Source: a bacterium
GTDB taxonomy: Bacteria > 4484-113 > JAFGCY01
Length of the DNA stretch: 64,000 nt
Direction of reading: 5' to 3'
Assembly (NCBI GenBank): GCA_016932385.1
Contig: JAFGCY010000011.1
Coordinates: forward strand, 20,267-84,266
Below are positions 1-64,000 of the stretch, one piece after another (the first letter of the stretch is position 1; each line of letters starts with the position of its first letter). The position numbers were made by a program, and so were the translations under genes. The notes beneath the pieces are model-generated. The model was given only the letters and a program-made list of their open reading frames with translations. It was not told the origin of the DNA and made no database searches.

Positions 1-29
1 CTGGACGGGGTTCACCAGCGCTGAACGCG

Positions 30-485
30 ATGGCAGCACGCGTCGAGAACCGTTATCGGTCAATTGGAAATATAGGAGCCGGAAAGCGAATGAGCCGAGA
101 CTATCTGTATGGGGATGCCAAGGCGACAGCCAAGTCGGGCGAGGCTGGGCGCAAGGAACGGGCGCTGAGCGCGGCCAAGCTGGCGTATGAACAGGACCCG
201 ACTCCCCAGAATCAGGCGAAGTTAGCCTCCGCGTTGTTTGAGATTGGCAAGTTCAACGAAGCTGAAAAAATGATGACGGACGTTCTCGATAAGATCAGCA
301 ATGACCTTAAGCTGCTCAGCGACCTCGGCTTTACATATAAGAACCTCAAGCAATTCGACAAAGCCAAGGAAATCTTCCTGCGCATCGTCGCCATCGATCC
401 CAAGCATCCGCTGGCCCGTAGTGCGGAAAACGAGATCTGGGTGATGGATCCAACCTACAAGCCCAGTTGGCTGCGCCGCGACTAG
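30..485 (+). CDS. TPR-like repeat protein (hypothetical)
   Basis: 151-aa ORF with helical A/L/K/E-rich repeat units (KLAYEQDP..NQAKLASALFEIGKFNEAEKMM..LGFTYKNLKQFDKAKEIFLRIVAIDPKHP). There is no in-frame stop between nt 3 and 30, so the N-terminus may lie outside the window. The ATG at 90 is an alternative start. Confidence 0.55.
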   Translation: MAARVENRYRSIGNIGAGKRMSRDYLYGDAKATAKSGEAGRKERALSAAKLAYEQDPTPQNQAKLASALFEIGKFNEAEKMMTDVLDKISNDLKLLSDLGFTYKNLKQFDKAKEIFLRIVAIDPKHPLARSAENEIWVMDPTYKPSWLRRD

Positions 486-514
486 TTATTACAGCGGCCG
501 CCGATCGACGCTGC

Positions 515-982
515 TTACTGCAAGCCGTGAAACAAGTCCGCGTGGGCCCGACAGGTCTCGCCGTCCGGCAGGATATGTTCCACTCCGATGTCATAGCGCA
601 GGATCGTCTGCGCAATCAGGTGGTGCCGATGGCTGGCCAGCGGGTTGGCCTGGCTCGATAGCAGGCAGCAGCAGCGCTCGCCGGCAAGCCCCATCAACTG
701 CTGGATGCCCTGGCGGTAGCGGGGCTCGGCCTCCTTGGCCAGATAATCGACCCGCCCGTCCTCGGTCAGCGGACCGAGCAGCGCGCCGAGCCAGAGGTAT
801 TCCCAGCCCTCGCGTCGTGCCAGATGCTCCAGCTGGTCGCGGTTGAACCAGGGGAAGTCATTGCAATAGGGGAAGCTGCGTACGTCCAGCAGCACCTCGA
901 TCTGATACGGGCGCAACAAGCGCAGGAACGCGTCCCAAGCCAGGTCGCTGTGGCCCACCGTGTATACCGTGTACTGAGGCAT
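515..982 (-). CDS. DUF488-family protein
   Basis: Start trimmed to the ATG at 982 (MPQYTVYTVGHS...). The layout TVGHS..F..LL....IEVLLDVRSFP...F.....L..L....G..YLWLG.LLG matches my recollection of DUF488 proteins. Confidence 0.65.
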   Translation of the reverse strand: MPQYTVYTVGHSDLAWDAFLRLLRPYQIEVLLDVRSFPYCNDFPWFNRDQLEHLARREGWEYLWLGALLGPLTEDGRVDYLAKEAEPRYRQGIQQLMGLAGERCCCLLSSQANPLASHRHHLIAQTILRYDIGVEHILPDGETCRAHADLFHGLQ

Positions 983-1022
983 GCGCGCAGGCGATTTTAG
1001 CAAATGGCCGGCTTGCAGCACA

Positions 1023-2678
1023 TCAGGGCCAGTCCGGCAGCTCGATGTGGATCCATTCCGCCCCGTCGGCGGCGTGCTCCGGCGCGATGCGGGTCACGAC
1101 CACCGGCCCGTACCGGAAACCATCGCCAGGCTGCTCGAAGGCGTCGCCGGTGGCCTCAAGGGATCCGAGCTGGGCCTGGAGTTCGGTGAATTCGGCCGCC
1201 AGATCTTCGGAACTCACGCCCAGGATTTCCGCGAACCAGACCGGTCGGACTTCCAAGAAGTCCAGATAGGTTTCATCGAGCAAATCCGCGACACACATGC
1301 TGCGCAAGGCGCCGGTTTCATTGACAACGTAATGCTGGCGCGTCGTGAACGGCGAGGTGTGATGAATCCCCACGGGATATTCCTGACGCAGAGCACCGAC
1401 GACATACCGGGCCACCAGCTGATTGCCCGGCTGTTCCACGGTCTCGCGCACCAGGTCTTCCAGCGCGCCCGTCCCCAGCTTATCCGGCAGCATTTGCGCA
1501 TTCCACGACGGAAATTCAGCGGCCGCATCCACGAAGAGCTGCTCGCCGGTCAGCAGGAAATAGTAAGTACCACCTTCGGCTTGCTCCGCCGTGTACCGGC
1601 GGCGCACCAGATTCACGCCGTCCAAGACCAGGTAGCTGAACTCCAGATCGAAGTTGTCATTGAGCGAGTCCAACGTCAGCGTCCGACCCTGGTTCGCCGC
1701 GAACAACGCGTCGAATTCACTGTCCAGCTCGGACGCAGTATGCCCCGCGTGCGCGGCGTACCACTCCGGTGTGAACACCAATTGGGCGAAAGCACCATCG
1801 TCGAAGGCCGCCAGGTAGCAGGCGGTCCTGGCATTCCACTGCAGGATACCGTAGGTATACATGACGGAATGGTTGTAGCCGCGCGGCTCCTCCTCGACCA
1901 GCGGCGCCTGCCAGGTGCTTTGCGTGAACTGGCTGAAATCGAACTGATCCAGCACGCCCCGCGCGCCCTGCTCCCGCAGCAGTCCGGCCAGTTCCGTGAA
2001 TGTGGCCGGCCGGTCCTCGGTTCCGAATTGCAGCAAGTCCGGGAAACGCAGGTTGCGCTCGACCACGTATTCGACCTGGGAAACCGGCAGCATCATCGCA
2101 AAGATGGTCCGGTCCTCGCCCAGTTCATCCCGCTCGAACAGCTTGGCGGTGAATTCCTCGGTACTGATCGTGTATGTATCTCCGACGACATTCCCGCTTG
2201 CGCCGACATTTTCTTCGACCGATCCCCCGTACTGCTGGTATTGCTCCATATACTCGGCACGCAGCTGGCTGACGGTTCGGCCGCTGACGGCGGCGTACCA
2301 GCCGAGGGTGAAGTCCACCTGGACCGGAGTATAGTCCGGCTGCATCCGCACCGCGCAGTAGTCCTCGATGCGCATATCCCAGTCGCCCCAATAGTAAGCT
2401 TGGCCCAGGCCGTACTTCAGCGGATACTCATAGGCAAAGCTATAAGCCTCACCGTGCGGCTTCTGCCAATCGATCCATTTCAACACGGGCACCCGCCCGT
2501 CGCCGGCGGTCACGATCGCGATCAGGTCACCGATCGTCTCATACCGGTCTGCTGCGGCGGAGCTGGCCGCCGGACCGTTGGTCTGATCGTCGCGCAACAC
2601 ACAGGACTGCCCGACGAGAACCACCAACCCCAGCAGATACGGCAATAACCTAATTGCGCCTAGCTTAATTTGTTCCAC
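1023..2678 (-). CDS. Secreted hypothetical protein with internal repeats
   Basis: 551-aa ORF with an N-terminal hydrophobic signal-like segment (LLPYLLGLVVLVGQSCVL). A module recurs three times (FTLGWYAAVSGRTVSQLRAEY / FTPEWYAAHAGHTASELDSEF / WFAEILGVSSEDLAAEFTE). Composition is protein-like, unlike the overlapping R/A/G-rich antisense ORF 981..2648. Confidence 0.7.
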   Translation of the reverse strand: MEQIKLGAIRLLPYLLGLVVLVGQSCVLRDDQTNGPAASSAAADRYETIGDLIAIVTAGDGRVPVLKWIDWQKPHGEAYSFAYEYPLKYGLGQAYYWGDWDMRIEDYCAVRMQPDYTPVQVDFTLGWYAAVSGRTVSQLRAEYMEQYQQYGGSVEENVGASGNVVGDTYTISTEEFTAKLFERDELGEDRTIFAMMLPVSQVEYVVERNLRFPDLLQFGTEDRPATFTELAGLLREQGARGVLDQFDFSQFTQSTWQAPLVEEEPRGYNHSVMYTYGILQWNARTACYLAAFDDGAFAQLVFTPEWYAAHAGHTASELDSEFDALFAANQGRTLTLDSLNDNFDLEFSYLVLDGVNLVRRRYTAEQAEGGTYYFLLTGEQLFVDAAAEFPSWNAQMLPDKLGTGALEDLVRETVEQPGNQLVARYVVGALRQEYPVGIHHTSPFTTRQHYVVNETGALRSMCVADLLDETYLDFLEVRPVWFAEILGVSSEDLAAEFTELQAQLGSLEATGDAFEQPGDGFRYGPVVVTRIAPEHAADGAEWIHIELPDWP

Positions 2679-2746
2679 GTAATGAGTTTACCCCTGGATG
2701 CGGCAAATCTTCGCCCGGACCGGTTAGGCCGACGGCCATCAGCCTG

Positions 2747-3382
2747 TCAGGCAAGTTCCGGCGCGATGATCTCCAGTGTGGCAAACCACTGCATCTCGGC
2801 AACCCGCTGGCCGGAGATCTCGCGCAGTTTGAGCTTATAACAACTGCAGTTCGACATCCGCATGAAGAAATGCTCCGGCGCCGGCCAACCGCACCACAGG
2901 CAGAGCAGCTGGTACAGGCTGCCACCATGGCTGACGGCGACGATGTCGTCAGCCTGGTGGTTTTCCGTCACGAAGGCAATGAACTCGCCGAGCCGCGTGC
3001 GCATCTCCTCGCGGCTTTCTCCGCCATAGGGGCTGAAATCACCACGTTGCGCCAAGCTTTGACCGCGCAAATCGGGATAGATCGCGGCCGCCTCATCCGG
3101 CGTACGGCCCTCCAGGTCGCCGAGCGCAAACTCGCGCAGTTCATCACGGATAACGGGCTCGTCAATACACAGGCCGGCGGCGATTTCCTCGGCGGTCATC
3201 TGGGCGCGCAGCAGCGGCGAAGTATAGACGGCCGCCGGCAGCACGCCGCGCTCGGCCAGCCAACTCCCCAACACCGCGGCCTGCTGGCAGCCCAGATTCG
3301 ACAGCGGGTAGTCGCGCGTGCCCTGGTAAACACCCTGTGCGTTGCCCTCACTTTGCCCATGCCGTATCAGATATATTGACAT
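2747..3382 (-). CDS. Histidine phosphatase (phosphoglycerate mutase-like) family protein
   Basis: The RHG motif sits at the N-terminus (MSIYLIRHGQSEGN) when the start is placed at the ATG at 3382. A second catalytic His lies in the context VAVSHGGS. Confidence 0.85.
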   Translation of the reverse strand: MSIYLIRHGQSEGNAQGVYQGTRDYPLSNLGCQQAAVLGSWLAERGVLPAAVYTSPLLRAQMTAEEIAAGLCIDEPVIRDELREFALGDLEGRTPDEAAAIYPDLRGQSLAQRGDFSPYGGESREEMRTRLGEFIAFVTENHQADDIVAVSHGGSLYQLLCLWCGWPAPEHFFMRMSNCSCYKLKLREISGQRVAEMQWFATLEIIAPELA

Positions 3383-3417
3383 TGTCTCGAGCGGCCTGCC
3401 GGGCCGTGCGGTCAAAA

Positions 3418-4242
3418 TTAGCCGTAAGGCAATTCCAGTGGAATGATCTGAGCGTTAGCGGCCTTCATGTAGGTGGCCACCAGGGCCGTGAAATGCCGGT
3501 ATTGCGGCCCCGGCTCGCTCAATAGGAAGTAGCCGTATTCGGCCGCGGCCTGAGCGAAATCACCCAGGCGGTGATGGCACAACCCGCTGTAAAAGTAGAA
3601 CAACGCATTGCGATCGTCTTCGGGGTACAAGCGCCGATAGCGGTCGAACAGCTGCAGTGCCGCCGCGTAATCCTTCAAATTGCACTGCGCGATGGCCATG
3701 TAATACAGCGCATCCTGGCCCGCCCGGGCTCGCGTATAACGGCGGTGGGTGGCGTCGAGGATAACAAGGGCTTGCCGATAGACCGTGCGTTCTTTTTCAT
3801 CATCGGTGCCCTTGAGGCTGAAAAAGGTCCGCGCACCTTTCAGAATCGCCAGGGCCCGCCCCAACTCGCGCGAGGATTCCGATTCAATCAGCTTGTCGCC
3901 GAAATTACCGGCAGCGGCCGCAGGCGGCGGCTTGGACTGGGGCTGGGCGCGGATAGGCTCATCGCGCAACAGCTCTTCGTGGATGGTAGGGGCCCGCCCG
4001 GCGGGACGGCGTGGATTGCGATAGGTGTAAATATTGAATTTCTTGAGCGCTGCGGAGTAGGCCTCGTTGATCCGCTGCATGTGCTGCGCGTATTGCTCGC
4101 GTTGATCGGGGACCTGCAAGTCCGGGTGGAACAGTTTGCACAATCGCCGGTAATGCTTGGTCAGCTCATCGACGGAGATCGCCGTCCTTAGCTTCCATAA
4201 CCCGCGCGCCAATTCACGCGACACCGGTTCCTCCACGAGCAC
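3418..4242 (-). CDS. J-domain (DnaJ-like) protein with C-terminal TPR-like region
   Basis: HPD tripeptide in a J-domain context (HYRRLCKLFHPDLQVPDQREQYAQHMQRINEAYSAL). The C-terminal half has TPR-like helices (YYMAIAQCNLKDYAAALQLFDRYRRLYPED..ALFYFYSGLCHHRLGDFAQAAAEY). Confidence 0.75.
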   Translation of the reverse strand: MLVEEPVSRELARGLWKLRTAISVDELTKHYRRLCKLFHPDLQVPDQREQYAQHMQRINEAYSAALKKFNIYTYRNPRRPAGRAPTIHEELLRDEPIRAQPQSKPPPAAAAGNFGDKLIESESSRELGRALAILKGARTFFSLKGTDDEKERTVYRQALVILDATHRRYTRARAGQDALYYMAIAQCNLKDYAAALQLFDRYRRLYPEDDRNALFYFYSGLCHHRLGDFAQAAAEYGYFLLSEPGPQYRHFTALVATYMKAANAQIIPLELPYG

Positions 4243-4314
4243 ACTACGTCCCTACCCGTCTCCGCAAGCGAATTATAGCATCGCAGCAGGCTGGACCGCG
4301 GCGCCGGGATTTTC

Positions 4315-5106
4315 TTAATCGAAGCTTATCGGATCGTCATTGCTGTCGCGCATGTCCATGATTTCCAGCACGAACGGCACGTCGGCCTGGCTGACGCTGG
4401 AGCTGGAGCCGCTCGGACTGAACTCGATCGAAGCCAACTCACCGGTGCCATTCACGCCGGCAACGTTACCCTTGCGCGTTATCGCCACGGGTACGAAGCC
4501 ATTCTGGTTCGTCATCGACAACTCGAGGATGTCCCCCGCGTCGCCCAGAAAGCCGCCGATGGCAACCGAGTCGGGGCTCCAAGCGCTGGTGAAACTCAGG
4601 CGAAACGCCACCTGGTACAGGTCGGTGACGTCGTGGGCGGTGATGGTGCAGGTCTTGCCGCCGCCGGCACCACTGGTCACGGACAGCGTGACCGGGCTGG
4701 CGCCGACCGTGATGTTCTGTGTCTTGATCGTTTCATCGACCTGGACCGTGATCGTCACACTGCCGGCGGTTGCCGGTGCGACCCAATAGACGGAATTGGC
4801 GGTCGTACTGACGGACGCCGCGCTGGCCCCCCGGGCTGTCTCGCGCAGCAACAGGGAGAAATCGGGCTGATCGGCGGTCAGACTGCCGGCGCTGACCGTC
4901 CAGTTTTTAACGAGCGAACTCACACTCTGGCCCGGCGCGCTGATGCTGGCCGATAGCGTGACAATGCTGCCGGCCGCGACCGTGGACGGATTCAGGTTGA
5001 TCGCCGTAATGGTTACGGGGTCAACCCCCCCGCCGCCTCCGCAGGCCGACAACGACGCTGCGATGACTGCAACTAACACCAGACCCAACTTGCTAATCAA
5101 GCGCAT
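4315..5106 (-). CDS. Lipoprotein with Ig-like and cohesin-like beta modules
   Basis: Signal peptide plus lipobox (LVAVIAASLSAC followed by GGGGG). The body is S/T/V-rich beta-strand sequence. The C-terminal module (YQVAFRLSF..VAIGGFLGD..GELASIEFS) resembles the C-termini of the 11006..12415 and 26963..28360 products. Confidence 0.65.
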   Translation of the reverse strand: MRLISKLGLVLVAVIAASLSACGGGGGVDPVTITAINLNPSTVAAGSIVTLSASISAPGQSVSSLVKNWTVSAGSLTADQPDFSLLLRETARGASAASVSTTANSVYWVAPATAGSVTITVQVDETIKTQNITVGASPVTLSVTSGAGGGKTCTITAHDVTDLYQVAFRLSFTSAWSPDSVAIGGFLGDAGDILELSMTNQNGFVPVAITRKGNVAGVNGTGELASIEFSPSGSSSSVSQADVPFVLEIMDMRDSNDDPISFD

Positions 5107-5191
5107 GGAAACCGCCTTCGCTATTCAGATCGCTAATTATTCTACCCCAACGGCGGGACAACGATCGGGACGCCGGGGCCAGATCGCGTGT

Positions 5192-5815
5192 TCAGAATGG
5201 CATGCTGCGATCGACGGGCGGCGGCTGGCCCTCATACCTGTCTTGATAGGTCACCTCATGCTGGCGCAGGCTGTCCAGACCACCCGGAATTCGCGAGATG
5301 TAATGCTTGTAGGTATCCCGGCCGCGGACATCTTCACTGGCTACCGCCAGGTCATGAAGCTCGACCAGGTAATCATAGGCTTCGTCAAACCGGGCCTGCT
5401 CCAGCAGGGCTTCGGCCTGGCCGTCGGTGAAATGCGGAAAGCCGCGCGAGCCCGCGGGCAATCCCATCTGCGGCTCGTACATCGTGCCGTGTTCCTTGTC
5501 CGCCGCCGCCAGGTAGCGCAATTTGTGAATATCGCTGGGCAGGCGCGGAATCTGCTCGCGCTCCTCACGTTCCAGATCGAACTTGAGCACCACGCTGTGC
5601 GGCACGCGCCGGCTCGTCTGCAGGCGCATGATGATGTAAAACGGCAGGGCCGGCGGAAACAGGAGGATCAAGACCGGCCAGATGCAACCCATACCGGCGC
5701 AACCCAGCTCGTAGCGTGTCATCGCGTCGTTGATCGCCCAGATTGCGCCGAATACATAGGCCAGCGCCACAAAGATGCTGATGTACAACCATACTGAGTC
5801 AGCACTGAATTGCAT
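5192..5815 (-). CDS. Membrane protein, hypothetical
   Basis: 207-aa ORF with two N-terminal hydrophobic helices (VWLYISIFVALAYVFGAIWAI; CIWPVLILLFPPALPFYIIM) and a soluble acidic C-terminal half. No family recognised. Confidence 0.55.
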   Translation of the reverse strand: MQFSADSVWLYISIFVALAYVFGAIWAINDAMTRYELGCAGMGCIWPVLILLFPPALPFYIIMRLQTSRRVPHSVVLKFDLEREEREQIPRLPSDIHKLRYLAAADKEHGTMYEPQMGLPAGSRGFPHFTDGQAEALLEQARFDEAYDYLVELHDLAVASEDVRGRDTYKHYISRIPGGLDSLRQHEVTYQDRYEGQPPPVDRSMPF

Positions 5816-5935
5816 GACTTGCTGAAAGAAGGCTGTTAATTCACTGCGAGAATATCATCAGCAAACGCAACCCGGCAATCTTCCGGCGAGTCGCAATAAG
5901 GTAAGATGAATAGACCTCAGGACAAGGACAGATCG

Positions 5936-6334
5936 ATGCGATTCCTGTTGCTAGTATTGGCCGCGGGCACTGCCGTCTGGCTGGCCGGTTGCAGCTCCAC
6001 CGGGGGCATTTGGGAAACGCCGGTGTTCAACCTGAAAATCGGAGAAATGACGGTACCCGCGGGCCCGCTGGTCAGCGGCGATCCCGCCACCTTTACCGTC
6101 TCCTGGCGTGACGGGCGGTCGCCCTTCCAAGTCGAATGGACTTTCGAGGAGGGTACGCAGCCTAGTGAGTTGACGGCAACGGAACCCGGCCAGCAGCACT
6201 CCGCAGCGGTGACATTGCTGAACAATAACGCCGAGGCGACGCAGTTCTACGGCGTCGTCATTATCACGGATCAGGACCAGAGCGAAGTACGCGCCAATTT
6301 CAGCTTCACCGTCGAGCCGAACCCAGCCTCCTAG
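5936..6334 (+). CDS. Small lipoprotein with a PKD/Ig-like domain
   Basis: Start placed at MRFLLLVLAAGTAVWLAGCSS (signal + lipobox Cys). One beta-rich domain follows (FTVSWRDGRSPFQVEWTF..YGVVIITDQDQSEV). Confidence 0.6.
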   Translation: MRFLLLVLAAGTAVWLAGCSSTGGIWETPVFNLKIGEMTVPAGPLVSGDPATFTVSWRDGRSPFQVEWTFEEGTQPSELTATEPGQQHSAAVTLLNNNAEATQFYGVVIITDQDQSEVRANFSFTVEPNPAS

Positions 6335-6436
6335 CTAATGGTTAAGTGTGCGCGGGGCTGTGCAGCTGCTTCACAGGCTGTATAATTATCCGGGGCCGAT
6401 TGGGGTCTTAGAGGCATACCACTAAGGTGAATTACC

Positions 6437-7591
6437 ATGGAACATGTTAACGATGTCTTGAACGTCATGATGCGCAAAGGCGCGTCGGACTGCCACTTTG
6501 GCGTGGGGCGTCCGCCCTTCCTGCGCATCGACGGCGATCTGATGCCGACCGATTTCGAGATCCTCACCGAGGAAGAAATGGAGCGCATCGCCAAGCAGCT
6601 GCTCACGCCTAAACGCGAGTACCGCTTGGAAGAAGAGAACGAGATCGACTTCGCCTATCAGCTGGTTACGCCGGACGGCAAGCGCGGTCGTTTCCGCGTT
6701 AACATCTTTCGCCAGAAGGGTACCGTCGCCGCGGCCCTGCGTTTGGTTAGCGACGTTATCCCCAGCTTCGAAGAACTGAACCTGCCGCTGATCCTCGAGG
6801 AGCTCAGCCTCGAGCGGCGCGGCATCATCATGATCACCGGCACCACCGGTTCCGGTAAGTCGACCACGCTCGCTTCGATGATCGACTACGTCAACAACCG
6901 CCGCCCGGTGCACATCCTGACGGTGGAAGACCCGATCGAGTACGTGCTCTACGACAAGGAAGCGATCATCAACCAGCGTGAGCTGGGCGTCGACACGAAC
7001 GCCTTCATGGACGCGATCCGCGGCGCGATGCGTGAGGACCCGGACATCATCCTGGTCGGCGAGATGCGCGACCGCGAGACGGTTAACGCCACCTTCCAGG
7101 CCGCGCTGACGGGCCACCTGGTCCTGACCACCCTGCACACCCTGGACGTGGTGCAGACGATCAGCCGAATCATCGACTTCTATCCCGACGTCATGCAGAA
7201 GCAGGCGCGGATTATGCTCTCCGAGACGATCAAGGCGATCATCTCGATGCGCCTCTTACCGATGGTCGGCGGCGGCCGCCTGCCGGCGATGGAGATCATG
7301 AAGACGACCGGCCGAATCCGCGAGTTCATCGAGGACGCCGAGAAGACCGAGCTGATCAAGCTGGCGATGGAGGAAGGCGAGGACGAAGGCATGATCACCT
7401 TCGACCGCTACCTGCTCAAGCTGTACAAGGAAGGGCGGATCACCTACGAAACAGCGCTGGCCGCCGCGACGAGCCCGCACGACTTCCGCCTGCTGGAGCA
7501 GAAGGAAACCGACTTCTCCGACAAGGTCATGCACCGCGTCGAGCAGTACGGCCACGGTTCTCCGACGGAAGGACTCGGCGGCGGGCTGTAA
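6437..7591 (+). CDS. pilT: Type IV pilus retraction ATPase PilT/PilU family
   Basis: Walker A GTTGSGKSTT, Asp box ILTVEDPIE, Walker B DIILVGEMRD, His box TGHLVLTTLHT. Length is 384 aa. An AAGGTGA Shine-Dalgarno lies upstream of the ATG. Confidence 0.9.
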   Translation: MEHVNDVLNVMMRKGASDCHFGVGRPPFLRIDGDLMPTDFEILTEEEMERIAKQLLTPKREYRLEEENEIDFAYQLVTPDGKRGRFRVNIFRQKGTVAAALRLVSDVIPSFEELNLPLILEELSLERRGIIMITGTTGSGKSTTLASMIDYVNNRRPVHILTVEDPIEYVLYDKEAIINQRELGVDTNAFMDAIRGAMREDPDIILVGEMRDRETVNATFQAALTGHLVLTTLHTLDVVQTISRIIDFYPDVMQKQARIMLSETIKAIISMRLLPMVGGGRLPAMEIMKTTGRIREFIEDAEKTELIKLAMEEGEDEGMITFDRYLLKLYKEGRITYETALAAATSPHDFRLLEQKETDFSDKVMHRVEQYGHGSPTEGLGGGL

Positions 7592-7614
7592 GCCTGTACC
7601 ATTAACTGCCAACG

Positions 7615-7645
7615 AAAAGGGCCGCATACCGCGGCCCTTTGTTTT
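7615..7645. terminator. Bidirectional rho-independent terminator between convergent genes
   Basis: Stem GGGCCGC (7619-7625) pairs with GCGGCCC (7631-7637) around a 5-nt loop. It is flanked by AAAA upstream and TTTGTTTT downstream. Confidence 0.7.
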
Positions 7646-7662
7646 AATTACTGAAGTTAAGC

Positions 7663-8433
7663 TTACTTCTCTTCCACCGTGGTTTTAGAAACTCGCGGCC
7701 ATGGGGTTTTACGCTGGTGGCAGTTGGTCGCGACTAACTTGTCGATCAGCGTCGTGCCAGGTTCCTCTCCGAAGATGATAACGTGCCAGACCGATGGAAG
7801 CTGGTCCGGTGAAGCGACATAGCTGTGATACCTCTCGATGATCAACTCCTCATCGACAACCGGCTCGATGAAGAAACCACCTGGATGCCACTCGGAGTCA
7901 TCGAAACTCTCGAAGAACTTGCCGGTGACTGGATTAACGGCGTAGTACAGGTAGTGGTATTGTTCAGCAGCATCCATGCCACAGATCCTCTCGAAGCCTT
8001 CGACTGTCATGGCCCATGGTACCAACTCAACGCCATGTGATGGTAGGTGCCCGTTGTTAGTGTAATAGCTGGAAACATGGCCAATGGTTTCAGCAATAAA
8101 CCTTCGTCCATCTGGGGGCGTAAACGTCATACCAAGAAGGCGAGCTTCTCCTTCAGTTAACTCAGGTTTCAGAATGCTTGAAGGCAACCAGGAGCTGTAC
8201 AGCTCTCCTTCCTCTGAGTATGGCGATATATAATCGCACTGGGAGATTCCTTCACTGAGATCCATGCTCACTAATAACTCAATCTCCGCGGCACCAAGTT
8301 CGGTTGAACAACATGTCGACAGATAAACAACCTCACTGGAAGTCTTCGCAATTGCGTTTGACATGTTACAGCTGTTGGCTAAAATGCAGACAACAATAAA
8401 AACTGCTAAACAGCTCAAATCTAATCTCATCAC
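7663..8433 (-). CDS. Secreted hypothetical protein (low-GC islet)
   Basis: 256-aa ORF with an N-terminal hydrophobic signal (LSCLAVFIVVCILANSC). Local GC is ~42-45% against ~65-70% in the flanks. No family recognised. Confidence 0.6.
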   Translation of the reverse strand: MMRLDLSCLAVFIVVCILANSCNMSNAIAKTSSEVVYLSTCCSTELGAAEIELLVSMDLSEGISQCDYISPYSEEGELYSSWLPSSILKPELTEGEARLLGMTFTPPDGRRFIAETIGHVSSYYTNNGHLPSHGVELVPWAMTVEGFERICGMDAAEQYHYLYYAVNPVTGKFFESFDDSEWHPGGFFIEPVVDEELIIERYHSYVASPDQLPSVWHVIIFGEEPGTTLIDKLVATNCHQRKTPWPRVSKTTVEEK

Positions 8434-8475
8434 TATCCTCCACGATGATCTTGCTAGAATCGAAGCATAATCCGC

Positions 8476-8865
8476 TTACTCTTCGTTTAGACCTCGGCAT
8501 TCCATGCAGGCTGGCACAAATACTTGCTCTTGTACAACTTCACATGACATATTGCCTTCAACGCACGTACAATAGTACGTGAATACAACCATGTCCTGCC
8601 ATGTACCGTACAATTCACCTCCTACATAAATGTTTTCCTCCCCCTCCAGGCATACGCTCTCAGGAGCGCGGGTCAGCTTAAGTCCTGAATAAGCACAATC
8701 CCATCCTGGGTTCTCTGGGCATGGGCACCCACCACCGCTTACTGGAATTGCCGCGAACGAGGGTAACGTATAGGTTTCACATGGACCACAGTCATCAGCG
8801 TATGCAGGGCTGGAAACAACAGCAAAGAAAACCACTAGAACAGCGAACATATAATATTTGAACAT
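8476..8865 (-). CDS. Small Cys-rich secreted protein (low-GC islet)
   Basis: 129-aa ORF with a signal peptide ending AYA-DD. Many Cys residues lie in CxxC/CxC contexts (DCGPCE, GGCPCPE, YYCTCVEGNMSCE, PACMECRG). Confidence 0.6.
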   Translation of the reverse strand: MFKYYMFAVLVVFFAVVSSPAYADDCGPCETYTLPSFAAIPVSGGGCPCPENPGWDCAYSGLKLTRAPESVCLEGEENIYVGGELYGTWQDMVVFTYYCTCVEGNMSCEVVQEQVFVPACMECRGLNEE

Positions 8866-8921
8866 TAAATACCCCCTGGTACAAAAGATATGCAGATTCT
8901 ACCCCCTTCCGCTTAAAAAAG

Positions 8922-9791
8922 TCAAGGTGTTGCAATTATACTGTCATTATCAAGGCGAGAACTTTGCATTGATCCAATTTGTAATAATAACATTGCCACT
9001 AGCAGCGATAGAAGAACGATCGACGTCATCACGCTGCCTTCGGGGCCGAACAGGCCGCCGCTGATAACTCCGGCTCGGGCGCCACTGATACCGAGGTCGA
9101 CCAGGGGCCGGTTGAGCATGATCCCGCTGACCGGCAGGCCCAGCGTGGCCAGGCCCGCGTTCCAGATCCAGTGCCAGCCCCAGGCGCCGATGGGCGTCCC
9201 CTGCATCCAGCAGAGCTGCCCGAGCACCAGCCCGGCCAGCGCCACGTTCACCGCGGCGAACGGCGTCACCGCCGGGTTGCGCAGATGCACCACCGCGAAG
9301 CCGATGGAGACAACCAGGTTGGCGGCCAGGCCGGATGCCAGCCACAGCCTCAGGTGCCAGCGCGCCTGCCGCGCCGGGTCGGACGGCAACAAAACGAACC
9401 GTGCCAGCCAGAAAATCAGCACGGCCAGCAGCACCATGCCGATCGCGCGAAACAGCAATTCCTCGCATAGCGATTGCACGGTCAGCATGCCCCAGACCTG
9501 CCAGCCGTCCGGTGGCTGCCCGCGATAGGAAAAGGGCTGCCAGCCCGGCCCGACCGCATAACCGCCGGCGACCGCGATCAGACCGACAACCGTCAACACG
9601 CAGGCCAGGCCCAGCCCAAAGCCACCGGCGAACTGCAGGTGCACAGGCCGGTACAACGTGCGCGGCGCGGTCTCCAGCCTGCTGAACACCACGCGGCGCA
9701 ACAGCCGCCAAGTCAGCCAGGCAAGGGGGATCAGTACGATGTCGGCCAACAGATAGGTATTCAGCAAACTTAGCGTTTGCTCGACGTTCAC
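8922..9791 (-). CDS. CPBP-family intramembrane metalloprotease (CAAX protease-like)
   Basis: Multi-pass membrane protein with the EExxxR motif (SLCEELLFRAIGM) and FxxxH motif (GFAVVHL). It overlaps the upstream GT4 gene by 4 nt. Confidence 0.8.
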   Translation of the reverse strand: MNVEQTLSLLNTYLLADIVLIPLAWLTWRLLRRVVFSRLETAPRTLYRPVHLQFAGGFGLGLACVLTVVGLIAVAGGYAVGPGWQPFSYRGQPPDGWQVWGMLTVQSLCEELLFRAIGMVLLAVLIFWLARFVLLPSDPARQARWHLRLWLASGLAANLVVSIGFAVVHLRNPAVTPFAAVNVALAGLVLGQLCWMQGTPIGAWGWHWIWNAGLATLGLPVSGIMLNRPLVDLGISGARAGVISGGLFGPEGSVMTSIVLLSLLVAMLLLQIGSMQSSRLDNDSIIATP

Positions 9792-10912
9792 CGCGCCACC
9801 TCGTTCAATACGGCGGCGAACTGCTCCGCCGCGCGGTCCCAGGAGAACAATTGCGCCCGTTGGCGCGCCTGGTCCGCCAATTCGCCGCGCAGCCGGCTGT
9901 CCCGCGCCAGTTCCAGCGTCCGTTGATACAGCTGCTCCGCGTCGCCGTCGGGCACCAGCACCGCCGTGACATGCTCGGCATGCGCGCCGGCGTCATAGGC
10001 CACCGCCGGCACGCCATGCCAGGCCGCCTCGACGATCGGCAGGTTGAAGCCCTCCCAGCGCGAGGCGCACAGATAGACGTCCAGCGCGCTGTAGAACGCC
10101 GGCATCTCGGCGGGCGGCAGATTGACAATCGGCAACGCGCCCTCGTCGCGCACCCAGGCCTCGTCCGCCGGGCTGCCGATCCCGCACAGCACGAGCTGCG
10201 TATTCGGTAATTGCTCGTGGATGCGCCGGCCGATCTGAAGCACCTCGCGCGTGCCTTTATACGGTGGGTGGTCGCGGTGCAACCGGCCGCAATAGCCCAG
10301 CACCACGGCGTCCTCCGCAATGCCGTGGCGGCGGCGGAACTCGACTCGGGCCTGCGACGGGGCCGGGTAGTAATGATCGCCGCCCAGGTACACCACGCGC
10401 CCGTGCCGCTGCACGTCATAGCTTTGCTGCTCGTTGAGGAAGCGGCTGATGCTGACCACGCAGGCGCTGTGCGGCTTGTGCAGCCAGCGCTCGGCGAAGT
10501 CCAGCCAGGCCCAGTTGAGCTTGCCCTTCCAGGTGAACCCGCTGGTCGGCACGTTGCCGAAGTTGAAGAACACACTCGGCACGCCGAACACGCGTCCCGC
10601 GCCGTAGTAGGGATGCGTACAGGGCACGATCACGTCGTAATCCTCGCCGGAGTCGACCAGGCGCTGCTTCAGGCCTCTCAGGGCTCGCCAGGCGTTGAAC
10701 TCCAAGAGCGGCAGCACGCGGTTGACCGGCGCGCCATAGACGATGATCTCGCGCAGGTCGTAAGGCGCGTCGTCGTAGGTGCCGTCGGACGTGGGCGTCC
10801 AGACGTCGACCGTCATCCCGTGCCGTTCGACCAGCCTTTGGGCGATCTCATGTACCGTCAGGTCGACGCCATAGCCGAGCATCATCCGCGTGGTGAAGAA
10901 AGCAACGCGCAC
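9788..10912 (-). CDS. Glycosyltransferase family 4 (GT-B fold)
   Basis: 374 aa. The C-terminal half carries the E-x7-E region typical of GT4 (SRWEGFNLPIVEAAWHGVPAVAYDAG). Confidence 0.85.
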   Translation of the reverse strand: MRVAFFTTRMMLGYGVDLTVHEIAQRLVERHGMTVDVWTPTSDGTYDDAPYDLREIIVYGAPVNRVLPLLEFNAWRALRGLKQRLVDSGEDYDVIVPCTHPYYGAGRVFGVPSVFFNFGNVPTSGFTWKGKLNWAWLDFAERWLHKPHSACVVSISRFLNEQQSYDVQRHGRVVYLGGDHYYPAPSQARVEFRRRHGIAEDAVVLGYCGRLHRDHPPYKGTREVLQIGRRIHEQLPNTQLVLCGIGSPADEAWVRDEGALPIVNLPPAEMPAFYSALDVYLCASRWEGFNLPIVEAAWHGVPAVAYDAGAHAEHVTAVLVPDGDAEQLYQRTLELARDSRLRGELADQARQRAQLFSWDRAAEQFAAVLNEVAR

Positions 10913-11005
10913 CGGGATATTGTAGTGGCCCGCTGGCCTGGCGATTCAAGTGGCTACCTCGTTTTCAGGCAGAAGTGGCATCCTTGCGCACCAAAACAAA
11001 CGGGT

Positions 11006-12415
11006 ATGTTAATAATGATGGGACGGGGAACAACGGCTGCACTTCTGTTTGGTCTCAGCCTGATTGCCGCGGTCAGCCTGACCGGATGCGGCGGAGACGG
11101 GTCCAGCCTGACCGATGCGGCGCTCGAGCAGGCGGAACCAGTGGCGGATCGTACTAAGACCGAGATACCGGCGCCCAACGAGCTGAAGGTTCCCAGCGGC
11201 ATCGAGTCGGGGGTTTGCCGCCTGGGCAGCCATTACCAGTCCAATTGGCCGTATCTGGGTGTCGTGCGCGAGTACAACGAGCAAGTATCGATCCGGCCGC
11301 ACTACGACGACAATTGGGATTTGGATTATCCCGGCTTTGCGATCTATGCCTTCGATCTCAATGGCCAGGTCCACGACGGGCTGCTGCGCCTCGATGTTTA
11401 CCGTTACAGCCACAACTCCGTTTTACGTGAAAAGGTCTGGATCGGCCTGGCGGACTACTGGCGGAACTGCTGGGATTGGTACCAGTGTTCGCCAGACTGG
11501 ACGGTGCCGACTGATCCGGACCGGCATTACTTCAACGGGTCGCTGAAGGTTGCCGTGGTCTGCATGTCGACGCTGCAGCTGAACTCGATCCGGCTGGTCG
11601 AAGAGCTGCCGCCGCGCCTATACAACGTCTATCCGCGGATCTGTGTTAGCGGCGAGGATGTGGTGTTCGAAGGCAATTACTACGTTAAGAGATGGAACCG
11701 CGAGTACGGTGAACCCGTCGACTGGGAATGGCAGGTCGGCAACGACCACTGGCAGGCCACCTCGACCGAGGTCCAGCCGAGTTTCAGCTTTCCGGCCGCC
11801 GGCGAGTATATTATCGAGGTTACCGCCGGTAATGCGGCGGGATTGTACCGGTATACCTCCAATCTGGTTGTTGAAGCGCCCGGTCCGTACCGGCCAGGCC
11901 ACCTGTATGCCGTACCGGTTAAAACCGACGTCGCGGTCGACGAACCGGTGACGATCGAGTTCATCACCGGCAGCCTGCCACCGGACCGGCCGTTTCACTA
12001 CTTAAACGGCATTGGCTTGCTTACATCAGCAGGTGCGGAATACGTTGGCAACACGCTCAATGTCGGCCGAATCGGCGGCGACCCGACAGAACTTGACGGA
12101 ATCTGGATTGCCCAGGATCCATTGCCGGTGGCTTTTTTCACCTCGGAAGGTCTGATTTCCCCCCATTTAACTGAAGTGCCCGGCCTGGTTCGCTTTGACC
12201 TGGCTGTTGTTCCGATTGGTGGCCAACAAACGTTTCAGGATGGAGTAATCTGCAATCTCCAGCTGGCCTTCACCCAACCCGGAGAGTATCGACTGAGCTT
12301 CCAAGAGCGTGAGGTGGTGAGTCGCACCTACTACTCCGATTCGGATTCTTCGGAGCATTTCTGGTACGACATCAGTAACGACGGAGTACCCAACACGATC
12401 ACTGTCACCGAGTAG
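11006..12415 (+). CDS. Lipoprotein with N-terminal domain + PKD-like Ig domain + cohesin-like C-terminal module
   Basis: The real start is taken at ATG 11006 (MLIMMGRGTTAALLFGLSLIAAVSLTGCGGDGS; signal + lipobox). The 5' 795 nt of tracked ORF 10211..12415 is antisense to the GT4 gene and is R/A/H-rich. It shares a three-module layout and C-terminal block (ICNLQLAFTQPGEYRLSFQERE..YY....WYDISN) with the 26963..28360 product. Confidence 0.75.
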   Translation: MLIMMGRGTTAALLFGLSLIAAVSLTGCGGDGSSLTDAALEQAEPVADRTKTEIPAPNELKVPSGIESGVCRLGSHYQSNWPYLGVVREYNEQVSIRPHYDDNWDLDYPGFAIYAFDLNGQVHDGLLRLDVYRYSHNSVLREKVWIGLADYWRNCWDWYQCSPDWTVPTDPDRHYFNGSLKVAVVCMSTLQLNSIRLVEELPPRLYNVYPRICVSGEDVVFEGNYYVKRWNREYGEPVDWEWQVGNDHWQATSTEVQPSFSFPAAGEYIIEVTAGNAAGLYRYTSNLVVEAPGPYRPGHLYAVPVKTDVAVDEPVTIEFITGSLPPDRPFHYLNGIGLLTSAGAEYVGNTLNVGRIGGDPTELDGIWIAQDPLPVAFFTSEGLISPHLTEVPGLVRFDLAVVPIGGQQTFQDGVICNLQLAFTQPGEYRLSFQEREVVSRTYYSDSDSSEHFWYDISNDGVPNTITVTE

Positions 12416-12426
12416 CGTGCATTGCG

Positions 12427-12432
12427 TATAAT
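12427..12432 (+). promoter_or_regulatory. Candidate -10 box (TATAAT) 6 nt upstream of the mce start codon
   Basis: TATAAT at 12427-12432 is followed by CCCCCC and then ATG 12439. No Shine-Dalgarno is present. The -35 is poor (GTCACC at 17-nt spacing). Confidence 0.3.
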
Positions 12433-12438
12433 CCCCCC

Positions 12439-12840
12439 ATGTTCAGACTGGACCACATCGGTGTCGTCGTCGAAAAGCTCGAGCCCATGGTCGAGCTCTA
12501 CTGCCGGCTGCTCAACTACCCGCCGGACAAGGTCGAATATCACGACGTGCCCTCCGAGGGCGTGCGCGTGGCGATGCTCAAGGGCAACACGATCCTCGAG
12601 TTTTTACAGCCGACAGATCCCGACAGCGGCATCGGCAAGTTTCTGGCCAAGCGCGGAGCGGGCTTCCACCACTTTTGCTACGGCGCCGACGCGCCCGTGG
12701 AAAACAAACTCGCGGAACTGAAAGCCAACGGGTTTGCCGTCCTGAGCGACGAACCGCGCCAGGGCGCCGAAGGCCGCGTGTTCTTCGTGCATCCCAAGAG
12801 CGCCGGCGGCATCTTGACCGAGTTTGTCGAGAACGAGTAA
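12439..12840 (+). CDS. mce: Methylmalonyl-CoA epimerase (VOC/glyoxalase superfamily)
   Basis: 133 aa. MFRLDHIGVVV...GVRVAMLKGNTILEFLQP...IGKFLAKRGAGFHHFCY...VFFVHPKSAGGILTEFVE is the characteristic epimerase pattern. Confidence 0.8.
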   Translation: MFRLDHIGVVVEKLEPMVELYCRLLNYPPDKVEYHDVPSEGVRVAMLKGNTILEFLQPTDPDSGIGKFLAKRGAGFHHFCYGADAPVENKLAELKANGFAVLSDEPRQGAEGRVFFVHPKSAGGILTEFVENE

Positions 12841-12900
12841 CCGTAAGAGTCTGTTAGAATTGCCGGGCCCCGTCCCGGGTCCAGGAGTAGCACAACAGCC

Positions 12901-13860
12901 GTGGAATCATCCCTCGTTACGCCATGGTGGTTCTGGGTCGCGTTCATCGCCTTCGTCTTGGTGATGCTGACGCTCGACCTGGGCGTATTCCACAAGCGCG
13001 GCCACACCGTCGGATTCAAGGAATCACTGAGCTGGTGCGGATTCTGGATCCTGCTGGCACTGGCCTTTAATGTCATCGTTTATTTCTGGCACGGAACCCA
13101 GGCCAGCCTGGAGTTTTTCACCGGTTACCTGCTGGAATACTCGCTGTCCATCGACAACATCTTCGTCTTCCTGCTGCTAACAAGCTATTTCAAAGTACCG
13201 CCGCGATACCAGCATCGCGTGCTGTTCTGGGGTATCATCGGCGCGTTGATCCTGCGCGGTCTGTTGATTATAGCCGGCATCGCACTGATCAACCTGTTCC
13301 ACTGGGTGCTCTATGCGTTTGGAGCGGTCCTGATCCTAAGCGGCCTGAAGATGGCCTGCAGCGCCGAAAAGAAGATAGACCCATCCAAGAACCCGGTGTT
13401 GAAGTTCCTCCGGCGGGTAATCCCCCTGAGTGATGATTACGACGAAGACCGATTCTTCATCCGCCGGGCCGGCCGATTGCTGGCCACACCGCTCTTGGTA
13501 GTGCTGATCTTCATCGAGCTGACCGATCTCGTCTTCGCCTTCGATTCCATTCCGGCGATTATCGGGATCACGCGCGATGCCTTCGTTGTCTATACGAGTA
13601 ACGTTTTTGCGATTTTCGGACTGAGAAGTCTGTACTTCGCGCTGGCTAATCTGGTTGGGATGTTCCGCTATCTGCCCTACGGATTGGCGGCCGTACTGAT
13701 ATTCGTTGGCATCAAGATGTGCATCGAGCCTTTTTACAGAGTCGAAGTCCTGGCTTCGCTGACAGTGATTGGCAGTATTCTGTGCGTAGCGATCGTCGCC
13801 TCGCTGATCGCCCGGCGTTACCAGCCGGAAAAGGCCGAATCGGCCGAACAAGAATCCTAA
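12901..13860 (+). CDS. TerC/Alx-family integral membrane protein
   Basis: GTG start. TerC signatures are GYLLEYSLSIDNIFVFLL and ELTDLVFAFDSIPAIIGIT. It has multiple TM helices. Confidence 0.9.
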   Translation: MESSLVTPWWFWVAFIAFVLVMLTLDLGVFHKRGHTVGFKESLSWCGFWILLALAFNVIVYFWHGTQASLEFFTGYLLEYSLSIDNIFVFLLLTSYFKVPPRYQHRVLFWGIIGALILRGLLIIAGIALINLFHWVLYAFGAVLILSGLKMACSAEKKIDPSKNPVLKFLRRVIPLSDDYDEDRFFIRRAGRLLATPLLVVLIFIELTDLVFAFDSIPAIIGITRDAFVVYTSNVFAIFGLRSLYFALANLVGMFRYLPYGLAAVLIFVGIKMCIEPFYRVEVLASLTVIGSILCVAIVASLIARRYQPEKAESAEQES

Positions 13861-13892
13861 AGGACTTGACGCCTGGGTTACAATGCTTAGCG

Positions 13893-14531
13893 ATGACCAA
13901 CACGGAAGCTAAATTGAGAAAGCCGCGCCAGCGGCTTGATCCCAGCGATGAGGTGTTGATCGGCCGACTGGCGGAAGGCGACCAGAGCGCCTTTAACGAG
14001 ATTTTCGACCGCTACCACCGGCAGATTTATAACTTCATCGCCAAACAGGTCAATGACCGCGAGAGCTGCGAGGACCTCACGCAGGAAGTTTTCATGCGCG
14101 TTTATAAAAGCGCGAGCAATTTCGATACTTCCAAGAAATTCACATCCTGGCTGTACAAAATCGCCTTGAACGAGGTCAAGCGCCATTGGAAGCGGACCGG
14201 CGCACGGCAAACCTACAGCCTGAATACCCCGCTGAGCAACGAGGCCGGCGAGGCCGAACGCGCCGACTTTATCGAAGACGCCCGTGAGGTGCCCGAGGAC
14301 TCCACCGAAAGCGAGCTGTTCTCCCGCAACCTGCGGCAGTTGATCGATCAGTTGCCGGACAAACAGCGCACCGTCGTGCTGCTGAAGGTCTATCAGGAGC
14401 TGACCTTCGAAGAGATCGCCGAGATCTGCGAATGCCCCTTGAGCACTGTACTATCACGCATGCGCTACGCCGTGGACAAGCTGCGCCGCTGGCTGGGCGT
14501 GGAGGACGGACAGGCCGAATATGGATTGTAA
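13893..14531 (+). CDS. ECF-type sigma-70 family RNA polymerase sigma factor
   Basis: Start taken at ATG 13893 (MTNTEAKL...). Region 2 is FNEIFDRYHRQIYNFI..DLTQEVFMRVY. Region 4 HTH is RTVVLLKVYQELTFEEIAEICECPLSTVLSRMRYAVDKLR. Confidence 0.9.
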   Translation: MTNTEAKLRKPRQRLDPSDEVLIGRLAEGDQSAFNEIFDRYHRQIYNFIAKQVNDRESCEDLTQEVFMRVYKSASNFDTSKKFTSWLYKIALNEVKRHWKRTGARQTYSLNTPLSNEAGEAERADFIEDAREVPEDSTESELFSRNLRQLIDQLPDKQRTVVLLKVYQELTFEEIAEICECPLSTVLSRMRYAVDKLRRWLGVEDGQAEYGL

Positions 14532-14760
14532 AAAGATTCAGAAACAGATTTTCCGGTTCATCTACGGCGAGTCCGATGAATACGAACTCCGCGCGATCAA
14601 GGCCCACCTGGAAATCTGTAACGCCTGCGAGGCGGAACAGAAAATCATCGAAGAGATCCTGGTGCAGATCAAGTCCGGCGTACCGGACGACCCGGTTCCC
14701 GACGGCTTCAAGGAGCGCGTACTCAGCCAAGTCCAGGCGCTGGCGGAACAGGATTCCTGA
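14521..14760 (+). CDS. Short soluble ZAS-type anti-sigma factor (zf-HC2)
   Basis: It overlaps the sigma gene by 11 nt. The HxxxCxxC motif is HLEICNAC. It is 79 aa with no hydrophobic TM segment. Confidence 0.7.
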   Translation: MDCKKIQKQIFRFIYGESDEYELRAIKAHLEICNACEAEQKIIEEILVQIKSGVPDDPVPDGFKERVLSQVQALAEQDS

Positions 14761-14815
14761 CCGGTTTTCAGAGGGTCAGATGAATTGAGAACGCATCCCA
14801 TTTGCCGGCAAGCTG

Positions 14816-14843
14816 TTGCATTCAAGTAAAATGCCGGTATAAT
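14816..14843 (+). promoter_or_regulatory. Predicted sigma70-type promoter
   Basis: -35 TTGCAT (14816-14821), 16-nt spacer, -10 TATAAT (14838-14843). A 6-bp hairpin GTCGCC/GGCGAC (14849-14866) lies immediately downstream. Confidence 0.45.
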
Positions 14844-14906
14844 AGCGCGTCGCCAAAATGGGCGACAGGAAAAATTTAACTAAAACCACGCGAAGGAGGT
14901 CGGTCG

Positions 14907-14978
14907 ATGAGGAGCATGAAGAACGGGCCAGTAATGACGAGCACCACGGCGGCCGAACTCCCGCGATCTCGAAACTGA
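14907..14978 (+). CDS. Candidate 23-codon upstream ORF / leader peptide (MRSMKNGPVMTSTTAAELPRSRN)
   Basis: Strong Shine-Dalgarno AAGGAGG (14893-14899) lies 7 nt upstream of ATG 14907. It sits downstream of the predicted promoter and 152 nt upstream of the methyltransferase start. It is too short to judge by composition. Confidence 0.3.
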   Translation: MRSMKNGPVMTSTTAAELPRSRN

Positions 14979-15130
14979 TTTCTTAGAGTTCTTCCGCCTT
15001 TAACCAAGGTTTCCCGTCATTCTGAGCACCGGTGGCGTACGGTTCACGCCTGTTCACGCCCAGACCCGGTCAGCCAGCTTCCCCATGCCGACGACGGACA
15101 CACCCTGCAAGCGATTATGTGGAGGATGAA

Positions 15131-15946
15131 ATGGTAGATCACGAGCTAGCTACGGCCAACGGCTACAGCGTTACCGCCCGGTATTACGACGATGTCTATA
15201 CCGAGCAAACCGCTCCGGTCGACCAGCCGTTTTACCTCCATTACGCCGAACAGGCACCGGGTGCCGTGTTGGAGCTGGGTTGCGGTACGGGCCGCGTCAC
15301 ACTGCCGCTGGCCCGGGCCGGCCACCGGATTACCGCGCTGGATCTGGCCACGGACATGCTGGCGATTTTCAAGCGCAAGCTGGCCCAGGAGCCCGCCGAC
15401 GTGCAGGAACGCGTCAGCGTGGTCCGGGGCGACATGGCGGAGTTCGAGCTAGCCGAGCGCTTCGGACTGGTGATCTCGCCGTTCCGCGCCTTCCAGCACC
15501 TGCTGGAGCCGGAGCAGCAGCGCCGGTGCCTGGAGCGGGTGGCCCGGCACTTGCAGCCCGAGGGCCGGTTCGTGTTCAATGCGTTCCAGCCGAACCTGCG
15601 CTACATCGTCAAGGCCCAGGAGTTGGCCGGCACGTTCAAGCAGGTCAACCAGGCCACGTTGGACGACGAGAACCGGATCCTGCGGCGCTATGTCCAGCTG
15701 ACGCCACATCCGGGCTTGCAGCGGCATCAGATCCTGTGGAAATACGAGATCTGCGACCGCTTCGGCAAGGTGGTCGAGACCCAGTTGGAAGAGATGTGGT
15801 TGCGCTGGTTCTACCGCTGGGAGGCGGAGTACCTGCTGGAGCTCAGCGGCCTGGCGATTGTCGAAGCCTACGGCGGCTTCGACAAACGTCCGTTGGACGA
15901 GAACGCCGCCGAGTTGATTTATATCTGCCGGCGCAAGGAAAGCTGA
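15131..15946 (+). CDS. Class I SAM-dependent methyltransferase
   Basis: GGAGG lies 5 nt upstream of ATG 15131. Motif I is VLELGCGTGRVTLPLA, followed by ITALDLATDML, VRGDM and LVISPFRAF. Substrate unknown. Confidence 0.85.
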   Translation: MVDHELATANGYSVTARYYDDVYTEQTAPVDQPFYLHYAEQAPGAVLELGCGTGRVTLPLARAGHRITALDLATDMLAIFKRKLAQEPADVQERVSVVRGDMAEFELAERFGLVISPFRAFQHLLEPEQQRRCLERVARHLQPEGRFVFNAFQPNLRYIVKAQELAGTFKQVNQATLDDENRILRRYVQLTPHPGLQRHQILWKYEICDRFGKVVETQLEEMWLRWFYRWEAEYLLELSGLAIVEAYGGFDKRPLDENAAELIYICRRKES

Positions 15947-16039
15947 CGCCGGCTACGTCAGAAACGTAAACCTGTTGTGATGTCAGATGCCCGTACCCCG
16001 GTGCGAGGCCGGTTCTTCCCTAAGCGGAGGAGGAATACC

Positions 16040-16315
16040 ATGTCAGCCGTACTGGGCAACCAGAAATGCGAAACAATCGGCCTGGCCGTGGCGGAAGAAC
16101 TCGTCGTGGTTCAGTGGCTGAAACACGTGTACCACCAGGCCTCAACAAGTTGGGACCGGTGGCTCTACCCCGACGCGGCGGATAATGCGCGCCGGCGGGG
16201 TCCGTCCGTGATTCCCGACATCGTGGCCGTGGAATTCATGGAGCTGTCGCAGCATGCCGACCTGCGTTGGGTGCTGCTCCTTGAGGACGTCAACACTTTG
16301 ACGGCGCGCGACTGA
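16040..16315 (+). CDS. Hypothetical protein (91 aa)
   Basis: GGAGGAGG Shine-Dalgarno 6 nt upstream of ATG 16040. No recognisable motif. Confidence 0.5.
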   Translation: MSAVLGNQKCETIGLAVAEELVVVQWLKHVYHQASTSWDRWLYPDAADNARRRGPSVIPDIVAVEFMELSQHADLRWVLLLEDVNTLTARD

Positions 16316-16390
16316 TCGGTCCACGCCGTCCTGGCGGCGGACCGGCCTGTGCCTCCGGGCCTGGCCGGCCCGTCAGCCAAGGATGAGGAT

Positions 16391-17368
16391 ATGATGGATG
16401 CACTAAGCGAAACTAAACTGACGGAAGCCGTGATGGATCTGGTGGAGGTTGATGCGAGCGTTGATGCACTGCACTGCCAGGGCGTAACCAAACACTTCTC
16501 GGCCAGCCTGGACAAAAAGGACCGGCCGCCGGCGAAGAACCGGTTGCACGGCCTGTGGCAACGCATCGTGCCGCCCCGCCGCCGCAAGCAGGCGGTGGAC
16601 AACGTCTCGCTGAAGCTGAAGCGCGGTGAGATTTTCGGCGTGGTCGGGCATAACGGCAGCGGCAAGAGCACCCTGATCCGGATGATCAGCACGCTGTTGA
16701 CGCCGGACGCCGGCACGATCAGCGTCTTCGGCTTCGATCCGCAACGCGATCCGTACAAGGTACAGCGCCTGATCAACCGCGTCAGTGTGGATGCCGCGTT
16801 CTTCAAGAAACTCTCGGCTAACGAGAACCTGCTCTACGCCGCCCGGCTGTACGGCGTGGAGGACAAGTACGCCCTTAAACGGGCCGAGGAGATCCTGAAG
16901 CTGCTCGGCCTGGAAGAGGGGCGGCTGACCGACAGCTTGCAGGAGCTCAGCCGCGGCATGCAGCAGAAGGTCGCCGTGGCCCGGGCGCTGTTGACCAGCC
17001 CGGTGCTGCTGCTGTTGGACGAGCCGACGACGGGCCTGGATCCCAAGTCCAAGCGCGACGTGCAGGACTTCATCCTGGAGCTGCAGCGGATCCACGACGC
17101 CACCGTGCTGCTGACCAGCCATGACATGGACGAGGTAGAGCGGCTCTGCGGCCGGATCGCCTTGATGAACGAAGGGCACTTCGTCGCCCGGGGTACGGCG
17201 GAAGAGCTGAAGCAGCGCGTGCTGGAGCGGCGCATTGAGCGGGCCGCCAGCGGCGAAACGGCCGATGCCGACAGGCGCAGCAACGGCACGGGCGAGGTCA
17301 CGATGGAGGACGTCTTCATCGAGCTGACCGGCAGCGAGTGGAAATCCGCCGAGGAGGACGTGGACTGA
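16391..17368 (+). CDS. ABC transporter ATP-binding protein (DrrA-like, ABC-2 type partner)
   Basis: Walker A GHNGSGKST, signature LSRGMQQK, Walker B LLLLDEPTTGLD, H-loop LLTSHD. The start at the ATG at 16391 is preceded by AAGGATGAGGA. Confidence 0.9.
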   Translation: MMDALSETKLTEAVMDLVEVDASVDALHCQGVTKHFSASLDKKDRPPAKNRLHGLWQRIVPPRRRKQAVDNVSLKLKRGEIFGVVGHNGSGKSTLIRMISTLLTPDAGTISVFGFDPQRDPYKVQRLINRVSVDAAFFKKLSANENLLYAARLYGVEDKYALKRAEEILKLLGLEEGRLTDSLQELSRGMQQKVAVARALLTSPVLLLLDEPTTGLDPKSKRDVQDFILELQRIHDATVLLTSHDMDEVERLCGRIALMNEGHFVARGTAEELKQRVLERRIERAASGETADADRRSNGTGEVTMEDVFIELTGSEWKSAEEDVD

Positions 17369-17383
17369 CCGTCCCAGTTGGCT

Positions 17384-17953
17384 ATGCAAGTTAGGGTGAC
17401 CGGAAAACTAGTCAGGCTGCGTCCGTTTCAGGATCTGGAGGAACTCGCCACGCTGACGCAAGTACTGAACACGGAAGACCAGTTCTGGGGCTCGAGTTGG
17501 TGGCCGCTGGCGCAAATGCGGCAAGGCTTTGAGCAACATGCCATGTTGGACGATAGCTGTTGGTTCAGCTTTGCCGCCATCGACCGGCTGGACACTCCGG
17601 AGTTGATCGGCTATGAGGTCATCCAATTACCCAAGCCGGGGCAATTGAGTGCGGAGATCGGCACCGGGATTCTAAAGCAGCACTGGCACAACGGCTTTGG
17701 CCGCGAGGCCAAGCAACTGGCGCTGAAGCTGCTGTTTGAAAATTACGCGTTGGAGTGCATTACCGCCACCACGCTGGTCCACCATCGCCGCGCGATCGCC
17801 GGCCTGGACGCGATCGGCATGCGGCGCGAGGGTTCGATCCGGCGCAGCTTTTTCACCGGCGGTAAGTACGCCGACAAGGTCAAGTACATCATCACGCGCC
17901 AGGAATGGCAGCGAATGCAATCAGAAAACGAATCACGCAGGCCCGAGGCCTGA
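17384..17953 (+). CDS. GNAT N-acetyltransferase, RimJ/RimL-like (array member A1)
   Basis: N-terminus MQVRVTGKLVRLRPF. Acetyl-CoA loop region HWHNGFGREAKQLALKLLFEN. It aligns along its full length with the six other type-A paralogs. Confidence 0.8.
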   Translation: MQVRVTGKLVRLRPFQDLEELATLTQVLNTEDQFWGSSWWPLAQMRQGFEQHAMLDDSCWFSFAAIDRLDTPELIGYEVIQLPKPGQLSAEIGTGILKQHWHNGFGREAKQLALKLLFENYALECITATTLVHHRRAIAGLDAIGMRREGSIRRSFFTGGKYADKVKYIITRQEWQRMQSENESRRPEA

Positions 17954-17970
17954 GCACGGAAGGAGCAACC

Positions 17971-18540
17971 ATGACAACGTCAGAGACCAACAAGCAGCAG
18001 GGCTTCGCCGAGGGCCAGCACGTCGTGCTGCGGCCCGTGCTGGAGGACGACCTGGCCGCGCTGGCCGGGCTGATGGCGGAGAACCCGCTGGAACCGCTGC
18101 CCTGGACCCTGCAGCGGCTGAAGAACAAGTTCGAGGACAAGGACGAGCCGGGCCTGTGGGGCAAGACCGCACGCCACTTCGTGATTGTGCGCCATAACGG
18201 TGAGGTCGTCGGCTTTCTCAAGGAAAGCGACGACTCCAACCGCGGTATGCATTGGAACGAGCTGCACATCAAGGACGGGCTCGCCGACCGCGATGTGCTG
18301 GGCGTGGATACGCTGACGGCGTATCTGGCCTACAAGCAGAAATGGCACAATCCGCTGCGGATCAGCTTCGACGTCCTGCGGCCGGAAACTGAGAAAGCCA
18401 CCTGGATGGTGGAGGCCGGCTTCGAGCTGGAGCTAACGCAGGAGCGCGTGCTGTTCTACCGCGGCCAACCCGAAGCGCGCTGCCTGTACACGTGGTTCAG
18501 CGAGGAGTTGCTTAACGCTCCGGCCTGGTCGGAGGAGTGA
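17971..18540 (+). CDS. Divergent GNAT-fold protein (array member B1)
   Basis: GGAAGGAG Shine-Dalgarno before ATG 17971. It is a paralog of 21377..21988 (PWT.QRL...FEDKD.P.LW....VIR...E.VGF..E). It has a GNAT-like length and a VVLRP N-terminal strand, but I cannot find a canonical (Q/R)xxGx(G/A) motif. Confidence 0.6.
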   Translation: MTTSETNKQQGFAEGQHVVLRPVLEDDLAALAGLMAENPLEPLPWTLQRLKNKFEDKDEPGLWGKTARHFVIVRHNGEVVGFLKESDDSNRGMHWNELHIKDGLADRDVLGVDTLTAYLAYKQKWHNPLRISFDVLRPETEKATWMVEAGFELELTQERVLFYRGQPEARCLYTWFSEELLNAPAWSEE

Positions 18541-18585
18541 TCGCCGGCGCCTGACTTGTACTACCGGCGAAATTGGGAGATTGAC

Positions 18586-19158
18586 ATGATTACAACTTGG
18601 ACTGGAGAACGCGTTCGCTTGCGGCCATTCGCCAACGCGAACGAGCGTTGCGACCAGTATGTCGAGATGCGCAGCAAGCCCAATCAGTTCTGGGGTGCCT
18701 GGTGGTCGGCACGGCAGGAAAACAAGAAGAGCTTCGAGGAATCCGGCCTGCTATCCGCCGATAAGTACGGGTGTTTTGCAGTGGAACGGTTGGACACCGG
18801 CGAGTTGATCGGCTTCGAGGAACACGGATTCGTCGAGTCCGGTACCTCCGCCTGGATCGGCACGTTCATCCAACCGGAGCACTGGCACCGGGGCTTCGGC
18901 ATCGAAGCCAAGCAGCTAGCCTATTGCTACCTGTTTGAGAACTTCCCGCTGACGTCCATCGACTCGGGTACGATCGACAACCACGTGCGCGCCAAGCGCG
19001 GATTGCTCGAAAGCGGCATGCATTTCGAGGGCCGGATCCGGCGCTACCACTACATCGAAGGCAAGTATCACGATCTGGTGTTCTACCGGATCTTCCGCGA
19101 GGAGTGGGAGCAGTTGCCGATCCGGCGGATCGCGAAGCGAGGTTCGGCATGCATGTGA
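18586..19158 (+). CDS. GNAT N-acetyltransferase, RimJ/RimL-like (A2)
   Basis: MITTWTGERVRLRPF; HWHRGFGIEAKQLAYCYLFENFPL; tail REEWEQLPIRRIAKRG. Confidence 0.8.
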   Translation: MITTWTGERVRLRPFANANERCDQYVEMRSKPNQFWGAWWSARQENKKSFEESGLLSADKYGCFAVERLDTGELIGFEEHGFVESGTSAWIGTFIQPEHWHRGFGIEAKQLAYCYLFENFPLTSIDSGTIDNHVRAKRGLLESGMHFEGRIRRYHYIEGKYHDLVFYRIFREEWEQLPIRRIAKRGSACM

Positions 19159-19715
19159 TCTATACCGGCGAGCGCGTCCGACTCAGGCCATTCGCCTCGG
19201 CGGAGGAGTTCATCAAGCTCGATGACAACTTCATGGCGGTGCCGAACCCGTTTTGGGGTCCCGACTGGCGGTCCCATGCGAAACGGACGGCCGAGTTCAC
19301 TGGCAACGGCTTGATCGATCCGCTGGCGTACTCCGCCTTCGCCGTCGAGCGGCTGGACACGGGTGAGTTGATCGGGATCGAGGAGTGTGGCGATGTACAC
19401 GCGACGAAGCTGTACACCTGGATCGGGACATTCATCCTGGCGGACCATCGGCGCCAGGGCTTCGGCATCGAGGCCAAGCAGCTGATGATGTGCCACCTGT
19501 TCGAAAACCTGCCGCTGTCCTCGATCCTGGCCGTGACGATGTCGAACCACGCCCGAGCCCTGGCCGGCTTGCAGGTCTGCGGGATGCGCCACATTGGTTA
19601 CAAGCGGCGCGTCCGGCAATGCGACGGGAAAGTGCTGGATGAGGTGATGTTTCAGATCCTGCGCGAGGAGTGGGAACAGCTGCCGATCCGGCGGATTGTG
19701 AAGCGAGGTGCCTGA
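19149..19715 (+). CDS. GNAT N-acetyltransferase, RimJ/RimL-like (A3)
   Basis: MHVIYTGERVRLRPF; HRRQGFGIEAKQLMMCHLFENLPL; tail REEWEQLPIRRIVKRG. Its start overlaps the A2 stop by 10 nt. Confidence 0.8.
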   Translation: MHVIYTGERVRLRPFASAEEFIKLDDNFMAVPNPFWGPDWRSHAKRTAEFTGNGLIDPLAYSAFAVERLDTGELIGIEECGDVHATKLYTWIGTFILADHRRQGFGIEAKQLMMCHLFENLPLSSILAVTMSNHARALAGLQVCGMRHIGYKRRVRQCDGKVLDEVMFQILREEWEQLPIRRIVKRGA

Positions 19716-20272
19716 TGCAAGTTAGCTGGACAGGTGCACGAATACGGCTGAGGCCGTTTGCGGACTTCGCGGAGTATGCGCCGGCGTTTACGGCGACCTT
19801 CGGCGAATCGACGGAGTTCTGGGGCCACCAGCGCTGCCCGATCGATAAGGAGCGCAAGCGATTCGAAGAAACCGGCGCGGTTGATGATTTCCGCGGCCAG
19901 CTCGCAGTGGAGCGACGGGACGATGGCCTGGTACTGGGCTCGATGAGCTACGTGCTCTACCGCAACGGCCTGGGGGCCAACATCGGCACCATTATCCGGA
20001 TTCCCTACCGGGCCCAGGGTTACGGAGTTGAAGGCAAGCGGCTGTTGATCAGCTACCTGTACCAGACGCGCCCGTTGGCGCGGATCGAGGCGATTACCTT
20101 GACCCATCACCGCGCGGCTCGGCGCAGCGTGGAGCTGGCCGGCATGCGCCGGGAGTATGTTCGGCGACGTTGCACCTTCAGCCAGGGCCGCTGGGGCAGT
20201 TGGGTGGCTTATGTGATCTTTCGCGAAGAATGGGAGCAATGGCCGGATCGGCCCGACGCACATAGGGCATGA
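19715..20272 (+). CDS. GNAT N-acetyltransferase, RimJ/RimL-like (A4)
   Basis: MQVSWTGARIRLRPF; YRAQGYGVEGKRLLISYLY. There is a TGATG stop/start overlap with A3. Confidence 0.8.
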   Translation: MQVSWTGARIRLRPFADFAEYAPAFTATFGESTEFWGHQRCPIDKERKRFEETGAVDDFRGQLAVERRDDGLVLGSMSYVLYRNGLGANIGTIIRIPYRAQGYGVEGKRLLISYLYQTRPLARIEAITLTHHRAARRSVELAGMRREYVRRRCTFSQGRWGSWVAYVIFREEWEQWPDRPDAHRA

Positions 20273-21384
20273 CAAAAATGAAGAAACTGAACACACTATC
20301 TCGCCTCGGACAACTGCGCCGTCTGCGCGGACTGCTGCGGCCAGCCTTGGCGGCATATGGGCTCACCGACGCCTTGTGCAAGCTAGTACAGCACGGCGAG
20401 AACACGACCTACCGCGTCGATTCAGCTAAAGGTGATATCGGCTGCCGTGGTGTATATGTGCCGGGCCGATACCTGGCACGGATCCACCGGCCGGAATACC
20501 ATACGCCCGCCGAGATCCGCTCCGAATTGACCTGGCTTACGGCACTGCGCGCCGCTACCGGCTTGGACGTTCCCGAGCCGGTGACCGACCGGAACGGCCA
20601 GTTGGTCATCGAGGCGACCGCGCCGGACGTACCGGAACCGCGGCCGGTCAGTCTGCTGCGCTGGATGAGCGGAACGTTCCGCCACAAGCGGCTGAACGCG
20701 AAGCACATCACGCAACTGGGCCGGCTGACGGCCTGCCTGCACGAACATGCGGCAACCTGGAACCCGCCCGCCGGCTTTACGCGCGGCAAATGGGACTGGG
20801 ACGGCTTGTTCGGCAAGAACTTCGGCCTGGGCCTAAGCGAGCAGGAGTTGTGGAGCCTAGTACCGTCGAATGCACGTGGAGTGTTTTACGAAGCAGCGCA
20901 ACACATCGGCCAGACCATGGCGACGCTGGGACGCGGCGCGAACGTCTTCGGGCTGATCCACGCCGACCTGCATATCGGCAATGTGCTGTTCACGCCCGAC
21001 AACGCGCGGCCCATCGACTTCGACGACTGTGGGTACGGTTACTGGCTCTACGACCTTGCCGTCATCGTCGACAACTTGCGCAACCTGGAGTTGGGCCGGG
21101 AGTATGAAGCCGCATTGATTGCCGGCTACCGCCAGATCCGGCCGCTGCCCGTGGGATATGACGAGCATCGGTTGGATTTCGTCGCGGCCCGCAGCATTAC
21201 GTTGACACTGTGGGTGTGCGGCATGGCACGAATCAACACGAAATTCGCGGCCTGGATCCCGAACGCCATTGAGGACACACGGCCCGTGATCGCCGAATAC
21301 CTGTCCCGGTTCGGCAATGGGACCGGCCGCGGGCTACCAAGAACTGTCAATCAGCGAAAGCGAGGAGACAACAACCATGACTGA
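20269..21384 (+). CDS. APH/CotS-type phosphotransferase (kinase-fold) protein
   Basis: ATGA overlap with A4. Catalytic loop LIHADLHIGNVLF and metal-binding IDFDDCGYG. It is 371 aa. The N-lobe has the NTTYRV pattern typical of aminoglycoside/choline/homoserine-kinase-II-like phosphotransferases. Confidence 0.8.
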   Translation: MTKMKKLNTLSRLGQLRRLRGLLRPALAAYGLTDALCKLVQHGENTTYRVDSAKGDIGCRGVYVPGRYLARIHRPEYHTPAEIRSELTWLTALRAATGLDVPEPVTDRNGQLVIEATAPDVPEPRPVSLLRWMSGTFRHKRLNAKHITQLGRLTACLHEHAATWNPPAGFTRGKWDWDGLFGKNFGLGLSEQELWSLVPSNARGVFYEAAQHIGQTMATLGRGANVFGLIHADLHIGNVLFTPDNARPIDFDDCGYGYWLYDLAVIVDNLRNLELGREYEAALIAGYRQIRPLPVGYDEHRLDFVAARSITLTLWVCGMARINTKFAAWIPNAIEDTRPVIAEYLSRFGNGTGRGLPRTVNQRKRGDNNHD

Positions 21385-21988
21385 GCAGCAGCAGGAAGCA
21401 ACAAGCGCATTGAACAACGAGATCAAGCAGCTGACCGCGGCCCAGTGCATGGCCGCCGGCGAATTCATCCGCCTGCGCGGCGTGCAGGAATACGACCTGG
21501 CCCGGCTGGCGCGGCTACTGGCCGAAGCGCCCAGTTCTCTTGCACCAATGCCTTGGACCGAGCAGCGCCTGCGCGTGCAGTTCGAGGACAAGGATAAGCC
21601 GAACTTGTGGCACGAAAAAAAGAAAACTTACGCTGTGATCCGCCTGGCGAACGATGAGCTGGTTGGCTTCATCACCGAGCACAAGGATGATCACGGCGTG
21701 TTCGTGTTCTTCGATATTGACCAGCATTGCGCGGACCGAAACGAACTGGGCCGCGATGTCCTGCGGGTCTATCGCGATCTGAAGATGGACTGGTCTAAGC
21801 TCCACCGCCTGGAAATCTGCATTCTCGATGTGGAGCAGGACAAGGCGCAATGGCTGGCGGCCACCGGCTGGCAAATGTCCGCGCAGATCCCGCAGATGTA
21901 TTTCCATTTGGGCCGGCCCGCCGACCTGCAGATCTGGGACTGGGTCGCGCCCTGGGCCGAACAACTGGGGGCCGGCGATGGCACGTAA
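21377..21988 (+). CDS. Divergent GNAT-fold protein (B2)
   Basis: ATG 21377 overlaps the kinase stop by 8 nt, and GAGGAG lies upstream. It is a paralog of B1 (see 17971..18540). Confidence 0.6.
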   Translation: MTEQQQEATSALNNEIKQLTAAQCMAAGEFIRLRGVQEYDLARLARLLAEAPSSLAPMPWTEQRLRVQFEDKDKPNLWHEKKKTYAVIRLANDELVGFITEHKDDHGVFVFFDIDQHCADRNELGRDVLRVYRDLKMDWSKLHRLEICILDVEQDKAQWLAATGWQMSAQIPQMYFHLGRPADLQIWDWVAPWAEQLGAGDGT

Positions 21989-22163
21989 GTCGAACCGGCG
22001 CCTGGCGCGGATCAAGCTCTCGGCGCTGCAGGCTTTGCTGGGCTCACCGAACGAGCTGCACAAGGCGCACCGGCTCAATGCCAGCGGTACGGGCGCGCAT
22101 CGCAACAAGAAGCGTTATCAACGCCGGGCCAAGCACCGGCGGGACTATGGAGCAGAATTATGA
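21978..22163 (+). CDS. 61-aa highly basic mini-protein, ArfA-like (tentative)
   Basis: The in-frame ATG at 21978 overlaps the B2 stop by 11 nt. Its own stop overlaps the A5 start (ATGA). It has 17 K/R versus 3 D/E. The segment IKLSALQALLGSPNELHKAHRLNASGTGAHRNKKRYQRRAKH resembles my recollection of E. coli ArfA ([35 protein letters not shown]). Confidence 0.4.
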   Translation: MARKSNRRLARIKLSALQALLGSPNELHKAHRLNASGTGAHRNKKRYQRRAKHRRDYGAEL

Positions 22164-22726
22164 ATACGGTTTACACTGGAGAGCAAGTACGCCTGCGTCC
22201 GTTCAAAGACGCCGCCGAATACCAGTGGCTGATGGCCCACGAGGCACTGGAGCCCAATGCGCACTGGGGCATCTGGTATTACCCCCAGGCTGAGGCCCGT
22301 AAGGACTTCGAAAAGAACGGCCTGCTGCTGACCGACGGCTACAGCGCATTTGCCGTGGAGCACCTCGCCAGCGGCGAGTGCATCGGCTACGAGGAATACG
22401 GCGGCTATAAGCCCGGCCGGCCCTCGGACTGGGTGGGCACGTTCATCCGCAAGGAGTTCCGTCGCCAGGGCTTGGGCGTGGAGGCCAAGCGGTTAAACCT
22501 CTGCCACCTGTTCGAGAGCTTCCCGCTCAACGTGGTCTACGCCGACACCACCGCGACGCACAAGCCAGCCCAACGCGGCTTGGAGTTGTGCGGGATGAAA
22601 CGCTGCGGAGTACGGCGCAAGGCGCACTATTACAAGGGCCGCTTCGTCGATATTCCGCAGTACTACATCCTGCGTAGCGAGTGGGAGCAGCTGGCGTACC
22701 GCCATAAGGTCAAGCGAGGCTTGTGA
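22160..22726 (+). CDS. GNAT N-acetyltransferase, RimJ/RimL-like (A5)
   Basis: MNTVYTGEQVRLRPF; FRRQGLGVEAKRLNLCHLFESFPL; tail SEWEQLAYRHKVKRGL. Confidence 0.8.
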   Translation: MNTVYTGEQVRLRPFKDAAEYQWLMAHEALEPNAHWGIWYYPQAEARKDFEKNGLLLTDGYSAFAVEHLASGECIGYEEYGGYKPGRPSDWVGTFIRKEFRRQGLGVEAKRLNLCHLFESFPLNVVYADTTATHKPAQRGLELCGMKRCGVRRKAHYYKGRFVDIPQYYILRSEWEQLAYRHKVKRGL

Positions 22727-23292
22727 TGCGGACCGTGTTGACCGGCGAGCGCGTTCGGCTGCGACCGTGGGCGAGCGGCGAAGAGCTGTACGACTTCAGC
22801 CGGCGCCACAACACCCGGCCGAATGAGCACCTCGGCCCGACCTGGTATCCGCTCGGTGTCGAATGCCGGCTGTTTGCCGATAACGGCATGGTGAACAGCC
22901 ATGGCCTAAGCGCTTTCGCAATCGAGCTCATGGACAAATGCCAACTGATTGGTTTTGAGGCGGTGACTTTCAGAGACCCACTGTGCATGGATGCCGAAGT
23001 GGGCACGTTCATCCTGGAGCCATATCGCCGTCAGGGCCTGGGCATCGAATCCAAGCAGCTGATGCTGCAGCACCTGTTCGGCAATTATCAGCTGGACCGC
23101 GTCGGCGCCTGGACGCTGGCGACGCACACCATGGCCCGCCGCGGACTGGAACGATGCGGATTCACCTTGGAGGGCCGCCTGCGCCGGGCGTACTACAGCC
23201 GCGGCCGGTACACCGACCGCGTGTTCTACGTCATCTGGCGTGAGGACTGGAAGCAGCTCGCTCAAGTGAACGAACCAGGGAACCAACCATGA
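22726..23292 (+). CDS. GNAT N-acetyltransferase, RimJ/RimL-like (A6)
   Basis: ATG 22726 is preferred over GTG 22723. It gives MRTVLTGERVRLRPW, in register with the paralogs, and the same AAGCGAGG-N6-ATG geometry. Motif: YRRQGLGIESKQLMLQHLFGN. Confidence 0.8.
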   Translation: MRTVLTGERVRLRPWASGEELYDFSRRHNTRPNEHLGPTWYPLGVECRLFADNGMVNSHGLSAFAIELMDKCQLIGFEAVTFRDPLCMDAEVGTFILEPYRRQGLGIESKQLMLQHLFGNYQLDRVGAWTLATHTMARRGLERCGFTLEGRLRRAYYSRGRYTDRVFYVIWREDWKQLAQVNEPGNQP

Positions 23293-23852
23293 TTACGACT
23301 TATACAGGAGAACGGGTCCGGCTGCGGCCGTGGCGCGATTTCGCGGAGTACAGCTCCGTGATCGACCGCGATTACGCCCAGCCGGATCCGTTCCGTGGAC
23401 CGCGCTGGTGGCCGGTGCTGGCGCGCGAGCCGGACTTCGACCGAAACGGCGAAATCGGGCCGGAGGCGTATTCGCAGCTGGCGATCGAGGAGTTGGCCAG
23501 CGGGCAGGCCGTCGGCATCACGGGCCACGGTGCGCTGAAGCCCGGCGCGCTGGCGGTGGACTTCGGCACGTACATCCTGCCGGACTGCCGCTACCGCGGC
23601 TACGGCGTGGAGGCCAAGCAGCTGGCGCTGTGCCGGTTGTTTGAAAACTACCCGCTGGAGGCTGTCCGGGCCAACACCACAGCCCCGCACGGGCGGGCGC
23701 GGCGCAGCCTGGAGCTGTGCGGCATGCAGCAATACGGCCGGCTGCGGCGAGTCGGGATCGCGGACGGCCGCTATTACGACGAAGTGCAGTACGAGATCTA
23801 CCGGCCGGACTGGGAGCTGCTGCCCATCCGGCAGCGAGTTAAGCGAGGTTAA
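23289..23852 (+). CDS. GNAT N-acetyltransferase, RimJ/RimL-like (A7)
   Basis: ATGA overlap with A6. MITTYTGERVRLRPW; CRYRGYGVEAKQLALCRLFENYPL; tail PDWELLPIRQRVKRG. Confidence 0.8.
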   Translation: MITTYTGERVRLRPWRDFAEYSSVIDRDYAQPDPFRGPRWWPVLAREPDFDRNGEIGPEAYSQLAIEELASGQAVGITGHGALKPGALAVDFGTYILPDCRYRGYGVEAKQLALCRLFENYPLEAVRANTTAPHGRARRSLELCGMQQYGRLRRVGIADGRYYDEVQYEIYRPDWELLPIRQRVKRG

Positions 23853-23872
23853 GCAGCAAGTGGAGTTTTATC

Positions 23873-25129
23873 ATGAAGATCGTTAACGAGAAAATCAGGA
23901 AAGTCGTTGCCGGCAACGGGCGCGAGGCCCGCATCTGGGTCGAGCGTCCAGAGCTGGTGGAGGAGCAGGCGCTTAAACAAATCGAGTCAATGCTCGCAAC
24001 GCCCAACCTGGTGGAGCACATCGCGGTGATGCCGGACGTGCACTGGGGCATGGGCGCGACGATCGGGGCCGTGATGGCGCTCGACGACGCGATCATCCCC
24101 AACTGCGTCGGCGTCGACATCGGCTGCGGGATGGCCTGCCACCCGCTGGGGTTGAAATACGAGGGCGAGTTGAAGACGCGCGACCACTGGCGCCGTTGGC
24201 TGGGCCAGGTGCAGCGCTCCATCCCGACGGGCTTCAACAGCCACCAGCCGCATCCGGAGCTGCTTCAAGCGCAGAAGCTGGAGGCACGGGCGGAGCGCGG
24301 CGACCAGGCCGGCATCGAGAACCTGCGCTGTACCGAGTATATCGCCACCACGAAGCGATTCGGCAACGTTGCCGAGATGGTGCTCTGCCAGCAAGGTACG
24401 ATGGGCGGCGGCAACCATTTCCTGGAGATCCAGCGCGACGAAAGCGATAACCTCTGGCTGATGGTGCACTCGGGCAGCCGCCACGTCGGCTACCAGATCG
24501 CCGGGCATTACGCCAAGCTGGCACAGGCCGTCAACCAGCGGCTGGGCCAGCCGGCGGCACCGCACCTGAACTGGCTGTCGCTCTCCACTCCCGAGGGACG
24601 GGCGTATCTCAACGATATGCAGTGGGCGGTGGATTACGCCCTGCTCAACCGCAAAGCGATGCTCAGGCGCGCCCTGGGCGTGATGGGGATCGCCTTCAGC
24701 GAGGACCTGCTGATCAACATCCCGCACAACTACGCGGCGGTGGAGGAGCACTTCGGCAAGCAAGTGGTGGTGCACCGCAAGGGTGCTACCAGCGCGCGCG
24801 TCGACGAGTTGGGGATCATTCCGGGCAGCATGGGCACGCCGAGTTACATCGTGCGCGGCCTGGGCAACTCGGAGAGCTACCAGTCCTGCAGCCACGGCGC
24901 GGGCCGCACGATGGGCCGCAAGGCGGCCAAGAAAGCGCTGAACACCAGCATGTTCGCCGAGGCACTGGCGGGTACGTTCTCCACGGCGAGCGGCAGCTAC
25001 CTGGACGAGGCACCGCAGGCTTACAAGGCCATCGACCTGGTGATCAGCGCACAGGACGAACTGGTGACCGTGGTGCATAAACTGACGCCGGTGATCACCC
25101 TGAAGGACGGCGCCGGCGGAGTGGATTAG
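23873..25129 (+). CDS. rtcB: RNA 3'-phosphate ligase RtcB
   Basis: All hallmark blocks are present: MPDVHWGMGATIG, VGVDIGCGM, GGGNHFLEIQ, HSGSRHVG, HNYA, HRKGAT, IPGSMGTPSY, SCSHGAGR. It is 418 aa, with GGAG 7 nt upstream of the ATG. Confidence 0.92.
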   Translation: MKIVNEKIRKVVAGNGREARIWVERPELVEEQALKQIESMLATPNLVEHIAVMPDVHWGMGATIGAVMALDDAIIPNCVGVDIGCGMACHPLGLKYEGELKTRDHWRRWLGQVQRSIPTGFNSHQPHPELLQAQKLEARAERGDQAGIENLRCTEYIATTKRFGNVAEMVLCQQGTMGGGNHFLEIQRDESDNLWLMVHSGSRHVGYQIAGHYAKLAQAVNQRLGQPAAPHLNWLSLSTPEGRAYLNDMQWAVDYALLNRKAMLRRALGVMGIAFSEDLLINIPHNYAAVEEHFGKQVVVHRKGATSARVDELGIIPGSMGTPSYIVRGLGNSESYQSCSHGAGRTMGRKAAKKALNTSMFAEALAGTFSTASGSYLDEAPQAYKAIDLVISAQDELVTVVHKLTPVITLKDGAGGVD

Positions 25130-25222
25130 CGAGACAGACCATGCATGGACAATCAACCGCGAGATTTTGTCAGCCAGTCAGTTCGGCGCCAAGGCCGCAT
25201 GAATCGGGCTGCCTGCGCGCGC

Positions 25223-25402
25223 CTAACGCTTCGAATCCAAGTCCTCGATCTCGGCAACCAAACCGTCGATTTCGTTTTCCCAGGATTCGATCTGGCGCTG
25301 CATATCCGGATCAGTTGAGTCAGCGGAATCGATCAAGGCTTCGAGCCGGTCAATCTTCTGATGCAGCCTGGAGATTTCCAGATCCAGGTCAAGGTCACAC
25401 AT
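25223..25402 (-). CDS. Small acidic coiled-coil protein (59 aa, hypothetical)
   Basis: This is the C-terminal portion of tracked ORF 25223..26095, taken from the internal ATG at 25402, with GGGGA 6 nt upstream. The sequence has a heptad-like pattern (EISRLHQKIDRLEALIDS...IESWENEIDGLVAEIEDL), with 18 D/E of 59 residues. The rest of the tracked ORF is antisense to the ABC-2 permease. Confidence 0.45.
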   Translation of the reverse strand: MCDLDLDLEISRLHQKIDRLEALIDSADSTDPDMQRQIESWENEIDGLVAEIEDLDSKR

Positions 25403-25425
25403 TGCACATCCCCTGGAAGTAATTG

Positions 25426-25455
25426 TCTCAACATTGTACCAAAGCAATGTTGAGA
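25426..25455. promoter_or_regulatory. Perfect 11-bp inverted repeat (operator- or hairpin-like)
   Basis: TCTCAACATTG (25426-25436), an 8-nt spacer, then CAATGTTGAGA (25445-25455). It lies in the divergent gap between the small minus-strand ORF and the ABC-2 permease. Confidence 0.5.
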
Positions 25456-25504
25456 ACGCCCTTGGGCAATTTCCTGCCTGATGAGGATCTATTGGAGCTA
25501 TCAG

Positions 25505-26371
25505 ATGTCCGTAAATGAAAACCGAATACGGGGCGGAACTCGCGGAGGCGGCCGGCTGGGCCGCGAACTCAGTGCGATCCGCGCCTTCATCCTGCGCGAT
25601 CTCGACCTGACCAAACGCTACCTCGGCTGGGACATCGTCTGGCTGGTCTACAACCTGATCAACGCGGTGATTATCGGCCTGATCGGCCTGTCGAGCGGCG
25701 CTGCACCGGAGCACGTCCCGGGCGGCCAGCCTTATGTTTTCTACCTGCTGATCGGTGCCGTGATGTGGAACTACCTGGCCGTGCTGTTCATCATCATCGC
25801 CGAGACGGTGGCCTGGGAGCGCTGGGAAGGCACGCTGGAGTACACCTTCATGGCGCCGATCCACCGCCTGACGCACCTGTTCGGCGTCTGCGCCTACGCC
25901 ACGATCTACGGTGTAATCCGCACAATCCTGATGTTGGGCATCCTGGTGCTGGCCTTCCATCTGGATCTCAGCCAAGCCAACCTGCTCTCGGCGCTGGTGG
26001 TGCTGATCATCGGCAGCTTCGCAATGGTCGGCCTGGGCCTGATCGCCGCGGTGGCGCCGCTGTTGAGCCCCGAAAAGGGTGCCCAGGCCACGCACATCCT
26101 GCTGGCGGTCACGCTCTTAGTCAGCGGCGTGTACTACCCGATCAGCGTGCTGCCCAAGTGGTTACAGCCGGCGGCGTATGTCGCGCCGGCCTATTGGGCC
26201 CTGGTCGCCGAGCGCAAGGCGTTCCTCGGCGGCGTACCGCTGACGCAACTCGGCCCCGAGCTGTTAGGCCTGGTGGTCAGCGGGCTGGTCTTTATTCCGT
26301 TGGGTTATGCGATCTTCGCCTGGGGCGAGCGCTATGCCAAGCGCGTCGGCCTGCTGAAGCGCAGCGGGTAA
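25505..26371 (+). CDS. ABC-2 type transporter permease
   Basis: Start at ATG 25505 (TGGAG upstream; ATG 25481 is an alternative). It has six hydrophobic helices. The N-terminal cytoplasmic RAFILRDLDLTKRY segment is typical of ABC-2/DrrB-like permeases. Confidence 0.8.
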   Translation: MSVNENRIRGGTRGGGRLGRELSAIRAFILRDLDLTKRYLGWDIVWLVYNLINAVIIGLIGLSSGAAPEHVPGGQPYVFYLLIGAVMWNYLAVLFIIIAETVAWERWEGTLEYTFMAPIHRLTHLFGVCAYATIYGVIRTILMLGILVLAFHLDLSQANLLSALVVLIIGSFAMVGLGLIAAVAPLLSPEKGAQATHILLAVTLLVSGVYYPISVLPKWLQPAAYVAPAYWALVAERKAFLGGVPLTQLGPELLGLVVSGLVFIPLGYAIFAWGERYAKRVGLLKRSG

Positions 26372-26407
26372 TTCGTTGCGAAGCATGGCCGGCGTATCGG
26401 TGCTAAC

Positions 26408-26944
26408 ATGCTGGCCATGCTTCCCGACAACATCTTTTTGGGCTGTCTGATCGTGTTCGCCCTGCGCGTCACCGACGTCTCGATGGGCACCCTGCGCACG
26501 GTATACATCCTGCAGGGCCGGCGGCTGTTGGCCGCCTGCATCGGCTTCTTCGAGGTGCTGATCTGGATCTTCGTGGTCAGCTCGGTCGTCGGTGCGATCA
26601 CGGACTGGATGCTGATGGTGGCCTATGCGCTGGGCTTCGCCACCGGCACCTGGGTCGGGCTGTCGCTGGAGCGCCGCTTCGCGATCGGCTTTACGCAGCT
26701 CAGGGTGATCAGCGACGACAACGGCGAGAACATCGCCAAGGCGCTGTGGGCGGAGGACTTCGGCGCAACGGTAGTCCGCGGACACGGGAAGAACGGCGCG
26801 GTGGATCTGGTGTTCAGCATCGTCCCCCGCCGCTGGCTAAAGCGCTGCGTCAACCTGGCAACAAAGGTCGACAGCGACTGCTTCATCAGCGTCTCCGACA
26901 GCCGCTACCTGTTCCGCGGGTACATGGGCCAGGGGAAGAAGTAA
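26408..26944 (+). CDS. UPF0316/DUF2179-family membrane protein
   Basis: N-terminal TM helices with the pattern LRVTDVSMGTLRTVYILQGRR. A soluble C-terminal domain follows (RVISDDNGENIAKALWAEDFGATVVRGHGKNG). Confidence 0.65.
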   Translation: MLAMLPDNIFLGCLIVFALRVTDVSMGTLRTVYILQGRRLLAACIGFFEVLIWIFVVSSVVGAITDWMLMVAYALGFATGTWVGLSLERRFAIGFTQLRVISDDNGENIAKALWAEDFGATVVRGHGKNGAVDLVFSIVPRRWLKRCVNLATKVDSDCFISVSDSRYLFRGYMGQGKK

Positions 26945-26962
26945 CCATATCAAGCAGGCGGC

Positions 26963-28360
26963 TCAGTCGTGCGGCAGTACTGTGATGTTGGCGGCCACGC
27001 TGTTGCTGATGTCGTACCAGGTTCCATCGCCGCCATAGGCTTTGTAGTAAGTACCATTATCGAACTCGCGCTCCTGGAATCCGATCGAATAGGTACCGGG
27101 ATTGGGAAAGCGCAAGCGGAAATTGCAGAGCTCCCCGCCGCCCGTGACATCCTCGCCGCCGATGGGAGCGAAGACCATGCTGTGGCTGACAATACCTGGC
27201 GTCTCCGTGTCCTTGACGACAATCCAGTCGTCCGGATCGATAACCCAGCCGTAAATATCATCCGCCATCTGCTCCCAGAATCCATCGGGGTCCATCTTTT
27301 CACCACCCGGCGCACCCAGGTTGAAGCTGCCGCCGACAAACTCGACATCCTCGCTGAGCAAGATGGCCAGGCAGGGATTACAGCAGGGCTCTTCGGCCGG
27401 GAACGGCCCGGTGATAATGGTTACCATCACGTCATCGCCGGCAAGGAGCTCTTCTTGACTGGGAAAGGCGTACAAGTACAACGGCCTGGGAAAACAGGCC
27501 GGGATTACCGTATAGCTGAATTCCATCGTCGTTTCGCCCGCCGCATTCGCCGTTACGATCTCACCAGTGTATAAGCCGGGAGCAGCGATTGTAACTAAAG
27601 GCTCCAGATCTGAAGACTGATTTGGAATTGCCCCACCGCCGAAATCCCATGAAATCGAGTCAATTACCATCTCCTGGTTGATGTACGTTGGCCCTTGCCC
27701 GGAAAAGCGAATTTGGTCGCCGCTCATCACCAGCTTGGGATCTGGTTTCAAAATATGTGGCAATTTCAGGTCGCCCGCCAGCAAGCCATAGAAATCTTGT
27801 TTGGACGTAGCCACTACTGCCACAAGTAGGCAGCCGTTATTAACATGATCTGCATTGTATTCGTAAGGATCGTAATGCGCCGAATCATAATTACTGATCA
27901 AATTCCAGCAATCATTTGTGAAATCCGCCGCCAGAGTGTATAGGTATTGAATTCCACCGCAGTGGAACCCGGTATTGTCCGATATCAATTGGATGATTCC
28001 CTTGTGTTCATAGTCCGGCACTCGCACCCAGTACATTGCGTAGGCGAGTTCGGCTTTTTTGGACCAATTCGCCGTCAGATACAAGAGGTCACCGCTCAAA
28101 GACACCGCTGCATGCGGCAGATCCTGTTCGTAATCCGCGGCCACCGTAACCAGATCACTCGAAAGGACCGTCGGCAGCTTGAGCGTGCTGGGATCGGGCA
28201 GGAACGACTCGCCGGTGAAGGTCGATTGGCTATCCCCCACGTCATCCACCGGTGGTTGCGACTGCCCGCCACAGCCGGCAACCAGCATGATCGCCAAACA
28301 GGCAAACCCGATGTTGCGGAAAGTACTTCGTCGCGTCCCCATTGCTCCCACCATACTCAA
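26963..28360 (-). CDS. Lipoprotein, paralog of the 11006..12415 product
   Basis: Signal + lipobox (FACLAIMLVAGCGG). The middle is PKD-like (ISWDFGGGAIPNQS..PGLYTGEIVTANAAGE). The C-terminal block is LCNFRLRFPNPGTYSIGFQEREFDNGTYY....WYDISNS. Confidence 0.75.
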   Translation of the reverse strand: MSMVGAMGTRRSTFRNIGFACLAIMLVAGCGGQSQPPVDDVGDSQSTFTGESFLPDPSTLKLPTVLSSDLVTVAADYEQDLPHAAVSLSGDLLYLTANWSKKAELAYAMYWVRVPDYEHKGIIQLISDNTGFHCGGIQYLYTLAADFTNDCWNLISNYDSAHYDPYEYNADHVNNGCLLVAVVATSKQDFYGLLAGDLKLPHILKPDPKLVMSGDQIRFSGQGPTYINQEMVIDSISWDFGGGAIPNQSSDLEPLVTIAAPGLYTGEIVTANAAGETTMEFSYTVIPACFPRPLYLYAFPSQEELLAGDDVMVTIITGPFPAEEPCCNPCLAILLSEDVEFVGGSFNLGAPGGEKMDPDGFWEQMADDIYGWVIDPDDWIVVKDTETPGIVSHSMVFAPIGGEDVTGGGELCNFRLRFPNPGTYSIGFQEREFDNGTYYKAYGGDGTWYDISNSVAANITVLPHD

Positions 28361-28419
28361 AATCTACCATACGCGGGTAACCGGTTGCCACCCGCGCTTA
28401 CAGCTGGATAATATGACGT

Positions 28420-29010
28420 ATGAATAGTGCTCTGGTTCGTTCGCTACATCTGAATCCGCAACCGCTGGTGATGTGCTTCGCCGAGGAAAAACCCGCCAGC
28501 GCCCTGCTGCACGACGCCGCCAAGTGGGGATGCGTGATCTCGCTGTTCAAAGCCTCCGCCGCCGGCCGGATCATCGTCTTGGACCGCGATAATTACGACT
28601 GTCTGATGCAGGGCCAGGGCCGCTGCTTCGAGGGAGAATACAGCTCGATCGGCTTACCTAATTACGCGCCGGACTGCGAATACATCGTCTTAAAGCCGCT
28701 GCGCCAGGTCGATGCCGCCGACAATCCGCAGGTAATCTGCATGTTCCCCGAGTTGAAACAACTCGACAACCTGCTCAGGCTGGCCAACATCGACCGGCCC
28801 GGTCGCGACGCCGTATTCGCCCCGCATGCCACGGCCTGCCAGACGGCCTACCTGCTGCCCTATCACGAGGGCCACCAGGATCGACCTCGGGCCGTGATCG
28901 GCGGCTTCGATTACGTCTCGCGCCAGCATATCAGCGCTGACAAGGTCACCTTCGCCCTCCCCTGGCGGCTGTTTGAGGCCATGGAGACTGCCTTCGCCGA
29001 AAGCGCCTGA
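28420..29010 (+). CDS. Hypothetical protein (possibly DUF169-like)
   Basis: 196-aa ORF with protein-like composition. The N-terminal pattern PLVMCFAEEKP....A.KWGCV faintly recalls DUF169. This is a weak call. Confidence 0.4.
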   Translation: MNSALVRSLHLNPQPLVMCFAEEKPASALLHDAAKWGCVISLFKASAAGRIIVLDRDNYDCLMQGQGRCFEGEYSSIGLPNYAPDCEYIVLKPLRQVDAADNPQVICMFPELKQLDNLLRLANIDRPGRDAVFAPHATACQTAYLLPYHEGHQDRPRAVIGGFDYVSRQHISADKVTFALPWRLFEAMETAFAESA

Positions 29011-29074
29011 CCACCGGATAACCATAGGGCTTGATGAAATCAGGATTCAGCCGGTAAAGCCAGGCCGGATGAGC

Positions 29075-29103
29075 TTGACCCGCCTTCAGCCCAAGGCTAT
29101 AAT
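29075..29103 (+). promoter_or_regulatory. Predicted sigma70-type promoter
   Basis: -35 TTGACC (29075-29080), 17-nt spacer, -10 TATAAT (29098-29103). GGAGGA Shine-Dalgarno lies before ATG 29139. Confidence 0.5.
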
Positions 29104-29138
29104 TCGCGCTTCTAATTGCCCTGTGCTGGAGGACGGCA

Positions 29139-30299
29139 ATGGAGTTCATGCTCTCGAAGAACCGCAAGGTCAAGCTAGCGCTGGGTTTTAATGACGTCTC
29201 ATTAGTACCCAGTCTCTCCACGATCGATCCCGTCGACACCGATGTCAGCTTCGAGCTGGGCGGCACGCGCTATGAGCTGCCGATCATCGCCGCCGCGATG
29301 GACGGCGTGGTCGACGTACGCATCGCGCGCCTGTTCAGCGAGTTCGGCGGTTTGGGCGTGCTGAACCTGGAGGGCATCTACTGCCGTTACGACGACTATG
29401 ACGAGATCCTCAAGAAGATCGTCGAGAGCGACGACGAACGCGTCACCGGCCTGTTCCAGAAACTCTACCAGCAGCCGGTGCTGCCCGAGCTGATCGAAAA
29501 GCGCATCGTCGAGATCAAAAGCGGCGGCCTGAAGGCGGCGGTCAGCCTGACGCCGGCCGGCGCTTTGAAATTCGCCGAGGTGGTGGAGCAGGCCGGCGCC
29601 GACGTACTGGTAATCCAGAGCACCGTGGTCAGCACCCAGCACCGAAGCAAGAGCGGCGGCGTACTGGACGTGGCCAAGCTGATCAGCGGCCTGACGATTC
29701 CGGTGATCCTGGGTAACTGCGTCACCTACGACGTCGCCTACGCCCAGATGGAGGCCGGCGCGGCGGGTATCCTGGTCGGCATCGGGCCGGGCCAGGCCTG
29801 CACCACGCGCGGAGTGACCGGCGTGGGCATTCCGCAGATCACCGCCACCGCCGACTGCGCCGCGGCGCGCGACGACTACTTCGAAAAGACCGGCCGCTAC
29901 GTCAACGTCATCACCGACGGCGGCATGCGCCAGGGCGGGCAGATCTGCAAGGCGTTGGCCGCCGGCGCGGACGCGATCATGACCGGCAGCATTTTCGCCG
30001 GCTGTCCCGAGAGCCCGGCCGCGCCTTATCACTGGGGCATGGCCACGCCGGACCCGAACCTGCCGCGCGGCACCCGCGTGAAAAGCAGTGTCAGCGTTCC
30101 CTTGAAGCAGGTGCTGTTCGGCCCGAGCAGCGTCACCGACGGCACGCAAAACCTGGTCGGCGCGATCAAGAGCGCGATGGGGCTGTGCGGGGCGGAGACG
30201 ATCCGCGAATTCCACGAAACGCAGATCGCCGTCAGCCTCAGCTTCATGACCGAGGGCAAGCAGCTGCAGATGAGCCAGCGCGTCGGTATGGGTAAATAG
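29139..30299 (+). CDS. GuaB3-type IMP dehydrogenase-related protein (no CBS insert)
   Basis: 386 aa. The N-terminus is [11 protein letters not shown]. The catalytic-loop-like segment is [20 protein letters not shown], followed by [24 protein letters not shown]. Confidence 0.8.
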
Positions 30300-30303
30300 C
30301 GGC

Positions 30304-31050
30304 ATGCGCCCCGAAGTTCTTCTGCTCGACTGCGGCGGCACTTTGACCTGGCCGCCGTTTGAGCGCGTGCGCCGCCTGATCAAGGAGCTGCGCGGCATCG
30401 ATGTTCCGACGGACAATCCCTTCGAAGGTTTCTATCGCAGCAGCCACGCCCTGGAGATGTACTTGCGGCAACACGGTCGGCCGCCGGCGGAAGACATGCG
30501 CGGGCTGCAGCACTGGCTGTACCTGGCTGGTTTCCGCTTGACGGGCAACGACGGAGTCTGGACCGAGGAGTGCACGGACGAACTGCTGCGCCGCGAGGGA
30601 GGCCGGATGGGCAAGTGGGATCATACGTTCCCTTGGGTCGAGCAAACCCTCCGCGAACTGCGACTGGCCGGCTTGCCACTGGCGGTGGTCAGCAACTCCG
30701 ATCGCAGCGTGACCGAGTTGTTGCAGGAAATCGGTTATGCGCCCTACCTGGATGTAATCGTTGACAGCTTTGTCGACGGCGTGGCCAAGCCCGATGCACG
30801 CCTGTTCTATCTGGCACTTGAGCGCCTGGGCCGGCGGGACTTGGTCGAACAGGCGCAAGCGTCGGCCCGGGGTGAGGCGGAACCCCCGCCGGTCGTGCAT
30901 ATCGGCGACCACTATCGCGCGGACTTCCAGGGCGCGTGGGAGGCCGGGCTCAACGCCTGGCTGCTTGACCCGCTGGACCTGTACGACGATATCGCGCCGA
31001 ATCTGCGCGTGAAGAGCATTGCCGATCTGCCGGTCAGGCTCAAACCTTGA
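30304..31050 (+). CDS. HAD-superfamily hydrolase (subfamily IA-like)
   Basis: Motif I-like LLLDCGGTL, motif II VVSNSD, motif IV HIGDHYRADFQGA. Confidence 0.75.
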   Translation: MRPEVLLLDCGGTLTWPPFERVRRLIKELRGIDVPTDNPFEGFYRSSHALEMYLRQHGRPPAEDMRGLQHWLYLAGFRLTGNDGVWTEECTDELLRREGGRMGKWDHTFPWVEQTLRELRLAGLPLAVVSNSDRSVTELLQEIGYAPYLDVIVDSFVDGVAKPDARLFYLALERLGRRDLVEQAQASARGEAEPPPVVHIGDHYRADFQGAWEAGLNAWLLDPLDLYDDIAPNLRVKSIADLPVRLKP

Positions 31051-31104
31051 TTAAGCGCTAGACCGCACACAAAAACAGGCTTTTCTGCCATAATTCCACG
31101 GCGC

Positions 31105-32064
31105 ATGGCAATCATCATGGTTATTGGTGGGCTGATCCTGCTGCCTTTGACGGCGGATTGGCTGGTGCGCGGTGCGACGGGTTTGGCCCGGCATTTCGGC
31201 ATTCCCGATGTCCTGATCGGCCTGACGGTAGTAGCCATCGGCACCAGCGCGCCCGAATTGGTTACAGGAATCCTGGCGGCCGTCCAAAACGCGCCCGGCA
31301 TCGCCCTGGGCAACGCGGTCGGCAGCAATATCGCCAATCTGGGTCTGGTTCTCGGGGCAATCGCCCTGGTCGGCCGGATTCCCGTGCAACAACAATTGCT
31401 GGGGCGCGATGTCCCGGTTATGTTGGGCGTCATGCTGGTCTCACTGCTCATGGCTCTGGACGGTGTCATCAGCCGGCTCGATGGGCTGGTGCTTGTTCTG
31501 ATCCTGGGCGCGCTGACCTGGTGGACAATCCGCCGGGATAAGCTCAAGCCGCCGCAGGAATTGGCACCGGCCGAGCCACAACCGGCCGAACCGCAACTGG
31601 CGTCCCAGACTAAACTCGGCTGGCAAAGTATCGTTGCCTTGATCGCCGGCGTCATCGGGCTGGCCGCCGGCGCTGAGCTGCTAGTCCGCGGCGCTACTTT
31701 ACTGGCAGCCGCCTTCGGCGTCAGCAATACAGTGATCGGAGCCACCGTCGTCGCCCTGGGAACAAGCCTGCCCGAGCTGGCGGCATCATTCGCCGCCGCC
31801 CGTCAAAAGCTTTACGGCCTGATGCTGGGCAACCTGGTGGGCTCCTGCCAGTTCAACCTGGCGGCGATAGTCGGCATTCCGGCGTTGATCAGGCCACTCA
31901 ACGCGGACCATACCATGCTCAGCCTGCATATCCCGGCAATGATGGTCATGGCCCTGGCCGCCTGGATCATGCTCTCGTCCTACAAGACGGTATTGCGCCG
32001 CGAAGGATTTATCCTCGTCGTAATGTACGGCGTTTACATTGCGCTGACCATTTATCTGGCATAG
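31105..32064 (+). CDS. Ca2+/Na+ (CaCA family, YrbG-like) antiporter
   Basis: Two alpha-repeat signatures, GTSAPEL and GTSLPEL. There are ~10 TM helices in 319 aa. Confidence 0.9.
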   Translation: MAIIMVIGGLILLPLTADWLVRGATGLARHFGIPDVLIGLTVVAIGTSAPELVTGILAAVQNAPGIALGNAVGSNIANLGLVLGAIALVGRIPVQQQLLGRDVPVMLGVMLVSLLMALDGVISRLDGLVLVLILGALTWWTIRRDKLKPPQELAPAEPQPAEPQLASQTKLGWQSIVALIAGVIGLAAGAELLVRGATLLAAAFGVSNTVIGATVVALGTSLPELAASFAAARQKLYGLMLGNLVGSCQFNLAAIVGIPALIRPLNADHTMLSLHIPAMMVMALAAWIMLSSYKTVLRREGFILVVMYGVYIALTIYLA

Positions 32065-32071
32065 GTTTTAT

Positions 32072-33445
32072 ATGGTGACGCAAGTTGCGACTTGCGTTAA
32101 AATAATGGGTTGTATGGAAGGCGCGAGTCACGACATTCTGTTATTGGATGCCCACGTTCTGACAATGGACGATACCGGCACTCAATACCCCCGAGGGTTT
32201 GTGGCCATATCCGGCCGCAAGATTGCCGCACTCGGGCCGATGGAACAATGTCCGCCGGTGGATTCAGCTCGTGAAGTAATCGACTGCACGGACTGCGTCA
32301 TCCTGCCGGGCCTGGTCAATTGCCATACGCATCTGGCAATGAACTATTTCCGCGGCATGGCCGATGATCTGCCGCTCGTGGAGTGGCTGGAGAAACACAT
32401 CTGGCCCGCCGAAGCCAGGTACCTGACCCCGGACTTCGTTTACGATGCTTCGCTCTTCGCGGCCGCCGAGTGCCTTAAGTGCGGCGTAACCTGTGTCAAC
32501 GATATGTACATCTTCGCTGCCGATGTGGCGCGGGCCTGTGCCGATGCCGGCCTACGGGCATATGTCGGCGAGGGAGTCATCCAGTACCCGACACCTGCCG
32601 CGCCGACCTGGGAAGACGGCCGGCGGCTGACGGACGAGCTTATCGCGAAATTCCTCGACCACGAGCTGGTTACGCCGACAGTCTGCGTGCACGCACCGTA
32701 TTCGTGTACTCCGGAGATCCTGCAGACAATGCACGGCGTTGCCCAGAAGCACGGTTTGCTCTATCACACTCATCTGCACGAATCGGAGGATGAACCCGAT
32801 CGGATCGAGTGGGGTAAAACCGATGAATCTCCGCTGCACAGCCTGTTGCGCATCGGTGTTCTGGGACCGCGAATGGTGGCCGCTCATGGCGTCTGGCTCA
32901 GCGATCACGACATCAAGCACATGCATGATTACGGCTGTGGAGTGGCGCACTGTCCGACCAGCAATATGAAACTGGGCAACGGTATCGCGCCGATCCACTC
33001 CATGATCGAAGGTGAGATTCCGGTCGGCGTGGGCACGGATGGCGCCGCCAGCAACAACAACCTGAATATCTGGGAAGAAGTCCATTTGGCCGCCCTGGCC
33101 AGTAAATCCGTATACAAGAATCCCGAAGTTGTGCCGGCGGAAGCCGCCGTTGGTTTTGCGACCCGTAATGCGGCGCACCTGCTCTGTGCCGATCACTTCG
33201 GCCAGCTGGTCGACGGGCGTTGCGCGGATTTGGCGGTTGTCGATATGAGTGGCTTGCACCACCTGCCGCGGTACTCGCATCCGCAGGCCGTCTATTCGCA
33301 GCTGGCCTACACCACGCAAGCCGCCGATGTCCGCGACACGATTGTCAACGGGCGCATCCTGTATAGGAACCGCAAGCTTACTCAACTGGACGAACACGAA
33401 TTGGTGCAAAGAGCCCAGCATTGGGCGCAGAAACTGGGTGAGTAA
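32072..33445 (+). CDS. mtaD: 5-methylthioadenosine/S-adenosylhomocysteine deaminase-type amidohydrolase
   Basis: LPGLVNCHTHLAMNYFRGMADDLPLVEWLEKHIWPAE, HLHES, VAHCPTSNMKLG, GTDGAASNN. The start is uncertain (ATGs at 32072, 32105 and 32114). Confidence 0.8.
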   Translation: MVTQVATCVKIMGCMEGASHDILLLDAHVLTMDDTGTQYPRGFVAISGRKIAALGPMEQCPPVDSAREVIDCTDCVILPGLVNCHTHLAMNYFRGMADDLPLVEWLEKHIWPAEARYLTPDFVYDASLFAAAECLKCGVTCVNDMYIFAADVARACADAGLRAYVGEGVIQYPTPAAPTWEDGRRLTDELIAKFLDHELVTPTVCVHAPYSCTPEILQTMHGVAQKHGLLYHTHLHESEDEPDRIEWGKTDESPLHSLLRIGVLGPRMVAAHGVWLSDHDIKHMHDYGCGVAHCPTSNMKLGNGIAPIHSMIEGEIPVGVGTDGAASNNNLNIWEEVHLAALASKSVYKNPEVVPAEAAVGFATRNAAHLLCADHFGQLVDGRCADLAVVDMSGLHHLPRYSHPQAVYSQLAYTTQAADVRDTIVNGRILYRNRKLTQLDEHELVQRAQHWAQKLGE

Positions 33446-33536
33446 TCACGATTGGACCGGCGATTGCGCAGGTGCAATGCCGGCACGACAGAAGAAAGAG
33501 GATCAAGCGAGGTACTAGTAGGTTCAAAGGAAGTTG

Positions 33537-33926
33537 ATGGAAGAGTCTCCACATGTTTTGGTAGTTGATGACGACAGCACGTTGTGCGGCTTGCTCGAGT
33601 ACAAGCTTAAGCGCAAGGGTTTCAAGGTCACGCTTTGCGGAGATGGCCAAGCTGCCATGGAAGAGCTGCAGCGAAGCAAAGTCGATGTCCTGTTGCTTGA
33701 CATCATGATGCCGCGAATGGATGGATTCCACCTGTTGCGTGTTCTGCAGGACCCCGAGAATGTCGTGCCCCGGGCGATTGTTGTCCTGAGCGCGCGTGGT
33801 GATGAGGATGATATCCTCAAAGCATTCGAGCTCGGTGCGATCGATTATGTCACCAAGCCCTTTAGCGTGAATGTGCTGATCGCCCGAATTGAGATAGCGT
33901 TAAAATTTAAGGTTACCAGGGGGTAA
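33537..33926 (+). CDS. Stand-alone response regulator receiver (CheY-like)
   Basis: VLVVDDD, phospho-acceptor context VDVLLLDIMMPRMDG, conserved Lys in YVTKPF. No output domain. Confidence 0.85.
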   Translation: MEESPHVLVVDDDSTLCGLLEYKLKRKGFKVTLCGDGQAAMEELQRSKVDVLLLDIMMPRMDGFHLLRVLQDPENVVPRAIVVLSARGDEDDILKAFELGAIDYVTKPFSVNVLIARIEIALKFKVTRG

Positions 33927-34023
33927 TCCTCTTTTAGTTCAGCCAATATGTTATGTTATGTATAGCGGATGGGCTAAAAAGGACCACGCTTGGTTAAATA
34001 TAAGTTAAGTCGAATCGGCAAAT

Positions 34024-34062
34024 GATCACAGGTGGTATTCCTTAAGGAATCTACTGGTGATC
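34024..34062. promoter_or_regulatory. Nested palindrome upstream of the HEAT/GT2 operon
   Basis: Perfect 14-bp palindrome ATTCCTTAAGGAAT (34037-34050), flanked by outer arms GATCAC (34024-34029) and GTGATC (34057-34062). Confidence 0.45.
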
Positions 34063-34096
34063 GATAGGCCGTCGTAGGTTACGGAGAGTTTCGGAA

Positions 34097-35221
34097 ATGG
34101 TTACCGAAGTATTGGTGTGGCCAATAATGGTGGTTAGCGTCGTTGCTTTACTGCTGTTTATTGTCCTCTACCTCCAGCGTTTACACCGAGCTGCATACGA
34201 GTCATGGGAAATCAGGCAGCGCGAGCAGCTCCTGCCGCTTTTTCACGCATATATCAGTGGCGATGAAGCGCTCGAATCGTTCTGTCAGACGGCGCACAAG
34301 TCTCTACCGGTAGCTGAGAAACTCATCATCGAGTTCCTCTATGACCTGAAAGGCGAAAGCCGAGAGCGGCTGTTACAGGCTGTCCGCCACCTGGGCCTGG
34401 TCGACCGCGCCCTGCGTCAGCTGCAAAGCCATCGCTGGACGGTTCGCGATCTGGCTGCGATGCGATTGGGCGTGTATGCTCTCGAGGACACTGTTCCCGC
34501 CCTGACGGCGCTGCTATCCGATCCCCGTCACGAAGTGCGCTACACGTCGGCTCGGAGTCTTGGAATGATTCAGACGCCCGAGGCAGTAGATGCTCTGATT
34601 GAAATATTGAATTACCCGGAGATTGTTAACACGCCGCGTGTTCTGGAAATCGTCCAAAGCATGGACAACTTGGTCAACGAGCCGATCAAGCGCATGCTTT
34701 CCAGCCCTGAATACAACGTTGACGCCAAGCTGCTGGCGATCGACCTGGCCGGCGACACCAAGGACTACAGCATGGTCGACATGCTGTTGCAGGTCGTGCG
34801 GTCTTCACACAAGGAAAAAGTGGTCCGTGCTCTGAAATCCCTCGGCAAAATTGCGGCACCACAGGCGATCGACCAGGTCATCAAGTTGGCCGAGGACCGC
34901 CAGTGGGAGGTTCGCGCCCAGGCCCTTAAGGCGATCGGCCTGATCCAGATCGAAGAGGGGATACCGCTGCTTCTGGACAACCTGACGGACAGCTACTACT
35001 GGGTTCGTCACAACGCCGCCGAAGCACTGTCCGCTTTTGGTGACAAAGGCTACGAAGCCCTGGTTACCGCTCGGGACAGTGAAGACACATTCGCCAAGGA
35101 TATTGCCCATTATTATCTGAGCCGGATGAACAACTCCAACGGCAACCGCTTGGGGAGCAATGGAAATGAGGTCGCTGGCCACCAGGAGCAAAACCGGCTG
35201 GCCACGTCGGAGAGCACGTAA
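34097..35221 (+). CDS. Membrane-anchored HEAT-repeat protein
   Basis: N-terminal TM (VLVWPIMVVSVVALLLFIVLYL). Repeated HEAT units (DPRHEVRYTSARSLG, WEVRAQALKAIG, YWVRHNAAEALSAFG). Confidence 0.75.
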   Translation: MVTEVLVWPIMVVSVVALLLFIVLYLQRLHRAAYESWEIRQREQLLPLFHAYISGDEALESFCQTAHKSLPVAEKLIIEFLYDLKGESRERLLQAVRHLGLVDRALRQLQSHRWTVRDLAAMRLGVYALEDTVPALTALLSDPRHEVRYTSARSLGMIQTPEAVDALIEILNYPEIVNTPRVLEIVQSMDNLVNEPIKRMLSSPEYNVDAKLLAIDLAGDTKDYSMVDMLLQVVRSSHKEKVVRALKSLGKIAAPQAIDQVIKLAEDRQWEVRAQALKAIGLIQIEEGIPLLLDNLTDSYYWVRHNAAEALSAFGDKGYEALVTARDSEDTFAKDIAHYYLSRMNNSNGNRLGSNGNEVAGHQEQNRLATSEST

Positions 35222-35267
35222 TGTTTGGCCTTGAAACGACCACAGGCGGTAGGCCAGGAGTCCGATA

Positions 35268-36707
35268 ATGTGGGAAGGCGATGTAATTGGTGGCTATGGT
35301 GTAGTCGTAGTTCTCTGGCTGTCCGGTTTTTTCATTTTCTACTTCATCGTGCTGGACATCTGTTACTTGCTGTTCATCGGCGTCGGCATGCTCAACCTGC
35401 GCAAGTACAACCATTACACCAAGGTTGTGGACTTCCGGGCGTTGTTGAAAACATCCCTGACCAAACCGATCAGCATTCTGGTTCCCGCTTATAACGAAGA
35501 GGCCAATATCCTTGAGACCGTTCGATCGCTGCTGATCCTGCACTACCCGCAGTTTGAGGTCATCGTCATCAACGACGGCAGTGACGACGCGACACTGCAA
35601 AAACTGCTCGACGAGTATGACCTGGTCGCGCGCCCGCGCGTCTACCAGCGGCAGATCAGCACAAAGCAGATCTACTCAATCTACGAAAGCGCCCATTACC
35701 CGAACCTGGTAGTCATTGACAAGGAGCACGCCGGCAAAAGTGACTCGCTCAATGTCGGTATCAACGTCAGCAAATACCCGTACTTTTGCACGCTGGATGC
35801 GGATACGATCCTGGAATCCGACGCGCTGCTCAAGATGATCCGCCCGTTCATCGAGCATCCGGATACGATGGTCGCCGTCGGCGGTATCGTCCGCGTCGCC
35901 AACAACTGCATCGTGGAATACGGCCGAGTCAAAGAGATCAACCTGCCCACCGGCTGGTGGGCGCTGACCCAGGTCGTGGAATACCTGCAGGCCTTTCTAG
36001 CCAGCCGGATCGCCTTCAGTGAGCTGTCGATGGTGCTCCTGATCTCCGGTGCGTTCGCGCTGTTCCACAAAGGCGCGGTGATCGAGGCCAAGGGCTATCG
36101 CACGGACACCATCGGCGAGGATATGGAGCTGGTCGTCCGGATGAACCGGATCCTCAGGCAGAAGCGGCGCGTCTACAAGATGGCCTTTATTCCCGAGCCC
36201 GCCTGCTGGACGGAAGTTCCGACGGATGCCGCCAGCCTGGGCCGTCAGCGTCGGCGCTGGCAAAAGGGCCTGGTGGACAGCCTGCGTTTCAACGCGGAAA
36301 TGCTGTTCAATCCGCGCTATGGCCGCCTGGGCATGTTCGCGATGCCCTACTACCTGCTGTTTGAACTGGCCGGGCCGATTGTCGAGTTGTTCGGATATGC
36401 GCTGATGATCATTTTCCTCCTGGCGGGCGTGTTGTCCTGGTATTGGGCTTTGCTGTTCTTCTTGGTCAGCGTTGCCTTTGGATTCCTGTTCAGTGTGAGT
36501 ACGATCATTCTCGAGGAATTGAGTTTCCACCGTTACCCGCGTCGCAGCGATCTGCTGGGCTTATTGTGGGGCGGGTTCCTCTATAACTTCGGATTCCGGC
36601 AGCTGAATGCTATCTGGCGCACATTCGCCACCCTGGAATACCTGGGTGGTTTTCGCTTCTGGGGCAAGGTCAGGCGGACCGGTTTCCGTACCGAGACCTC
36701 AAGCTAG
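35268..36707 (+). CDS. Processive family-2 glycosyltransferase (PgaC/BcsA-like synthase)
   Basis: VPAYNEE, VINDGSDD, LDADT, GEDMEL and the QxxRW motif (QRRRWQKG). TM helices flank the catalytic domain. Confidence 0.85.
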   Translation: MWEGDVIGGYGVVVVLWLSGFFIFYFIVLDICYLLFIGVGMLNLRKYNHYTKVVDFRALLKTSLTKPISILVPAYNEEANILETVRSLLILHYPQFEVIVINDGSDDATLQKLLDEYDLVARPRVYQRQISTKQIYSIYESAHYPNLVVIDKEHAGKSDSLNVGINVSKYPYFCTLDADTILESDALLKMIRPFIEHPDTMVAVGGIVRVANNCIVEYGRVKEINLPTGWWALTQVVEYLQAFLASRIAFSELSMVLLISGAFALFHKGAVIEAKGYRTDTIGEDMELVVRMNRILRQKRRVYKMAFIPEPACWTEVPTDAASLGRQRRRWQKGLVDSLRFNAEMLFNPRYGRLGMFAMPYYLLFELAGPIVELFGYALMIIFLLAGVLSWYWALLFFLVSVAFGFLFSVSTIILEELSFHRYPRRSDLLGLLWGGFLYNFGFRQLNAIWRTFATLEYLGGFRFWGKVRRTGFRTETSS

Positions 36708-36760
36708 CGGGAGTCGATAGCGTAACCTAATATATATATGGTATTAATTGCATAGATACA

Positions 36761-38437
36761 ATGGTAGATAAAACACCAATTGGCGAGTATGCGGTATCGG
36801 ACGATCCCCAGCATGGGGACATTATGTTGGTCCCGCCGCCGGACCGCGCACTACCAGACAAGCTCGACAGAGCCTTGGCCGCCGCCCGTGAGGAGTTGCG
36901 CCGCCGTCATTGGTTGGTTGCCGTGGTCTCATCGCGGCGGTTCTGGTTCATCATTGCGCTGATCTTGGTTTCCGCGGCGGCGATTACCATCCCCTGGTAT
37001 AGCTGGTACCTGGCCCCCAACCTGGATCTAAACATTGCCATCGTCGATAAAACGGCACCCTTTAAGTCCCAGCGCGAGCACCGCGGGTTGTTTTGGCTGC
37101 TTGGTCAGAACAAATTTGTCGACACCAGGTTTGAGGACGAACTGCGCTGGTACGATTACGAAAACGATTACATCGGTTTCTACCCCCCTGATCAGGATAC
37201 GATCAAAATCGAACCGGAGGAAGAGCCAACGGAGCCGGAGGAACAGGCTGTGGCCGGCGGCAGCGGGGTTGCTTATGCCAGCGAAACGCCACAGCTGACC
37301 GAAGATATGAACGCAGGCGATCCGGCCGAAGATCCCTCTGGCGGCAACGAGGAATCCGTCGTCACGGAGGAAGAGGAAGCTCCGCAAAACATGGCTGTCT
37401 ACGGCAACTGGACGACTCAGTTGCTGCTGCCGGAGCGGATCTACGACCGGGACGTGCTTTACATTGCCGACACCTACGGCGTCTATACCGGTGACTACCT
37501 GGAAAACGCCGGCATGGAAGTCGAGCACAGCCAGCGGATTTTCGGCGGGTTCGAAGAGCAGGAAGTCGAGGCCATCGAGTGGTTCGCCCAACAGGGCCGG
37601 CTGCTCATCGGCGAGTTCAACTGTTTCGCCTCGCCAACCAACGAGGAACTGCGCAAGCGGATGGAGCACATCTACGGCATCACGTGGAAGCGTTGGACCG
37701 GACGTTATTTCATCAATTTCGCCGACTCCACCGATGTGCCTTACTGGCTGCTCAAACGCTGGGAAGAGGAGAACGGGCGTCCCTGGGACCTCGAAGGCCC
37801 GGGCTATTTATTGGTCCATGAGGACTCCGAAGATTACATCCTGTTAAGGGAAGGTATCGAGATCAACCGCCGCGGCGTCGAGATGTACCCCCTGCCGCAG
37901 TATGCGGATCTCGACGTTATGCAGGGCGTGAAGAACTGCACGTTCTGCTATTGGTTTGACATCATTGAGGCGCAGGAAGGAACCGAAGTCCTGGCAGAGT
38001 ACGATTGCCACCTGACGATCACCGGCCGGGCTCTGCTGGCCCAGCGTGGTCTGAAGTCCGTATTCCCGGCGGTCACGCGCAAGCGCGACATCTTCGTTCC
38101 CCTGGGCGAGGAAACCGTCGAAATCGAAACCGCCGACGAACCGCAGTACATGACCGCCGCCCGGCATGAAGCCCAGCGACGGGCCGCGGCCCGTTCCAGC
38201 GACCGCGAGTACTTGGCCTATTACCTGGCCGGCGACATGTGCGACTACGATCGCGACATGGGCCCGTCACACACGCGGCTGACCATGTACATCAACCGCA
38301 GCTTCTATGAGCAACCGGTGGTCGGCAGCCATGGATTCTTCTTCTGGCACACGTACTATCCACTGGTTACCAACATCCTGCGGGCGGAGTCCAACCGGTT
38401 GACCGGGCGACCGGACAATGTCTATTTGTTCAAGTAA
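36761..38437 (+). CDS. Single-pass membrane protein, hypothetical (EPS-cluster associated)
   Basis: 558 aa. One TM (FWFIIALILVSAAAITIPWY), an acidic E/P-rich linker, and a large W/Y-rich extracytoplasmic domain. No family recognised. Confidence 0.6.
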   Translation: MVDKTPIGEYAVSDDPQHGDIMLVPPPDRALPDKLDRALAAAREELRRRHWLVAVVSSRRFWFIIALILVSAAAITIPWYSWYLAPNLDLNIAIVDKTAPFKSQREHRGLFWLLGQNKFVDTRFEDELRWYDYENDYIGFYPPDQDTIKIEPEEEPTEPEEQAVAGGSGVAYASETPQLTEDMNAGDPAEDPSGGNEESVVTEEEEAPQNMAVYGNWTTQLLLPERIYDRDVLYIADTYGVYTGDYLENAGMEVEHSQRIFGGFEEQEVEAIEWFAQQGRLLIGEFNCFASPTNEELRKRMEHIYGITWKRWTGRYFINFADSTDVPYWLLKRWEEENGRPWDLEGPGYLLVHEDSEDYILLREGIEINRRGVEMYPLPQYADLDVMQGVKNCTFCYWFDIIEAQEGTEVLAEYDCHLTITGRALLAQRGLKSVFPAVTRKRDIFVPLGEETVEIETADEPQYMTAARHEAQRRAAARSSDREYLAYYLAGDMCDYDRDMGPSHTRLTMYINRSFYEQPVVGSHGFFFWHTYYPLVTNILRAESNRLTGRPDNVYLFK

Positions 38438-38457
38438 ATTGGACTAGCCGCTCAGGC

Positions 38458-39654
38458 ATGCCGAACCCTATACTGCTAGCCGTGTTCGCGTCGCTAACTG
38501 CACCGTTCTCCCGGTTGAGTTGCTGGTGGCTGCTGCTGGCGTTGCTCCTGGCTGGCCCGGCCATTGCCCAGGATGAAGTATCACCCGTGGCCAGCGCGCA
38601 CGCGAGGATGGATGAGGAGCAGTGCATCAGGGACGCCTGGCCCGGCCGGCCGGTAGTCAATGGCGTTTTTCTTTCGCATGGTTATTGGCAACCGCAAGAA
38701 GTTGAAGAACTGATGGCGGAGCTGGAAAGCCTGGGAGTCGACTTGGTGCTCGACTACGCCCTGATCCCACCGGAAGACGACACCTGGCAATGGGCCTTTA
38801 ACAGCTATCTGGACAGCGCCGAGGAGCACGGCATTCGCGTCGCGTTCTACCTGGCACCGGCGCTGTACGGCGCTACGCCGGAAACGGCTGATGAGTATCT
38901 GCAACGGACAGTCGACGTGGTGGCGGCGCTCAAGTACCACCCCGCCATTTCCGCCTGGTATGTGCATGATGAAGTACTGCCGCTGATCTCGGGCGAGGGC
39001 GGTACGGTGCATTACACCTTGACCCTGCAACAGATGGAACAGCTGTACCAGCGGATCAAGATCGAGGATCCCAGCCGACCGCAACTCAACGTTTGGTCCC
39101 AGTTGCCGACCTGGAACGGGTTTAACCGAATCTTCCAGGAGGAGCACCTGCCCTACGGCCGGCCGGACTGGTTGGCTGAACCGTTCGGATACGAAGCAGC
39201 CATGCGGATGCTGGTCCGCCAGACCTGCGACTGGGTGCTGGTCGACAGCTACCCTTTGGGCGCGCACTGGCGCGGCAGCGATGACGGACGCACCAACGAA
39301 GCCCATGTCGCGGAAATCGTGCGCCGCGCGCATCGCCTGCGCAACCGCCAGCAACCGCTGATTTTCGTCTACCAGGCGTTTTCCTGGGCGCAATATGGAA
39401 CAAACGGTCCGGAGGCGGCTCCCTTCCCGCGATTCGAGGACATGCGTACCATGCTGGTCAGCGCCTGGCGGAACGGAGCCGACGGCGCTGTCGCCTATTC
39501 CTGGTTCGACCTGACGAAAGACATCCCCGGCCACAATGTGCCCGGCCGCGAGGCCTGCCTGGCGGACTTGCGCGAGGTGCTTAGCTGCCTGGGCCGCTGG
39601 GGCTGGCCCGAGGACAAGTCAAGCCTGCCCTACCAAGCGATCACGCGCTGGTAG
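38458..39654 (+). CDS. Secreted protein, possibly glycoside-hydrolase-like TIM barrel
   Basis: Signal peptide ending PAIAQDE. Alternating beta/alpha pattern with acidic motifs (WYVHDEV, LVDSYP). The function call is weak. Confidence 0.45.
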   Translation: MPNPILLAVFASLTAPFSRLSCWWLLLALLLAGPAIAQDEVSPVASAHARMDEEQCIRDAWPGRPVVNGVFLSHGYWQPQEVEELMAELESLGVDLVLDYALIPPEDDTWQWAFNSYLDSAEEHGIRVAFYLAPALYGATPETADEYLQRTVDVVAALKYHPAISAWYVHDEVLPLISGEGGTVHYTLTLQQMEQLYQRIKIEDPSRPQLNVWSQLPTWNGFNRIFQEEHLPYGRPDWLAEPFGYEAAMRMLVRQTCDWVLVDSYPLGAHWRGSDDGRTNEAHVAEIVRRAHRLRNRQQPLIFVYQAFSWAQYGTNGPEAAPFPRFEDMRTMLVSAWRNGADGAVAYSWFDLTKDIPGHNVPGREACLADLREVLSCLGRWGWPEDKSSLPYQAITRW

Positions 39655-39660
39655 GCGTGG

Positions 39661-40551
39661 CTATTCCTTGATGTAAGCCTTGATGATGAAATCGGCATCA
39701 GGATAGGCCCGCTTGAAGCGTTCCAGGCCCTCCGGCGTCGCCAGGCCGCGCTGGTCGGCCCATTCACAGCCGTACAGCTTCATCGCCACATCCTCAAAGC
39801 CCTCGACAACCTTGCCGAAACAGGAGAATCCATCGGCATCCAGGCGCGAGTTGTCGCCGTAATTGATGAAGATCTGCGTGGTGCGGTTGTTCGGCAGACC
39901 CGGCTTGGCATAGGACAGATAGGTCGGGAGGTTGCCCTGGACCACCGGCTCGTCCTTGATCTTCTCTTCGCCCCACTTCCTGCTCAGCTCGGGATCGGCG
40001 GAAAGGCCGAACTGCGCGACGAAGCCCGGAATCACGCGGAAGAACGGCGTGTTGTCATAGTAGCCGTCCCGGACCAGCTCCAGGAAATGCGGAGCGCCGA
40101 TCGGCGACCATTCCTCATGGACCTCGATAACCATATTGCCTTTGGTGGTTTCAAACACGACCGTAGTCACGCTGCCAGCTTTTGTATCTTCAGTCACTGC
40201 CTCATCCTGCTCCTTGTTAGTCTCTCCGGCGCCATCTTCAGCGACCATGTCAGCCTCGCCAGTTTCCGTATCCTCACCCGTGGTTTCATCACCGGCGGCA
40301 GCTTCGCCTTCAGCCGCAGCCTCAGCCTGCTCATCCGCAGTCTCGCCGACCACGGTGCCCGCCGGATTCGGCGTTTCGTCAACCGCCACATCGCCCTTTG
40401 TCATGTCGGTAGCGGTGTTGCCCTTGTTCGCGGAAGCGGCGTTTGCCGCGTTATTGGTAGCCAGATCCGTGGATCCGCCATCGCGCGGGCAACCGGCCAG
40501 CACGAACAGCGTGATCAAACCAAATAACAACAGCGTCCAACCGTATTTCAT
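39661..40551 (-). CDS. Cyclophilin-type peptidyl-prolyl isomerase lipoprotein with acidic low-complexity linker
   Basis: Lipobox LFVLAGC. A-, E-, T- and G-rich linker. The cyclophilin core is FETTKGNMVIEV..APHFLELVRDGYYDNTPFFRVIPGFVAQFG. Confidence 0.85.
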   Translation of the reverse strand: MKYGWTLLLFGLITLFVLAGCPRDGGSTDLATNNAANAASANKGNTATDMTKGDVAVDETPNPAGTVVGETADEQAEAAAEGEAAAGDETTGEDTETGEADMVAEDGAGETNKEQDEAVTEDTKAGSVTTVVFETTKGNMVIEVHEEWSPIGAPHFLELVRDGYYDNTPFFRVIPGFVAQFGLSADPELSRKWGEEKIKDEPVVQGNLPTYLSYAKPGLPNNRTTQIFINYGDNSRLDADGFSCFGKVVEGFEDVAMKLYGCEWADQRGLATPEGLERFKRAYPDADFIIKAYIKE

Positions 40552-40634
40552 GGGTACTCCTCCGTAGCGGCGGAATTAGTTCCGCCTTGCCTCAGCAATT
40601 GCGACAAACAAAAATTTTAGCATAAGCAGCTGCG

Positions 40635-40663
40635 TTGACGCTGTCTAGCCCACGCCTTATAAT
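40635..40663 (+). promoter_or_regulatory. Predicted sigma70-type promoter of purA
   Basis: -35 TTGACG (40635-40640), 17-nt spacer, -10 TATAAT (40658-40663). Confidence 0.5.
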
Positions 40664-40713
40664 AAGTTTTTAAAAGTGCCGAGTAGTTAATTCAAATGCA
40701 CAGGGGGCCGCCC

Positions 40714-41982
40714 ATGAGTGTGACCGCCGTTGTTGGTGCCCAGTGGGGTGACGAAGGTAAGGGCAAGCTCGCGCATATCCTGGGAAGCAGCCACGACCTG
40801 ATTCTGCGCTATCAGGGAGGCAGCAATGCCGGGCATACGGTCATTGCCGACGGCACCACCTACAAGTTCAAGTTGATCCCCAGCGGCATTTTGCATGAGG
40901 GTAAACTCAACCTGCTCTGTGACGGCGTCGTGGTCAATGTGCTGACCCTGGCGGAGGAAATCACCGGCCTGCGCGAACGCAACCAGTTCCGCGGCGAGCT
41001 GCTGATCAGCCGCCACGCCCATCTGGTCCTGCCGCTGCACTGCATGCAGGATGTGTACTTCGAGGAAGCCAAGGGTAAACGGGCCATCGGCACCACGCGC
41101 CGCGGTATCGGCCCGGCCTACGCGGACAAGTACTTTCGCGTCGGTTTGCGCGCGGGCGACATGCTTAAGGACAATTTCGGCCATCGCGTCCGCGAAATGG
41201 CCAGGCGCAAAAACGTGTTGTTCACCGGGTATTACGGCCAGGCCGAGGTCGATCCGGACCAGGTCTGGGCCCAGGTCGAACCGACGGTGGAAATTCTGGC
41301 ACCTTTGGTCGGCGATAGCACGAAGGTGGTGCGCCAGGCCCTGGCCGACGGCCGCAAGATTCTGTGCGAAGGTGCCCAGGGCACTCTGCTGGACATCGAT
41401 TACGGAACCTATCCGTATGTTACGAGCAGCCATCCGGTCTCCGGTGGGGCGCTGCTGGGCACCGGCCTGAGCTGGCGGGACCTGGACCGCGTCGTCGGCA
41501 TTTCCAAGGCATATACAACGCGGGTGGGCGCGGGGCCGTTCCCGACGGAGGATCTCGGCGAGGAGGGCGAACGGATGCGCGAGGCCGGCGCCGAGTACGG
41601 CACCGTCACCGGCCGGCCCCGGCGTTGCGGCTGGCTGGACCTGCCCTTGCTGAAGTACGCCTCCCAGCTCAGCGGGTTCACGGAATTGGCTCTGACCAAA
41701 ACCGACGTGCTGGACGACTTGGCGAAGATCAAGGTCTGCGTGGCCTACCAAAGCAACGGCGAAACGATCACCTGGCCGGACCTCGATCCGGATGTGCTGG
41801 AGAAATGCACACCGGTCTATGAGAACCTGACGGGTTGGGAAACCGCCACCACGGCGATCCGCCAGGAGGCGGACTTGCCGTCGGCCTTCAAGGACTATAT
41901 CCGGTTTATCGAGGACTATGTTGAGCTGCCGGTGTCCATCATCTCTGTCGGCGCCGATGCCACGGCGACTATCTTCCGCTAA
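40714..41982 (+). CDS. purA: Adenylosuccinate synthase
   Basis: MSVTAVVGAQWGDEGKGK, GGSNAGHT, TTRRGIGPAYADK, GAQGTLLDIDYGTYPYVTSS, TGRPRRCGWLD. Confidence 0.93.
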   Translation: MSVTAVVGAQWGDEGKGKLAHILGSSHDLILRYQGGSNAGHTVIADGTTYKFKLIPSGILHEGKLNLLCDGVVVNVLTLAEEITGLRERNQFRGELLISRHAHLVLPLHCMQDVYFEEAKGKRAIGTTRRGIGPAYADKYFRVGLRAGDMLKDNFGHRVREMARRKNVLFTGYYGQAEVDPDQVWAQVEPTVEILAPLVGDSTKVVRQALADGRKILCEGAQGTLLDIDYGTYPYVTSSHPVSGGALLGTGLSWRDLDRVVGISKAYTTRVGAGPFPTEDLGEEGERMREAGAEYGTVTGRPRRCGWLDLPLLKYASQLSGFTELALTKTDVLDDLAKIKVCVAYQSNGETITWPDLDPDVLEKCTPVYENLTGWETATTAIRQEADLPSAFKDYIRFIEDYVELPVSIISVGADATATIFR

Positions 41983-41983
41983 G

Positions 41984-42688
41984 ATGCGCGCACCGGTTGC
42001 GGTTCTGCTGTGCCTGCTCTGCGGTCTGCTGATCGCCGATTCCGGTGGAGCCCGAGCCGCCGATGCGTACAGCCCCGGTCTGGCTGAAGCCTCGGAGGTG
42101 ACCTGGCTGGGTGTGGCCCGTGTAGCCCTGGCGAATGCCGAGACCACGACCAACGCAACCGACCGGCGGCTGCAGCTGGCGACGGCGATCTACTCCCTGA
42201 CTGCGCTGTTGCAGTTGCATGGCAACCGCTGGGCCTTGGCCCCACTCCAGGCGGTCTATGCCGACCCGGACTGCCCAGACCTGCATGTCAGCTACAGCGC
42301 CGACGGGCGTCTGAGCTGGAGTATCGAGCCGTTGGAACTGCAAAATCCCATCTTCAGTGAGTACACGATCCTGCTTTGTACCTTCGAAAGCGCCACTGCC
42401 GACGACTTGTACCACGACGGGGATACGGCCATCGAGATCGCGTTGACAGATGGGCAGCTGATCGCCGCCGAGCCCCTGACCCCCGAACACCCCCTCTACG
42501 AGCAGCTGCAACGCCAAACAACCAGTTTTCACCCGCCGGCCGCCCTACCCGCCGGAGCCGGAATCGGCTTTAAACAGATATTTGCGGTGCCTGAGCTTAA
42601 CCGGAAGGCGATTTCAGCGGTATTATTGGAATGGGGCCAATACAAGCTGAAAATGCCTTACTACGAGAACGAGGTGGGTAGTGACTGA
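41984..42688 (+). CDS. Secreted hypothetical protein
   Basis: Start at ATG 41984 gives a signal peptide (MRAPVAVLLCLLCGLLIADSGGARA). No family recognised. Confidence 0.55.
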   Translation: MRAPVAVLLCLLCGLLIADSGGARAADAYSPGLAEASEVTWLGVARVALANAETTTNATDRRLQLATAIYSLTALLQLHGNRWALAPLQAVYADPDCPDLHVSYSADGRLSWSIEPLELQNPIFSEYTILLCTFESATADDLYHDGDTAIEIALTDGQLIAAEPLTPEHPLYEQLQRQTTSFHPPAALPAGAGIGFKQIFAVPELNRKAISAVLLEWGQYKLKMPYYENEVGSD

Positions 42689-43271
42689 CGAGATTCAAGG
42701 CAGCCAGTCGGAAGGAAACGTGGAAACAGCAGAAGCGCGCTTGTCGCCGGAAGCGCTACTGGAAACACTCAGCGCTCAGACAACTGAAGTCGCATTGTTC
42801 CCCGGTTCGATGCGCGAGGAGTGGTTCTTCTCCTACGACGTCTTGATGGAACAAGCTGCGATCAGCCGCTTTATTCAGAAGATGAATGTCTGCAAGGTGG
42901 TCAGCCTGCCGCACTACCGGCTGGTCTGGCCGTTCTATTACCCGCCGCAGGGCACGGCCCTGCCGTCGCTAGAACGCACCAACCAGTCCGAGGATGAGGT
43001 CTGGGGATTGATCTTCTCCTGCCGCGGCAAGGATTTCCGCGACCTGGAGCGCTTCCTGCGCGTGCCAAACCGCTACCACCGGTCAGCCATCCAGGTCCAG
43101 GATCGCGGCGGGCGTCGTTTCCCCGCCTTCACTTATGTCCTGTCACGGCAGGACGATGTGCCAAGCAAGCCCTCGGCTGAATACATCTCCAAGCTGATCG
43201 AAGTGGCCCGGGAACGCGAGTTGCCGGAAGCCTGGCTGGATCAGCTAGCCCAGGTCGAGGTTACCGGCTAG
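42681..43271 (+). CDS. Hypothetical protein, possibly gamma-glutamylcyclotransferase/AIG2-like fold
   Basis: GTG start overlaps the previous stop. WFFSYDVLM...GLIFSC...FTYV loosely resembles the GGCT-like YGS..../E.....Y pattern. Weak call. Confidence 0.4.
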   Translation: MTDEIQGSQSEGNVETAEARLSPEALLETLSAQTTEVALFPGSMREEWFFSYDVLMEQAAISRFIQKMNVCKVVSLPHYRLVWPFYYPPQGTALPSLERTNQSEDEVWGLIFSCRGKDFRDLERFLRVPNRYHRSAIQVQDRGGRRFPAFTYVLSRQDDVPSKPSAEYISKLIEVARERELPEAWLDQLAQVEVTG

Positions 43272-43286
43272 AACCGGCGCTATCGG

Positions 43287-45716
43287 CTACTCGCCCGACC
43301 GCCCATCCAGCCATTGATAGACCTTGTAGTAGCGATAGACCTTTTTGCCAAAGGTTTCGTTTTCCTCGTTGGGAATCAACTCGGTCAGCAGCGTATCATC
43401 GGTTTGATATCGATCCCGCCACTTGCGAAAATTTCCATCGCCCCCGTTATAGGCATGGATGATCGCCCGTAGCTGGCCGGCGCCGAAGATCTCGACCAGA
43501 TTGGCAATATAGGCCGCACCAAGCCGGATGTTAGTCCGCGGTTCGGAGATATCACCACCGCCGATGCCCATGTTGTACTTGCCGTCCAGCCAACGGGCGG
43601 TGGCGGGCATGACCTGCATCAAGCCGACGGCCCCGACACTGCTGACGTCATCCGGGCGGAAGTTGCTTTCTTTCTTCATCATCGCCCAGATCAACGGGGC
43701 CGGCACATTGAACTCCGCCGCTGCGTTTCGGACTTCATCGGCAAAGGCCCGCGGATAAGCCAGCGGGATGGCATAGTCCAGTAAGGCCCGTTCGGTAATC
43801 CGGCCGCTTTCCAGCAACTCCGTAGCTTCCCACTGCACAATGTGCATCGGATCAAGCTGGTCCTGGCTGGCCAGAGACATGTACAACAAGATCTGGTTGT
43901 CTGGATCACCTTCGCCGGCCAGACTTTCACTTGCGCTATCAATCAGGCCCAGTCCGGCCAGATACTCACCGGCCCGACCGGCGTGCGCCAGCACCGTGGG
44001 ATTGACAGCCAAGTCAGCCTGTGGGTCATCGCTGCTGATCAGCTCGTAATAATTCCAATAACGGACGCGGATCTCGCCCAAGGCCTCATCCGCTACCGTT
44101 TGCCGGCCGGCCTGCCGGGCCAGGTAGCCCTGCCAGAACAGCGCGACTTCACCGAGTTGCTCGCCTGTCCGCCGGTCGTCTGCATCTGCCACGTTTTTGA
44201 CAATCTCAAGATCCAGGATCCAGTCGACTAGCTGTTGCGCCTGACCAGTCTCACCGCGGTAAATCAGCAACGGAATCAGCTCTTCAATGGCTTGGGGCAC
44301 ATCCGGGCTGTCCGGGAATTCCTCCACCACCTGGGCCAGCAGTTCGACCGAGCGCGCCAGATCGAGCGGCTCCTGGACGTGTTTGAGGATGGCATACGAC
44401 CTGTACAGCGCTTCGCCGGCCCGCGCGGAGCTCAGTCTCTGGCAGGACCGGTAATACTCCAGCGCCCGGTTCCATTGCTGCTCGCTTTCCAGCATCTGGG
44501 CATACTGGAAGTAGATCTCACCCAGGTTGGGGTCCGACAGGTCGCGCAAGTTGGCATCCGCCATCAATTCACGCATCGCCGTGGAGTTCCGCTCCGCGCG
44601 GTAACAAATGGCCATTCCGACGCGCAGTTCTTCCCAGGAGCTGCGGTCATTGGCCGCCAGATGCGGCTTGAGCCCGTCCAGCAGGCCGGCGCAATGCGCG
44701 GCGAAGCTGCGGCGGGCGCTGCATTCCGCCAGGGCGCGAAAGACACCCGGTTGCAGCTCTAATACGATTCCGCCCTGGCTGTCGAGCCCCCAGACGGCCT
44801 CTTCTTCCAGCAAGCTGTTCAGCAATGTCATCATCAGCTGGCCGGGGCTCTCCGCGGCTTGCGAGAACGGGTCGACCATCAGCGCATCCTGGGCCATCTC
44901 CCAGGCTTCGTCCATCCGGCTCTGCTCGTAGTAGTAATTGGCGAATTCGGTGAAGGCTTTCTGCAGAGCCCAACCGGGGGGCTGGTTGGCCAGCGCCACA
45001 AGTTGCCCGGCCGCCGCCTGTTCGCCATTACCGGTATAAGCGTCGCTGAGATACCAAGCGATCAGGTTGTAACGTGCCTTGCCGACCAACTCGCTGTCTG
45101 GTGCGCTGCTGATCACCTGTTCGAACAGCCCAACGAGTTTTTCGCGCTCTTCCTCCCCGCCGGCCAACCGGCAGCTGCGTGCCAGGTAATACTGGTAATA
45201 GGGCTTGAGCACGGGAGCGATCAGGCGGTCGTCGATCGCGGCGAAGTTGTTATGTGCACTGGCCCAGTCCCCGCGCAACGCATATTGGTAACCTTCCAGA
45301 TATAAAAACGCCTGACCGACAGGCAGCTCCGCCACGGCCTTCACCGTTGGGTCGGAATGCAGCGCATACACCTCGCCACGGTCCGCCGCTTCCTGACTCA
45401 ACCGCACAGCGTCGCGCAACTCGCCGAGCCGCCCGGCGTATTCGCCGGTCGACTTCACGCCATACAAGTCACTCAGGTAAGCTGCGCGGCCCAGATTGCC
45501 CATCAGCACCTGGATATTCAGGTAGTCCGCCAGCATCGCTTCGTTATCCGGGTGGGCCAGCGCTCGCGCTTCGTAGTCACGCGCCGCCGACTGGAACAAC
45601 CCGTACTGCAGCTTCTGCTCGGGCGTCAGCAACTGCTCCCAGAACAGGGCGATAATGGCGGCGACAACGGCCACGGCCAGGATCAACACGGTCAGGACTG
45701 TTTTTATTTTGCGCAC
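43287..45716 (-). CDS. Soluble lytic murein transglycosylase (Slt70-like)
   Basis: N-terminal TM/signal, a long TPR-like superhelical region, and a C-terminal SLT domain (MMKKESNFRPDDVSSVGAVGLMQVMPATA ... AYNGG). Confidence 0.85.
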   Translation of the reverse strand: MRKIKTVLTVLILAVAVVAAIIALFWEQLLTPEQKLQYGLFQSAARDYEARALAHPDNEAMLADYLNIQVLMGNLGRAAYLSDLYGVKSTGEYAGRLGELRDAVRLSQEAADRGEVYALHSDPTVKAVAELPVGQAFLYLEGYQYALRGDWASAHNNFAAIDDRLIAPVLKPYYQYYLARSCRLAGGEEEREKLVGLFEQVISSAPDSELVGKARYNLIAWYLSDAYTGNGEQAAAGQLVALANQPPGWALQKAFTEFANYYYEQSRMDEAWEMAQDALMVDPFSQAAESPGQLMMTLLNSLLEEEAVWGLDSQGGIVLELQPGVFRALAECSARRSFAAHCAGLLDGLKPHLAANDRSSWEELRVGMAICYRAERNSTAMRELMADANLRDLSDPNLGEIYFQYAQMLESEQQWNRALEYYRSCQRLSSARAGEALYRSYAILKHVQEPLDLARSVELLAQVVEEFPDSPDVPQAIEELIPLLIYRGETGQAQQLVDWILDLEIVKNVADADDRRTGEQLGEVALFWQGYLARQAGRQTVADEALGEIRVRYWNYYELISSDDPQADLAVNPTVLAHAGRAGEYLAGLGLIDSASESLAGEGDPDNQILLYMSLASQDQLDPMHIVQWEATELLESGRITERALLDYAIPLAYPRAFADEVRNAAAEFNVPAPLIWAMMKKESNFRPDDVSSVGAVGLMQVMPATARWLDGKYNMGIGGGDISEPRTNIRLGAAYIANLVEIFGAGQLRAIIHAYNGGDGNFRKWRDRYQTDDTLLTELIPNEENETFGKKVYRYYKVYQWLDGRSGE

Positions 45717-45757
45717 AGGCTAATCATTGTATCGGCCGCGGTATCCGGCCAGACAAA

Positions 45758-46906
45758 CTACAGCGTACGGTATTTCAGATTGATTCCGGCCGCGGCCAGG
45801 CCGGCAATGACCCCTGGGTAGACGCCGGTTTCCGCCACCAGCTGCTCGGGGAAAATAACCCCGCTCCGCGCCCGCAGGCTGCTGTTGCCGGCGGCCAGCT
45901 CACGGGCCACCAGGATCGCCGGCCAGCCCGTCGTACGCGCCATCGAGAAATCGCCGGTGACGGGATCGGTCCGGTCCAGCAGCTCGCAGCGTAGCGTGCA
46001 GGGCCGCCCCGCCGACTGACCGGTAACCTCCACACGCATGATCGTGAACTCCAGCATGCCGTGCTCCAGCTGCCAGGCGTCGATCAACAGGCGTGAGGTC
46101 AGTTCGATCGGCGCGATCTCACCGCCGGTCAGCCGCAGTTTTTCTTCGCTGAAGAATCCCAATTCCTTCAGGAGCAGCACGCGCTCCGCGTGGCCGGGAT
46201 AACGCAGAGTCTTCTCTGACAGGTTCGGCAGTTCCAGCGTATGCAGCAGGCTGCGCAGACCGTCGGTGTTGAAGGCCTCCAGCGTGCCCAGCTCGGCGAA
46301 ATGAACCAATTCCACGTCGCTGAGCGCCGGCCGCACGACCAGCTCACCGCCTTGGCGCAACCGGGCCGGCCGCGTGTACTCCTCGATCACGTCAATCGGC
46401 GAGAAGGGCGCGCGGTACTCCAGCGGCCACCGGCGCTCCACCGGTAATCCGCCGACCATGATGCTGGCTGAATCCGCGTCTTCCAGCTTGCCGGCCAACT
46501 CAGCCGCCAGCATCCCGCCCAAGCCCGGCATCACGCCGCAATCGACGATTGCCGGAACGCCCTGCCGACGAGCCAGTTCGTCAAGTTCACGGACGTCCTC
46601 GGGGAAAAAGCTGATATCCACGCAAGGCTTGCCGGTCCGGATCACGGCCTCCAGCGCCTGATAGCCCAGGTTGCCCGGCAGGGCGCCGACCACGATGTCA
46701 GCGGTGGTAACGGCCTTAGCTACGGCTTCCGGGTCACGCAGGTCCGCTCCGCAGATGTTGACCGGCGCCAAGGCCGCCGCGCGCTTGAGAGCCTGTTTAT
46801 CGCGATCGACCAAGGTGACAGCAGCCGCTTCGCCTTCGGCCAGCTGGCGGGCGATGAACGATCCAACCAGTCCTCCACCGAGGACAACAAAATGCGTGGT
46901 GACCAT
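45758..46906 (-). CDS. Saccharopine dehydrogenase-family NAD(P)-binding oxidoreductase
   Basis: N-terminal Rossmann GxGxxG (FVVLGGGLVGSFIA). The ~380-aa two-domain layout is typical of the family. Substrate unknown. Confidence 0.6.
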   Translation of the reverse strand: MVTTHFVVLGGGLVGSFIARQLAEGEAAAVTLVDRDKQALKRAAALAPVNICGADLRDPEAVAKAVTTADIVVGALPGNLGYQALEAVIRTGKPCVDISFFPEDVRELDELARRQGVPAIVDCGVMPGLGGMLAAELAGKLEDADSASIMVGGLPVERRWPLEYRAPFSPIDVIEEYTRPARLRQGGELVVRPALSDVELVHFAELGTLEAFNTDGLRSLLHTLELPNLSEKTLRYPGHAERVLLLKELGFFSEEKLRLTGGEIAPIELTSRLLIDAWQLEHGMLEFTIMRVEVTGQSAGRPCTLRCELLDRTDPVTGDFSMARTTGWPAILVARELAAGNSSLRARSGVIFPEQLVAETGVYPGVIAGLAAAGINLKYRTL

Positions 46907-46933
46907 CGCTTAATTATGCCAGCCTGCGCGGTA

Positions 46934-47968
46934 TCAGTTAACCAGTTGCTGCATCACGCGCTGGACTATCTCTCCGGCTTGCCGGCATTGATCCGCCGAT
47001 ACGTCCAGGTGCGTGACCGCCCGGATCTTGCGTTCGCCCATGCTGAGTACCAGCACCCCTTCGGCGATCAGGTCATCGACGATCTGCTGGGCCAGGATGG
47101 TATGGTCCAGCACGTCGATCACCACAATATTGGTATCCGGCCAGATACAGCTTAGTCCCGGCGCTTCGTTCACAAGCTTGGTGAACAACTGGGCGTTGGC
47201 ATGATCCTCCACCAGACGTTCGCGGTTGTGCTCCAGCGCGTAAAGGGCGCCGGCGGCAATGATCCCGACCTGGCGCATCTGTCCGCCCAGCATTTTACGG
47301 AAGAAGCGCGCATCATCGATAAACGCGCGCGAACCGGCCAGGGCACTGCCGACCGGCGCGCCCAGCCCCTTGCTGAAGCAGACCGTCACGGATTCGACCT
47401 GGCTGGCCCAGCGCGATGGGGGAGTGCCGGTGGCGGCGCAGACATTCCAGAGCCGCGCACCGTCCAGGTGCACGCTCAGTTCGTGATCGCGGCAGAACAC
47501 GCAAACGTTTTCATACTGGTCCTGGGGCCAGACCACACCGCCGCAGCGGTTGTGCGTGTTCTCGATCACAACGATCCGGTTGCGACTATGGTGAATGTTG
47601 CGCGGCTGTAGCAGGTCGGCGACGTCCGCCGCGGCGAAGGTGCCGTCGGGCGTGTCGATAAACCGCGGGGCCAGCCCGCTGACGGCGGAGGGCGCGCCGG
47701 ATTCGTACTCGAAGATATGCGAACTGGCGTGGGCGATCACGCTGTCACCGGCCCGGCCGAGGACGCGCAGGCCCAGCTGGTTCGCCATGTGCCCGCTGGG
47801 CACAAAGAGCGCGGCTTCCGTTCCCAGCAGTTCCGCCGTGTGTTCCTCGAGCCTGATTACCGTGGGGTCTTCCAGGAACACGTCGTCGCCGACTTCGGCG
47901 GTTGCGATCGCCTGGCGCATGGCGGGGCTGGGCTTGGTAACGGTGTCGCTGCGCAAATCAATGGCCAT
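46934..47968 (-). CDS. ltaE: Low-specificity L-threonine aldolase
   Basis: MAIDLRSDTVTKPS, HMANQL, and the PLP-lysine context VCFSKGLGAPVGS. Confidence 0.85.
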   Translation of the reverse strand: MAIDLRSDTVTKPSPAMRQAIATAEVGDDVFLEDPTVIRLEEHTAELLGTEAALFVPSGHMANQLGLRVLGRAGDSVIAHASSHIFEYESGAPSAVSGLAPRFIDTPDGTFAAADVADLLQPRNIHHSRNRIVVIENTHNRCGGVVWPQDQYENVCVFCRDHELSVHLDGARLWNVCAATGTPPSRWASQVESVTVCFSKGLGAPVGSALAGSRAFIDDARFFRKMLGGQMRQVGIIAAGALYALEHNRERLVEDHANAQLFTKLVNEAPGLSCIWPDTNIVVIDVLDHTILAQQIVDDLIAEGVLVLSMGERKIRAVTHLDVSADQCRQAGEIVQRVMQQLVN

Positions 47969-48044
47969 TGCTGCTCCTGGGCGTGCCGGTGGCGTGGTAA
48001 TTCCGGCCGAGTTGATTGTCAGCTAAATTATACCGGCGTCCGTA

Positions 48045-49268
48045 TTATCCGCTCGATCCGCTGCCGATTTCCTGCCAGGCCCCGCCCGTGAAGCTTACGA
48101 CATAGCGGCTGCCGTCTTGCGCATTGAACACGGCCCAGGGCAGGCCCCCCACCAGGCCCAGCGTCACATCCTGGCTGAAATCGATGTGATGCGGCAGTGT
48201 TTCCACCCACCAGCCGCCACCAGCCTCGTAAGCCGCCGCGATCCGGTCGCCCTGCCTGAACAACACAACTAGTCCTTCACCGGGCATATACGCCGCAAAA
48301 CCGCCCAGCTGGGCATCGGCCAGCGGACTGACTTCCTGGCCGGGACCTGTTTCCGGCGCGCAGTACAGTCCCTCGCCATCCAGATAAAAGCGCACAACCC
48401 CTGCGGGCGTTTCCAGAAGCACTTGGTCGTAAAACCGCTTGCCGAATGCATATTGCCCAGGCTCGCTGGGTAGCGCCTGCTGCGGTGCCGGAGTCTGGCT
48501 GGGCTGCACTTGCGGTTTGGGCGCCACGGGAGCGACCGGTTGATCGTACTGGATGTGGTAGACATCACCCTCGTAGACGTTGATTTCATCGGCATGGACC
48601 GCGTTGGACTGGTAGTCGCGCAGGCTGGGATCGTAGGCCGGCACCTGCTGATAGACCACCGCTCCGGTATAGCCGTACTCGGGGCAAGCCGGCGCCGTAT
48701 AGACGGGGCGCGTGTAATACGGAGCGTAACCGTAACTGTAATGGTAGACGGTCGGCCGCTGGTAACCTCGGTGGTTGTAGCGCGGTCCGGTTACGTAGTT
48801 CGGGCGGCTGCGAATGCCGACCGGATAGCCGTCCTCGTCGACGATGTAATCCCCGTAGAGCTCGGGCGGGGCGTATTGCGAGCGTGGTTGATAGATCTTG
48901 AAACCGGGGCGGTCGGCGGGATGCGAGGGTACGAGCGGCTGCATCGGTTCGATGATCGATTCCATCGGCTTGATGATCGACTGGTAGCCGGGATTGCGCC
49001 GCGACGTCCGCGGACGGTAGTAGTCCGTCGCCGGCGTGGTGGTGTAATACCCCGCCCAATCATCGCTGGTGATCCCCAACTGGAAGGTCGGCTGATAGGC
49101 GTAGGGATAGCTGGTGTAGTTGTAGCCGTTCCAGTAGTACACCGGCCCGTCGCCGTAGCAGTCCGTATAGTTGCCGTTGCCGATTTCCAGGCGAACCGAG
49201 AAATCTGCATCCGCCCAGGCGGCGGTGGCAAATAAGAGCATCGCAATCGCGGCCAATAACACCCGCAT
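48045..49268 (-). CDS. Secreted Tyr/Pro-rich protein, hypothetical
   Basis: Signal peptide (MRVLLAAIAMLLFATAAWA). A central ~200 aa is dominated by Y, P, R and G (YNYTSYPYAYQP, YHYSYGYAPYYTRPVYTAP). Confidence 0.6.
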   Translation of the reverse strand: MRVLLAAIAMLLFATAAWADADFSVRLEIGNGNYTDCYGDGPVYYWNGYNYTSYPYAYQPTFQLGITSDDWAGYYTTTPATDYYRPRTSRRNPGYQSIIKPMESIIEPMQPLVPSHPADRPGFKIYQPRSQYAPPELYGDYIVDEDGYPVGIRSRPNYVTGPRYNHRGYQRPTVYHYSYGYAPYYTRPVYTAPACPEYGYTGAVVYQQVPAYDPSLRDYQSNAVHADEINVYEGDVYHIQYDQPVAPVAPKPQVQPSQTPAPQQALPSEPGQYAFGKRFYDQVLLETPAGVVRFYLDGEGLYCAPETGPGQEVSPLADAQLGGFAAYMPGEGLVVLFRQGDRIAAAYEAGGGWWVETLPHHIDFSQDVTLGLVGGLPWAVFNAQDGSRYVVSFTGGAWQEIGSGSSG

Positions 49269-49342
49269 GCTTCACCCCGTGGGCGCGCGCGATCTCGCGG
49301 CGCACGCCTATAAATAAGACTACCAAAGCCCCGAGATGTTCG

Positions 49343-50815
49343 CTACCGACCCTTGGTACTAGACGCAACCATGGCCCGGGCCTCGGCCTCGCCGTCGGAC
49401 ACGCTGTCGATCGCCTGGCGGTCGATATACCAACGCGCCTTGCCGGACGAGGAGCGTTCCAGTTCGTCCACTTTAACCAAGCGGCAGGCCGCGCCCTCCG
49501 TTTTCTTGGTTAAAAGCGCCAGAATGCGATCGCGATCAGCCTGAGCCAGCTGGCGGCCCACGTAGCGCAGCTCGAATTCTTCCAGGCCGTGCCGGATTGT
49601 CTGGAAGCTGTGGATCGCCGGATAGCTCATCGTGACGGTCGAGAAGAAATGCGGTGTAAACCGATGGCCGCTTTTGAGCGTGATCAGATCCGGCGGCCGG
49701 CCGATCAGGTCCGGCAGGTAGTACCCGCTGCGCCCGCATTCACACTCGCACCAGTCCAGCGAGCCGAAGTCGCCCAGCTGATAGCGGATGAACGGCGTGA
49801 CGTGGTTGAACAGGTCGGTTAACAGTAGGCTGCCGCTGGTGCCGGCGGGCACCGGCTCCAGGGTGGCCGGGTCGACGACCTCGACGAGATAGCGCGAGTT
49901 CACGTGCCGCCGGCCGGACTCGCACTCCGCGGCGATGCTGGCCATCTCGCGGCTGCCGTAGAAATCGCGCAATGGTACGTTGAACTGAGCCTCGAACCGC
50001 GCCGGCAGGTGTTTGTGCAACGCCTCCGCCGTACCCCAGGCCGCGGCGACGATGCCTCGTTCCAATACGATGCCCCGGTCGCGCATGTAGTTAGCGCACT
50101 GCAGCAGCAGATTGGGAAAGCCGTAGACACTGCAGCCGGGATCGGCGCGCACGGCGGCCAGGAATTCTTCGAACTCCGCCGGACCGGGGCTGTAGCGGCC
50201 ATGGAGCTGGACCATCTTCAGCTGTTGGCGGAAGCCGCCGGGCTTGCCGTAGTCCACGCCCAACTCGTGGGGATTGCTCCACAGGCAATGGCAGGTCTGG
50301 CCCGGCCGCCAGCCCAGGACGTCCTGCATCGCCAGCAGCATGCCGTAGCCGTAATCGTCCACGCGCCGGTCGCGGTAATGATGCACGGGTTCACCCGACC
50401 AGCCGCCGGTGCCCTTGACGACCAGGTCATCCCGCCCGGCGTAATGCGCGCGCATCCTCTCGAACAGCTCGACGGCCCGGGCGCGCGTCAGCACGGGATG
50501 CGCCGCGAGACCGGCCAGGCTGTCCAGCTTGCTTAAACACCGGGCCTCAGCGCCAGCCAACAGGCCACTGACTTCAAAGCCCTGAACCAAGCCCGCCAGC
50601 CGTTTGAGCGCGCGGGCTTCCAAATCCCGGCGCGACAGCCGCCAGCCTTGCCGGGTCCATTGATAACCCTGGCGGACGCGCGGATTGCCGAAGTACTTGG
50701 CGGTCACAACCAGCCGGCGCAATACTCGGGGTAATGAACCTGGCAGTTTACCGGATTTAACGCTGAACCCGTGCTCCTTGGTGCTGGCCATGGCCTCTCG
50801 AAACGCCTGGCTCAA
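49343..50815 (-). CDS. Adenylate-forming enzyme, CapK/phenylacetate-CoA ligase-like (tentative)
   Basis: 490 aa. The overall pattern recalls the PaaK/CapK family (GTGGWSGEP in place of the SSGTTG loop, YGSREM, DLFNHVTPFIRYQLGD, C-terminal SSSGKARW). Confidence 0.55.
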   Translation of the reverse strand: MSQAFREAMASTKEHGFSVKSGKLPGSLPRVLRRLVVTAKYFGNPRVRQGYQWTRQGWRLSRRDLEARALKRLAGLVQGFEVSGLLAGAEARCLSKLDSLAGLAAHPVLTRARAVELFERMRAHYAGRDDLVVKGTGGWSGEPVHHYRDRRVDDYGYGMLLAMQDVLGWRPGQTCHCLWSNPHELGVDYGKPGGFRQQLKMVQLHGRYSPGPAEFEEFLAAVRADPGCSVYGFPNLLLQCANYMRDRGIVLERGIVAAAWGTAEALHKHLPARFEAQFNVPLRDFYGSREMASIAAECESGRRHVNSRYLVEVVDPATLEPVPAGTSGSLLLTDLFNHVTPFIRYQLGDFGSLDWCECECGRSGYYLPDLIGRPPDLITLKSGHRFTPHFFSTVTMSYPAIHSFQTIRHGLEEFELRYVGRQLAQADRDRILALLTKKTEGAACRLVKVDELERSSSGKARWYIDRQAIDSVSDGEAEARAMVASSTKGR

Positions 50816-50867
50816 GTTTATCGCCGCTAAATACAGCTAAATCGTAGCATTCGATCCGGCCATGCGT

Positions 50868-52250
50868 TTAGGGCTTGGTATCTTCCGCCGCCGTGTTGCA
50901 ATAAACGTAGATCGTGCTGTCCGGCCCCACTGCGATCAATGGCCGGCCCTGGAAGTAGGTCTCGGTGCCGATGACTTCCTCTTCCCACAGAATTTCACCC
51001 GTGCTGCCCAGCACGCCGATCGATCCATACCGCACGAAACAGATCGGCCCGGCCGGCGCCCGAATCACCTGCCTGATCCCCTTGGATTCGAACCGCCATT
51101 GCTCTTTGCCCTCGGCATCGAAATAACAGATGTGGTGATCGATTCCCTGGGTAGTGGAATACCGCAATACCACCGCGCCATCCGCGCCATCCGGACCGGC
51201 CACCTGCCCGTAATTCCACAGCCCTTCCGGCAACCGGTAGCGCCAGGTTTCGTGGCCGTCCGCGTCGAGATGCAAGCAGTAGTCGATGGTGGTCTCTCCT
51301 TGGTCTTCCCAGGCGGAGATGAACATACCGTTGTCAGCTGTATAAGAGCTTGGAGCGGAGACACGCTGGCCCGCCGGGGCGAACCGCCAAAGCTCCCGCC
51401 CATCGGCATCCAGGGCCAGCAGGTAATCATCATCGCGAACGATTAAATACCCCGCCGGAGACCAACTCAAATCAGGGTAATATTCGCTGGGAGCTATCTG
51501 CTGCTGCCAGACCTGTTCGCCGTTCAGGTTCAGGCGCCTGAGGAAGCCGTCATCCGTGACGACGTAGATCGAGTTCCCGCCGATCAGCCACTGCCAGATG
51601 GCCGTATGCTGGTAGAGGCAAATGTTCTCGCCAGCGCGGTTGAAACCAACGACGATGTCCAGGGCGAACATGCTGTGCTCGTGAATGTAATAAACATCCC
51701 CCGCCGGCGAGAACTGCAGCTCGACCTTGGTGCTGTACGGCGTGAATGGGCTAAATCCCTCCAGCTGCAACTGCTCGTAGACAACGCCGTCCCAGTCGAG
51801 CGAATACAAATGCCCCACGCGGCAATCCGGCTGCCCGGTTTCGGGATAGACCACGCAGGTCACGTGCCGCGTTTGGTCGAGAAACGTCTGTTCGATCCGG
51901 CCCTTCCCCTGCCAGGGACTTACGGAGTAATTGATGACCGACATCCAATCGTCGGGTTTGAAAACCCAGCTAATGTCCCCCTGCGGATCCACCGCGGCCA
52001 CCACGCCCTGGCCAGCCGGCTCGTCGATCAGGTAGCCCGTCAGAACGACCTCGCCCCAGGGGGCCACCTCCAGCTCGCGGTAATCGGCCTCGCCCAGGTT
52101 CAGCTCCCAGCTTAGCTGCCCGTCCAGGTTATAGGCCGCCAGAAAACTGCTTGTTTCCACTTCGGTTGCCGGCACGTCACGCAAGGGCCGGTTGCAGCCT
52201 GCCACCATCCCCAGAACTCCCAGCAATGATACGATAAGTAAACGACGCAT
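50868..52250 (-). CDS. Lipoprotein with PQQ/BamB-like beta-propeller repeats
   Basis: Lipobox LGMVAGC. At least seven recurrences of the D/N-x-x-G-x-x-x-W motif (NLDGQLSWEL, DPQGDISWVF, NLNGEQVWQQ, DADGRELWRF, DADGHETWRY, DAEGKEQWRF, GSTGEILWEE). Confidence 0.7.
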   Translation of the reverse strand: MRRLLIVSLLGVLGMVAGCNRPLRDVPATEVETSSFLAAYNLDGQLSWELNLGEADYRELEVAPWGEVVLTGYLIDEPAGQGVVAAVDPQGDISWVFKPDDWMSVINYSVSPWQGKGRIEQTFLDQTRHVTCVVYPETGQPDCRVGHLYSLDWDGVVYEQLQLEGFSPFTPYSTKVELQFSPAGDVYYIHEHSMFALDIVVGFNRAGENICLYQHTAIWQWLIGGNSIYVVTDDGFLRRLNLNGEQVWQQQIAPSEYYPDLSWSPAGYLIVRDDDYLLALDADGRELWRFAPAGQRVSAPSSYTADNGMFISAWEDQGETTIDYCLHLDADGHETWRYRLPEGLWNYGQVAGPDGADGAVVLRYSTTQGIDHHICYFDAEGKEQWRFESKGIRQVIRAPAGPICFVRYGSIGVLGSTGEILWEEEVIGTETYFQGRPLIAVGPDSTIYVYCNTAAEDTKP

Positions 52251-52561
52251 ATAGCTAGTTTAAACCCTGCTCCAGCCTGGCGTAATATCTGCAATGGCTA
52301 GTATTAATACGGGTTAAAGGTGTTTCCGTAACATGCGATATCTGTTATGATTTATTGATGCGGGGCGCCTGCGTACAATTTCACCAGACCAGTTGGATAC
52401 AGCATTCGTTTATCCGGCGTGGCTGGCAACACGACAACCGCAATGCGTATAACCCCGACGATACTCCGATCAGACCGCAAAAGATCCCCGGCTAACTTCA
52501 GCGGATCGCTTTCACCGGCGGCGGCCGCCGCCCTGATATCCAGCCATAACAGGAGTTAGCC

Positions 52562-53887
52562 ATGTTTGACCATCTATTTAAAACCGAACTGACGCCCGAA
52601 GAAGAGCAGCAGATCATCGAAACGACGCTGAAAAACTACAGCGAGCATCTCAATCCCGGCTTCGTCCAGATGAAGCGCAGCGCCAAGTCCGACGCCCACG
52701 GCGTGGAATGGCGCGGCGAGGGCGTCTGGATGTACAACATCCACGGCCACCGGTTCCTGGACTGCCTGGGCGGCTACGGCGTGTTCGCGCTGGGCCACCG
52801 CCACCCGCACGTGATCAAGCGCGTGAAGCAGACGATGGAGCGCATCGGCCTGTACAGCCAGGAGCTTTTAAACCCGTTGCAGGCCGTCTTAGCCAAGGAG
52901 ATCGCCGATCGCGCGCCGGGCGACCTGAAGTACGTCTACTACCACTGCGGCGGGGCCGAGACCAACGACGCCGCCTTCAAGCTGGCGCGCCTTACTACCG
53001 GCCGCCAGGTGCATGTGACCTTCACCAAGAGCTTCCACGGCAAGACCTTCGGCGCGCTGAGCGCCACCAACCGCCCGGTGCTGAAGAAAAAATTCCGCCC
53101 GCTCGTGCCGGGATTCTTTATGGCACCATACAACGACATTGACGCGCTCAAGGACTACATCACCGAGGAAGTCGCCAGCGTGATCGTCGAGCCGATCCAG
53201 GGCGAGGGCGGCATCAACGTCCCCGACCGCGAGTTCCTCAACGCGATCCGCCGGCTCTGCGACGAGACCGGCGCGCTGATGCATGTCGACGAAGTCCAGA
53301 GCGGCTGGGGCCGCACCGGCCACTATTTCTGCAGCGAGCATTTCGGCATCGAGCCCGACATCGTCAGCCTGGGCAAGGCGCTGGGCGGCGGCCTGGCCAC
53401 CCAATCAGCGTTTATCGCCAACGACCGCGCCTTCTATGGCCGGCATCTGTTGGGCCCGAACAACCCGGGTGCGACCGAGAATCCCTGGTGGTTCACCAAC
53501 ACCTTCGCCGGCAGCCAGCTCAGCTGCGCCGCCAGTCTGGCCTCGATCGAGGTCTACGAGCAGGAGCACCTGCTGGCCAAGGCGCGCGAGAAGGGCGAGT
53601 ACCTGAAAAGCCGCATCGCGGACCTCGTCGCCAAGCACCCGCGGACGCTCAAGGAGATCCGCGGTCTGGGACTGTGGCTCGGCCTGGAGTGCCAGACCGG
53701 CGAACTGGGCGCCAAGCTGGCTGACGAGTTGTTCGCACGTGACATCCTGGTAGCGCAGACGATCAACAACCCGGCCACGATCCGCATTCAGCCGCCGCTG
53801 ATTGTCGAGCAGGCCGAGCTGGACATTGTCCTCAACGGTATCGAGGACAGCGTCATCGCCTGCGAGAGTGTCGCCAAGGCGGTCTAG
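52562..53887 (+). CDS. Class III (omega) aminotransferase
   Basis: GGYGVFALGHRHP, DEVQSGWGRTG, and the PLP-lysine context VSLGKALGGG. Confidence 0.85.
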   Translation: MFDHLFKTELTPEEEQQIIETTLKNYSEHLNPGFVQMKRSAKSDAHGVEWRGEGVWMYNIHGHRFLDCLGGYGVFALGHRHPHVIKRVKQTMERIGLYSQELLNPLQAVLAKEIADRAPGDLKYVYYHCGGAETNDAAFKLARLTTGRQVHVTFTKSFHGKTFGALSATNRPVLKKKFRPLVPGFFMAPYNDIDALKDYITEEVASVIVEPIQGEGGINVPDREFLNAIRRLCDETGALMHVDEVQSGWGRTGHYFCSEHFGIEPDIVSLGKALGGGLATQSAFIANDRAFYGRHLLGPNNPGATENPWWFTNTFAGSQLSCAASLASIEVYEQEHLLAKAREKGEYLKSRIADLVAKHPRTLKEIRGLGLWLGLECQTGELGAKLADELFARDILVAQTINNPATIRIQPPLIVEQAELDIVLNGIEDSVIACESVAKAV

Positions 53888-53921
53888 CGGCAGGCCAGCG
53901 AAACGGCCGCAGATTGAAATG

Positions 53922-53953
53922 AAAAGGGCGGGCCACGGCCCGCCCTTGTTTTT
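53922..53953. terminator. Bidirectional rho-independent terminator
   Basis: GGGCGGGCC / GGCCCGCCC stem (53926-53945), preceded by GAAAA and followed by TTGTTTTT. It lies between convergent genes. Confidence 0.7.
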
Positions 53954-53968
53954 GCCTCGTAAGCCCGC

Positions 53969-55900
53969 CTAGCTGGACGACTTCATCGACTTCATGCAGG
54001 GCGAATCTTCACTGGGATGGAAGAAGTGCCGGCGGCGCGATCCGCCTTCCTCGGTCACGAACAGCCAGCCCAGCATCTCGCCGATCTGCAGGTCGACATC
54101 GGCGACCGAACCGTCCGGCGCGTAATTGACGTTGAACAACCGGCGGTAGTCGAAGGCACTGGAGTTGACGGCGTTTTCCTCGTCGTTGAACAGATAGTGG
54201 TACTTCAGGGCCCCGCGCAGGCGCTCGTGCCAGCGCTCCAGGTTGCCCGGCAGCAGTTCCACGGCGCCGTTATCGAGGAAATAGCGCTGCATGTTGACGT
54301 CGGTCAGCAACTCGCCGATCTTGCGGCCCGGGAAGGCGCGCATCAAGGCCACCGTCGGTCCGTAGATCCAGCGCTTGTCCTTGGTGCAGATCGGAATACC
54401 GATGCTGATAATCCGCTGGCGCGTTTCATCATCTTCAGCCAGCGCAGCGGTAATCTGCTCGCAAATCGCCTCCGGATCGAACGCCTCTTCTAGCATTTCC
54501 AGCCGCCGCTCCAGGCTGGCGGTGCTTTCCTGGAAGATCGGCTTGAGCAGCTCGCTTAACCGGCCCAGCTTCTTGAGCAAATACGCCTCCCACAGCAGCT
54601 TGCTCAGTTTGGGCGGGCCCAGGATCTCGTAAGCTACGCTTTCGCCGTACTCGCTCTGCAGCGCGTTTAGCTTGTCCACCGCCAGATTGCGCATGACGCC
54701 GCCGCGGTAGGTGGAGTCCAGGCAGACCGAGGACAGGCTGCCGACGATGTCGTAGCCGGTGCTCTCACCCATGATCTCGCCCACGGCCGCCCGCGCGCAA
54801 TCCTCGGCGGTGACCAGCTCCATCTGCTCGATGGCGGTGATCGCCTCGAACTCGGCGGCGCTGAACACGCCGTTCTCGCCGGTGTCGATGAACACGCCCT
54901 TGAGTTGATCACCGGTCGGCTGGGCCGGAGCATCGTCAGCGCCGGCCTTGAAATCTTCGAGCGTGCGTCCCTGGTCGAGCTTGCAATCTACCAGCGGGAT
55001 CTCCTGGCCGTGCTTGCGGATCGCACCATAGCCGATGCTCTTCCAGCCGATCAGCGCCGCCGGCTTGATCTCCTTGATCAATGGCGCATCCTTGGTGCGG
55101 CTGAACAACAGGTAGAGCAGGCTGCTGGCGCCGGCCACCGCGGATTTGCTCATCAGCTGGCGGCTGGGCTTGCTCTCCGAATGCGTGTAAGGAATATTCA
55201 ATCCCATGCCGCCGGTGCCAGTCGTGCCGACCTTCAGATACAGGCCCGTCCCGGCCAGCGTCATGCCGTCCTTGATGATTTCCATGTGACGCACGAGCGC
55301 GGGCAGGGCGGCACTGGCCAGGACCAACTCCGCGAACGGCGCTCCGCCTTCCCGCTCGAGCTGGCCGTCTTCCTTATGCTTGAGATAGCTTTTGCCCAGG
55401 GTGAAGATGTCCATGTAGGCCAAGCCGGTGGCGGTGTTGACGCAGTCGATCAGGATGTCCGGCTTATCCTCGGCCAGCCAGCGATAGAGGTTGATATCCT
55501 GCTTTTCCTCGGGGCTGAACAGGTTGTAATCCTTGAACACGAACTCGACCGCCCCCGACGTGTAAGCGGCCTGCCGGCGCAGTTTTTCCTCTTCGCTCAA
55601 CGGTTGGCCGTCCGGACCAGCAACCTCGCGCGCGCGCGCATGCAGTTCTTCAAGCTTGCGCGTGCGCAGGATATCGCCATAGCGGGGCTTGACCTTGGTG
55701 CGCTCTCCGGCCGGAATATCGCGTTGCAGGTCTTCTATCCAACGCTGGCTGGCGGCGCTGATGTCCTCGGCTTCGTTCTGCCACAAACTGCACAGCACCA
55801 GTTGCGATGGGCGGCCGTTGGCCAGGAGCAGCTTGACGATCGCGCTTCCCACCTGGCCGTAGGCGCCAAGAATCAGGATCGATTTACCGTTGATATCCAT
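53969..55900 (-). CDS. Large NAD(P)-binding-domain protein, function unknown
   Basis: 643 aa. N-terminal Rossmann signature SILILGAYGQVGSAIV. The remaining ~550 aa are unrecognised. Confidence 0.55.
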   Translation of the reverse strand: MDINGKSILILGAYGQVGSAIVKLLLANGRPSQLVLCSLWQNEAEDISAASQRWIEDLQRDIPAGERTKVKPRYGDILRTRKLEELHARAREVAGPDGQPLSEEEKLRRQAAYTSGAVEFVFKDYNLFSPEEKQDINLYRWLAEDKPDILIDCVNTATGLAYMDIFTLGKSYLKHKEDGQLEREGGAPFAELVLASAALPALVRHMEIIKDGMTLAGTGLYLKVGTTGTGGMGLNIPYTHSESKPSRQLMSKSAVAGASSLLYLLFSRTKDAPLIKEIKPAALIGWKSIGYGAIRKHGQEIPLVDCKLDQGRTLEDFKAGADDAPAQPTGDQLKGVFIDTGENGVFSAAEFEAITAIEQMELVTAEDCARAAVGEIMGESTGYDIVGSLSSVCLDSTYRGGVMRNLAVDKLNALQSEYGESVAYEILGPPKLSKLLWEAYLLKKLGRLSELLKPIFQESTASLERRLEMLEEAFDPEAICEQITAALAEDDETRQRIISIGIPICTKDKRWIYGPTVALMRAFPGRKIGELLTDVNMQRYFLDNGAVELLPGNLERWHERLRGALKYHYLFNDEENAVNSSAFDYRRLFNVNYAPDGSVADVDLQIGEMLGWLFVTEEGGSRRRHFFHPSEDSPCMKSMKSSS

Positions 55901-56018
55901 GTAAAACCGCCTCCCGCGGAGTGCTGACTATTTTAATGTATGGAAGCCCACCTGACACCCTTAGGAGCAGAATTCCGGCACTACCTTCTATTCGGGCACA
56001 GCACGCTAGAATTAACAC

Positions 56019-56849
56019 ATGGCAAGTGCGGAAATCAGGCTTGATAACGGCGTTTTGGTTGGCAATGACCATCCCTTGCTCTTGATCGCCGGCCCCTGCG
56101 TAATCGAATCGGCCCAGATGTGCGTCGACGTGGCGGGACGGCTCAAGGACATTACAAGCCGGCTGGGCATACCTTATGTGTTCAAAGCCAGTTTCGATAA
56201 AGCCAACCGCTCCAGCGTGACCAGCTATCGCGGCCCCGGACTGGCGGTAGGGCTGAAAATCCTGGAAACGGTGCGCGAACAGGCCGGCGTGGCCGCGTTG
56301 ACGGACTTCCACGAACCGGCCCAGGCCCAGGAGGTCGCCAGCGTGGTCGATGTGCTGCAAGTACCGGCCTTCCTCTGCCGGCAGACCGACCTGCTGCTGG
56401 CCGCCGCCGAAACCGGCAAGGTGATCAACGTCAAGAAGGGCCAGTTCATGGCGCCCTGGGATATGCTAAACGTCGTCAACAAGCTGGCCGAGGGCGGCTG
56501 TGAACGGGTAATCGTCACCGAGCGCGGCGCGAGTTTCGGTTACAACAACCTGGTGGTGGATTTCCGCGGCATCATGTATTTCCGCGAGCAGCGCTGGCCG
56601 ACCTGCTTTGACGCCACACACAGCGTGCAGCTGCCGGGCGGCGCCGGCACCGCCAGTTCCGGCCAGCGCCAGTATGTGGCGGGCTTGAGCCAGGCCGCCG
56701 TCAGCCTGGGCATCGCGGCGCTGTTCTGGGAAGTACACCCCTGTCCGGACGAGGCGCTCTGCGACGGACCCAATCAGCTGTTCCTGGAGCAGGTGGAGCC
56801 GCTCTTAACGCGGCTGGTCGAGCTGGACAGCTGGGCCAAGCGAAAATAA
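56019..56849 (+). CDS. kdsA: 3-deoxy-8-phosphooctulonate (KDO8P) synthase
   Basis: LIAGPCVIES, KASFDKANRSS, LQVPAFLCRQTDL, VKKGQFMAP, TERG, DATHSVQLPGG. Confidence 0.92.
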   Translation: MASAEIRLDNGVLVGNDHPLLLIAGPCVIESAQMCVDVAGRLKDITSRLGIPYVFKASFDKANRSSVTSYRGPGLAVGLKILETVREQAGVAALTDFHEPAQAQEVASVVDVLQVPAFLCRQTDLLLAAAETGKVINVKKGQFMAPWDMLNVVNKLAEGGCERVIVTERGASFGYNNLVVDFRGIMYFREQRWPTCFDATHSVQLPGGAGTASSGQRQYVAGLSQAAVSLGIAALFWEVHPCPDEALCDGPNQLFLEQVEPLLTRLVELDSWAKRK

Positions 56850-56851
56850 AA

Positions 56852-56884
56852 GAGCCGGGACTACTGTGATTTTAGTCCCGGCTC
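56852..56884. terminator. Hairpin terminator between convergent kdsA and the vWA gene
   Basis: 12-bp perfect stem GAGCCGGGACTA / TAGTCCCGGCTC with a 9-nt loop. The U-tract is present only for the minus-strand transcript (AAAATAAAA on plus). Confidence 0.65.
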
Positions 56885-56930
56885 GCGTGTTCCCTTTATC
56901 CAGGAGGAGATCTCAGAACACGCCTCAACG

Positions 56931-59540
56931 CTATATGGCAATATCAGGACTGTGCGGATTAACGGGATGTTCAGTCCGACGCCACAAAGCAAACGTCATC
57001 ACGCCCGCCGCGGCGGCGAACAGGAACAAGCCAAAGCCCAGCGCGATCACGCGCAAGGCATAGCCAGCTCCCGGCCCGCCGCCGGAGTCCGTCGTGGCTG
57101 CCACCAGCATCTGCGCTGGCTCATCCTCGTCATGCTCGGGGAAATACCGGAAGCGCTCGATCTTCTCCAGTCCCGCCGGCGGCAGGCTGGCCAGGTAATC
57201 GCCCGTGCCCAACTCCCGGCGCAGCCGGTCCACTTCCTCGGAGGTGTTCGTGACATCTTCCGTGACCGTCTCCAGGGCTAAATCATCCGCAACCACGACG
57301 ACGATTTCCTCGCCCTGGCTGAGGTACTCCGCCAGCTCGGGGAATTCGTCGAGTAACTGGAAGTAGGTATCGCCATAGGAGGTCACCTGGATCACATCCT
57401 GCCGGTCCGGTTCAAAGCGCGCGTCGACCCACTGGCTGGCTTGGCGCGCACCGTTGTACTGCGAGACAAATGTCTGGTTGTTAACGTAATTCACGGTACT
57501 GCCGGGTGTCGCCGAGCCCTGCCGATTCGTACTGCCGGAATTGGGCCAAGGTAACTCAATACTGGTACGAATGCCTTCATCCATATCTCCGCCGCCGGCG
57601 GCGCCGCCCGCGACTTGCGGTGCGGCCGCGAGATCCGCGGCTTGGTTGGCCTGGTTCAGCTTGCTGCGGCCCACGGCCATCGCGCCCGTATCGTCGACAC
57701 GCGCCTCCTCCATCTCCATCGCGAACTGTTCGCGGCGGGTCTGGACATCGAAGTACGCATCCGGCTCGGTGATCAGGTAGCTCGTATACGGCGTCACGAT
57801 GCCGAAGCGCATCGCCAACTTGTCAACTTCGTCGATCAGTTCCTGGTTGTCGCCGAGCAGGCGGATCTGGTCGAGCAGGTAGCTGACCTTACGGGCCGCC
57901 CAGAGTCGCGGTACGGTATGGTTGCCGGTGGAGACATTGGAATCGATCTCCGTCATGAACTTCTGGCGGCCGTTCTCCGTATCGCCCAGTAAGGTCAGAT
58001 GCACATTGCGGTCCGGCGTTCCGTGGAAGCGGCCCGTAATGTGAATCTCGTTGTTGTGGAACAAGTCGGGCAATTCGCGCGGCATGATGTCGTAGTCGTC
58101 CAGCCCGTCCAGCTCGATAGCGATGTCGACGAGTGCCGGCGAACTCATTTTGCCGTAGAACTCGCTGACCTTGGATTCCAGGTTTTCGTTGGGGCTGACA
58201 TAGGTCGCCGAGCCGTGGTGGTTGTAGCTGAGGCTGTCCAACAGCGTTGTATTGACGTCATAGCCCACGCCGAAAACGAACAGCTTCACATCGGCGTCAA
58301 AGCGCGCTTTGGCGTTATTGACGATGTTGTCGATATCGCATTCGCCGGCGGTGGGCAGGCCATCCGTCAGGAAAACGGCGTAGGCCGGCCGTTCACGACC
58401 GTTGATCAGGCCGGCGCCGGTCTTGAGCGCCTGGTCGATGTCCGTACTGCCGCCGTCGGTCAGCGCACTGACCTCTTCGCGGGCCTGGCGCAGGTTATCG
58501 GCCGAGGCTGTGTGCAATTCATCCCACAACGGCGTAATCACATCGTCGTAAAACACGATACCGAAGCGGTCCTCGCTTTTCAGGCGATCAAGGACAAACT
58601 TCAGCGCGTTTTTGGCCTGCTCGATCTTCTCGCCGGCCATACTGCCGCTCTTGTCGATGATGAAGACAACGTCCTTGGGAATGTACGTATCGTTTTGCGG
58701 CAGGGCGGCCAGCAGGCTCAGGAGAAAATACCCGTCCTCGTTGCCCTCGCCGGGGAAGCAGATCAAGCTGGCGGCGAATTCATCGGTCCGCCGGCCGATG
58801 TTCAGCGAGAAGTCGGTGGAGAAGTCGTTGAGCCGTTCTTCATAGCTGCCGCGCGCGCGGTAGTCGCCGTCGCGGTTGACGGTAATTCCGTGCGTCGGGC
58901 TGGAGATCGCGCCCAGCTCGTAATTGCTGTTGATTTCATAGTTCAGCACGAAGCTGGTGTTGTTGCAGCGGCTCCAGCCCGCCCAGCGCAGGGGCAGGTA
59001 GTAGCCTTGCAGCTGGCCCGTACCGGACAGGGTCTGGGTAAAGCTGACCTCGACCGTGCGGCTGTCACCGGGATTGAAGGGAAACACCGCGACCGAGAAT
59101 GTCTGGCTGTCCTGGTATTCAAGCAAGCCCGGATCGCGCATCTGGCGCACGATCTGCTGGTAGGTCTGACGGGCTTCGTCCGCATCCAGCACCTCGCCGG
59201 TCAACCGCTGGTCGCCGTCGATAATCGCGAAATCGCTGACGGTGGCGCCCGGCGGCAGCGGCAACATGTACTTGCCCTCCGCCATGCCCCCGCCGTCGTT
59301 ACGTAATGTCTGACGCAACGTGGTTCTTGCAACAGCACCATCGATATGGATATCTACGCGCATGTCGGTGAGTGCCAGATCGCGCTGGATCACCGGGTGG
59401 GGTGGCAGCGGCTCGGGGGCAATCTCGCGCTGGGCTGAGGCCTGGCCGGCCGCCGCCAGGCATAGCACCAGTGCTGCCAATACCGCTGGAATACTCCGCC
59501 AAGATGCAGTAACAAACATAAAAGCCCCTCCTCCGGACAC
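56931..59540 (-). CDS. VIT + von Willebrand factor type A domain protein with C-terminal membrane anchor
   Basis: Signal peptide. The N-terminal VIT-like region is followed by a vWA MIDAS motif (VVFIIDKSGSMAG). A C-terminal TM (VIALGFGLFLFAAAAGVMTFALW) is followed by RR. Confidence 0.8.
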   Translation of the reverse strand: MSGGGAFMFVTASWRSIPAVLAALVLCLAAAGQASAQREIAPEPLPPHPVIQRDLALTDMRVDIHIDGAVARTTLRQTLRNDGGGMAEGKYMLPLPPGATVSDFAIIDGDQRLTGEVLDADEARQTYQQIVRQMRDPGLLEYQDSQTFSVAVFPFNPGDSRTVEVSFTQTLSGTGQLQGYYLPLRWAGWSRCNNTSFVLNYEINSNYELGAISSPTHGITVNRDGDYRARGSYEERLNDFSTDFSLNIGRRTDEFAASLICFPGEGNEDGYFLLSLLAALPQNDTYIPKDVVFIIDKSGSMAGEKIEQAKNALKFVLDRLKSEDRFGIVFYDDVITPLWDELHTASADNLRQAREEVSALTDGGSTDIDQALKTGAGLINGRERPAYAVFLTDGLPTAGECDIDNIVNNAKARFDADVKLFVFGVGYDVNTTLLDSLSYNHHGSATYVSPNENLESKVSEFYGKMSSPALVDIAIELDGLDDYDIMPRELPDLFHNNEIHITGRFHGTPDRNVHLTLLGDTENGRQKFMTEIDSNVSTGNHTVPRLWAARKVSYLLDQIRLLGDNQELIDEVDKLAMRFGIVTPYTSYLITEPDAYFDVQTRREQFAMEMEEARVDDTGAMAVGRSKLNQANQAADLAAAPQVAGGAAGGGDMDEGIRTSIELPWPNSGSTNRQGSATPGSTVNYVNNQTFVSQYNGARQASQWVDARFEPDRQDVIQVTSYGDTYFQLLDEFPELAEYLSQGEEIVVVVADDLALETVTEDVTNTSEEVDRLRRELGTGDYLASLPPAGLEKIERFRYFPEHDEDEPAQMLVAATTDSGGGPGAGYALRVIALGFGLFLFAAAAGVMTFALWRRTEHPVNPHSPDIAI

Positions 59541-59644
59541 TATTTACGCTGGTGATCTGTGCCGGATCATGTGCAAGGCTGCTGGCTGGACGCGGAACAA
59601 GCGATCCTTGTTCAGGAATGAGTATAACGCGGCAGCCGGCGTGG

Positions 59645-60439
59645 CTACTCGTGGAATCGCGTCAGATCCGTTCCGGCGAAGGAGGGGCGGGATGCAACCA
59701 TTTGGCGGATGTTGTGGACAGCCGCTTCATCCAGCTGCACGCCCTCGGCAAACGGCTTGACCTCAGCCGCTTTGGCCGTCTGCCGCTTGCGACGCATCGC
59801 CGCGAAGTCGGCGCAGATCAGATAGGCCGCCAGGGCCAACGTGCCGCAAACGGCGCAGCTGTCGGCGACATTGAAGATCGGAAAATCGTAGGGATCGCCC
59901 CCTAGCGCGGGAATCAGCTTGGCGATATAGGGAATCTTGACGTCGATGAAGTCTACAACCTCGCGCAACCGGAACCGGTCGACGAAGTTGCCCAGCGCTC
60001 CGCCGATAATCGCGCCCAGCGCCCAGGTCATGCCGGTATGGCCGCGGAAGCGGCGCCACCAGACATAGAACAGCAGGAGCGCCATCGCCAGGCTGACGAA
60101 GCTCAAATAAAAGCTGTTGCCGGCGAAGATGCTCCAGGCCGCGCCGGTGTTGGTGGTCAGGTTCCAGGCGATCCAGGGCTCCCAAACCCACACCAGGGGC
60201 TTGAAGATGGTGTGGTTGCTGGAGATCAGGACTCCGTAAGTCTCCGAAACCGCCCGGTAGTTACCGGTCGACCAGAGCGTGAAGTACTCACGGGCGAAGT
60301 CCAGGAATGCCGTATGTTGGTGTTCCCCGAGCCGCCAGACAAAGTAAGCCTTGCTGATCTGGTCCGCCGCGATGATCAGCACGATCAGCGGCCATAACAG
60401 GCGGTGCAGGGCTTTAACTGGCTTTATTCCCTCGGGCAT
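59645..60439 (-). CDS. lspA: Lipoprotein signal peptidase (SPase II) with insertions and a C-terminal extension
   Basis: NTGAAWS, GNFVDR and FNVADS motifs. It is 264 aa, whereas LspA proteins as I remember them are substantially shorter. Confidence 0.8.
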   Translation of the reverse strand: MPEGIKPVKALHRLLWPLIVLIIAADQISKAYFVWRLGEHQHTAFLDFAREYFTLWSTGNYRAVSETYGVLISSNHTIFKPLVWVWEPWIAWNLTTNTGAAWSIFAGNSFYLSFVSLAMALLLFYVWWRRFRGHTGMTWALGAIIGGALGNFVDRFRLREVVDFIDVKIPYIAKLIPALGGDPYDFPIFNVADSCAVCGTLALAAYLICADFAAMRRKRQTAKAAEVKPFAEGVQLDEAAVHNIRQMVASRPSFAGTDLTRFHE

Positions 60440-60491
60440 GAGCGCATCAGTTTATCCTATGGATTAACGATCCGGGCCCCTTCAAGGGAAA

Positions 60492-61238
60492 TCAGTAATA
60501 GATATCCCAGGGGTCCGACGGGCTGAGCACTTCCAGCACCATCGCCAGCGCGGCCTGGCGGCTGAGCGGCTCGTATTCATGCAGGTTCAGCTCCGGATCG
60601 TCGACGATGTAAACCGGCAGGTCCACGTTCACGCGGGAGAACAGGTCCTTGGCGTACTCGCGGCTCAGCCGGATGCAGCCGTGGCTGGCCGGCCGGCCCA
60701 GCAGGCGCTCATAGCTGGATCCCTCCAGCCCATGCATGCCATAACCGCCGTCCTTGGTCAGGCCCATCCAGTGCAGCATCCAGGCTTCGTACTTCTGGCT
60801 ATAGGCTTTGGGCGCCTTGTTCACCACATGGTAGGTGCCCGGCGGGGTGTCGTAGCCGCTCCGGCCGCTGCTGATCTTCGACTCCTTGAGAATCTCGCCG
60901 TCGACGTTGCACTCGTAGATCCGCTGCTCGCTCAGGTTGACGACGATGTGGTCGAGCACCTCGCGATGGTCGGACACGATGACATCGATCAGCGCATCCA
61001 GGTCCGTCTCGCCGTCCGAGACCAAGCCCGCCACAAGTTCCTGTGCGCGCGTGCGGTAGCGGCTGGCGCCATCCAGGTCCACGGGCACCAGATCCCCCGG
61101 CGCCGCCATTTGAACCTGAGCCACCGGCTCGGGAACGGACTCGGCTTCGGCCACCGCCGGCGTCGCCGCCAATTGACCGGCCACCACCATGGCCAGCAGC
61201 GCCACCGTCAGCACACTCATCGCCCTTAACTTCAGCAT
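60492..61238 (-). CDS. L,D-transpeptidase (YkuD domain)
   Basis: Signal peptide. The catalytic motif is SHGCIRLS, preceded by GMHG. Confidence 0.85.
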   Translation of the reverse strand: MLKLRAMSVLTVALLAMVVAGQLAATPAVAEAESVPEPVAQVQMAAPGDLVPVDLDGASRYRTRAQELVAGLVSDGETDLDALIDVIVSDHREVLDHIVVNLSEQRIYECNVDGEILKESKISSGRSGYDTPPGTYHVVNKAPKAYSQKYEAWMLHWMGLTKDGGYGMHGLEGSSYERLLGRPASHGCIRLSREYAKDLFSRVNVDLPVYIVDDPELNLHEYEPLSRQAALAMVLEVLSPSDPWDIYY

Positions 61239-61292
61239 AGCTTCCGACTATATTACCCGATTTGATTGACTTGAATCTTGACCCGGTGCCGA

Positions 61293-62000
61293 TTAGGCCT
61301 CACGTAGAAACGCGACATGCGCGGCGATCCACATCTGCAGGGCCGACATCTGCATAGCGGACAGGCTGGCGAACTCCACGCCGACGATCGACAATCCGCC
61401 CAGCTCGTCGGCACGGATATTGCGCAGGACCCCTTTCCCCTCCAGCACCAGCGCGGGGTGCTCCACCGCGGCCCGACCGTCGAGATCCACCCAGAACTTG
61501 CACTCGAAGCTGACCTCCTGGCCGATCTGCCAGTCTTGTTCCGGGATGTCCGCGCCATAGCCGCCCAACGACAGGTCCATCGGCGCCGGCTGGGTGGCCG
61601 TAAACGCCGGTTCCTGCCCGGCCAGGCCGATCGTCAGTTCGCCCTGGACTTCGTAACGTTGATGCCGGCGCAGCTGATTGGCGGCACACTTGCCGATCAG
61701 TTGGCAATGGATTTCCGGCAGTTGGCCCTCGCCGACCACGGTCACGTTGCCCTGCACGATGAACAGGACGCCGTCGATCATGACATAGCAGGCCAACTCC
61801 TGTCCGACTCGCGGCAGATTCAGCCTGGCCGCGGCGTCATCCGACCAACGTACGACAAGGATGTTTTCCGGCTCCAGAACACCGAGGCACATGACGGGCA
61901 CCATCCGCTCCAGGCCACCGAAACTGATTCGCAGGTGGACCGTTGTGCCTTGGCAGAAGATCTCCGCGATTTTGACTTCCTGCAACCCAACCGTACTCAT
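61293..62000 (-). CDS. YcgR-like PilZ-domain c-di-GMP receptor (paralog 1)
   Basis: RxxxR (RRHQRY) and D/NxSxxG (DLSLGGYG) motifs. ~235 aa with an N-terminal PilZN-like beta domain. Confidence 0.75.
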   Translation of the reverse strand: MSTVGLQEVKIAEIFCQGTTVHLRISFGGLERMVPVMCLGVLEPENILVVRWSDDAAARLNLPRVGQELACYVMIDGVLFIVQGNVTVVGEGQLPEIHCQLIGKCAANQLRRHQRYEVQGELTIGLAGQEPAFTATQPAPMDLSLGGYGADIPEQDWQIGQEVSFECKFWVDLDGRAAVEHPALVLEGKGVLRNIRADELGGLSIVGVEFASLSAMQMSALQMWIAAHVAFLREA

Positions 62001-62102
62001 CTGTGATCGTCCCCGCGCACCACTACCGCTGGCCGGCGCTTCCGCCCTGGGTGCGCCTGTGCTTTATAGTAGCAGTCTTCCCGCCGAAAGTCGGCACCGA
62101 GG

Positions 62103-62813
62103 TTAGATTTCACGCAAATATATCTCGTGTGCCGCCAGCCACATCTGCAACGTGTTGAGCTGCGATCGCGAGAGTTCCGTGATCTCTGCACCCAGGTTCA
62201 CCAGCTGGGGGCTATCGCTCGGTCGAACGGCGCGAATCGTAATCCGGCCGTGTAATTGCAGCTCAGGCATCGCCGGATCAGGCTGGCCGCCGCGATCCAC
62301 CCAGATCTTCAGCTGAAAGCCCGTCTCTTGGCCGGCCAGCCAACCTCGGTTGTGAACCTGGATGCCGAACCCTCCCAAGGAGATGTCCATCGCATGCGGC
62401 TGGTTCTGGCGGTAGGCAGTATTATCGCCGGGCTCGCCGATCCGCACCTGGCCTTGGACCAGATACCGCGGGCTCTGCCGCAGGGGAACGGCCAAGCACA
62501 CCGCGTCGATCTTATTGCGGATGCGGGGCAGGCGGCCATCGGAGAGATTGACCACTTGGCCGCGGGCGATGTACATCACCCCCGTGGCCACGGTGTAGAA
62601 CTGGACCGCCAAGCCGGGTTGAGGCAAATGAGCTTGTTCACTGGAATCCTCGGTCCACTGAACGACAAGTTCTTTCTCCGGGCCCTGGACGCCCATACAC
62701 ATGACGGGCACCATTTTCTCGGCCGATCCCAGGTGGCCTCTCAGATGCACCTGGGCACCCGTCTTGAAAACCTCCGCGGTAACCGCGCCGCCCGCTTTGT
62801 TCGAATCCGCCAT
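62103..62813 (-). CDS. YcgR-like PilZ-domain c-di-GMP receptor (paralog 2)
   Basis: RQSPRY and DISLGGFG motifs. It shares the C-terminal helix LQMWLAAHEIYLREI with paralog 1. Confidence 0.75.
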   Translation of the reverse strand: MADSNKAGGAVTAEVFKTGAQVHLRGHLGSAEKMVPVMCMGVQGPEKELVVQWTEDSSEQAHLPQPGLAVQFYTVATGVMYIARGQVVNLSDGRLPRIRNKIDAVCLAVPLRQSPRYLVQGQVRIGEPGDNTAYRQNQPHAMDISLGGFGIQVHNRGWLAGQETGFQLKIWVDRGGQPDPAMPELQLHGRITIRAVRPSDSPQLVNLGAEITELSRSQLNTLQMWLAAHEIYLREI

Positions 62814-62905
62814 AGTTGTGTCTACCAGCAGGTTTGGTAACTAGATTATAGGAGCCTAAAAGTCTAATAGGACAATTATTAATCAAGTTTAACTGTTTAA
62901 ATCTG

Positions 62906-63673
62906 TTACAACCGGTGGTAGACATGGGTTGTGGCGAGCCAGAGGCGTAGCGCCCGAAGCTGATACTCCGGCAACGAATCGAACTCAAAGCCCAGATGCC
63001 GGCGGTCCTTGTCATCGTCGAGTTCCTGCTGCGAACGCAACACGGCATTGCCGCGCAAACGTAGCACGGGCTTGTCAACATGCTCGTCGCAGGAGGCGGG
63101 TTGGCAGGCCTCCAAGGCAAACCGGATGCGGTCGCCGATCCGCCAGCCCTGCGGAATCAAACGTAGACCGAAGCCGCCGAAGGAAACATTGAGCGGTAAC
63201 GGTTCCTCGTTGTGATAGAAGTAATCACCTTCACCCGACTCACCAAGGCAGAGCCGACCCCAGACGGGATAACGCTCGTACTGCCGGATCCGGTACGCGG
63301 ACATCGAGTTGCCCAGCTGGATTTTCAAAACGGGTGCCGGGCTTTCGTCAATCCGCAGTAAAACGCCCGTGGTCGAACATAAATAGCCGTTTTCCGAAGT
63401 AAAGCACTGCACCGCCTCGCCCACGGCGGGCGGCACCGGCACGGAGAACTCCCCCGGCTGCGCGAACCACTCCAGTTCGACGGCCAGATCCGCCAGATCG
63501 AACCGCAGGCACCTGAGTAACTCGGTGTGCTCCTGGTTGTCGACCTGGTAACGCAGATAGACTGGAACGTCGGCCTGCAGGACTTTGGCCGTTTCGCGGA
63601 CTTCATGCAGTTGCCGGTTGCTTCGCGGTTCGATCACAAACTCCCCCTGGGCGGGTTTCCGATAGGGCGCCAA
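62906..63673 (-). CDS. YcgR-like PilZ-domain c-di-GMP receptor (paralog 3)
   Basis: RQYERY and NVSFGGFG motifs. The C-terminus is LRLWLATTHVYHRL. Confidence 0.7.
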   Translation of the reverse strand: MAPYRKPAQGEFVIEPRSNRQLHEVRETAKVLQADVPVYLRYQVDNQEHTELLRCLRFDLADLAVELEWFAQPGEFSVPVPPAVGEAVQCFTSENGYLCSTTGVLLRIDESPAPVLKIQLGNSMSAYRIRQYERYPVWGRLCLGESGEGDYFYHNEEPLPLNVSFGGFGLRLIPQGWRIGDRIRFALEACQPASCDEHVDKPVLRLRGNAVLRSQQELDDDKDRRHLGFEFDSLPEYQLRALRLWLATTHVYHRL

Positions 63674-63761
63674 TACTACTTGCTGTCAGGCCTTCTGGCA
63701 AGTAATAGAAAGCGCCCCGCAAGCGGAGCGCTGTTGGTTCCTGTTTGTTGCCAGCCGGACA

Positions 63762-64000
63762 CTACGGTGTGAATTTATCGCGGGAGAAGACCAGGTCGGC
63801 AACCGGAGTTTCGTCGTACCAGATGGGGTTCGGCGCCGCTGTATCCGGATTGCCAATCCACTGAATCCAGTCGGGGAAACCATCGTAGCAGTACCAGATA
63901 CGCTTGCCTTCCAGTGGCCAGGCATAGGTATCCGGAACGATGAAGGCCAACGGGCGACCGTAAGAGTCAACCGGATCACCAGGCTGTGTCCACAAACCAA
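63762..64000 (-). CDS. Partial CDS (C-terminal end only), hypothetical W/P/D-rich protein
   Basis: The frame is open to the window edge. The W/Y/P/D-rich sequence (WPLEGKRIWYCYDGFPDWIQWIGNPD) is more protein-like than the overlapping R/S/T-rich frame 63686..64000. Confidence 0.45.
   Translation of the reverse strand, partial: GLWTQPGDPVDSYGRPLAFIVPDTYAWPLEGKRIWYCYDGFPDWIQWIGNPDTAAPNPIWYDETPVADLVFSRDKFTP

Follow-up and report, generated by a model that had tools for sequence, protein, structure and literature searches.

Whether a dense series of acetyltransferase-like genes, lying together with a kinase gene and an RtcB gene between the two halves of an ABC-2 transporter, forms one maintained unit, and what such a unit might do, is the question raised by this locus. 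In the window (the whole 64,000-nt stretch of bacterial DNA that was analyzed), 13 close-packed plus-strand genes run from the ABC ATPase to RtcB, namely the ATPase, seven PF13302 GNATs, two divergent GNAT-fold proteins, an APH kinase, a 61-aa protein and RtcB. Four of the junctions are gaps of 15, 17, 45 and 20 nt, and at the other eight the genes overlap by 10, 1, 4, 8, 11, 4, 1 and 4 nt; the earlier note, which had described tight packing with no gap above 45 nt and eight overlaps, was matched exactly. The overlaps of the kinase and of the small (mini) gene with their neighbors fall at stop/start codons. A methyltransferase gene heads the block and the DrrA/DrrB-like pump halves flank the GNAT array, with a distance of 351 nt from RtcB to the permease, which corrects the previous description. 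All of the Pfam families predicted for the block were found (PF13302 seven times, PF01636, PF01139, PF00005 and PF01061/PF12698).

The comparison covered about 15 loci related to the window, from UBP7/Planctomycetales MAGs and metagenomes. The recurrence of one architecture in about 15 independent loci exceeds chance, and the earlier view of a real and evolutionarily maintained unit, rather than an accidental adjacency, was thereby borne out. The operon family is a genuine, conserved and previously undescribed architecture; it is specific to one lineage, found in UBP7/“Planctomycetales” MAGs, and this lineage is uncultured and Planctomycetes-related. The core order comprises a promoter, a leader ORF of 23–27 codons, a C-rich spacer of ∼150–220 nt, the methyltransferase (MT, found in nearly all loci), a DrrA-like ATPase, one divergent GNAT-fold protein (B), 1–12 PF13302 GNATs (A) and a DrrB-like permease. 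The ATPase and permease genes are set apart by 1–17 inserted genes, and this split is conserved family-wide. Array content differs even between close relatives, a birth-and-death pattern of the kind typical for environment-facing genes. The minimal loci, L017 and L006, have RtcB with a single B and a single A; all three have survived intact in L006, a decayed locus where just fragments of the ATPase and permease are left. The array is interrupted or decayed with a restriction-modification methylase in L006 and with a reverse transcriptase in L015. RtcB is limited to one clade (six loci), always immediately 5′ of the permease, and the RtcB-less clade consists of L008 and L010–L016. Thus, of the proposed linkage of GNAT array, kinase and rtcB, the array and pump recur throughout, although RtcB is confined to one clade and the kinase to the window.

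The seven A proteins (RimJ/RimL/SpeG-type; all plus strand), which exceed the PF13302 gathering score of Pfam, are encoded at 17384–17953 (A1), 18586–19158 (A2), 19149–19715 (A3), 19715–20272 (A4), 22160–22726 (A5), 22726–23292 (A6) and 23289–23852 (A7). A1 belongs to the sole A orthogroup common to both family clades, and orthologues of A5–A7 were found in L001 and L002 in unchanged order. The paralogs are 33–52% identical to one another (mean 40%), whereas their orthologues in other genomes are 57–64% identical and keep their positions, so the paralogs are old duplicates, as had been proposed from an estimated identity of 35–45%. Invariant positions among 83 A family members are those of the GxGxEAK loop and ten more, and variation is concentrated at residues 21–61, 77–91 and 150–166, segments that generally make up the acceptor site in GNAT structures. 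The A proteins constitute their own subfamily: only ∼110 clusters, all of this lineage, were found among 5.8 billion proteins. Among solved structures, the A profile best matched TTHA1799 (deposited as a ribosomal-protein-alanine acetyltransferase), the PacT family (8gxf/8gxk/8gxj, PA3270), YdaF and M. smegmatis RimJ; these matches were weak (45–52 bits), with SpeG-type small-molecule enzymes close behind (31–37 bits). RimL (1s7l) and MccE were absent among the A-profile hits at E ≤ 1e-3.

The two B proteins, B1 (17971–18540, plus strand) and B2 (21377–21988, plus strand), gave no Pfam or NCBIfam hit. The B profile matched PDB 3shp (E = 9e-6), the AF2 model of B1 had a pLDDT of 89.5 with Foldseek top hits that were all GNATs, and a lasso-peptide acetyltransferase was among the top structural matches; the B proteins are nonetheless GNAT-fold. 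In place of the canonical acetyl-CoA glycine loop they carry an invariant DR..LG.D, and B is therefore probably not a second catalytic subtype. The claim of nine GNAT-fold paralogs stands as seven PF13302 members plus two divergent ones. B2 belongs to the B subtype that lies 5′ of the mini gene in L001 and L002 as well.

The mini gene (21978–22163, plus strand) encodes a basic protein of 61 amino acid residues with the conserved pattern HRLxASGTGxHRNxKRYxRxxKHRxDY. It occupies the matching operon position in L001 and L002, was detected, like the 91-aa gene, in only three loci of the RtcB-bearing clade, and has one relative among 1.84 billion representatives. Its 11–14 synonymous codon changes are consistent with a real coding gene, and the substitution pattern is that of purifying selection. 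It is not detectably an ArfA protein, with no PF03889 hit and no ArfA chain among the PDB profile hits, both at E ≤ 10. The label “ArfA-like” thus found no backing in the Pfam or PDB profile searches, and the ribosome-rescue layer is left unsupported. A 91-aa protein (u91; 16040–16315, plus strand), without a Pfam or NCBIfam hit, has homologues at the equivalent position in L001 and L002 only, and the conserved portion is its C-terminus, ..DI(I/V)AVEF.E......LW....EDV..LTAR. By eye, its final ten residues resemble the C-terminus of the ABC ATPase, MEDVFIELTG. A fourth locus, RtcB-less and without DNA sequence, has ORFs of 63 and 83 aa at comparable positions, which are candidates only.

The MT (15131–15946, plus strand; Pfam Methyltransf_25) is a class I SAM methyltransferase that groups with the amine N-methyltransferases. 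Its closest solved relative over the full length was CorZ/9SOT, the myxarylin N-terminal methyltransferase (E = 1e-36), followed by MtfA, CcbJ, TylM1/DesVI and CypM, all of which methylate amines, and the NCBIfam daptide MTase model scored 136 bits, under its cut-off of 175. The APH-fold kinase (20269–21384, plus strand; PF01636, 88 bits) has as its closest solved relatives PDB 6ef6 (E = 1e-40), an entry deposited as an aminoglycoside phosphotransferase, and the amicoumacin kinase 6sui (E = 4e-11), so that its proposed kinship with antibiotic kinases is upheld. The kinase HMM had zero matches in the other related loci with DNA sequence, and among the loci compared its membership of the block holds for the window only. 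For the ATPase (16391–17368, plus strand; PF00005) the best NCBIfam model was TIGR01188 drrA (237 bits, cut-off 312), and for the permease (25505–26371, alternative start 25481, plus strand; PF01061/PF12698) TIGR01247 drrB (59 bits, also under its cut-off), in agreement with the proposed split ABC-2 efflux transporter, here DrrAB-like. Neither PADLOC nor NCBIfam assigned the A, B or kinase proteins to a resistance or defense equivalog.

RtcB (23873–25129, plus strand; PF01139, 347 bits) is an RNA ligase with intact catalytic motifs: the metal and His-GMP motifs are conserved when it is aligned with the RtcB proteins of T. thermophilus and P. horikoshii. A PrfH-linked type was rejected (TIGR03073, 139 bits against a cut-off of 272). 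RtcB occupies a constant slot in six loci and gives a tree congruent with those of the ABC and MT genes, which indicates a single acquisition in the window’s clade followed by vertical inheritance and long retention. Its inclusion in the block is hence justified for that clade, and not for the clade that lacks it.

Upstream of the MT gene, a sigma-70-type promoter was read directly at 14816–14843 on the plus strand (−35 TTGCAT, 14816–14821; 16-nt spacer; −10 TATAAT, 14838–14843); a generic scanner overlooked it because the −35 agrees at just three of six positions. All 12 loci examined carry the same CTTGCC/CTTGAC-N17-GGGTATAAT arrangement 5′ of the MT gene. Near the 5′ end of the leader transcript, a stem-loop, GTCGCC-AAAAT-GGGCGAC (14849–14866, plus strand), was likewise read directly; L001, L008 and L017 have different but equivalent hairpins at the same place, for which mRNA stabilization is one possible function. 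It is followed by a Shine-Dalgarno sequence, AAGGAGG (14893–14899), and a conserved 23-codon leader ORF (14907–14978, plus strand; MRSMKNGPVMTSTTAAELPRSRN), which the earlier note had missed. All 12 loci have AGGAGG, then 7–10 nt, a start codon and an ORF of 23–27 codons. Across the RtcB-less clade, codons 5–19 are invariant in meaning with 2–4 synonymous changes, and, judged from sequence, the leader ORF is under constraint at the peptide level. Different clades share a C-terminal pattern, [RC]-F-[RFC]-[YFHS], the terminal codons being Phe/Arg/Cys/Tyr/His, and in three RtcB-clade loci “LP” is followed by 4–5 variable residues. When the window is compared with L002, nucleotide conservation extends over the 3′ half of the ORF, where all differences are non-synonymous. 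The spacer from the leader ORF to the MT (14979–15130, plus strand) is C-rich and G-poor, and its base composition is what suggests Rho dependence, making it a candidate Rho-loading region. Over the 100 nt past the leader stop, C minus G was +9 to +20 in 10 of 10 distinct loci, against −2.9 ± 7.9 in other same-strand intergenic spacers. Neither an intrinsic terminator nor an Rfam match was found in the leader region, and no RNA structure connecting the leader ORF with the start of the MT gene could be established. The conserved leader ORF with its C-rich spacer fits ribosome-mediated induction.

Beyond the anatomy of the operon, its mode of action is what we infer. The explanation we favor, and hold tentatively with somewhat less than even confidence, is that translation stress would induce the operon, whose products would cap toxic amines by acetylation and methylation and export them, RNA repair being an addition of this clade. 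A ribosome would pause on the leader ORF, either with a small molecule bound to it or when usable aminoacyl-tRNA is short, and, by analogy with tnaC and speFL, would shield the spacer from Rho so that the operon is transcribed. The A enzymes would N-acetylate primary amines of varied toxic compounds, with molecules of the aminoacyl-nucleotide, aminoglycoside, peptide or polyamine type as candidates, possibly with B as a shared non-catalytic partner, and the MT would N-methylate amines. The kinase, in this genome only, would phosphorylate an antibiotic-like substrate, the DrrAB-like pump would export the products, and RtcB would reseal tRNA or rRNA broken under the same stress. Counting for detoxification are the invariant cofactor site and variable acceptor-side segments of A, the birth-and-death evolution of the array, the amine-methyltransferase, drrA/drrB and antibiotic-kinase relatives, and the intact RtcB with its congruent tree, while the leader ORF (12/12) and the spacer (10/10) count for an inducible operon. 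Counting against it are the closest MT relatives, which are biosynthetic tailoring and not resistance enzymes, the lack of a resistance or defense equivalog in PADLOC and NCBIfam, the presence of the toxin PacT among the solved relatives of A, the lack of an established RNA structure between the leader ORF and the MT start, and a leader ORF that equally resembles a RiPP precursor in its conserved N-terminal portion and its 4–5 variable C-terminal residues. Since RtcB and the kinase are not universal, the theme of translation protection may hold for a sub-clade only.

The precursor-like leader ORF would suit a RiPP-like biosynthetic cluster, which we consider unlikely. The 23–27-codon ORF would be a precursor with a conserved leader and an aromatic/Cys/Arg-rich core of 4–5 residues; once the leader is cut off, the new N-terminus would be methylated by the CorZ-like MT, one or more GNATs would either acylate it or provide self-immunity, and the DrrAB-like pump would export the product. 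The kinship of the MT with CorZ of the tiny RiPP myxarylin, with CypM and MtfA and with the daptide model agrees with such a cluster, as do the position of the ORF, with its own strong promoter and SD directly 5′ of the enzymes, its 19 invariant N-terminal and 4–5 variable C-terminal residues in the RtcB-less clade, the residues after “LP” in three RtcB-clade loci, the lasso-peptide acetyltransferase among the B matches, and an S9 (prolyl-oligopeptidase family) peptidase two genes 3′ of the permease in L002. However, no locus contains a class-defining RiPP enzyme (P450, rSAM, YcaO, LanB/C, ATP-grasp or dedicated protease), an array of as many as 12 GNAT paralogs is not explained by tailoring steps on so short a core, the consistent 150–220 nt spacer is left unexplained, RtcB has no role, and the nucleotide conservation of the ORF 3′ half between the window and L002 points to an RNA or DNA constraint.

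The kinship of A with TTHA1799, YdaF, RimJ and PacT, which is reported to arrest translation by acetylating aminoacyl-tRNA (PMC9561280), would suit a stress-induced module that modifies the cell’s own translation machinery, the programmed modification module of the earlier note. The A proteins would then be Rim-like protein N-alpha-acetyltransferases or PacT-like aminoacyl-tRNA acetyltransferases with a different target each, B would be a partner that regulates or inhibits them, and RtcB would work on the same RNAs; the terminal leader codons could sense tRNA status, and the minimal loci retain one B, one A and RtcB. We find this doubtful: the similarity is weak and SpeG-type enzymes score nearby, an antitoxin-type DNA-binding partner (RHH or Xre) is missing, a copy number of 1–12 is too free for housekeeping targets, and the constant nesting of the array in a drug-type exporter with an amine N-methyltransferase is not accounted for. 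Equally doubtful is a real GNAT/ABC/MT operon in which RtcB, the mini gene, u91 and the kinase are unrelated passengers of a permissive, recombination-prone array. The kinase is indeed peculiar to the window, RtcB is missing from a whole clade, the mini and u91 genes occur in just three loci, and the array gains and loses genes and tolerates insertion or decay (L006, L015). Yet the RtcB slot between the last A and the permease is constant with congruent trees, RtcB, B and A outlast the fragmented pump in L006, the kinase and mini genes overlap the stop/start codons of their neighbors, and the mini gene is under purifying selection.

Compared with known RimJ/RimL/SpeG-type GNATs, which include the MccE/RimL enzymes that detoxify aminoacyl-nucleotides and the PacT toxin, the A proteins share the fold and cofactor loop and pass the PF13302 threshold, but they occur in arrays of up to 12 with a partner lacking that loop, and they have His/Ala where YdaF has Asn/Ser in its CoA-binding helix. 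The pump is a two-gene ABC-2 transporter like the DrrAB-type drug exporters, whose models fit it best; its scores lie beneath the family cut-offs, and its genes are split by 1–17 others. Biarylitide/myxarylin and other small-RiPP clusters similarly have a CorZ-like MT, a very short ORF just 5′ and an ABC exporter, whereas the window has a GNAT array, RtcB and a long C-rich spacer and no P450 or other core-modifying enzyme. As in the PrfH-RtcB2 and RtcR-RtcBA RNA-repair operons, an intact RtcB sits inside a stress-type operon, here without PrfH, RtcA, RtcR, archease or Ro/Y-RNA. The leader shares with E. coli tnaC-tnaA and speFL-speF-potE a promoter, a short ORF with a strong SD, a C-rich, G-poor non-coding spacer of 150–260 nt and a conserved peptide; SpeFL, with a 34-codon ORF and a 257-nt spacer, has the same plan, and a basic R-I-R-T-G-H stretch and a Phe-rich C-terminus loosely recall its HIRRTTH...FDFHFFNAR. 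It differs from these attenuators in having no detectable sequence homology, in that Rho dependence and ligand sensing are putative here, and in controlling acetyltransferases, a methyltransferase and an exporter rather than catabolic or decarboxylase genes. A precedent for the detoxification reading is the Anabaena TrcR regulon, which is de-repressed under antibiotic-induced translational stress; deletion of trcR raises the expression of rtcB, of two GNAT genes, of an ABC ATPase and of an operon in which a GNAT is joined to an exporter and through which the toxic amino acid BMAA is exported (PMC10272220). Both systems bring together rtcB, GNATs, an ABC ATPase and a GNAT with an exporter, but the Anabaena genes are scattered under a repressor and lack a tandem GNAT array, whereas here they form one leader-ORF operon.

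The block singled out in the earlier note runs from 14816 to 26371 on the plus strand, and at 14816 a promoter −35 element starts. ORF listing and start-site inspection placed a SAM methyltransferase gene (MT, 15131-15946) at its head, followed by a 91-aa ORF (u91, 16040-16315) and the ABC ATPase gene (16391-17368; PF00005). Behind the ATPase lie seven PF13302 acetyltransferase genes, A1 (17384-17953), A2 (18586-19158), A3 (19149-19715), A4 (19715-20272), A5 (22160-22726), A6 (22726-23292) and A7 (23289-23852). These are interspersed with two divergent GNAT-fold genes, B1 (17971-18540) and B2 (21377-21988), an APH-fold kinase gene (20269-21384; PF01636) and a gene for a 61-aa basic protein (mini, 21978-22163). 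The run is completed by RtcB (23873-25129; PF01139) and an ABC-2 permease with two candidate starts (25481/25505-26371; PF01061/PF12698). These Pfam families are among those expected in the earlier note, and its tightly packed run of 13 genes with eight overlapping junctions was borne out: the 12 junctions from the ATPase to RtcB comprise four gaps (15, 17, 45 and 20 nt) and eight overlaps (10, 1, 4, 8, 11, 4, 1 and 4 nt). A scan of the block for internal promoters and intrinsic terminators yielded no excess over shuffled sequence. The 351-nt gap between RtcB and the permease was rejected as a conserved element, given that the corresponding gap is equally long in locus L001, with no common ORF, and 98 nt in L002. 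A 59-aa acidic, coiled-coil-looking ORF (MCDLDLDLEISRLHQKIDRLEALIDSADSTDPDMQRQIESWENEIDGLVAEIEDLDSKR) lies within this gap on the minus strand (25223-25402) and is not conserved in the L001 gap.

About 15 distinct loci of the same architecture emerged from homologue look-ups and from scanning 185,579 species-representative genomes. All of them belong to 'UBP7' or 'Planctomycetales bacterium' MAGs or to metagenomes, and the recurrence of the architecture upholds the view of the block as one unit. Every ORF in these loci was classified with HMMs built from the proteins of the window. The window reads MT u91 ABC A B A A A kinase B mini A A A RtcB permease; L001 reads MT u91 ABC A B A B mini A A RtcB permease, and L002 reads MT u91 ABC A B A B A B A A A B mini A A RtcB permease. 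Shorter versions were found in L017 (MT ABC B A RtcB permease) and L018 (ABC A A B A RtcB permease). In L008 and L010-L014, the order is MT ABC B, 5-12 copies of A and permease, with one A before B in L013, and L015 and L016 carry MT ABC B A A B A. A JGI contig, available without DNA, encodes MT, an 83-aa protein, ABC, a 63-aa protein, B A B A A and permease. On these layouts, the universal core consists of MT, a DrrA-like ATPase, B, the A-array and a DrrB-like permease, and the split transporter is a hallmark of the operon family. The order of the core recurs; the A/B order and the accessory genes vary.

Several loci depart from this plan. L006 (8794-12167) and the near-identical L007 hold a decayed copy, in which B, A and RtcB are intact, just C-terminal pieces of the ABC ATPase and permease are left, and an N6_N4 DNA methylase cassette stands in place of the MT region. 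No permease was detectable by HMM classification of the ORFs in L015 and L016; at the expected permease position of L015 (13817-15139) there is a reverse transcriptase (RVT_1, retron or group II intron-like).

All seven A proteins passed the PF13302 gathering score (33-47 bits against a cut-off of 25.4). They are 33-52% identical to each other (mean 40%), in agreement with the earlier estimate of roughly 35-45%. The cofactor loop G103-x-G105-x-E-A-K (beta4-alpha3, pyrophosphate-binding) is invariant or nearly so across 83 members. The A1 orthogroup is common to all loci, and the other A groups are clade-specific expansions whose order was kept afterwards; the A/B order differs even in a relative at 85% identity. 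The family is tiny (∼110 clusters among 5.8 billion proteins), and the best solved relatives of its profile are TTHA1799, the PacT toxin family, YdaF, RimJ and SpeG. A type II GNAT toxin–antitoxin system (TacAT, PacTA) was rejected, since Pfam found no DNA-binding antitoxin partner (RHH or Xre/HTH) among the operon genes and PADLOC was blank for A and B. A known anti-phage defence system was likewise ruled out by PADLOC, which returned just generic methyltransferase and ABC-ATPase matches.

The B family is smaller still, with ∼36 clusters among 5.8 billion proteins. When a profile of ten B sequences was compared with the PDB, the GNAT structure 3shp was matched (E=9e-6). An AlphaFold2 model of B1, built with 30 database homologues, had a pLDDT of 89.5, and the top Foldseek matches of this model were 3shp, 9iy3, AAC(6′)-Im, SpeG and RimJ (E 1e-10 to 1e-12), one of which is a lasso-peptide acetyltransferase. 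B1 and B2 are thus predicted to have GNAT topology, and their assignment to the GNAT fold was retained, but that to a second catalytic subtype was not. The Q/R-x-x-G-x-G/A (or GxG) cofactor loop is absent from the B alignments. Because B has, where A carries the G-x-G-x-E-A-K loop, an invariant D-R-x-x-L-G-x-D with acidic residues, we infer that B is probably a non-catalytic or differently liganded partner rather than a second acetyltransferase subtype.

Among solved structures, MT is closest to CorZ (9SOT; E=1e-36 over the full length), which methylates the N-terminus of the RiPP myxarylin; MtfA, CcbJ, TylM1/DesVI and CypM come next, and all of these are amine methylators. The best NCBIfam model was the daptide methyltransferase (136 bits against a 175-bit cut-off), with the match limited to the Rossmann half; a daptide RiPP cluster was rejected on this sub-threshold score and on the absence, by Pfam, of the partner decarboxylase and aminotransferase. 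The pump is best described as 'DrrAB-like' and not as a DrrAB member, because its best NCBIfam models, drrA (237 against 312 bits) and drrB (59 against 223), scored below their cut-offs. Judged by the resemblances of MT and the A proteins, both universal enzyme types are predicted to act on amino groups, and they are nested within a drug-type exporter.

RtcB matched PF01139 at 347 bits, and its motifs MPDVHWG, GVDIGCG, GGGNHF, HSGSR, HNY and SCSHGAGR align to Thermus thermophilus RtcB, with all catalytic motifs kept. Assignment to the PrfH-associated RtcB2 was rejected (TIGR03073, 139 bits against a cut-off of 271.8; no release-factor-like gene in any locus). Six loci carry the gene, always directly ahead of the permease. 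In the ABC tree as well as the MT tree these six group as one clade or grade, and the RtcB phylogeny agrees with both. The constant slot and the congruent trees indicate that RtcB was acquired once and then vertically retained. No structured RNA, tRNA or Y-RNA partner was found by Rfam at the gathering threshold and ARAGORN over the whole window, or by Rfam at E≤1 over the leader, and a database look-up returned no record for the window's own RtcB. With the PF13302 array, the DrrAB-like pump and an intact RtcB, acetyltransferase diversification, efflux and RNA repair, as previously proposed, are supported.

The ribosome-rescue layer of that proposal was not. At E≤10, mini matched no Pfam family, PF03889 included, and a profile of four minis searched at E≤10 against all PDB chains returned an unrelated capsid protein alone, with no ArfA chain. 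The ALLxxP...GxG pattern that had suggested ArfA occurs only in the window's mini and is lost in L001 and L002, so the identification with ArfA was discarded. Even at permissive thresholds, B1, B2, mini and u91 gave no Pfam or NCBIfam match, and mini had just one homologue in two very large protein searches. It nevertheless appears to be a real coding gene, with 11-14 synonymous codon differences, purifying selection and a conserved core, HRLxASGTGxHRNxKRYxRxxKHRxDY; one might guess at a basic RNA-binding partner of the neighbouring genes. Since mini and u91 were detected in just three of the loci with available DNA (the window, L001 and L002), neither was accepted as a universal substrate or precursor. 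In L001, two extra tiny ORFs lie between the 90-aa gene and the ATPase (7409-7727); one of them, of 36 aa, ends in ...HEDITSLTARD, the C-terminal motif of the 91-aa family, which suggests a truncated u91 paralogue. As for the kinase, its APH fold was confirmed (PF01636, 88 bits); among the loci compared the gene was found only in the window, so that it would be part of the system in this genome alone. Its nearest solved relatives are 6ef6 (deposited as 'aminoglycoside phosphotransferase') and amicoumacin kinase; none of the NCBIfam resistance equivalogs was matched, and the best model was homoserine kinase (57 against a 271-bit cut-off).

The observation made in the earlier account was confirmed and its interpretation supported in part; a putative regulatory leader and a possible RiPP reading had been overlooked. 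Read from the sequence on the plus strand, the leader comprises a −35 element TTGCAT (14816-14821), a −10 element TATAAT (14838-14843), a strong Shine–Dalgarno sequence AAGGAGG (14893-14899) and a 23-codon ORF (MRSMKNGPVMTSTTAAELPRSRN, 14907-14978), which is separated from the MT start by a 152-nt spacer. The layout CTTGCC/CTTGAC-N17-GGGTATAAT, AGGAGG and a 23-27-codon ORF was found in all 12 loci that cover the region. Codons 5-19 of the leader ORF (RKPLDGKRIRTGHTG) are invariant in the RtcB-less clade, with 2-4 synonymous changes, which argues for selection at the level of the peptide; its final four residues conform to [RC]-F-[RFC]-[YFHS] in all clades compared. In the 100 nt after the leader stop, C exceeded G by 9 to 20 in each of 10 distinct loci, compared with −2.9 ± 7.9 in 21 other same-strand intergenic spacers. 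Neither an intrinsic terminator nor an Rfam family (E≤1) was found in the leader region. Minimum free energy folding of five leaders gave a 5′-terminal stem-loop and no common attenuator hairpin. The stem-loop (14849-14866, + strand, in the window) occupies the same position in the leaders of the window, L001, L008 and L017, with a different sequence in each. An R-x-R 'macrolide arrest' motif in most of the leader ORFs was given no weight, because, by a rough estimate from residue frequencies, chance alone would place it in more than half of such Arg/Lys-rich peptides. The leader layout is the same as that of Escherichia coli speFL-speF, in which speFL is a 34-codon ORF followed by a 257-nt spacer. 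In speFL and tnaC, ribosome stalling on the leader blocks Rho loading, and on the basis of anatomy and base composition we propose that the operon may be controlled by the same stalling/Rho logic.

Directly upstream of the operon (12439-14760, + strand) lie genes for a glyoxalase/VOC protein, TerC, an ECF sigma factor (SigW/RpoE-like) and a zf-HC2 anti-sigma factor, and the glyoxalase–ECF–anti-sigma neighbourhood also adjoins the operon in L002, L006, L008 and L017; the 420 nt ahead of MT showed no promoter motif of the ECF type. A DUF5698/DUF2179 membrane protein gene (26408-26944, + strand) stands right behind the permease, likewise in L002, with YitT/DUF2179 genes nearby in L001, and may be only loosely tied to the operon. 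On either side of the region, and inverted relative to each other, stand genes for two large proteins of secreted or lipoprotein-like character (10211-12415, + strand; 26963-28360, − strand); their C-termini are clearly alike (...ICNLQLAFTQPGEYRLSFQEREVVSRTYY...WYDISN... and ...LCNFRLRFPNPGTYSIGFQEREFDNGTYY...WYDISN...).

As a working model, held tentatively and at somewhat below an even chance, we put forward a leader-controlled operon, induced by translation stress, that caps toxic amines and exports the products. Translation stress would induce the operon through the leader; the A enzymes, a diversified battery that may have B as a common partner, would N-acetylate toxic amines, which would also be N-methylated and then exported. 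RtcB repair would have been added in the window's clade and the kinase in the window genome. Beyond the anatomy, this model draws on the birth-and-death evolution of the array, on the antibiotic kinases to which the window's kinase is related, and on the TrcR regulon of Anabaena, which comprises rtcB, GNATs, an ABC ATPase and an operon of a GNAT with an exporter and is freed from repression when antibiotics cause translational stress (PMC10272220). It is unlikely that the operon is instead a RiPP-like cluster with the short ORF as its precursor: MT resembles CorZ and the ORF has a conserved-leader/variable-core pattern, but a core-modifying enzyme is absent, the number of GNATs is absurdly high, the spacer is C-rich and RtcB is present.

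Rather improbable, too, is a Rim/PacT-like module with components of the cell's own translation machinery as its targets for modification; RimJ and the PacT family are among the solved relatives of A, and PacT has been reported to acetylate aminoacyl-tRNAs (PMC9561280). About as doubtful is the view of RtcB and the kinase together as unrelated passengers, which is plausible where the kinase is concerned but unlikely for RtcB because of its constant position and congruent phylogeny. A long shot is that the operon is a dedicated surveillance-and-protection system for the aminoacyl-tRNA supply with a per-amino-acid 'specificity battery'. Here the leader ORF, whose last codons are for Phe/Arg/Cys/Tyr/His/Asn, would sense a shortage of, or damage to, aminoacyl-tRNAs, and each A, with the cofactor-less B, would N-acetylate its own amino-acid class among aminoacyl-adenylate-type synthetase inhibitors or toxic amino-acid analogues. 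MT and the DrrAB-like pump would clear the products, and RtcB, with mini as an RNA-binding cofactor, would reseal tRNAs cleaved by anticodon nucleases.

If the capping and export of toxic amines is the true function, the operon would be a compact model of bacterial broad-spectrum chemical defence, in which one acetyltransferase scaffold is duplicated, with its cofactor site constant and its acceptor site diversified, and every copy is tied to a single ribosome-based sensor and a single pump. It would also provide a new family of candidate arrest/leader peptides, a pseudo-enzyme partner with a GNAT fold, a naturally occurring genetic connection between the detoxification of small molecules and RNA repair by RtcB, and up to 12 new acetyltransferase specificities per genome in a phylum without cultured members. 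If it is a RiPP cluster, a new minimal peptide natural-product family would be gained.

A per-amino-acid acetyltransferase battery would have no described counterpart, and the operon architecture was not found described in the literature on RtcB with GNATs or operons, in which only an Anabaena regulon and comparative-genomics surveys turned up. All the parts come from known families, and there are precedents for the proposed logic.

What the first reader, a model, noticed from the sequence alone, without database searches (positions are those of the whole stretch)
21978..22163. Overlapping 61-aa arginine/lysine-rich mini-ORF with ArfA-like motif, four genes upstream of rtcB
- The mini-ORF lies between GNAT B2 and A5. 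It overlaps the stop of the upstream gene by 11 nt and the start of the downstream gene by 4 nt (ATGA), a layout typical of genuinely translated coupled genes.
- It has 17 K/R and 4 His against 3 acidic residues in 61 aa.
- The stretch IKLSALQALLGSPNELHKAHRLNASGTGAHRNKKRYQRRAKH lines up with the ArfA core as I remember it ([35 protein letters not shown]). Shared features are I-K-x2-A-(I/L)-x-A-L-L-x2-P, a G-x-G-(S/A)-(Y/H) turn, and a basic tail.
- In ArfA that basic tail probes the empty mRNA channel of stalled ribosomes.
- A ribosome-rescue factor encoded next to RtcB would parallel the PrfH-RtcB2 rescue-and-repair pair. That would tie the whole block to damaged ribosomes.
Basis: partly seen in the sequence, partly recalled or inferred. 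Interest (0 to 1): 0.7.

Follow-up and report, generated by a model that had tools for sequence, protein, structure and literature searches.

The report
ArfA-like small protein in acetyltransferase island
The 61-residue reading frame is a real, conserved gene for a small basic protein that belongs to a little-known family (DUF7230, mostly in phages) which looks like a distant branch of the ribosome-rescue factor ArfA, so it probably docks onto stalled ribosomes, but this has not been tested.

Summary
ORF 21978..22163 encodes the stated 61-aa basic peptide, with the stated 11-nt and 4-nt overlaps. It is a real gene:
- Its codon-position GC matches its neighbours.
- dN/dS is 0.13-0.37 in frame and about 1.6 out of frame.
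- Homologous mini-genes occur in six variants of the same rare island: methyltransferase, DrrAB-like ABC exporter, mini-gene, tandem RimJ/RimL-type GNATs, with or without RtcB or an APH kinase.

The peptide does not hit Pfam ArfA (PF03889). Its conserved tail, G-x-GAHR[ND]K-x2-Y-x-R-x2-KH, instead places it with Pfam DUF7230 (hhalign Prob 94.7%, E 6e-8). DUF7230 is an uncharacterised family of 37-79-aa proteins, mostly from phages.

DUF7230 itself appears related to ArfA:
- One phage protein passes the curated cut-offs of both families.
- Profile-profile comparisons with ArfA give E 2e-4 to 6e-4, and no column-shuffled control (0/240) reaches those scores.
- The window peptide's N-terminal half alone matches ArfA (p about 0.001).
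- The tail keeps ArfA's Y-x-R-[KR]-x-KH motif, which contacts the mRNA channel.

It lacks the KGKGS loop and the non-stop-mRNA regulation. RtcB is present in only some island variants. Best reading: an ArfA-superfamily protein that binds stalled ribosomes, within a translation-stress or resistance island. The function is inferred, not shown.

The parts
21978..22163 (+). Mini-gene: 61-aa basic protein, a divergent member of the DUF7230 / ArfA-like family
   Evidence: Translation. Coding-like codon-position GC. dN/dS 0.13-0.37 in frame. Orthologues in L001-L010 and more distant homologues in L008/L009, L024, L044 and L046-48.
21967..21971 (+). GGGGG run 6 nt upstream of the ATG; a weak Shine-Dalgarno-like element inside the end of the upstream gene
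   Evidence: Read directly from the sequence. Inference only.
22011..22049 (+). Residues 12-24, IKLSALQALLGSP: the segment that aligns with ArfA I11-P23 ([13 protein letters not shown]), the region that orders against RF2 in ArfA
   Evidence: BLASTP, hhalign, and ArfA HMM on residues 1-36 with 5/5000 shuffles reaching the score. Present only in the window clade.
22086..22136 (+). Residues 37-53, GTGAHRNKKRYQRRAKH: the conserved basic tail, with the DUF7230 core motif and ArfA-type Y-x-R-[KR]-x-KH
   Evidence: Invariant between island clades. A DNA pattern for it finds one site in the window, with 0 expected by chance. hhalign against Pfam-labelled DUF7230 gives Prob 94.7%, E 6e-8. K44, R49 and K52 are invariant, and H53 nearly so, across the ArfA + DUF7230 + island alignment.
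21377..21988 (+). Upstream divergent 'B-type' GNAT (203 aa) overlapping the mini-gene by 11 nt
   Evidence: Homologues P0002-P0004. GNAT fold by profile against PDB 3shp. B-type GNAT homologues lie next to the mini-gene in L008, L044 and L046.
22160..23852 (+). Three tandem RimJ/RimL-type GNAT genes (22160..22726, 22723..23292, 23289..23852), joined by 4-nt overlaps
   Evidence: PF13302 Acetyltransf_3, E 1e-7 to 1e-10. Best PDB match is a RimJ/RimL-family protein N-acetyltransferase.
23873..25129 (+). RtcB RNA ligase (418 aa)
   Evidence: PF01139, E 3e-103. Not the PrfH-coupled type. Closest solved structure is Thermus TTHA1785.
15032..21384 (+). Upstream part of the same operon-like block: SAM methyltransferase (15032..15946), small ORF (15977..16315), DrrA-like ABC ATPase (16349..17368), five GNAT or GNAT-like genes (17378..20272), APH-family kinase (20269..21384)
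   Evidence: Pfam and NCBIfam hits. The same gene set recurs in L008, L024, L044 and L046-48.
25481..26371 (+). DrrB-like ABC-2 permease, partner of the ATPase
   Evidence: PF01061. TIGR01247 drrB. Also closes the island in L044 and L046.

Best explanation
The mini-ORF is a translated gene for a small basic protein of the DUF7230 family, which I read as a divergent branch of the ArfA superfamily.

Proposed mechanism (inferred):
- The protein is made from the long polycistronic island mRNA by translational coupling.
- It binds 70S ribosomes whose mRNA entry channel is empty, for example after mRNA cleavage or truncation.
- It does so through its C-terminal tail GAHRNKKRYQRRAKH, whose Y-x-R-[KR]-x-KH end corresponds to the ArfA segment that sits in the channel.
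- Its N-terminal part (IKLSALQALLGSP...) then engages a class-I release factor, RF2 by analogy, to hydrolyse the peptidyl-tRNA and free the ribosome.

It lies in a mobile island with a methyltransferase, a DrrAB-like exporter, many RimJ/RimL-type acetyltransferases, a kinase and RtcB. In that setting it would be the ribosome-rescue arm of a response to agents that damage or block translation.

Shown: the gene is real, conserved, under purifying selection, and a core part of the island; it belongs to the DUF7230 family; and it has statistical similarity to ArfA.

Inferred: ribosome binding, release-factor recruitment, and the purpose of the island.
For: Gene reality:
- Coding-like codon-position GC.
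- dN/dS 0.13-0.37 in frame against about 1.6 out of frame.
- Start and stop overlaps with both neighbours.

Conservation in context:
- Homologous 52-62-aa genes occur in six island variants: window/L010, L001-L007, L008/L009, L024, L044 and L046-48.
- They always lie between or next to the ABC ATPase gene and the GNAT genes.

Family placement:
- The motif scan of metagenomes and viral contigs, and a profile search, found about 100 small proteins ending in GAH[RK][DN]K..Y.RK.KH. Many carry the precomputed label PF23876.
- Island minis against 23 Pfam-labelled DUF7230 proteins: Prob 94.7%, E 6e-8.

Link from DUF7230 to ArfA:
- The Pseudoalteromonas phage J2-1 protein passes the gathering cut-offs of both ArfA (41.3 > 25.5) and DUF7230 (28.6 > 27). 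Phage Cr30 ArfA also hits DUF7230 weakly.
- The only second Pfam hit of E. coli ArfA is DUF7230.
- DUF7230 against ArfA profiles: 39 collinear columns, E 6e-4, score 23.6 against 7.6 +/- 1.8 in column shuffles, with 0/240 reaching it.
- DUF7230 members share the RNP[VI]A...PKVEK layout with alphaproteobacterial-phage ArfAs.

Direct link from the window peptide to ArfA:
- hhalign E 1.7e-4, with 0/240 shuffles reaching the score.
- The N-terminal half alone gives p about 0.001.
- BLASTP finds 14/44 identities.

The KH motif is reported to make conserved contacts with the mRNA entry channel in ArfA and BrfA (PMC8012679). K52 is invariant and H53 nearly so across the joint alignment.

Bona fide ArfA genes already occur in phages, so mobile-element ArfA relatives have precedent.
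Against: - There is no PF03889 or NCBIfam ArfA hit for the window peptide, or for any of 13 family members, even at E<=10.
- A full-length ArfA HMM scores the peptide only 5.6 bits, p about 0.012 against shuffles.
- hhalign probabilities against ArfA are only 28-50%.
- The KGKGS loop, the most conserved ArfA element, is absent.
- The ArfA-like N-terminal segment is not shared by the other island clades, so RF2 recruitment may not be a family property.
- There is no arfA-style regulation. The ORF has an in-frame stop overlapping the next start, and the RNA shows no special fold (z = 0.28).
- Short lysine/arginine-rich peptides are prone to convergent similarity. ArfA and BrfA share a KH motif and are considered unrelated (PMC8012679).
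- The constant companions of the mini-gene are GNATs and an exporter, not RtcB or a release factor. This would also fit a role tied to the acetyltransferases.
- Part of the DUF7230-like set was found with a motif derived from the query. This circularity is mitigated by using the Pfam-labelled set A7.
Confidence: 0.5

Rival explanations
1. The peptide is a partner of the acetyltransferases. It would be an antitoxin-like inhibitor, a substrate, or a targeting subunit for the adjacent divergent GNAT, by analogy with the small antitoxins of GNAT toxins that acetylate aminoacyl-tRNA. The phage copies would then be orphan mimics that neutralise such enzymes.
For: - The mini-gene overlaps or abuts a B-type divergent GNAT in the window, L001-7, L008/9, L044 and L046.
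- GNATs, not RtcB, are its invariable companions.
- The lysine-rich tail would be a plausible acetylation substrate (inference).
Against: - There is no similarity to DUF1778/RHH antitoxins or any other Pfam family apart from DUF7230.
- The GNATs are RimJ/RimL-like (PF13302), not the TacT/AtaT type.
- In L024 the next gene is an A-type GNAT.
- Most family members are stand-alone phage genes with no GNAT nearby.
- This reading does not explain the collinear similarity to ArfA.
Confidence: 0.17
2. The peptide binds the ribosome or RNA but is not a rescue factor. Its basic tail would plug the mRNA channel or bind rRNA or mRNA to silence, protect or hibernate ribosomes. In phages this would serve to take over host translation, with no release factor recruited.
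For: - Only the basic tail is conserved across the family. The N-terminal parts differ widely.
- The KGKGS loop is missing, and the N-terminal segment that orders against RF2 in ArfA (A18 region) is not conserved across the family. The stretch corresponding to ArfA's RF2-pairing strand (Q27-E30) appears as KVEK, GAHK or GAHR (PMC8012679).
- The family is widespread in lytic phages.
Against: - Bridging proteins such as J2-1 keep a full ArfA N-terminus with a DUF7230-type tail.
- The window clade keeps an ArfA-like N-terminal segment.
- DUF7230 members keep a PKVEK stretch where ArfA has the RF2-pairing strand QRVE.
Confidence: 0.17
3. The peptide is an exported, modified cationic peptide. It would be a RiPP-like precursor, methylated and acetylated by the island enzymes and pumped out by the ABC-2 transporter.
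For: - The best NCBIfam hit of the methyltransferase is the daptide-type RiPP methyltransferase (135.9 bits, below the cut-off of 175).
- The island combines small ORFs, tailoring-type enzymes and an exporter.
Against: - There is no recognisable leader/core organisation and no RiPP recognition or core-modifying enzyme.
- The same conserved peptide occurs as a lone gene in many phages.
- Seven or more paralogous GNATs are atypical for a RiPP cluster.
Confidence: 0.06
4. The ORF is spurious, or is only a spacer or coupling ORF whose amino-acid sequence does not matter.
For: - It is very short, and the genome is GC-rich and full of chance ORFs.
- There is no Pfam hit.
Against: - Purifying selection acts in this frame only.
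- The tail is invariant between island variants whose neighbouring proteins are only 34-54% identical.
- The family has about 100 clusters.
Confidence: 0.02

Closest known systems
ArfA, alternative ribosome-rescue factor A (Pfam PF03889; E. coli YhdL, PDB 5h5u/5mdv/5mgp)
   Same: - Small (about 45-75 aa) and very basic.
- Collinear layout: a basic N-terminus, then I-K-x2-A-x2-A-L-L-x2-P, then a basic tail ending Y-x-R-[KR]-x-K-H.
- The KH motif that contacts the mRNA entry channel is kept.
- ArfA genes are also found in phages and plasmids.
   Different: - The window peptide is below detection by the Pfam model.
- It lacks the KGKGS loop. It has either a 3-residue gap or a 6-10-residue insertion relative to ArfA, depending on the alignment.
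- It has no hydrophobic or degron-like C-terminal extension and no sign of expression from a truncated non-stop mRNA.
- It is embedded in a long operon rather than standing alone.
DUF7230 (Pfam PF23876) and PHROGs 6310, 2701, 1359, 4586; for example Pseudomonas phage PA5oct gp0191 and Klebsiella phage Marfa gp268
   Same: - It shares the core tail [GK]-x-[AV]-[HE]-[KR]-[DN]-K-x2-Y-x-R-K-x-K-H.
- It has the same size range.
- The profile-profile match is Prob 94.7%.
   Different: - The window peptide itself does not reach the Pfam model. Its L008 homologue reaches only E 0.039.
- It has R in place of K at several tail positions.
- Its N-terminal half is different and more ArfA-like.
- Its context is a bacterial island rather than a phage.
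- The family has no assigned function.
PrfH-RtcB2 ribosome rescue-and-repair pair (PMC9304027)
   Same: A putative rescue factor and an RtcB ligase are encoded in one operon on a horizontally mobile element. The logic is that rescue comes before or accompanies RNA repair.
   Different: - There is no PrfH or release-factor homologue.
- The RtcB is not the RtcB2/TIGR03073 type.
- Three GNAT genes separate the two genes.
- RtcB is missing from at least two island variants.
BrfA / ArfT (other small RF-recruiting rescue peptides)
   Same: These are small basic peptides whose charged tail probes the mRNA channel. BrfA also has a KH motif (PMC8012679).
   Different: - No sequence comparison was run against them here.
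- They are regarded as independent inventions with narrow or different distributions.
Anabaena TrcR translational-stress regulon (PMC10272220)
   Same: It co-induces RtcB, GNAT acetyltransferases and an ABC ATPase in response to translation-targeting antibiotics. This is a functional parallel for the island's gene mix.
   Different: Those genes are dispersed under one repressor rather than forming a single operon, and no ArfA-like peptide was reported there.

Membership tests
ArfA (PF03889) | Scores above the curated Pfam gathering threshold (25.5 bits) | tested here: not met
   No hit at E<=1 or E<=10 for the window peptide or for any of 13 relatives. The NCBIfam scan (E<=10), run on the window peptide and four island homologues (alignment A1), also gave no hit. 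As a positive control, E. coli ArfA scores 89.5 bits.
ArfA (PF03889) | KKGKGS[YF] loop, the most conserved ArfA element (K34, G35, G37 invariant in alignment A6) | tested here: not met
   The window has ASGTGAH. The joint alignment puts a 3-residue gap opposite GKG.
ArfA (PF03889) | C-terminal [YF]-x-R-[KR]-x-K-H tail (KH motif) that occupies the mRNA entry channel | tested here: met
   Y47-Q-R49-R-A-K52-H53. R49 and K52 are invariant, and H53 nearly so, in the ArfA + DUF7230 + island alignment. The role of the KH motif is described in PMC8012679. The tail alone is not significant against the ArfA HMM (p about 0.095).
ArfA (PF03889) | N-terminal [IV]-x-D-N-A-x2-A-L-[VL]-x-S/D-P-L-F segment, which includes A18 and orders against RF2 | tested here: inconclusive
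   The window has IKLSALQALLGSP. Residues 1-36 against the ArfA HMM score 6.4 bits, reached by 5/5000 shuffles. It lacks the D-N and L-F residues and is absent from the other island clades.
ArfA (PF03889) | Profile-profile similarity to an ArfA alignment beyond composition | tested here: met
   hhalign E 1.7e-4, Prob 50%, 32 columns. The score of 24.3 is above all 240 column-shuffled controls, whose maximum is 17.2. This suggests superfamily-level relatedness and is not proof.
ArfA (PF03889) | Expression from a truncated, stop-less mRNA under tmRNA control (hairpin or terminator inside the ORF) | tested here: not met
   The in-frame TGA overlaps the next ATG. The RNA fold z-score is 0.28. No terminator-like site lies on the + strand inside the ORF.
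ArfA (PF03889) | Binds non-stop 70S complexes and recruits RF2 for peptidyl-tRNA hydrolysis | not testable with these tools
   This needs biochemistry or genetics.
DUF7230 (PF23876) | Scores above the curated Pfam gathering threshold (27 bits) | tested here: not met
   The window peptide has no hit. Its L008 homologue scores 14.5 bits, E 0.039. Seven of 13 relatives hit the model, with a best E of 3e-16.
DUF7230 (PF23876) | Core motif x-[AV]-[HE]-[KR]-[DN]-K-x2-Y-x-R-K-x-K-H near the C-terminus of a 37-79-aa protein | tested here: met
   The window has GAHRNKKRYQRRAKH at residues 39-53.
DUF7230 (PF23876) | Profile-profile match to members labelled by Pfam itself | tested here: met
   A5 against A7 (23 proteins carrying the precomputed PF23876 label): Prob 94.7%, E 6e-8, 26 columns.
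PrfH-RtcB2 rescue/repair module | A release-factor homologue (PrfH) encoded next to RtcB | tested here: not met
   No RF-like domain was found in the predicted island proteins scanned from 15032 to 26944.
PrfH-RtcB2 rescue/repair module | RtcB of the PrfH-coupled clade (NCBIfam TIGR03073) | tested here: not met
   It scores 139.3 bits against a cut-off of 271.8.
GNAT toxin / small antitoxin pair (TacAT/AtaRT type) | The small partner is a DUF1778/RHH antitoxin and the GNAT is of the aminoacyl-tRNA-acetylating type | tested here: not met
   The peptide has no such Pfam hit. The GNATs are PF13302, RimJ/RimL-like.

The most novel reading that the evidence does not exclude
DUF7230, including this island-borne peptide, is an unrecognised branch of ArfA-type ribosome-rescue factors carried by phages and genomic islands. 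It would have lost the KGKGS loop and the tmRNA-coupled regulation. In this island it would serve as a dedicated rescue arm, co-transcribed with drug- or toxin-modifying enzymes, an exporter and (in some variants) RtcB. That would make it a second, PrfH-independent way of coupling ribosome rescue to damage repair.
Probability: 0.42. Interest if true: 0.75.

Novelty: new variant of a known kind. Interest (0 to 1): 0.62.

Why it matters
- It would give a testable function to a Pfam domain of unknown function that is common in lytic phages: T4-like Klebsiella, Serratia and Citrobacter phages, and the Pseudomonas jumbo phage PA5oct.
- It would extend ArfA-type rescue beyond the beta- and gammaproteobacterial chromosomal genes where it is known.
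- Reviews of ribosome rescue state that further small factors which recruit release factors probably exist but are hard to find by sequence (PMC8012679). This family is a concrete candidate.
- It also defines a rare, mobile island: methyltransferase, DrrAB-like exporter, ArfA-like peptide, tandem RimJ/RimL-type acetyltransferases, with or without RtcB or a kinase. Its composition points to a defence against agents that target translation, and it has not been described in the papers searched.

Tried and rejected
- **Direct family scans of the peptide.** Pfam, NCBIfam, PHROGs and PADLOC gave nothing.
- **Single-sequence homologue searches.** The 5.8-billion-protein word-indexed search and the exhaustive HMMER search of 1.84 billion representatives each found one 90%-identical homologue. 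The family is too short and divergent for these searches.
- **Profile against PDB.** The only hits were spurious ones to designed armadillo repeats, through 'LPALVQLLSSPNE'. I rejected them.
- **GTDB species genomes.** The neighbour-protein scan and the motif scan found nothing. The island is absent from 185,579 species representatives, at least in this form, and the host organism stays unidentified.
- **Single ArfA sequence against family profiles.** The result was not significant: E 0.038 and 0.11. Only an ArfA alignment gave a signal.
- **Resemblances recalled from memory.** I considered ribosomal proteins bL33, bL34, bL35 and bTHX and the SmpB tail. No Pfam hit supports any of them, so I did not pursue them.
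- **arfA-like RNA hairpin or tmRNA coupling.** No unusual RNA structure was found, and the window has no tmRNA, tRNA or Rfam hit.
- **Defence-system models.** PADLOC gave only generic methyltransferase and ABC-ATPase matches.
- **Structure prediction.** I did not run it on the peptide. ArfA is disordered off the ribosome, so a model would not discriminate.
Full report
**1. The observation**

The ORF at 21978..22163 (+) translates to MARKSNRRLARIKLSALQALLGSPNELHKAHRLNASGTGAHRNKKRYQRRAKHRRDYGAEL. It has 17 K/R, 4 His and 3 acidic residues, as stated. It overlaps the stop of the upstream gene by 11 nt (TAA at 21986-21988). It overlaps the start of the downstream gene by 4 nt (ATGA at 22160-22163). 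Three GNAT genes lie between it and rtcB (23873..25129; PF01139, E 3e-103).

The window is about 61% G+C and full of chance ORFs, so I tested whether the ORF is coding.
- The non-overlapping part has GC1/2/3 = 0.67/0.49/0.79, like its neighbours.
- Against its orthologues, dN/dS is 0.13-0.37 in this frame and about 1.6 in the two other frames. The neighbouring genes give 0.17-0.25.

It is a real gene.

**2. The surroundings**

The mini-gene sits in a tightly packed, same-strand block from 15032 to about 26400. In order, the block holds:
- a SAM methyltransferase;
- a small ORF;
- a DrrA-like ABC ATPase;
- five GNAT or GNAT-like genes;
- an APH-family kinase;
- a divergent GNAT (21377..21988);
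- the mini-gene;
- three RimJ/RimL-type GNATs;
- RtcB;
- a DrrB-like ABC-2 permease.

No convincing internal promoter or + strand terminator was found. No tRNA, tmRNA or Rfam element was found.

**3. Conservation of the mini-gene in related islands**

The upstream divergent GNAT has only three homologous clusters among 5.8 billion proteins. Fetching their contigs, and later those of further relatives, gave six variants of the same island, each with a mini-gene.

| Variant | Arrangement |
|---|---|
| Window and L010 | as described in section 2 |
| L001-L007 | mini-gene 90% identical, in the same position |
| L008/L009 | MT - ABC - 80 aa - mini - B-type GNAT - GNATs - RtcB |
| L024 | MT - ABC - mini - GNATs |
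| L044 (2.7-Mb contig) | integrase - MT - 83 aa - ABC - mini - B-type GNAT - 3 GNATs - ABC-2 permease; no RtcB |
| L046-L048 | MT - 38 aa - ABC - mini - B-type GNAT - GNAT - permease; no RtcB |

Neighbouring proteins in these variants are only 34-54% identical to those of the window. Even so, the mini-proteins all keep an N-terminal MA[RK]K or MSxK and a tail G-x-GAH[RK][ND]K-x2-Y-x-R-x2-KH. The mini-gene is therefore a core island component.

RtcB and the kinase are accessory. The island is absent from 185,579 GTDB species representatives, and the host is unidentified.

**4. Which family it belongs to**

Scans of the window peptide gave no ArfA hit and no other family hit.

I wrote a degenerate DNA pattern for the conserved tail. 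It has one site in the window, with 0 expected by chance. The pattern found further small ORFs of 43-57 aa in metagenomes and a viral contig. tblastn then led to annotated hypothetical proteins of Pseudomonas jumbo phage PA5oct and the T4-like Klebsiella phage Marfa.

Seven of 13 such proteins hit Pfam DUF7230 (PF23876), with a best E of 3e-16. They also hit PHROGs of unknown function.

A profile search returned 95 clusters of 37-79-aa proteins. Many carry the precomputed label PF23876. All are named 'hypothetical', and the named ones come from phages.

The island mini-proteins match a 23-sequence alignment of Pfam-labelled DUF7230 proteins with Prob 94.7%, E 6e-8. I conclude that the window peptide is a divergent DUF7230-type protein. 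It does not itself reach the Pfam threshold.

**5. Is that family ArfA-like?**

I verified the E. coli ArfA sequence against PDB. I then collected 15 diverse ArfA sequences from plasmid and phage records. Several lines link DUF7230 to ArfA.

(a) The 'ArfA' of Pseudoalteromonas phage J2-1 is MRTANDHDHGRGKTKDNKLKQIVTSDLFRTRVERDKTKYRRKKKHKNREEG. It has an ArfA N-terminus and a DUF7230-type tail, and it passes the curated cut-offs of both Pfam models. Phage Cr30 ArfA also hits DUF7230 weakly.

(b) Among 24,736 Pfam families, the only second hit of E. coli ArfA is DUF7230, over its tail.

(c) DUF7230 members such as PA5oct gp0191 (..RNPVAHHVNTFNKPKVEKDKTKYSRKQKH..) share the RNP[IV]A ... PK[IV]xK layout with alphaproteobacterial-phage ArfAs (..KRNPIAKALRSSHLQPKIVKPRKGKGSFTRKGK).

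(d) hhalign of DUF7230 against ArfA gives 39 collinear columns, E 6e-4. The score is 23.6 against 7.6 +/- 1.8 (maximum 16.3) in 240 column-shuffled controls.

(e) One DUF7230-type protein ends in ...FLVAA, like ArfA homologues that end in LIAA, PIAA or VMAA.

For the window peptide itself:
- BLASTP against ArfA gives 14/44 identities, with pairwise E 0.002.
No shuffle of 240 reaches the score.
- Residues 1-36 alone align end to end with the ArfA N-terminus, with only 5/5000 shuffles as good. The tail alone is not significant, p about 0.1.
- The full peptide scores only 5.6 bits against an ArfA HMM, p about 0.012.

In a joint alignment of ArfA, bridging, DUF7230 and island proteins, K44, R49 and K52 are invariant and H53 nearly so. 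ArfA's GKG lies opposite a 3-residue gap.

The published structures place the ArfA C-terminus in the mRNA entry channel, with a conserved KH motif. They also show residues Q27-E30 pairing with RF2 (PMC8012679).

**6. Interpretation**

The weight of evidence favours a superfamily relationship: window peptide to DUF7230 to ArfA. I put homology at about 0.7.

The peptide nevertheless fails the strict membership tests for ArfA:
- it does not reach the Pfam threshold;
- it lacks the KGKGS loop;
- it shows no sign of non-stop-mRNA regulation.

The ArfA-like N-terminal segment is confined to the window's clade. Functionally, binding of the tail to vacant mRNA channels is the most economical inference. 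Release-factor recruitment is less certain.

The island context fits a response to agents that attack translation. It combines an exporter, a methyltransferase, many RimJ/RimL-like acetyltransferases, a kinase and RtcB. This recalls the RtcB/GNAT/ABC genes co-induced by translation inhibitors in Anabaena (PMC10272220) and the PrfH-RtcB2 logic (PMC9304027; PMC6514570).

The analogy has limits. RtcB is not a constant partner, it is not the PrfH-coupled type, and there is no PrfH.

**7. Rivals**

The main alternatives are:
- a role tied to the adjacent divergent GNAT, as antitoxin-like partner, substrate or adaptor;
- a ribosome- or RNA-binding role without rescue.

A RiPP-precursor reading draws only on the methyltransferase's sub-threshold similarity to daptide methyltransferases. 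The many stand-alone phage copies argue against it. The spurious-ORF reading is excluded.

**8. Verdict**

The feature is best described as a new variant of a known kind: an ArfA-superfamily (DUF7230-branch) small protein that is a core gene of a rare, undescribed acetyltransferase/exporter island. Its function remains to be tested.

Noticed in passing
window 25130..25480 (ORF 25141..25422): The 93-aa ORF between rtcB and the ABC-2 permease has codon-position GC of 0.59/0.64/0.40, unlike all its neighbours, whose GC3 is about 0.8. It is probably not coding in that frame. The 350-nt gap is unexplained.
   Followed up: no
window 15977..16315; L046 184..300; L047 1401..1517: A tiny conserved ORF lies just upstream of the ABC ATPase gene. 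The 38-aa L046/L047 peptide (..RWFHPFSEIDSLTARP) matches the C-terminal end of the window ORF (..RWVLLLEDVNTLTARD), with pairwise E 2e-4. It could be a leader peptide or regulatory uORF, or a precursor peptide.
   Followed up: partly
L005 1439..1620: In one metagenome contig the mini-gene carries a 2-nt deletion (..GCGCCGACAGCTGCAC..) that shifts the frame before the conserved tail. No gene was called there. This could be an assembly error or a pseudogene.
   Followed up: no
window 15032..15946: The best NCBIfam match of the island methyltransferase is the daptide-type RiPP biosynthesis methyltransferase (135.9 bits, below the cut-off of 175). Matches to rRNA methyltransferases (Erm, KsgA) are much weaker.
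   Followed up: no
window 17905..18540 and 21377..21988: The window has two paralogous 'B-type' divergent GNATs with no Pfam hit. The B-type GNATs that flank the mini-gene in L008, L044 and L046 are closer to the distal copy at 17905..18540 (49-54% identity) than to the adjacent copy (34-43%). This suggests rearrangement or duplication within the array.
   Followed up: partly
L036 (Salmonella phage Arash), L040 (Pseudomonas phage pf16), L042 (Caulobacter phage Cr30): Some ArfA homologues in phage records are mis-annotated or not annotated. Arash gp99c is labelled 'ribosomal protein L2'. The ArfA-like ORFs of pf16 and Cr30 carry no annotation. Of these three, only the Cr30 ORF was scanned against Pfam (ArfA 27.3 bits, above the cut-off).
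   Followed up: partly
P0014; L029, L030, L034, L035: A DUF7230-type protein ends in ..FLVAA. Several ArfA homologues end in ..LIAA..PIAA or ..VMAA, which resemble the end of the SsrA tag. This may be a shared degradation signal.
   Followed up: no
L021 1879..2550 (-): A 223-aa protein on a 204-kb contig has an internal DUF7230-like motif (..GGGAHRDKSKYDRAEKHKGRD..) near its C-terminus. The surrounding genes were not scanned against any family library. This could be a fusion or an over-extended ORF.
   Followed up: no
window 21978..22163 vs L001/L002: Synonymous divergence of the mini-gene (dS 0.25-0.41) is lower than that of the flanking genes (0.65), yet the RNA shows no unusual predicted structure (z = 0.28). 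This could be small-sample noise or an unrecognised nucleotide-level constraint.
   Followed up: partly
window 13719..14531: An ECF-type sigma factor gene lies about 500 nt upstream of the island on the same strand. Whether it controls the island was not examined.
   Followed up: no
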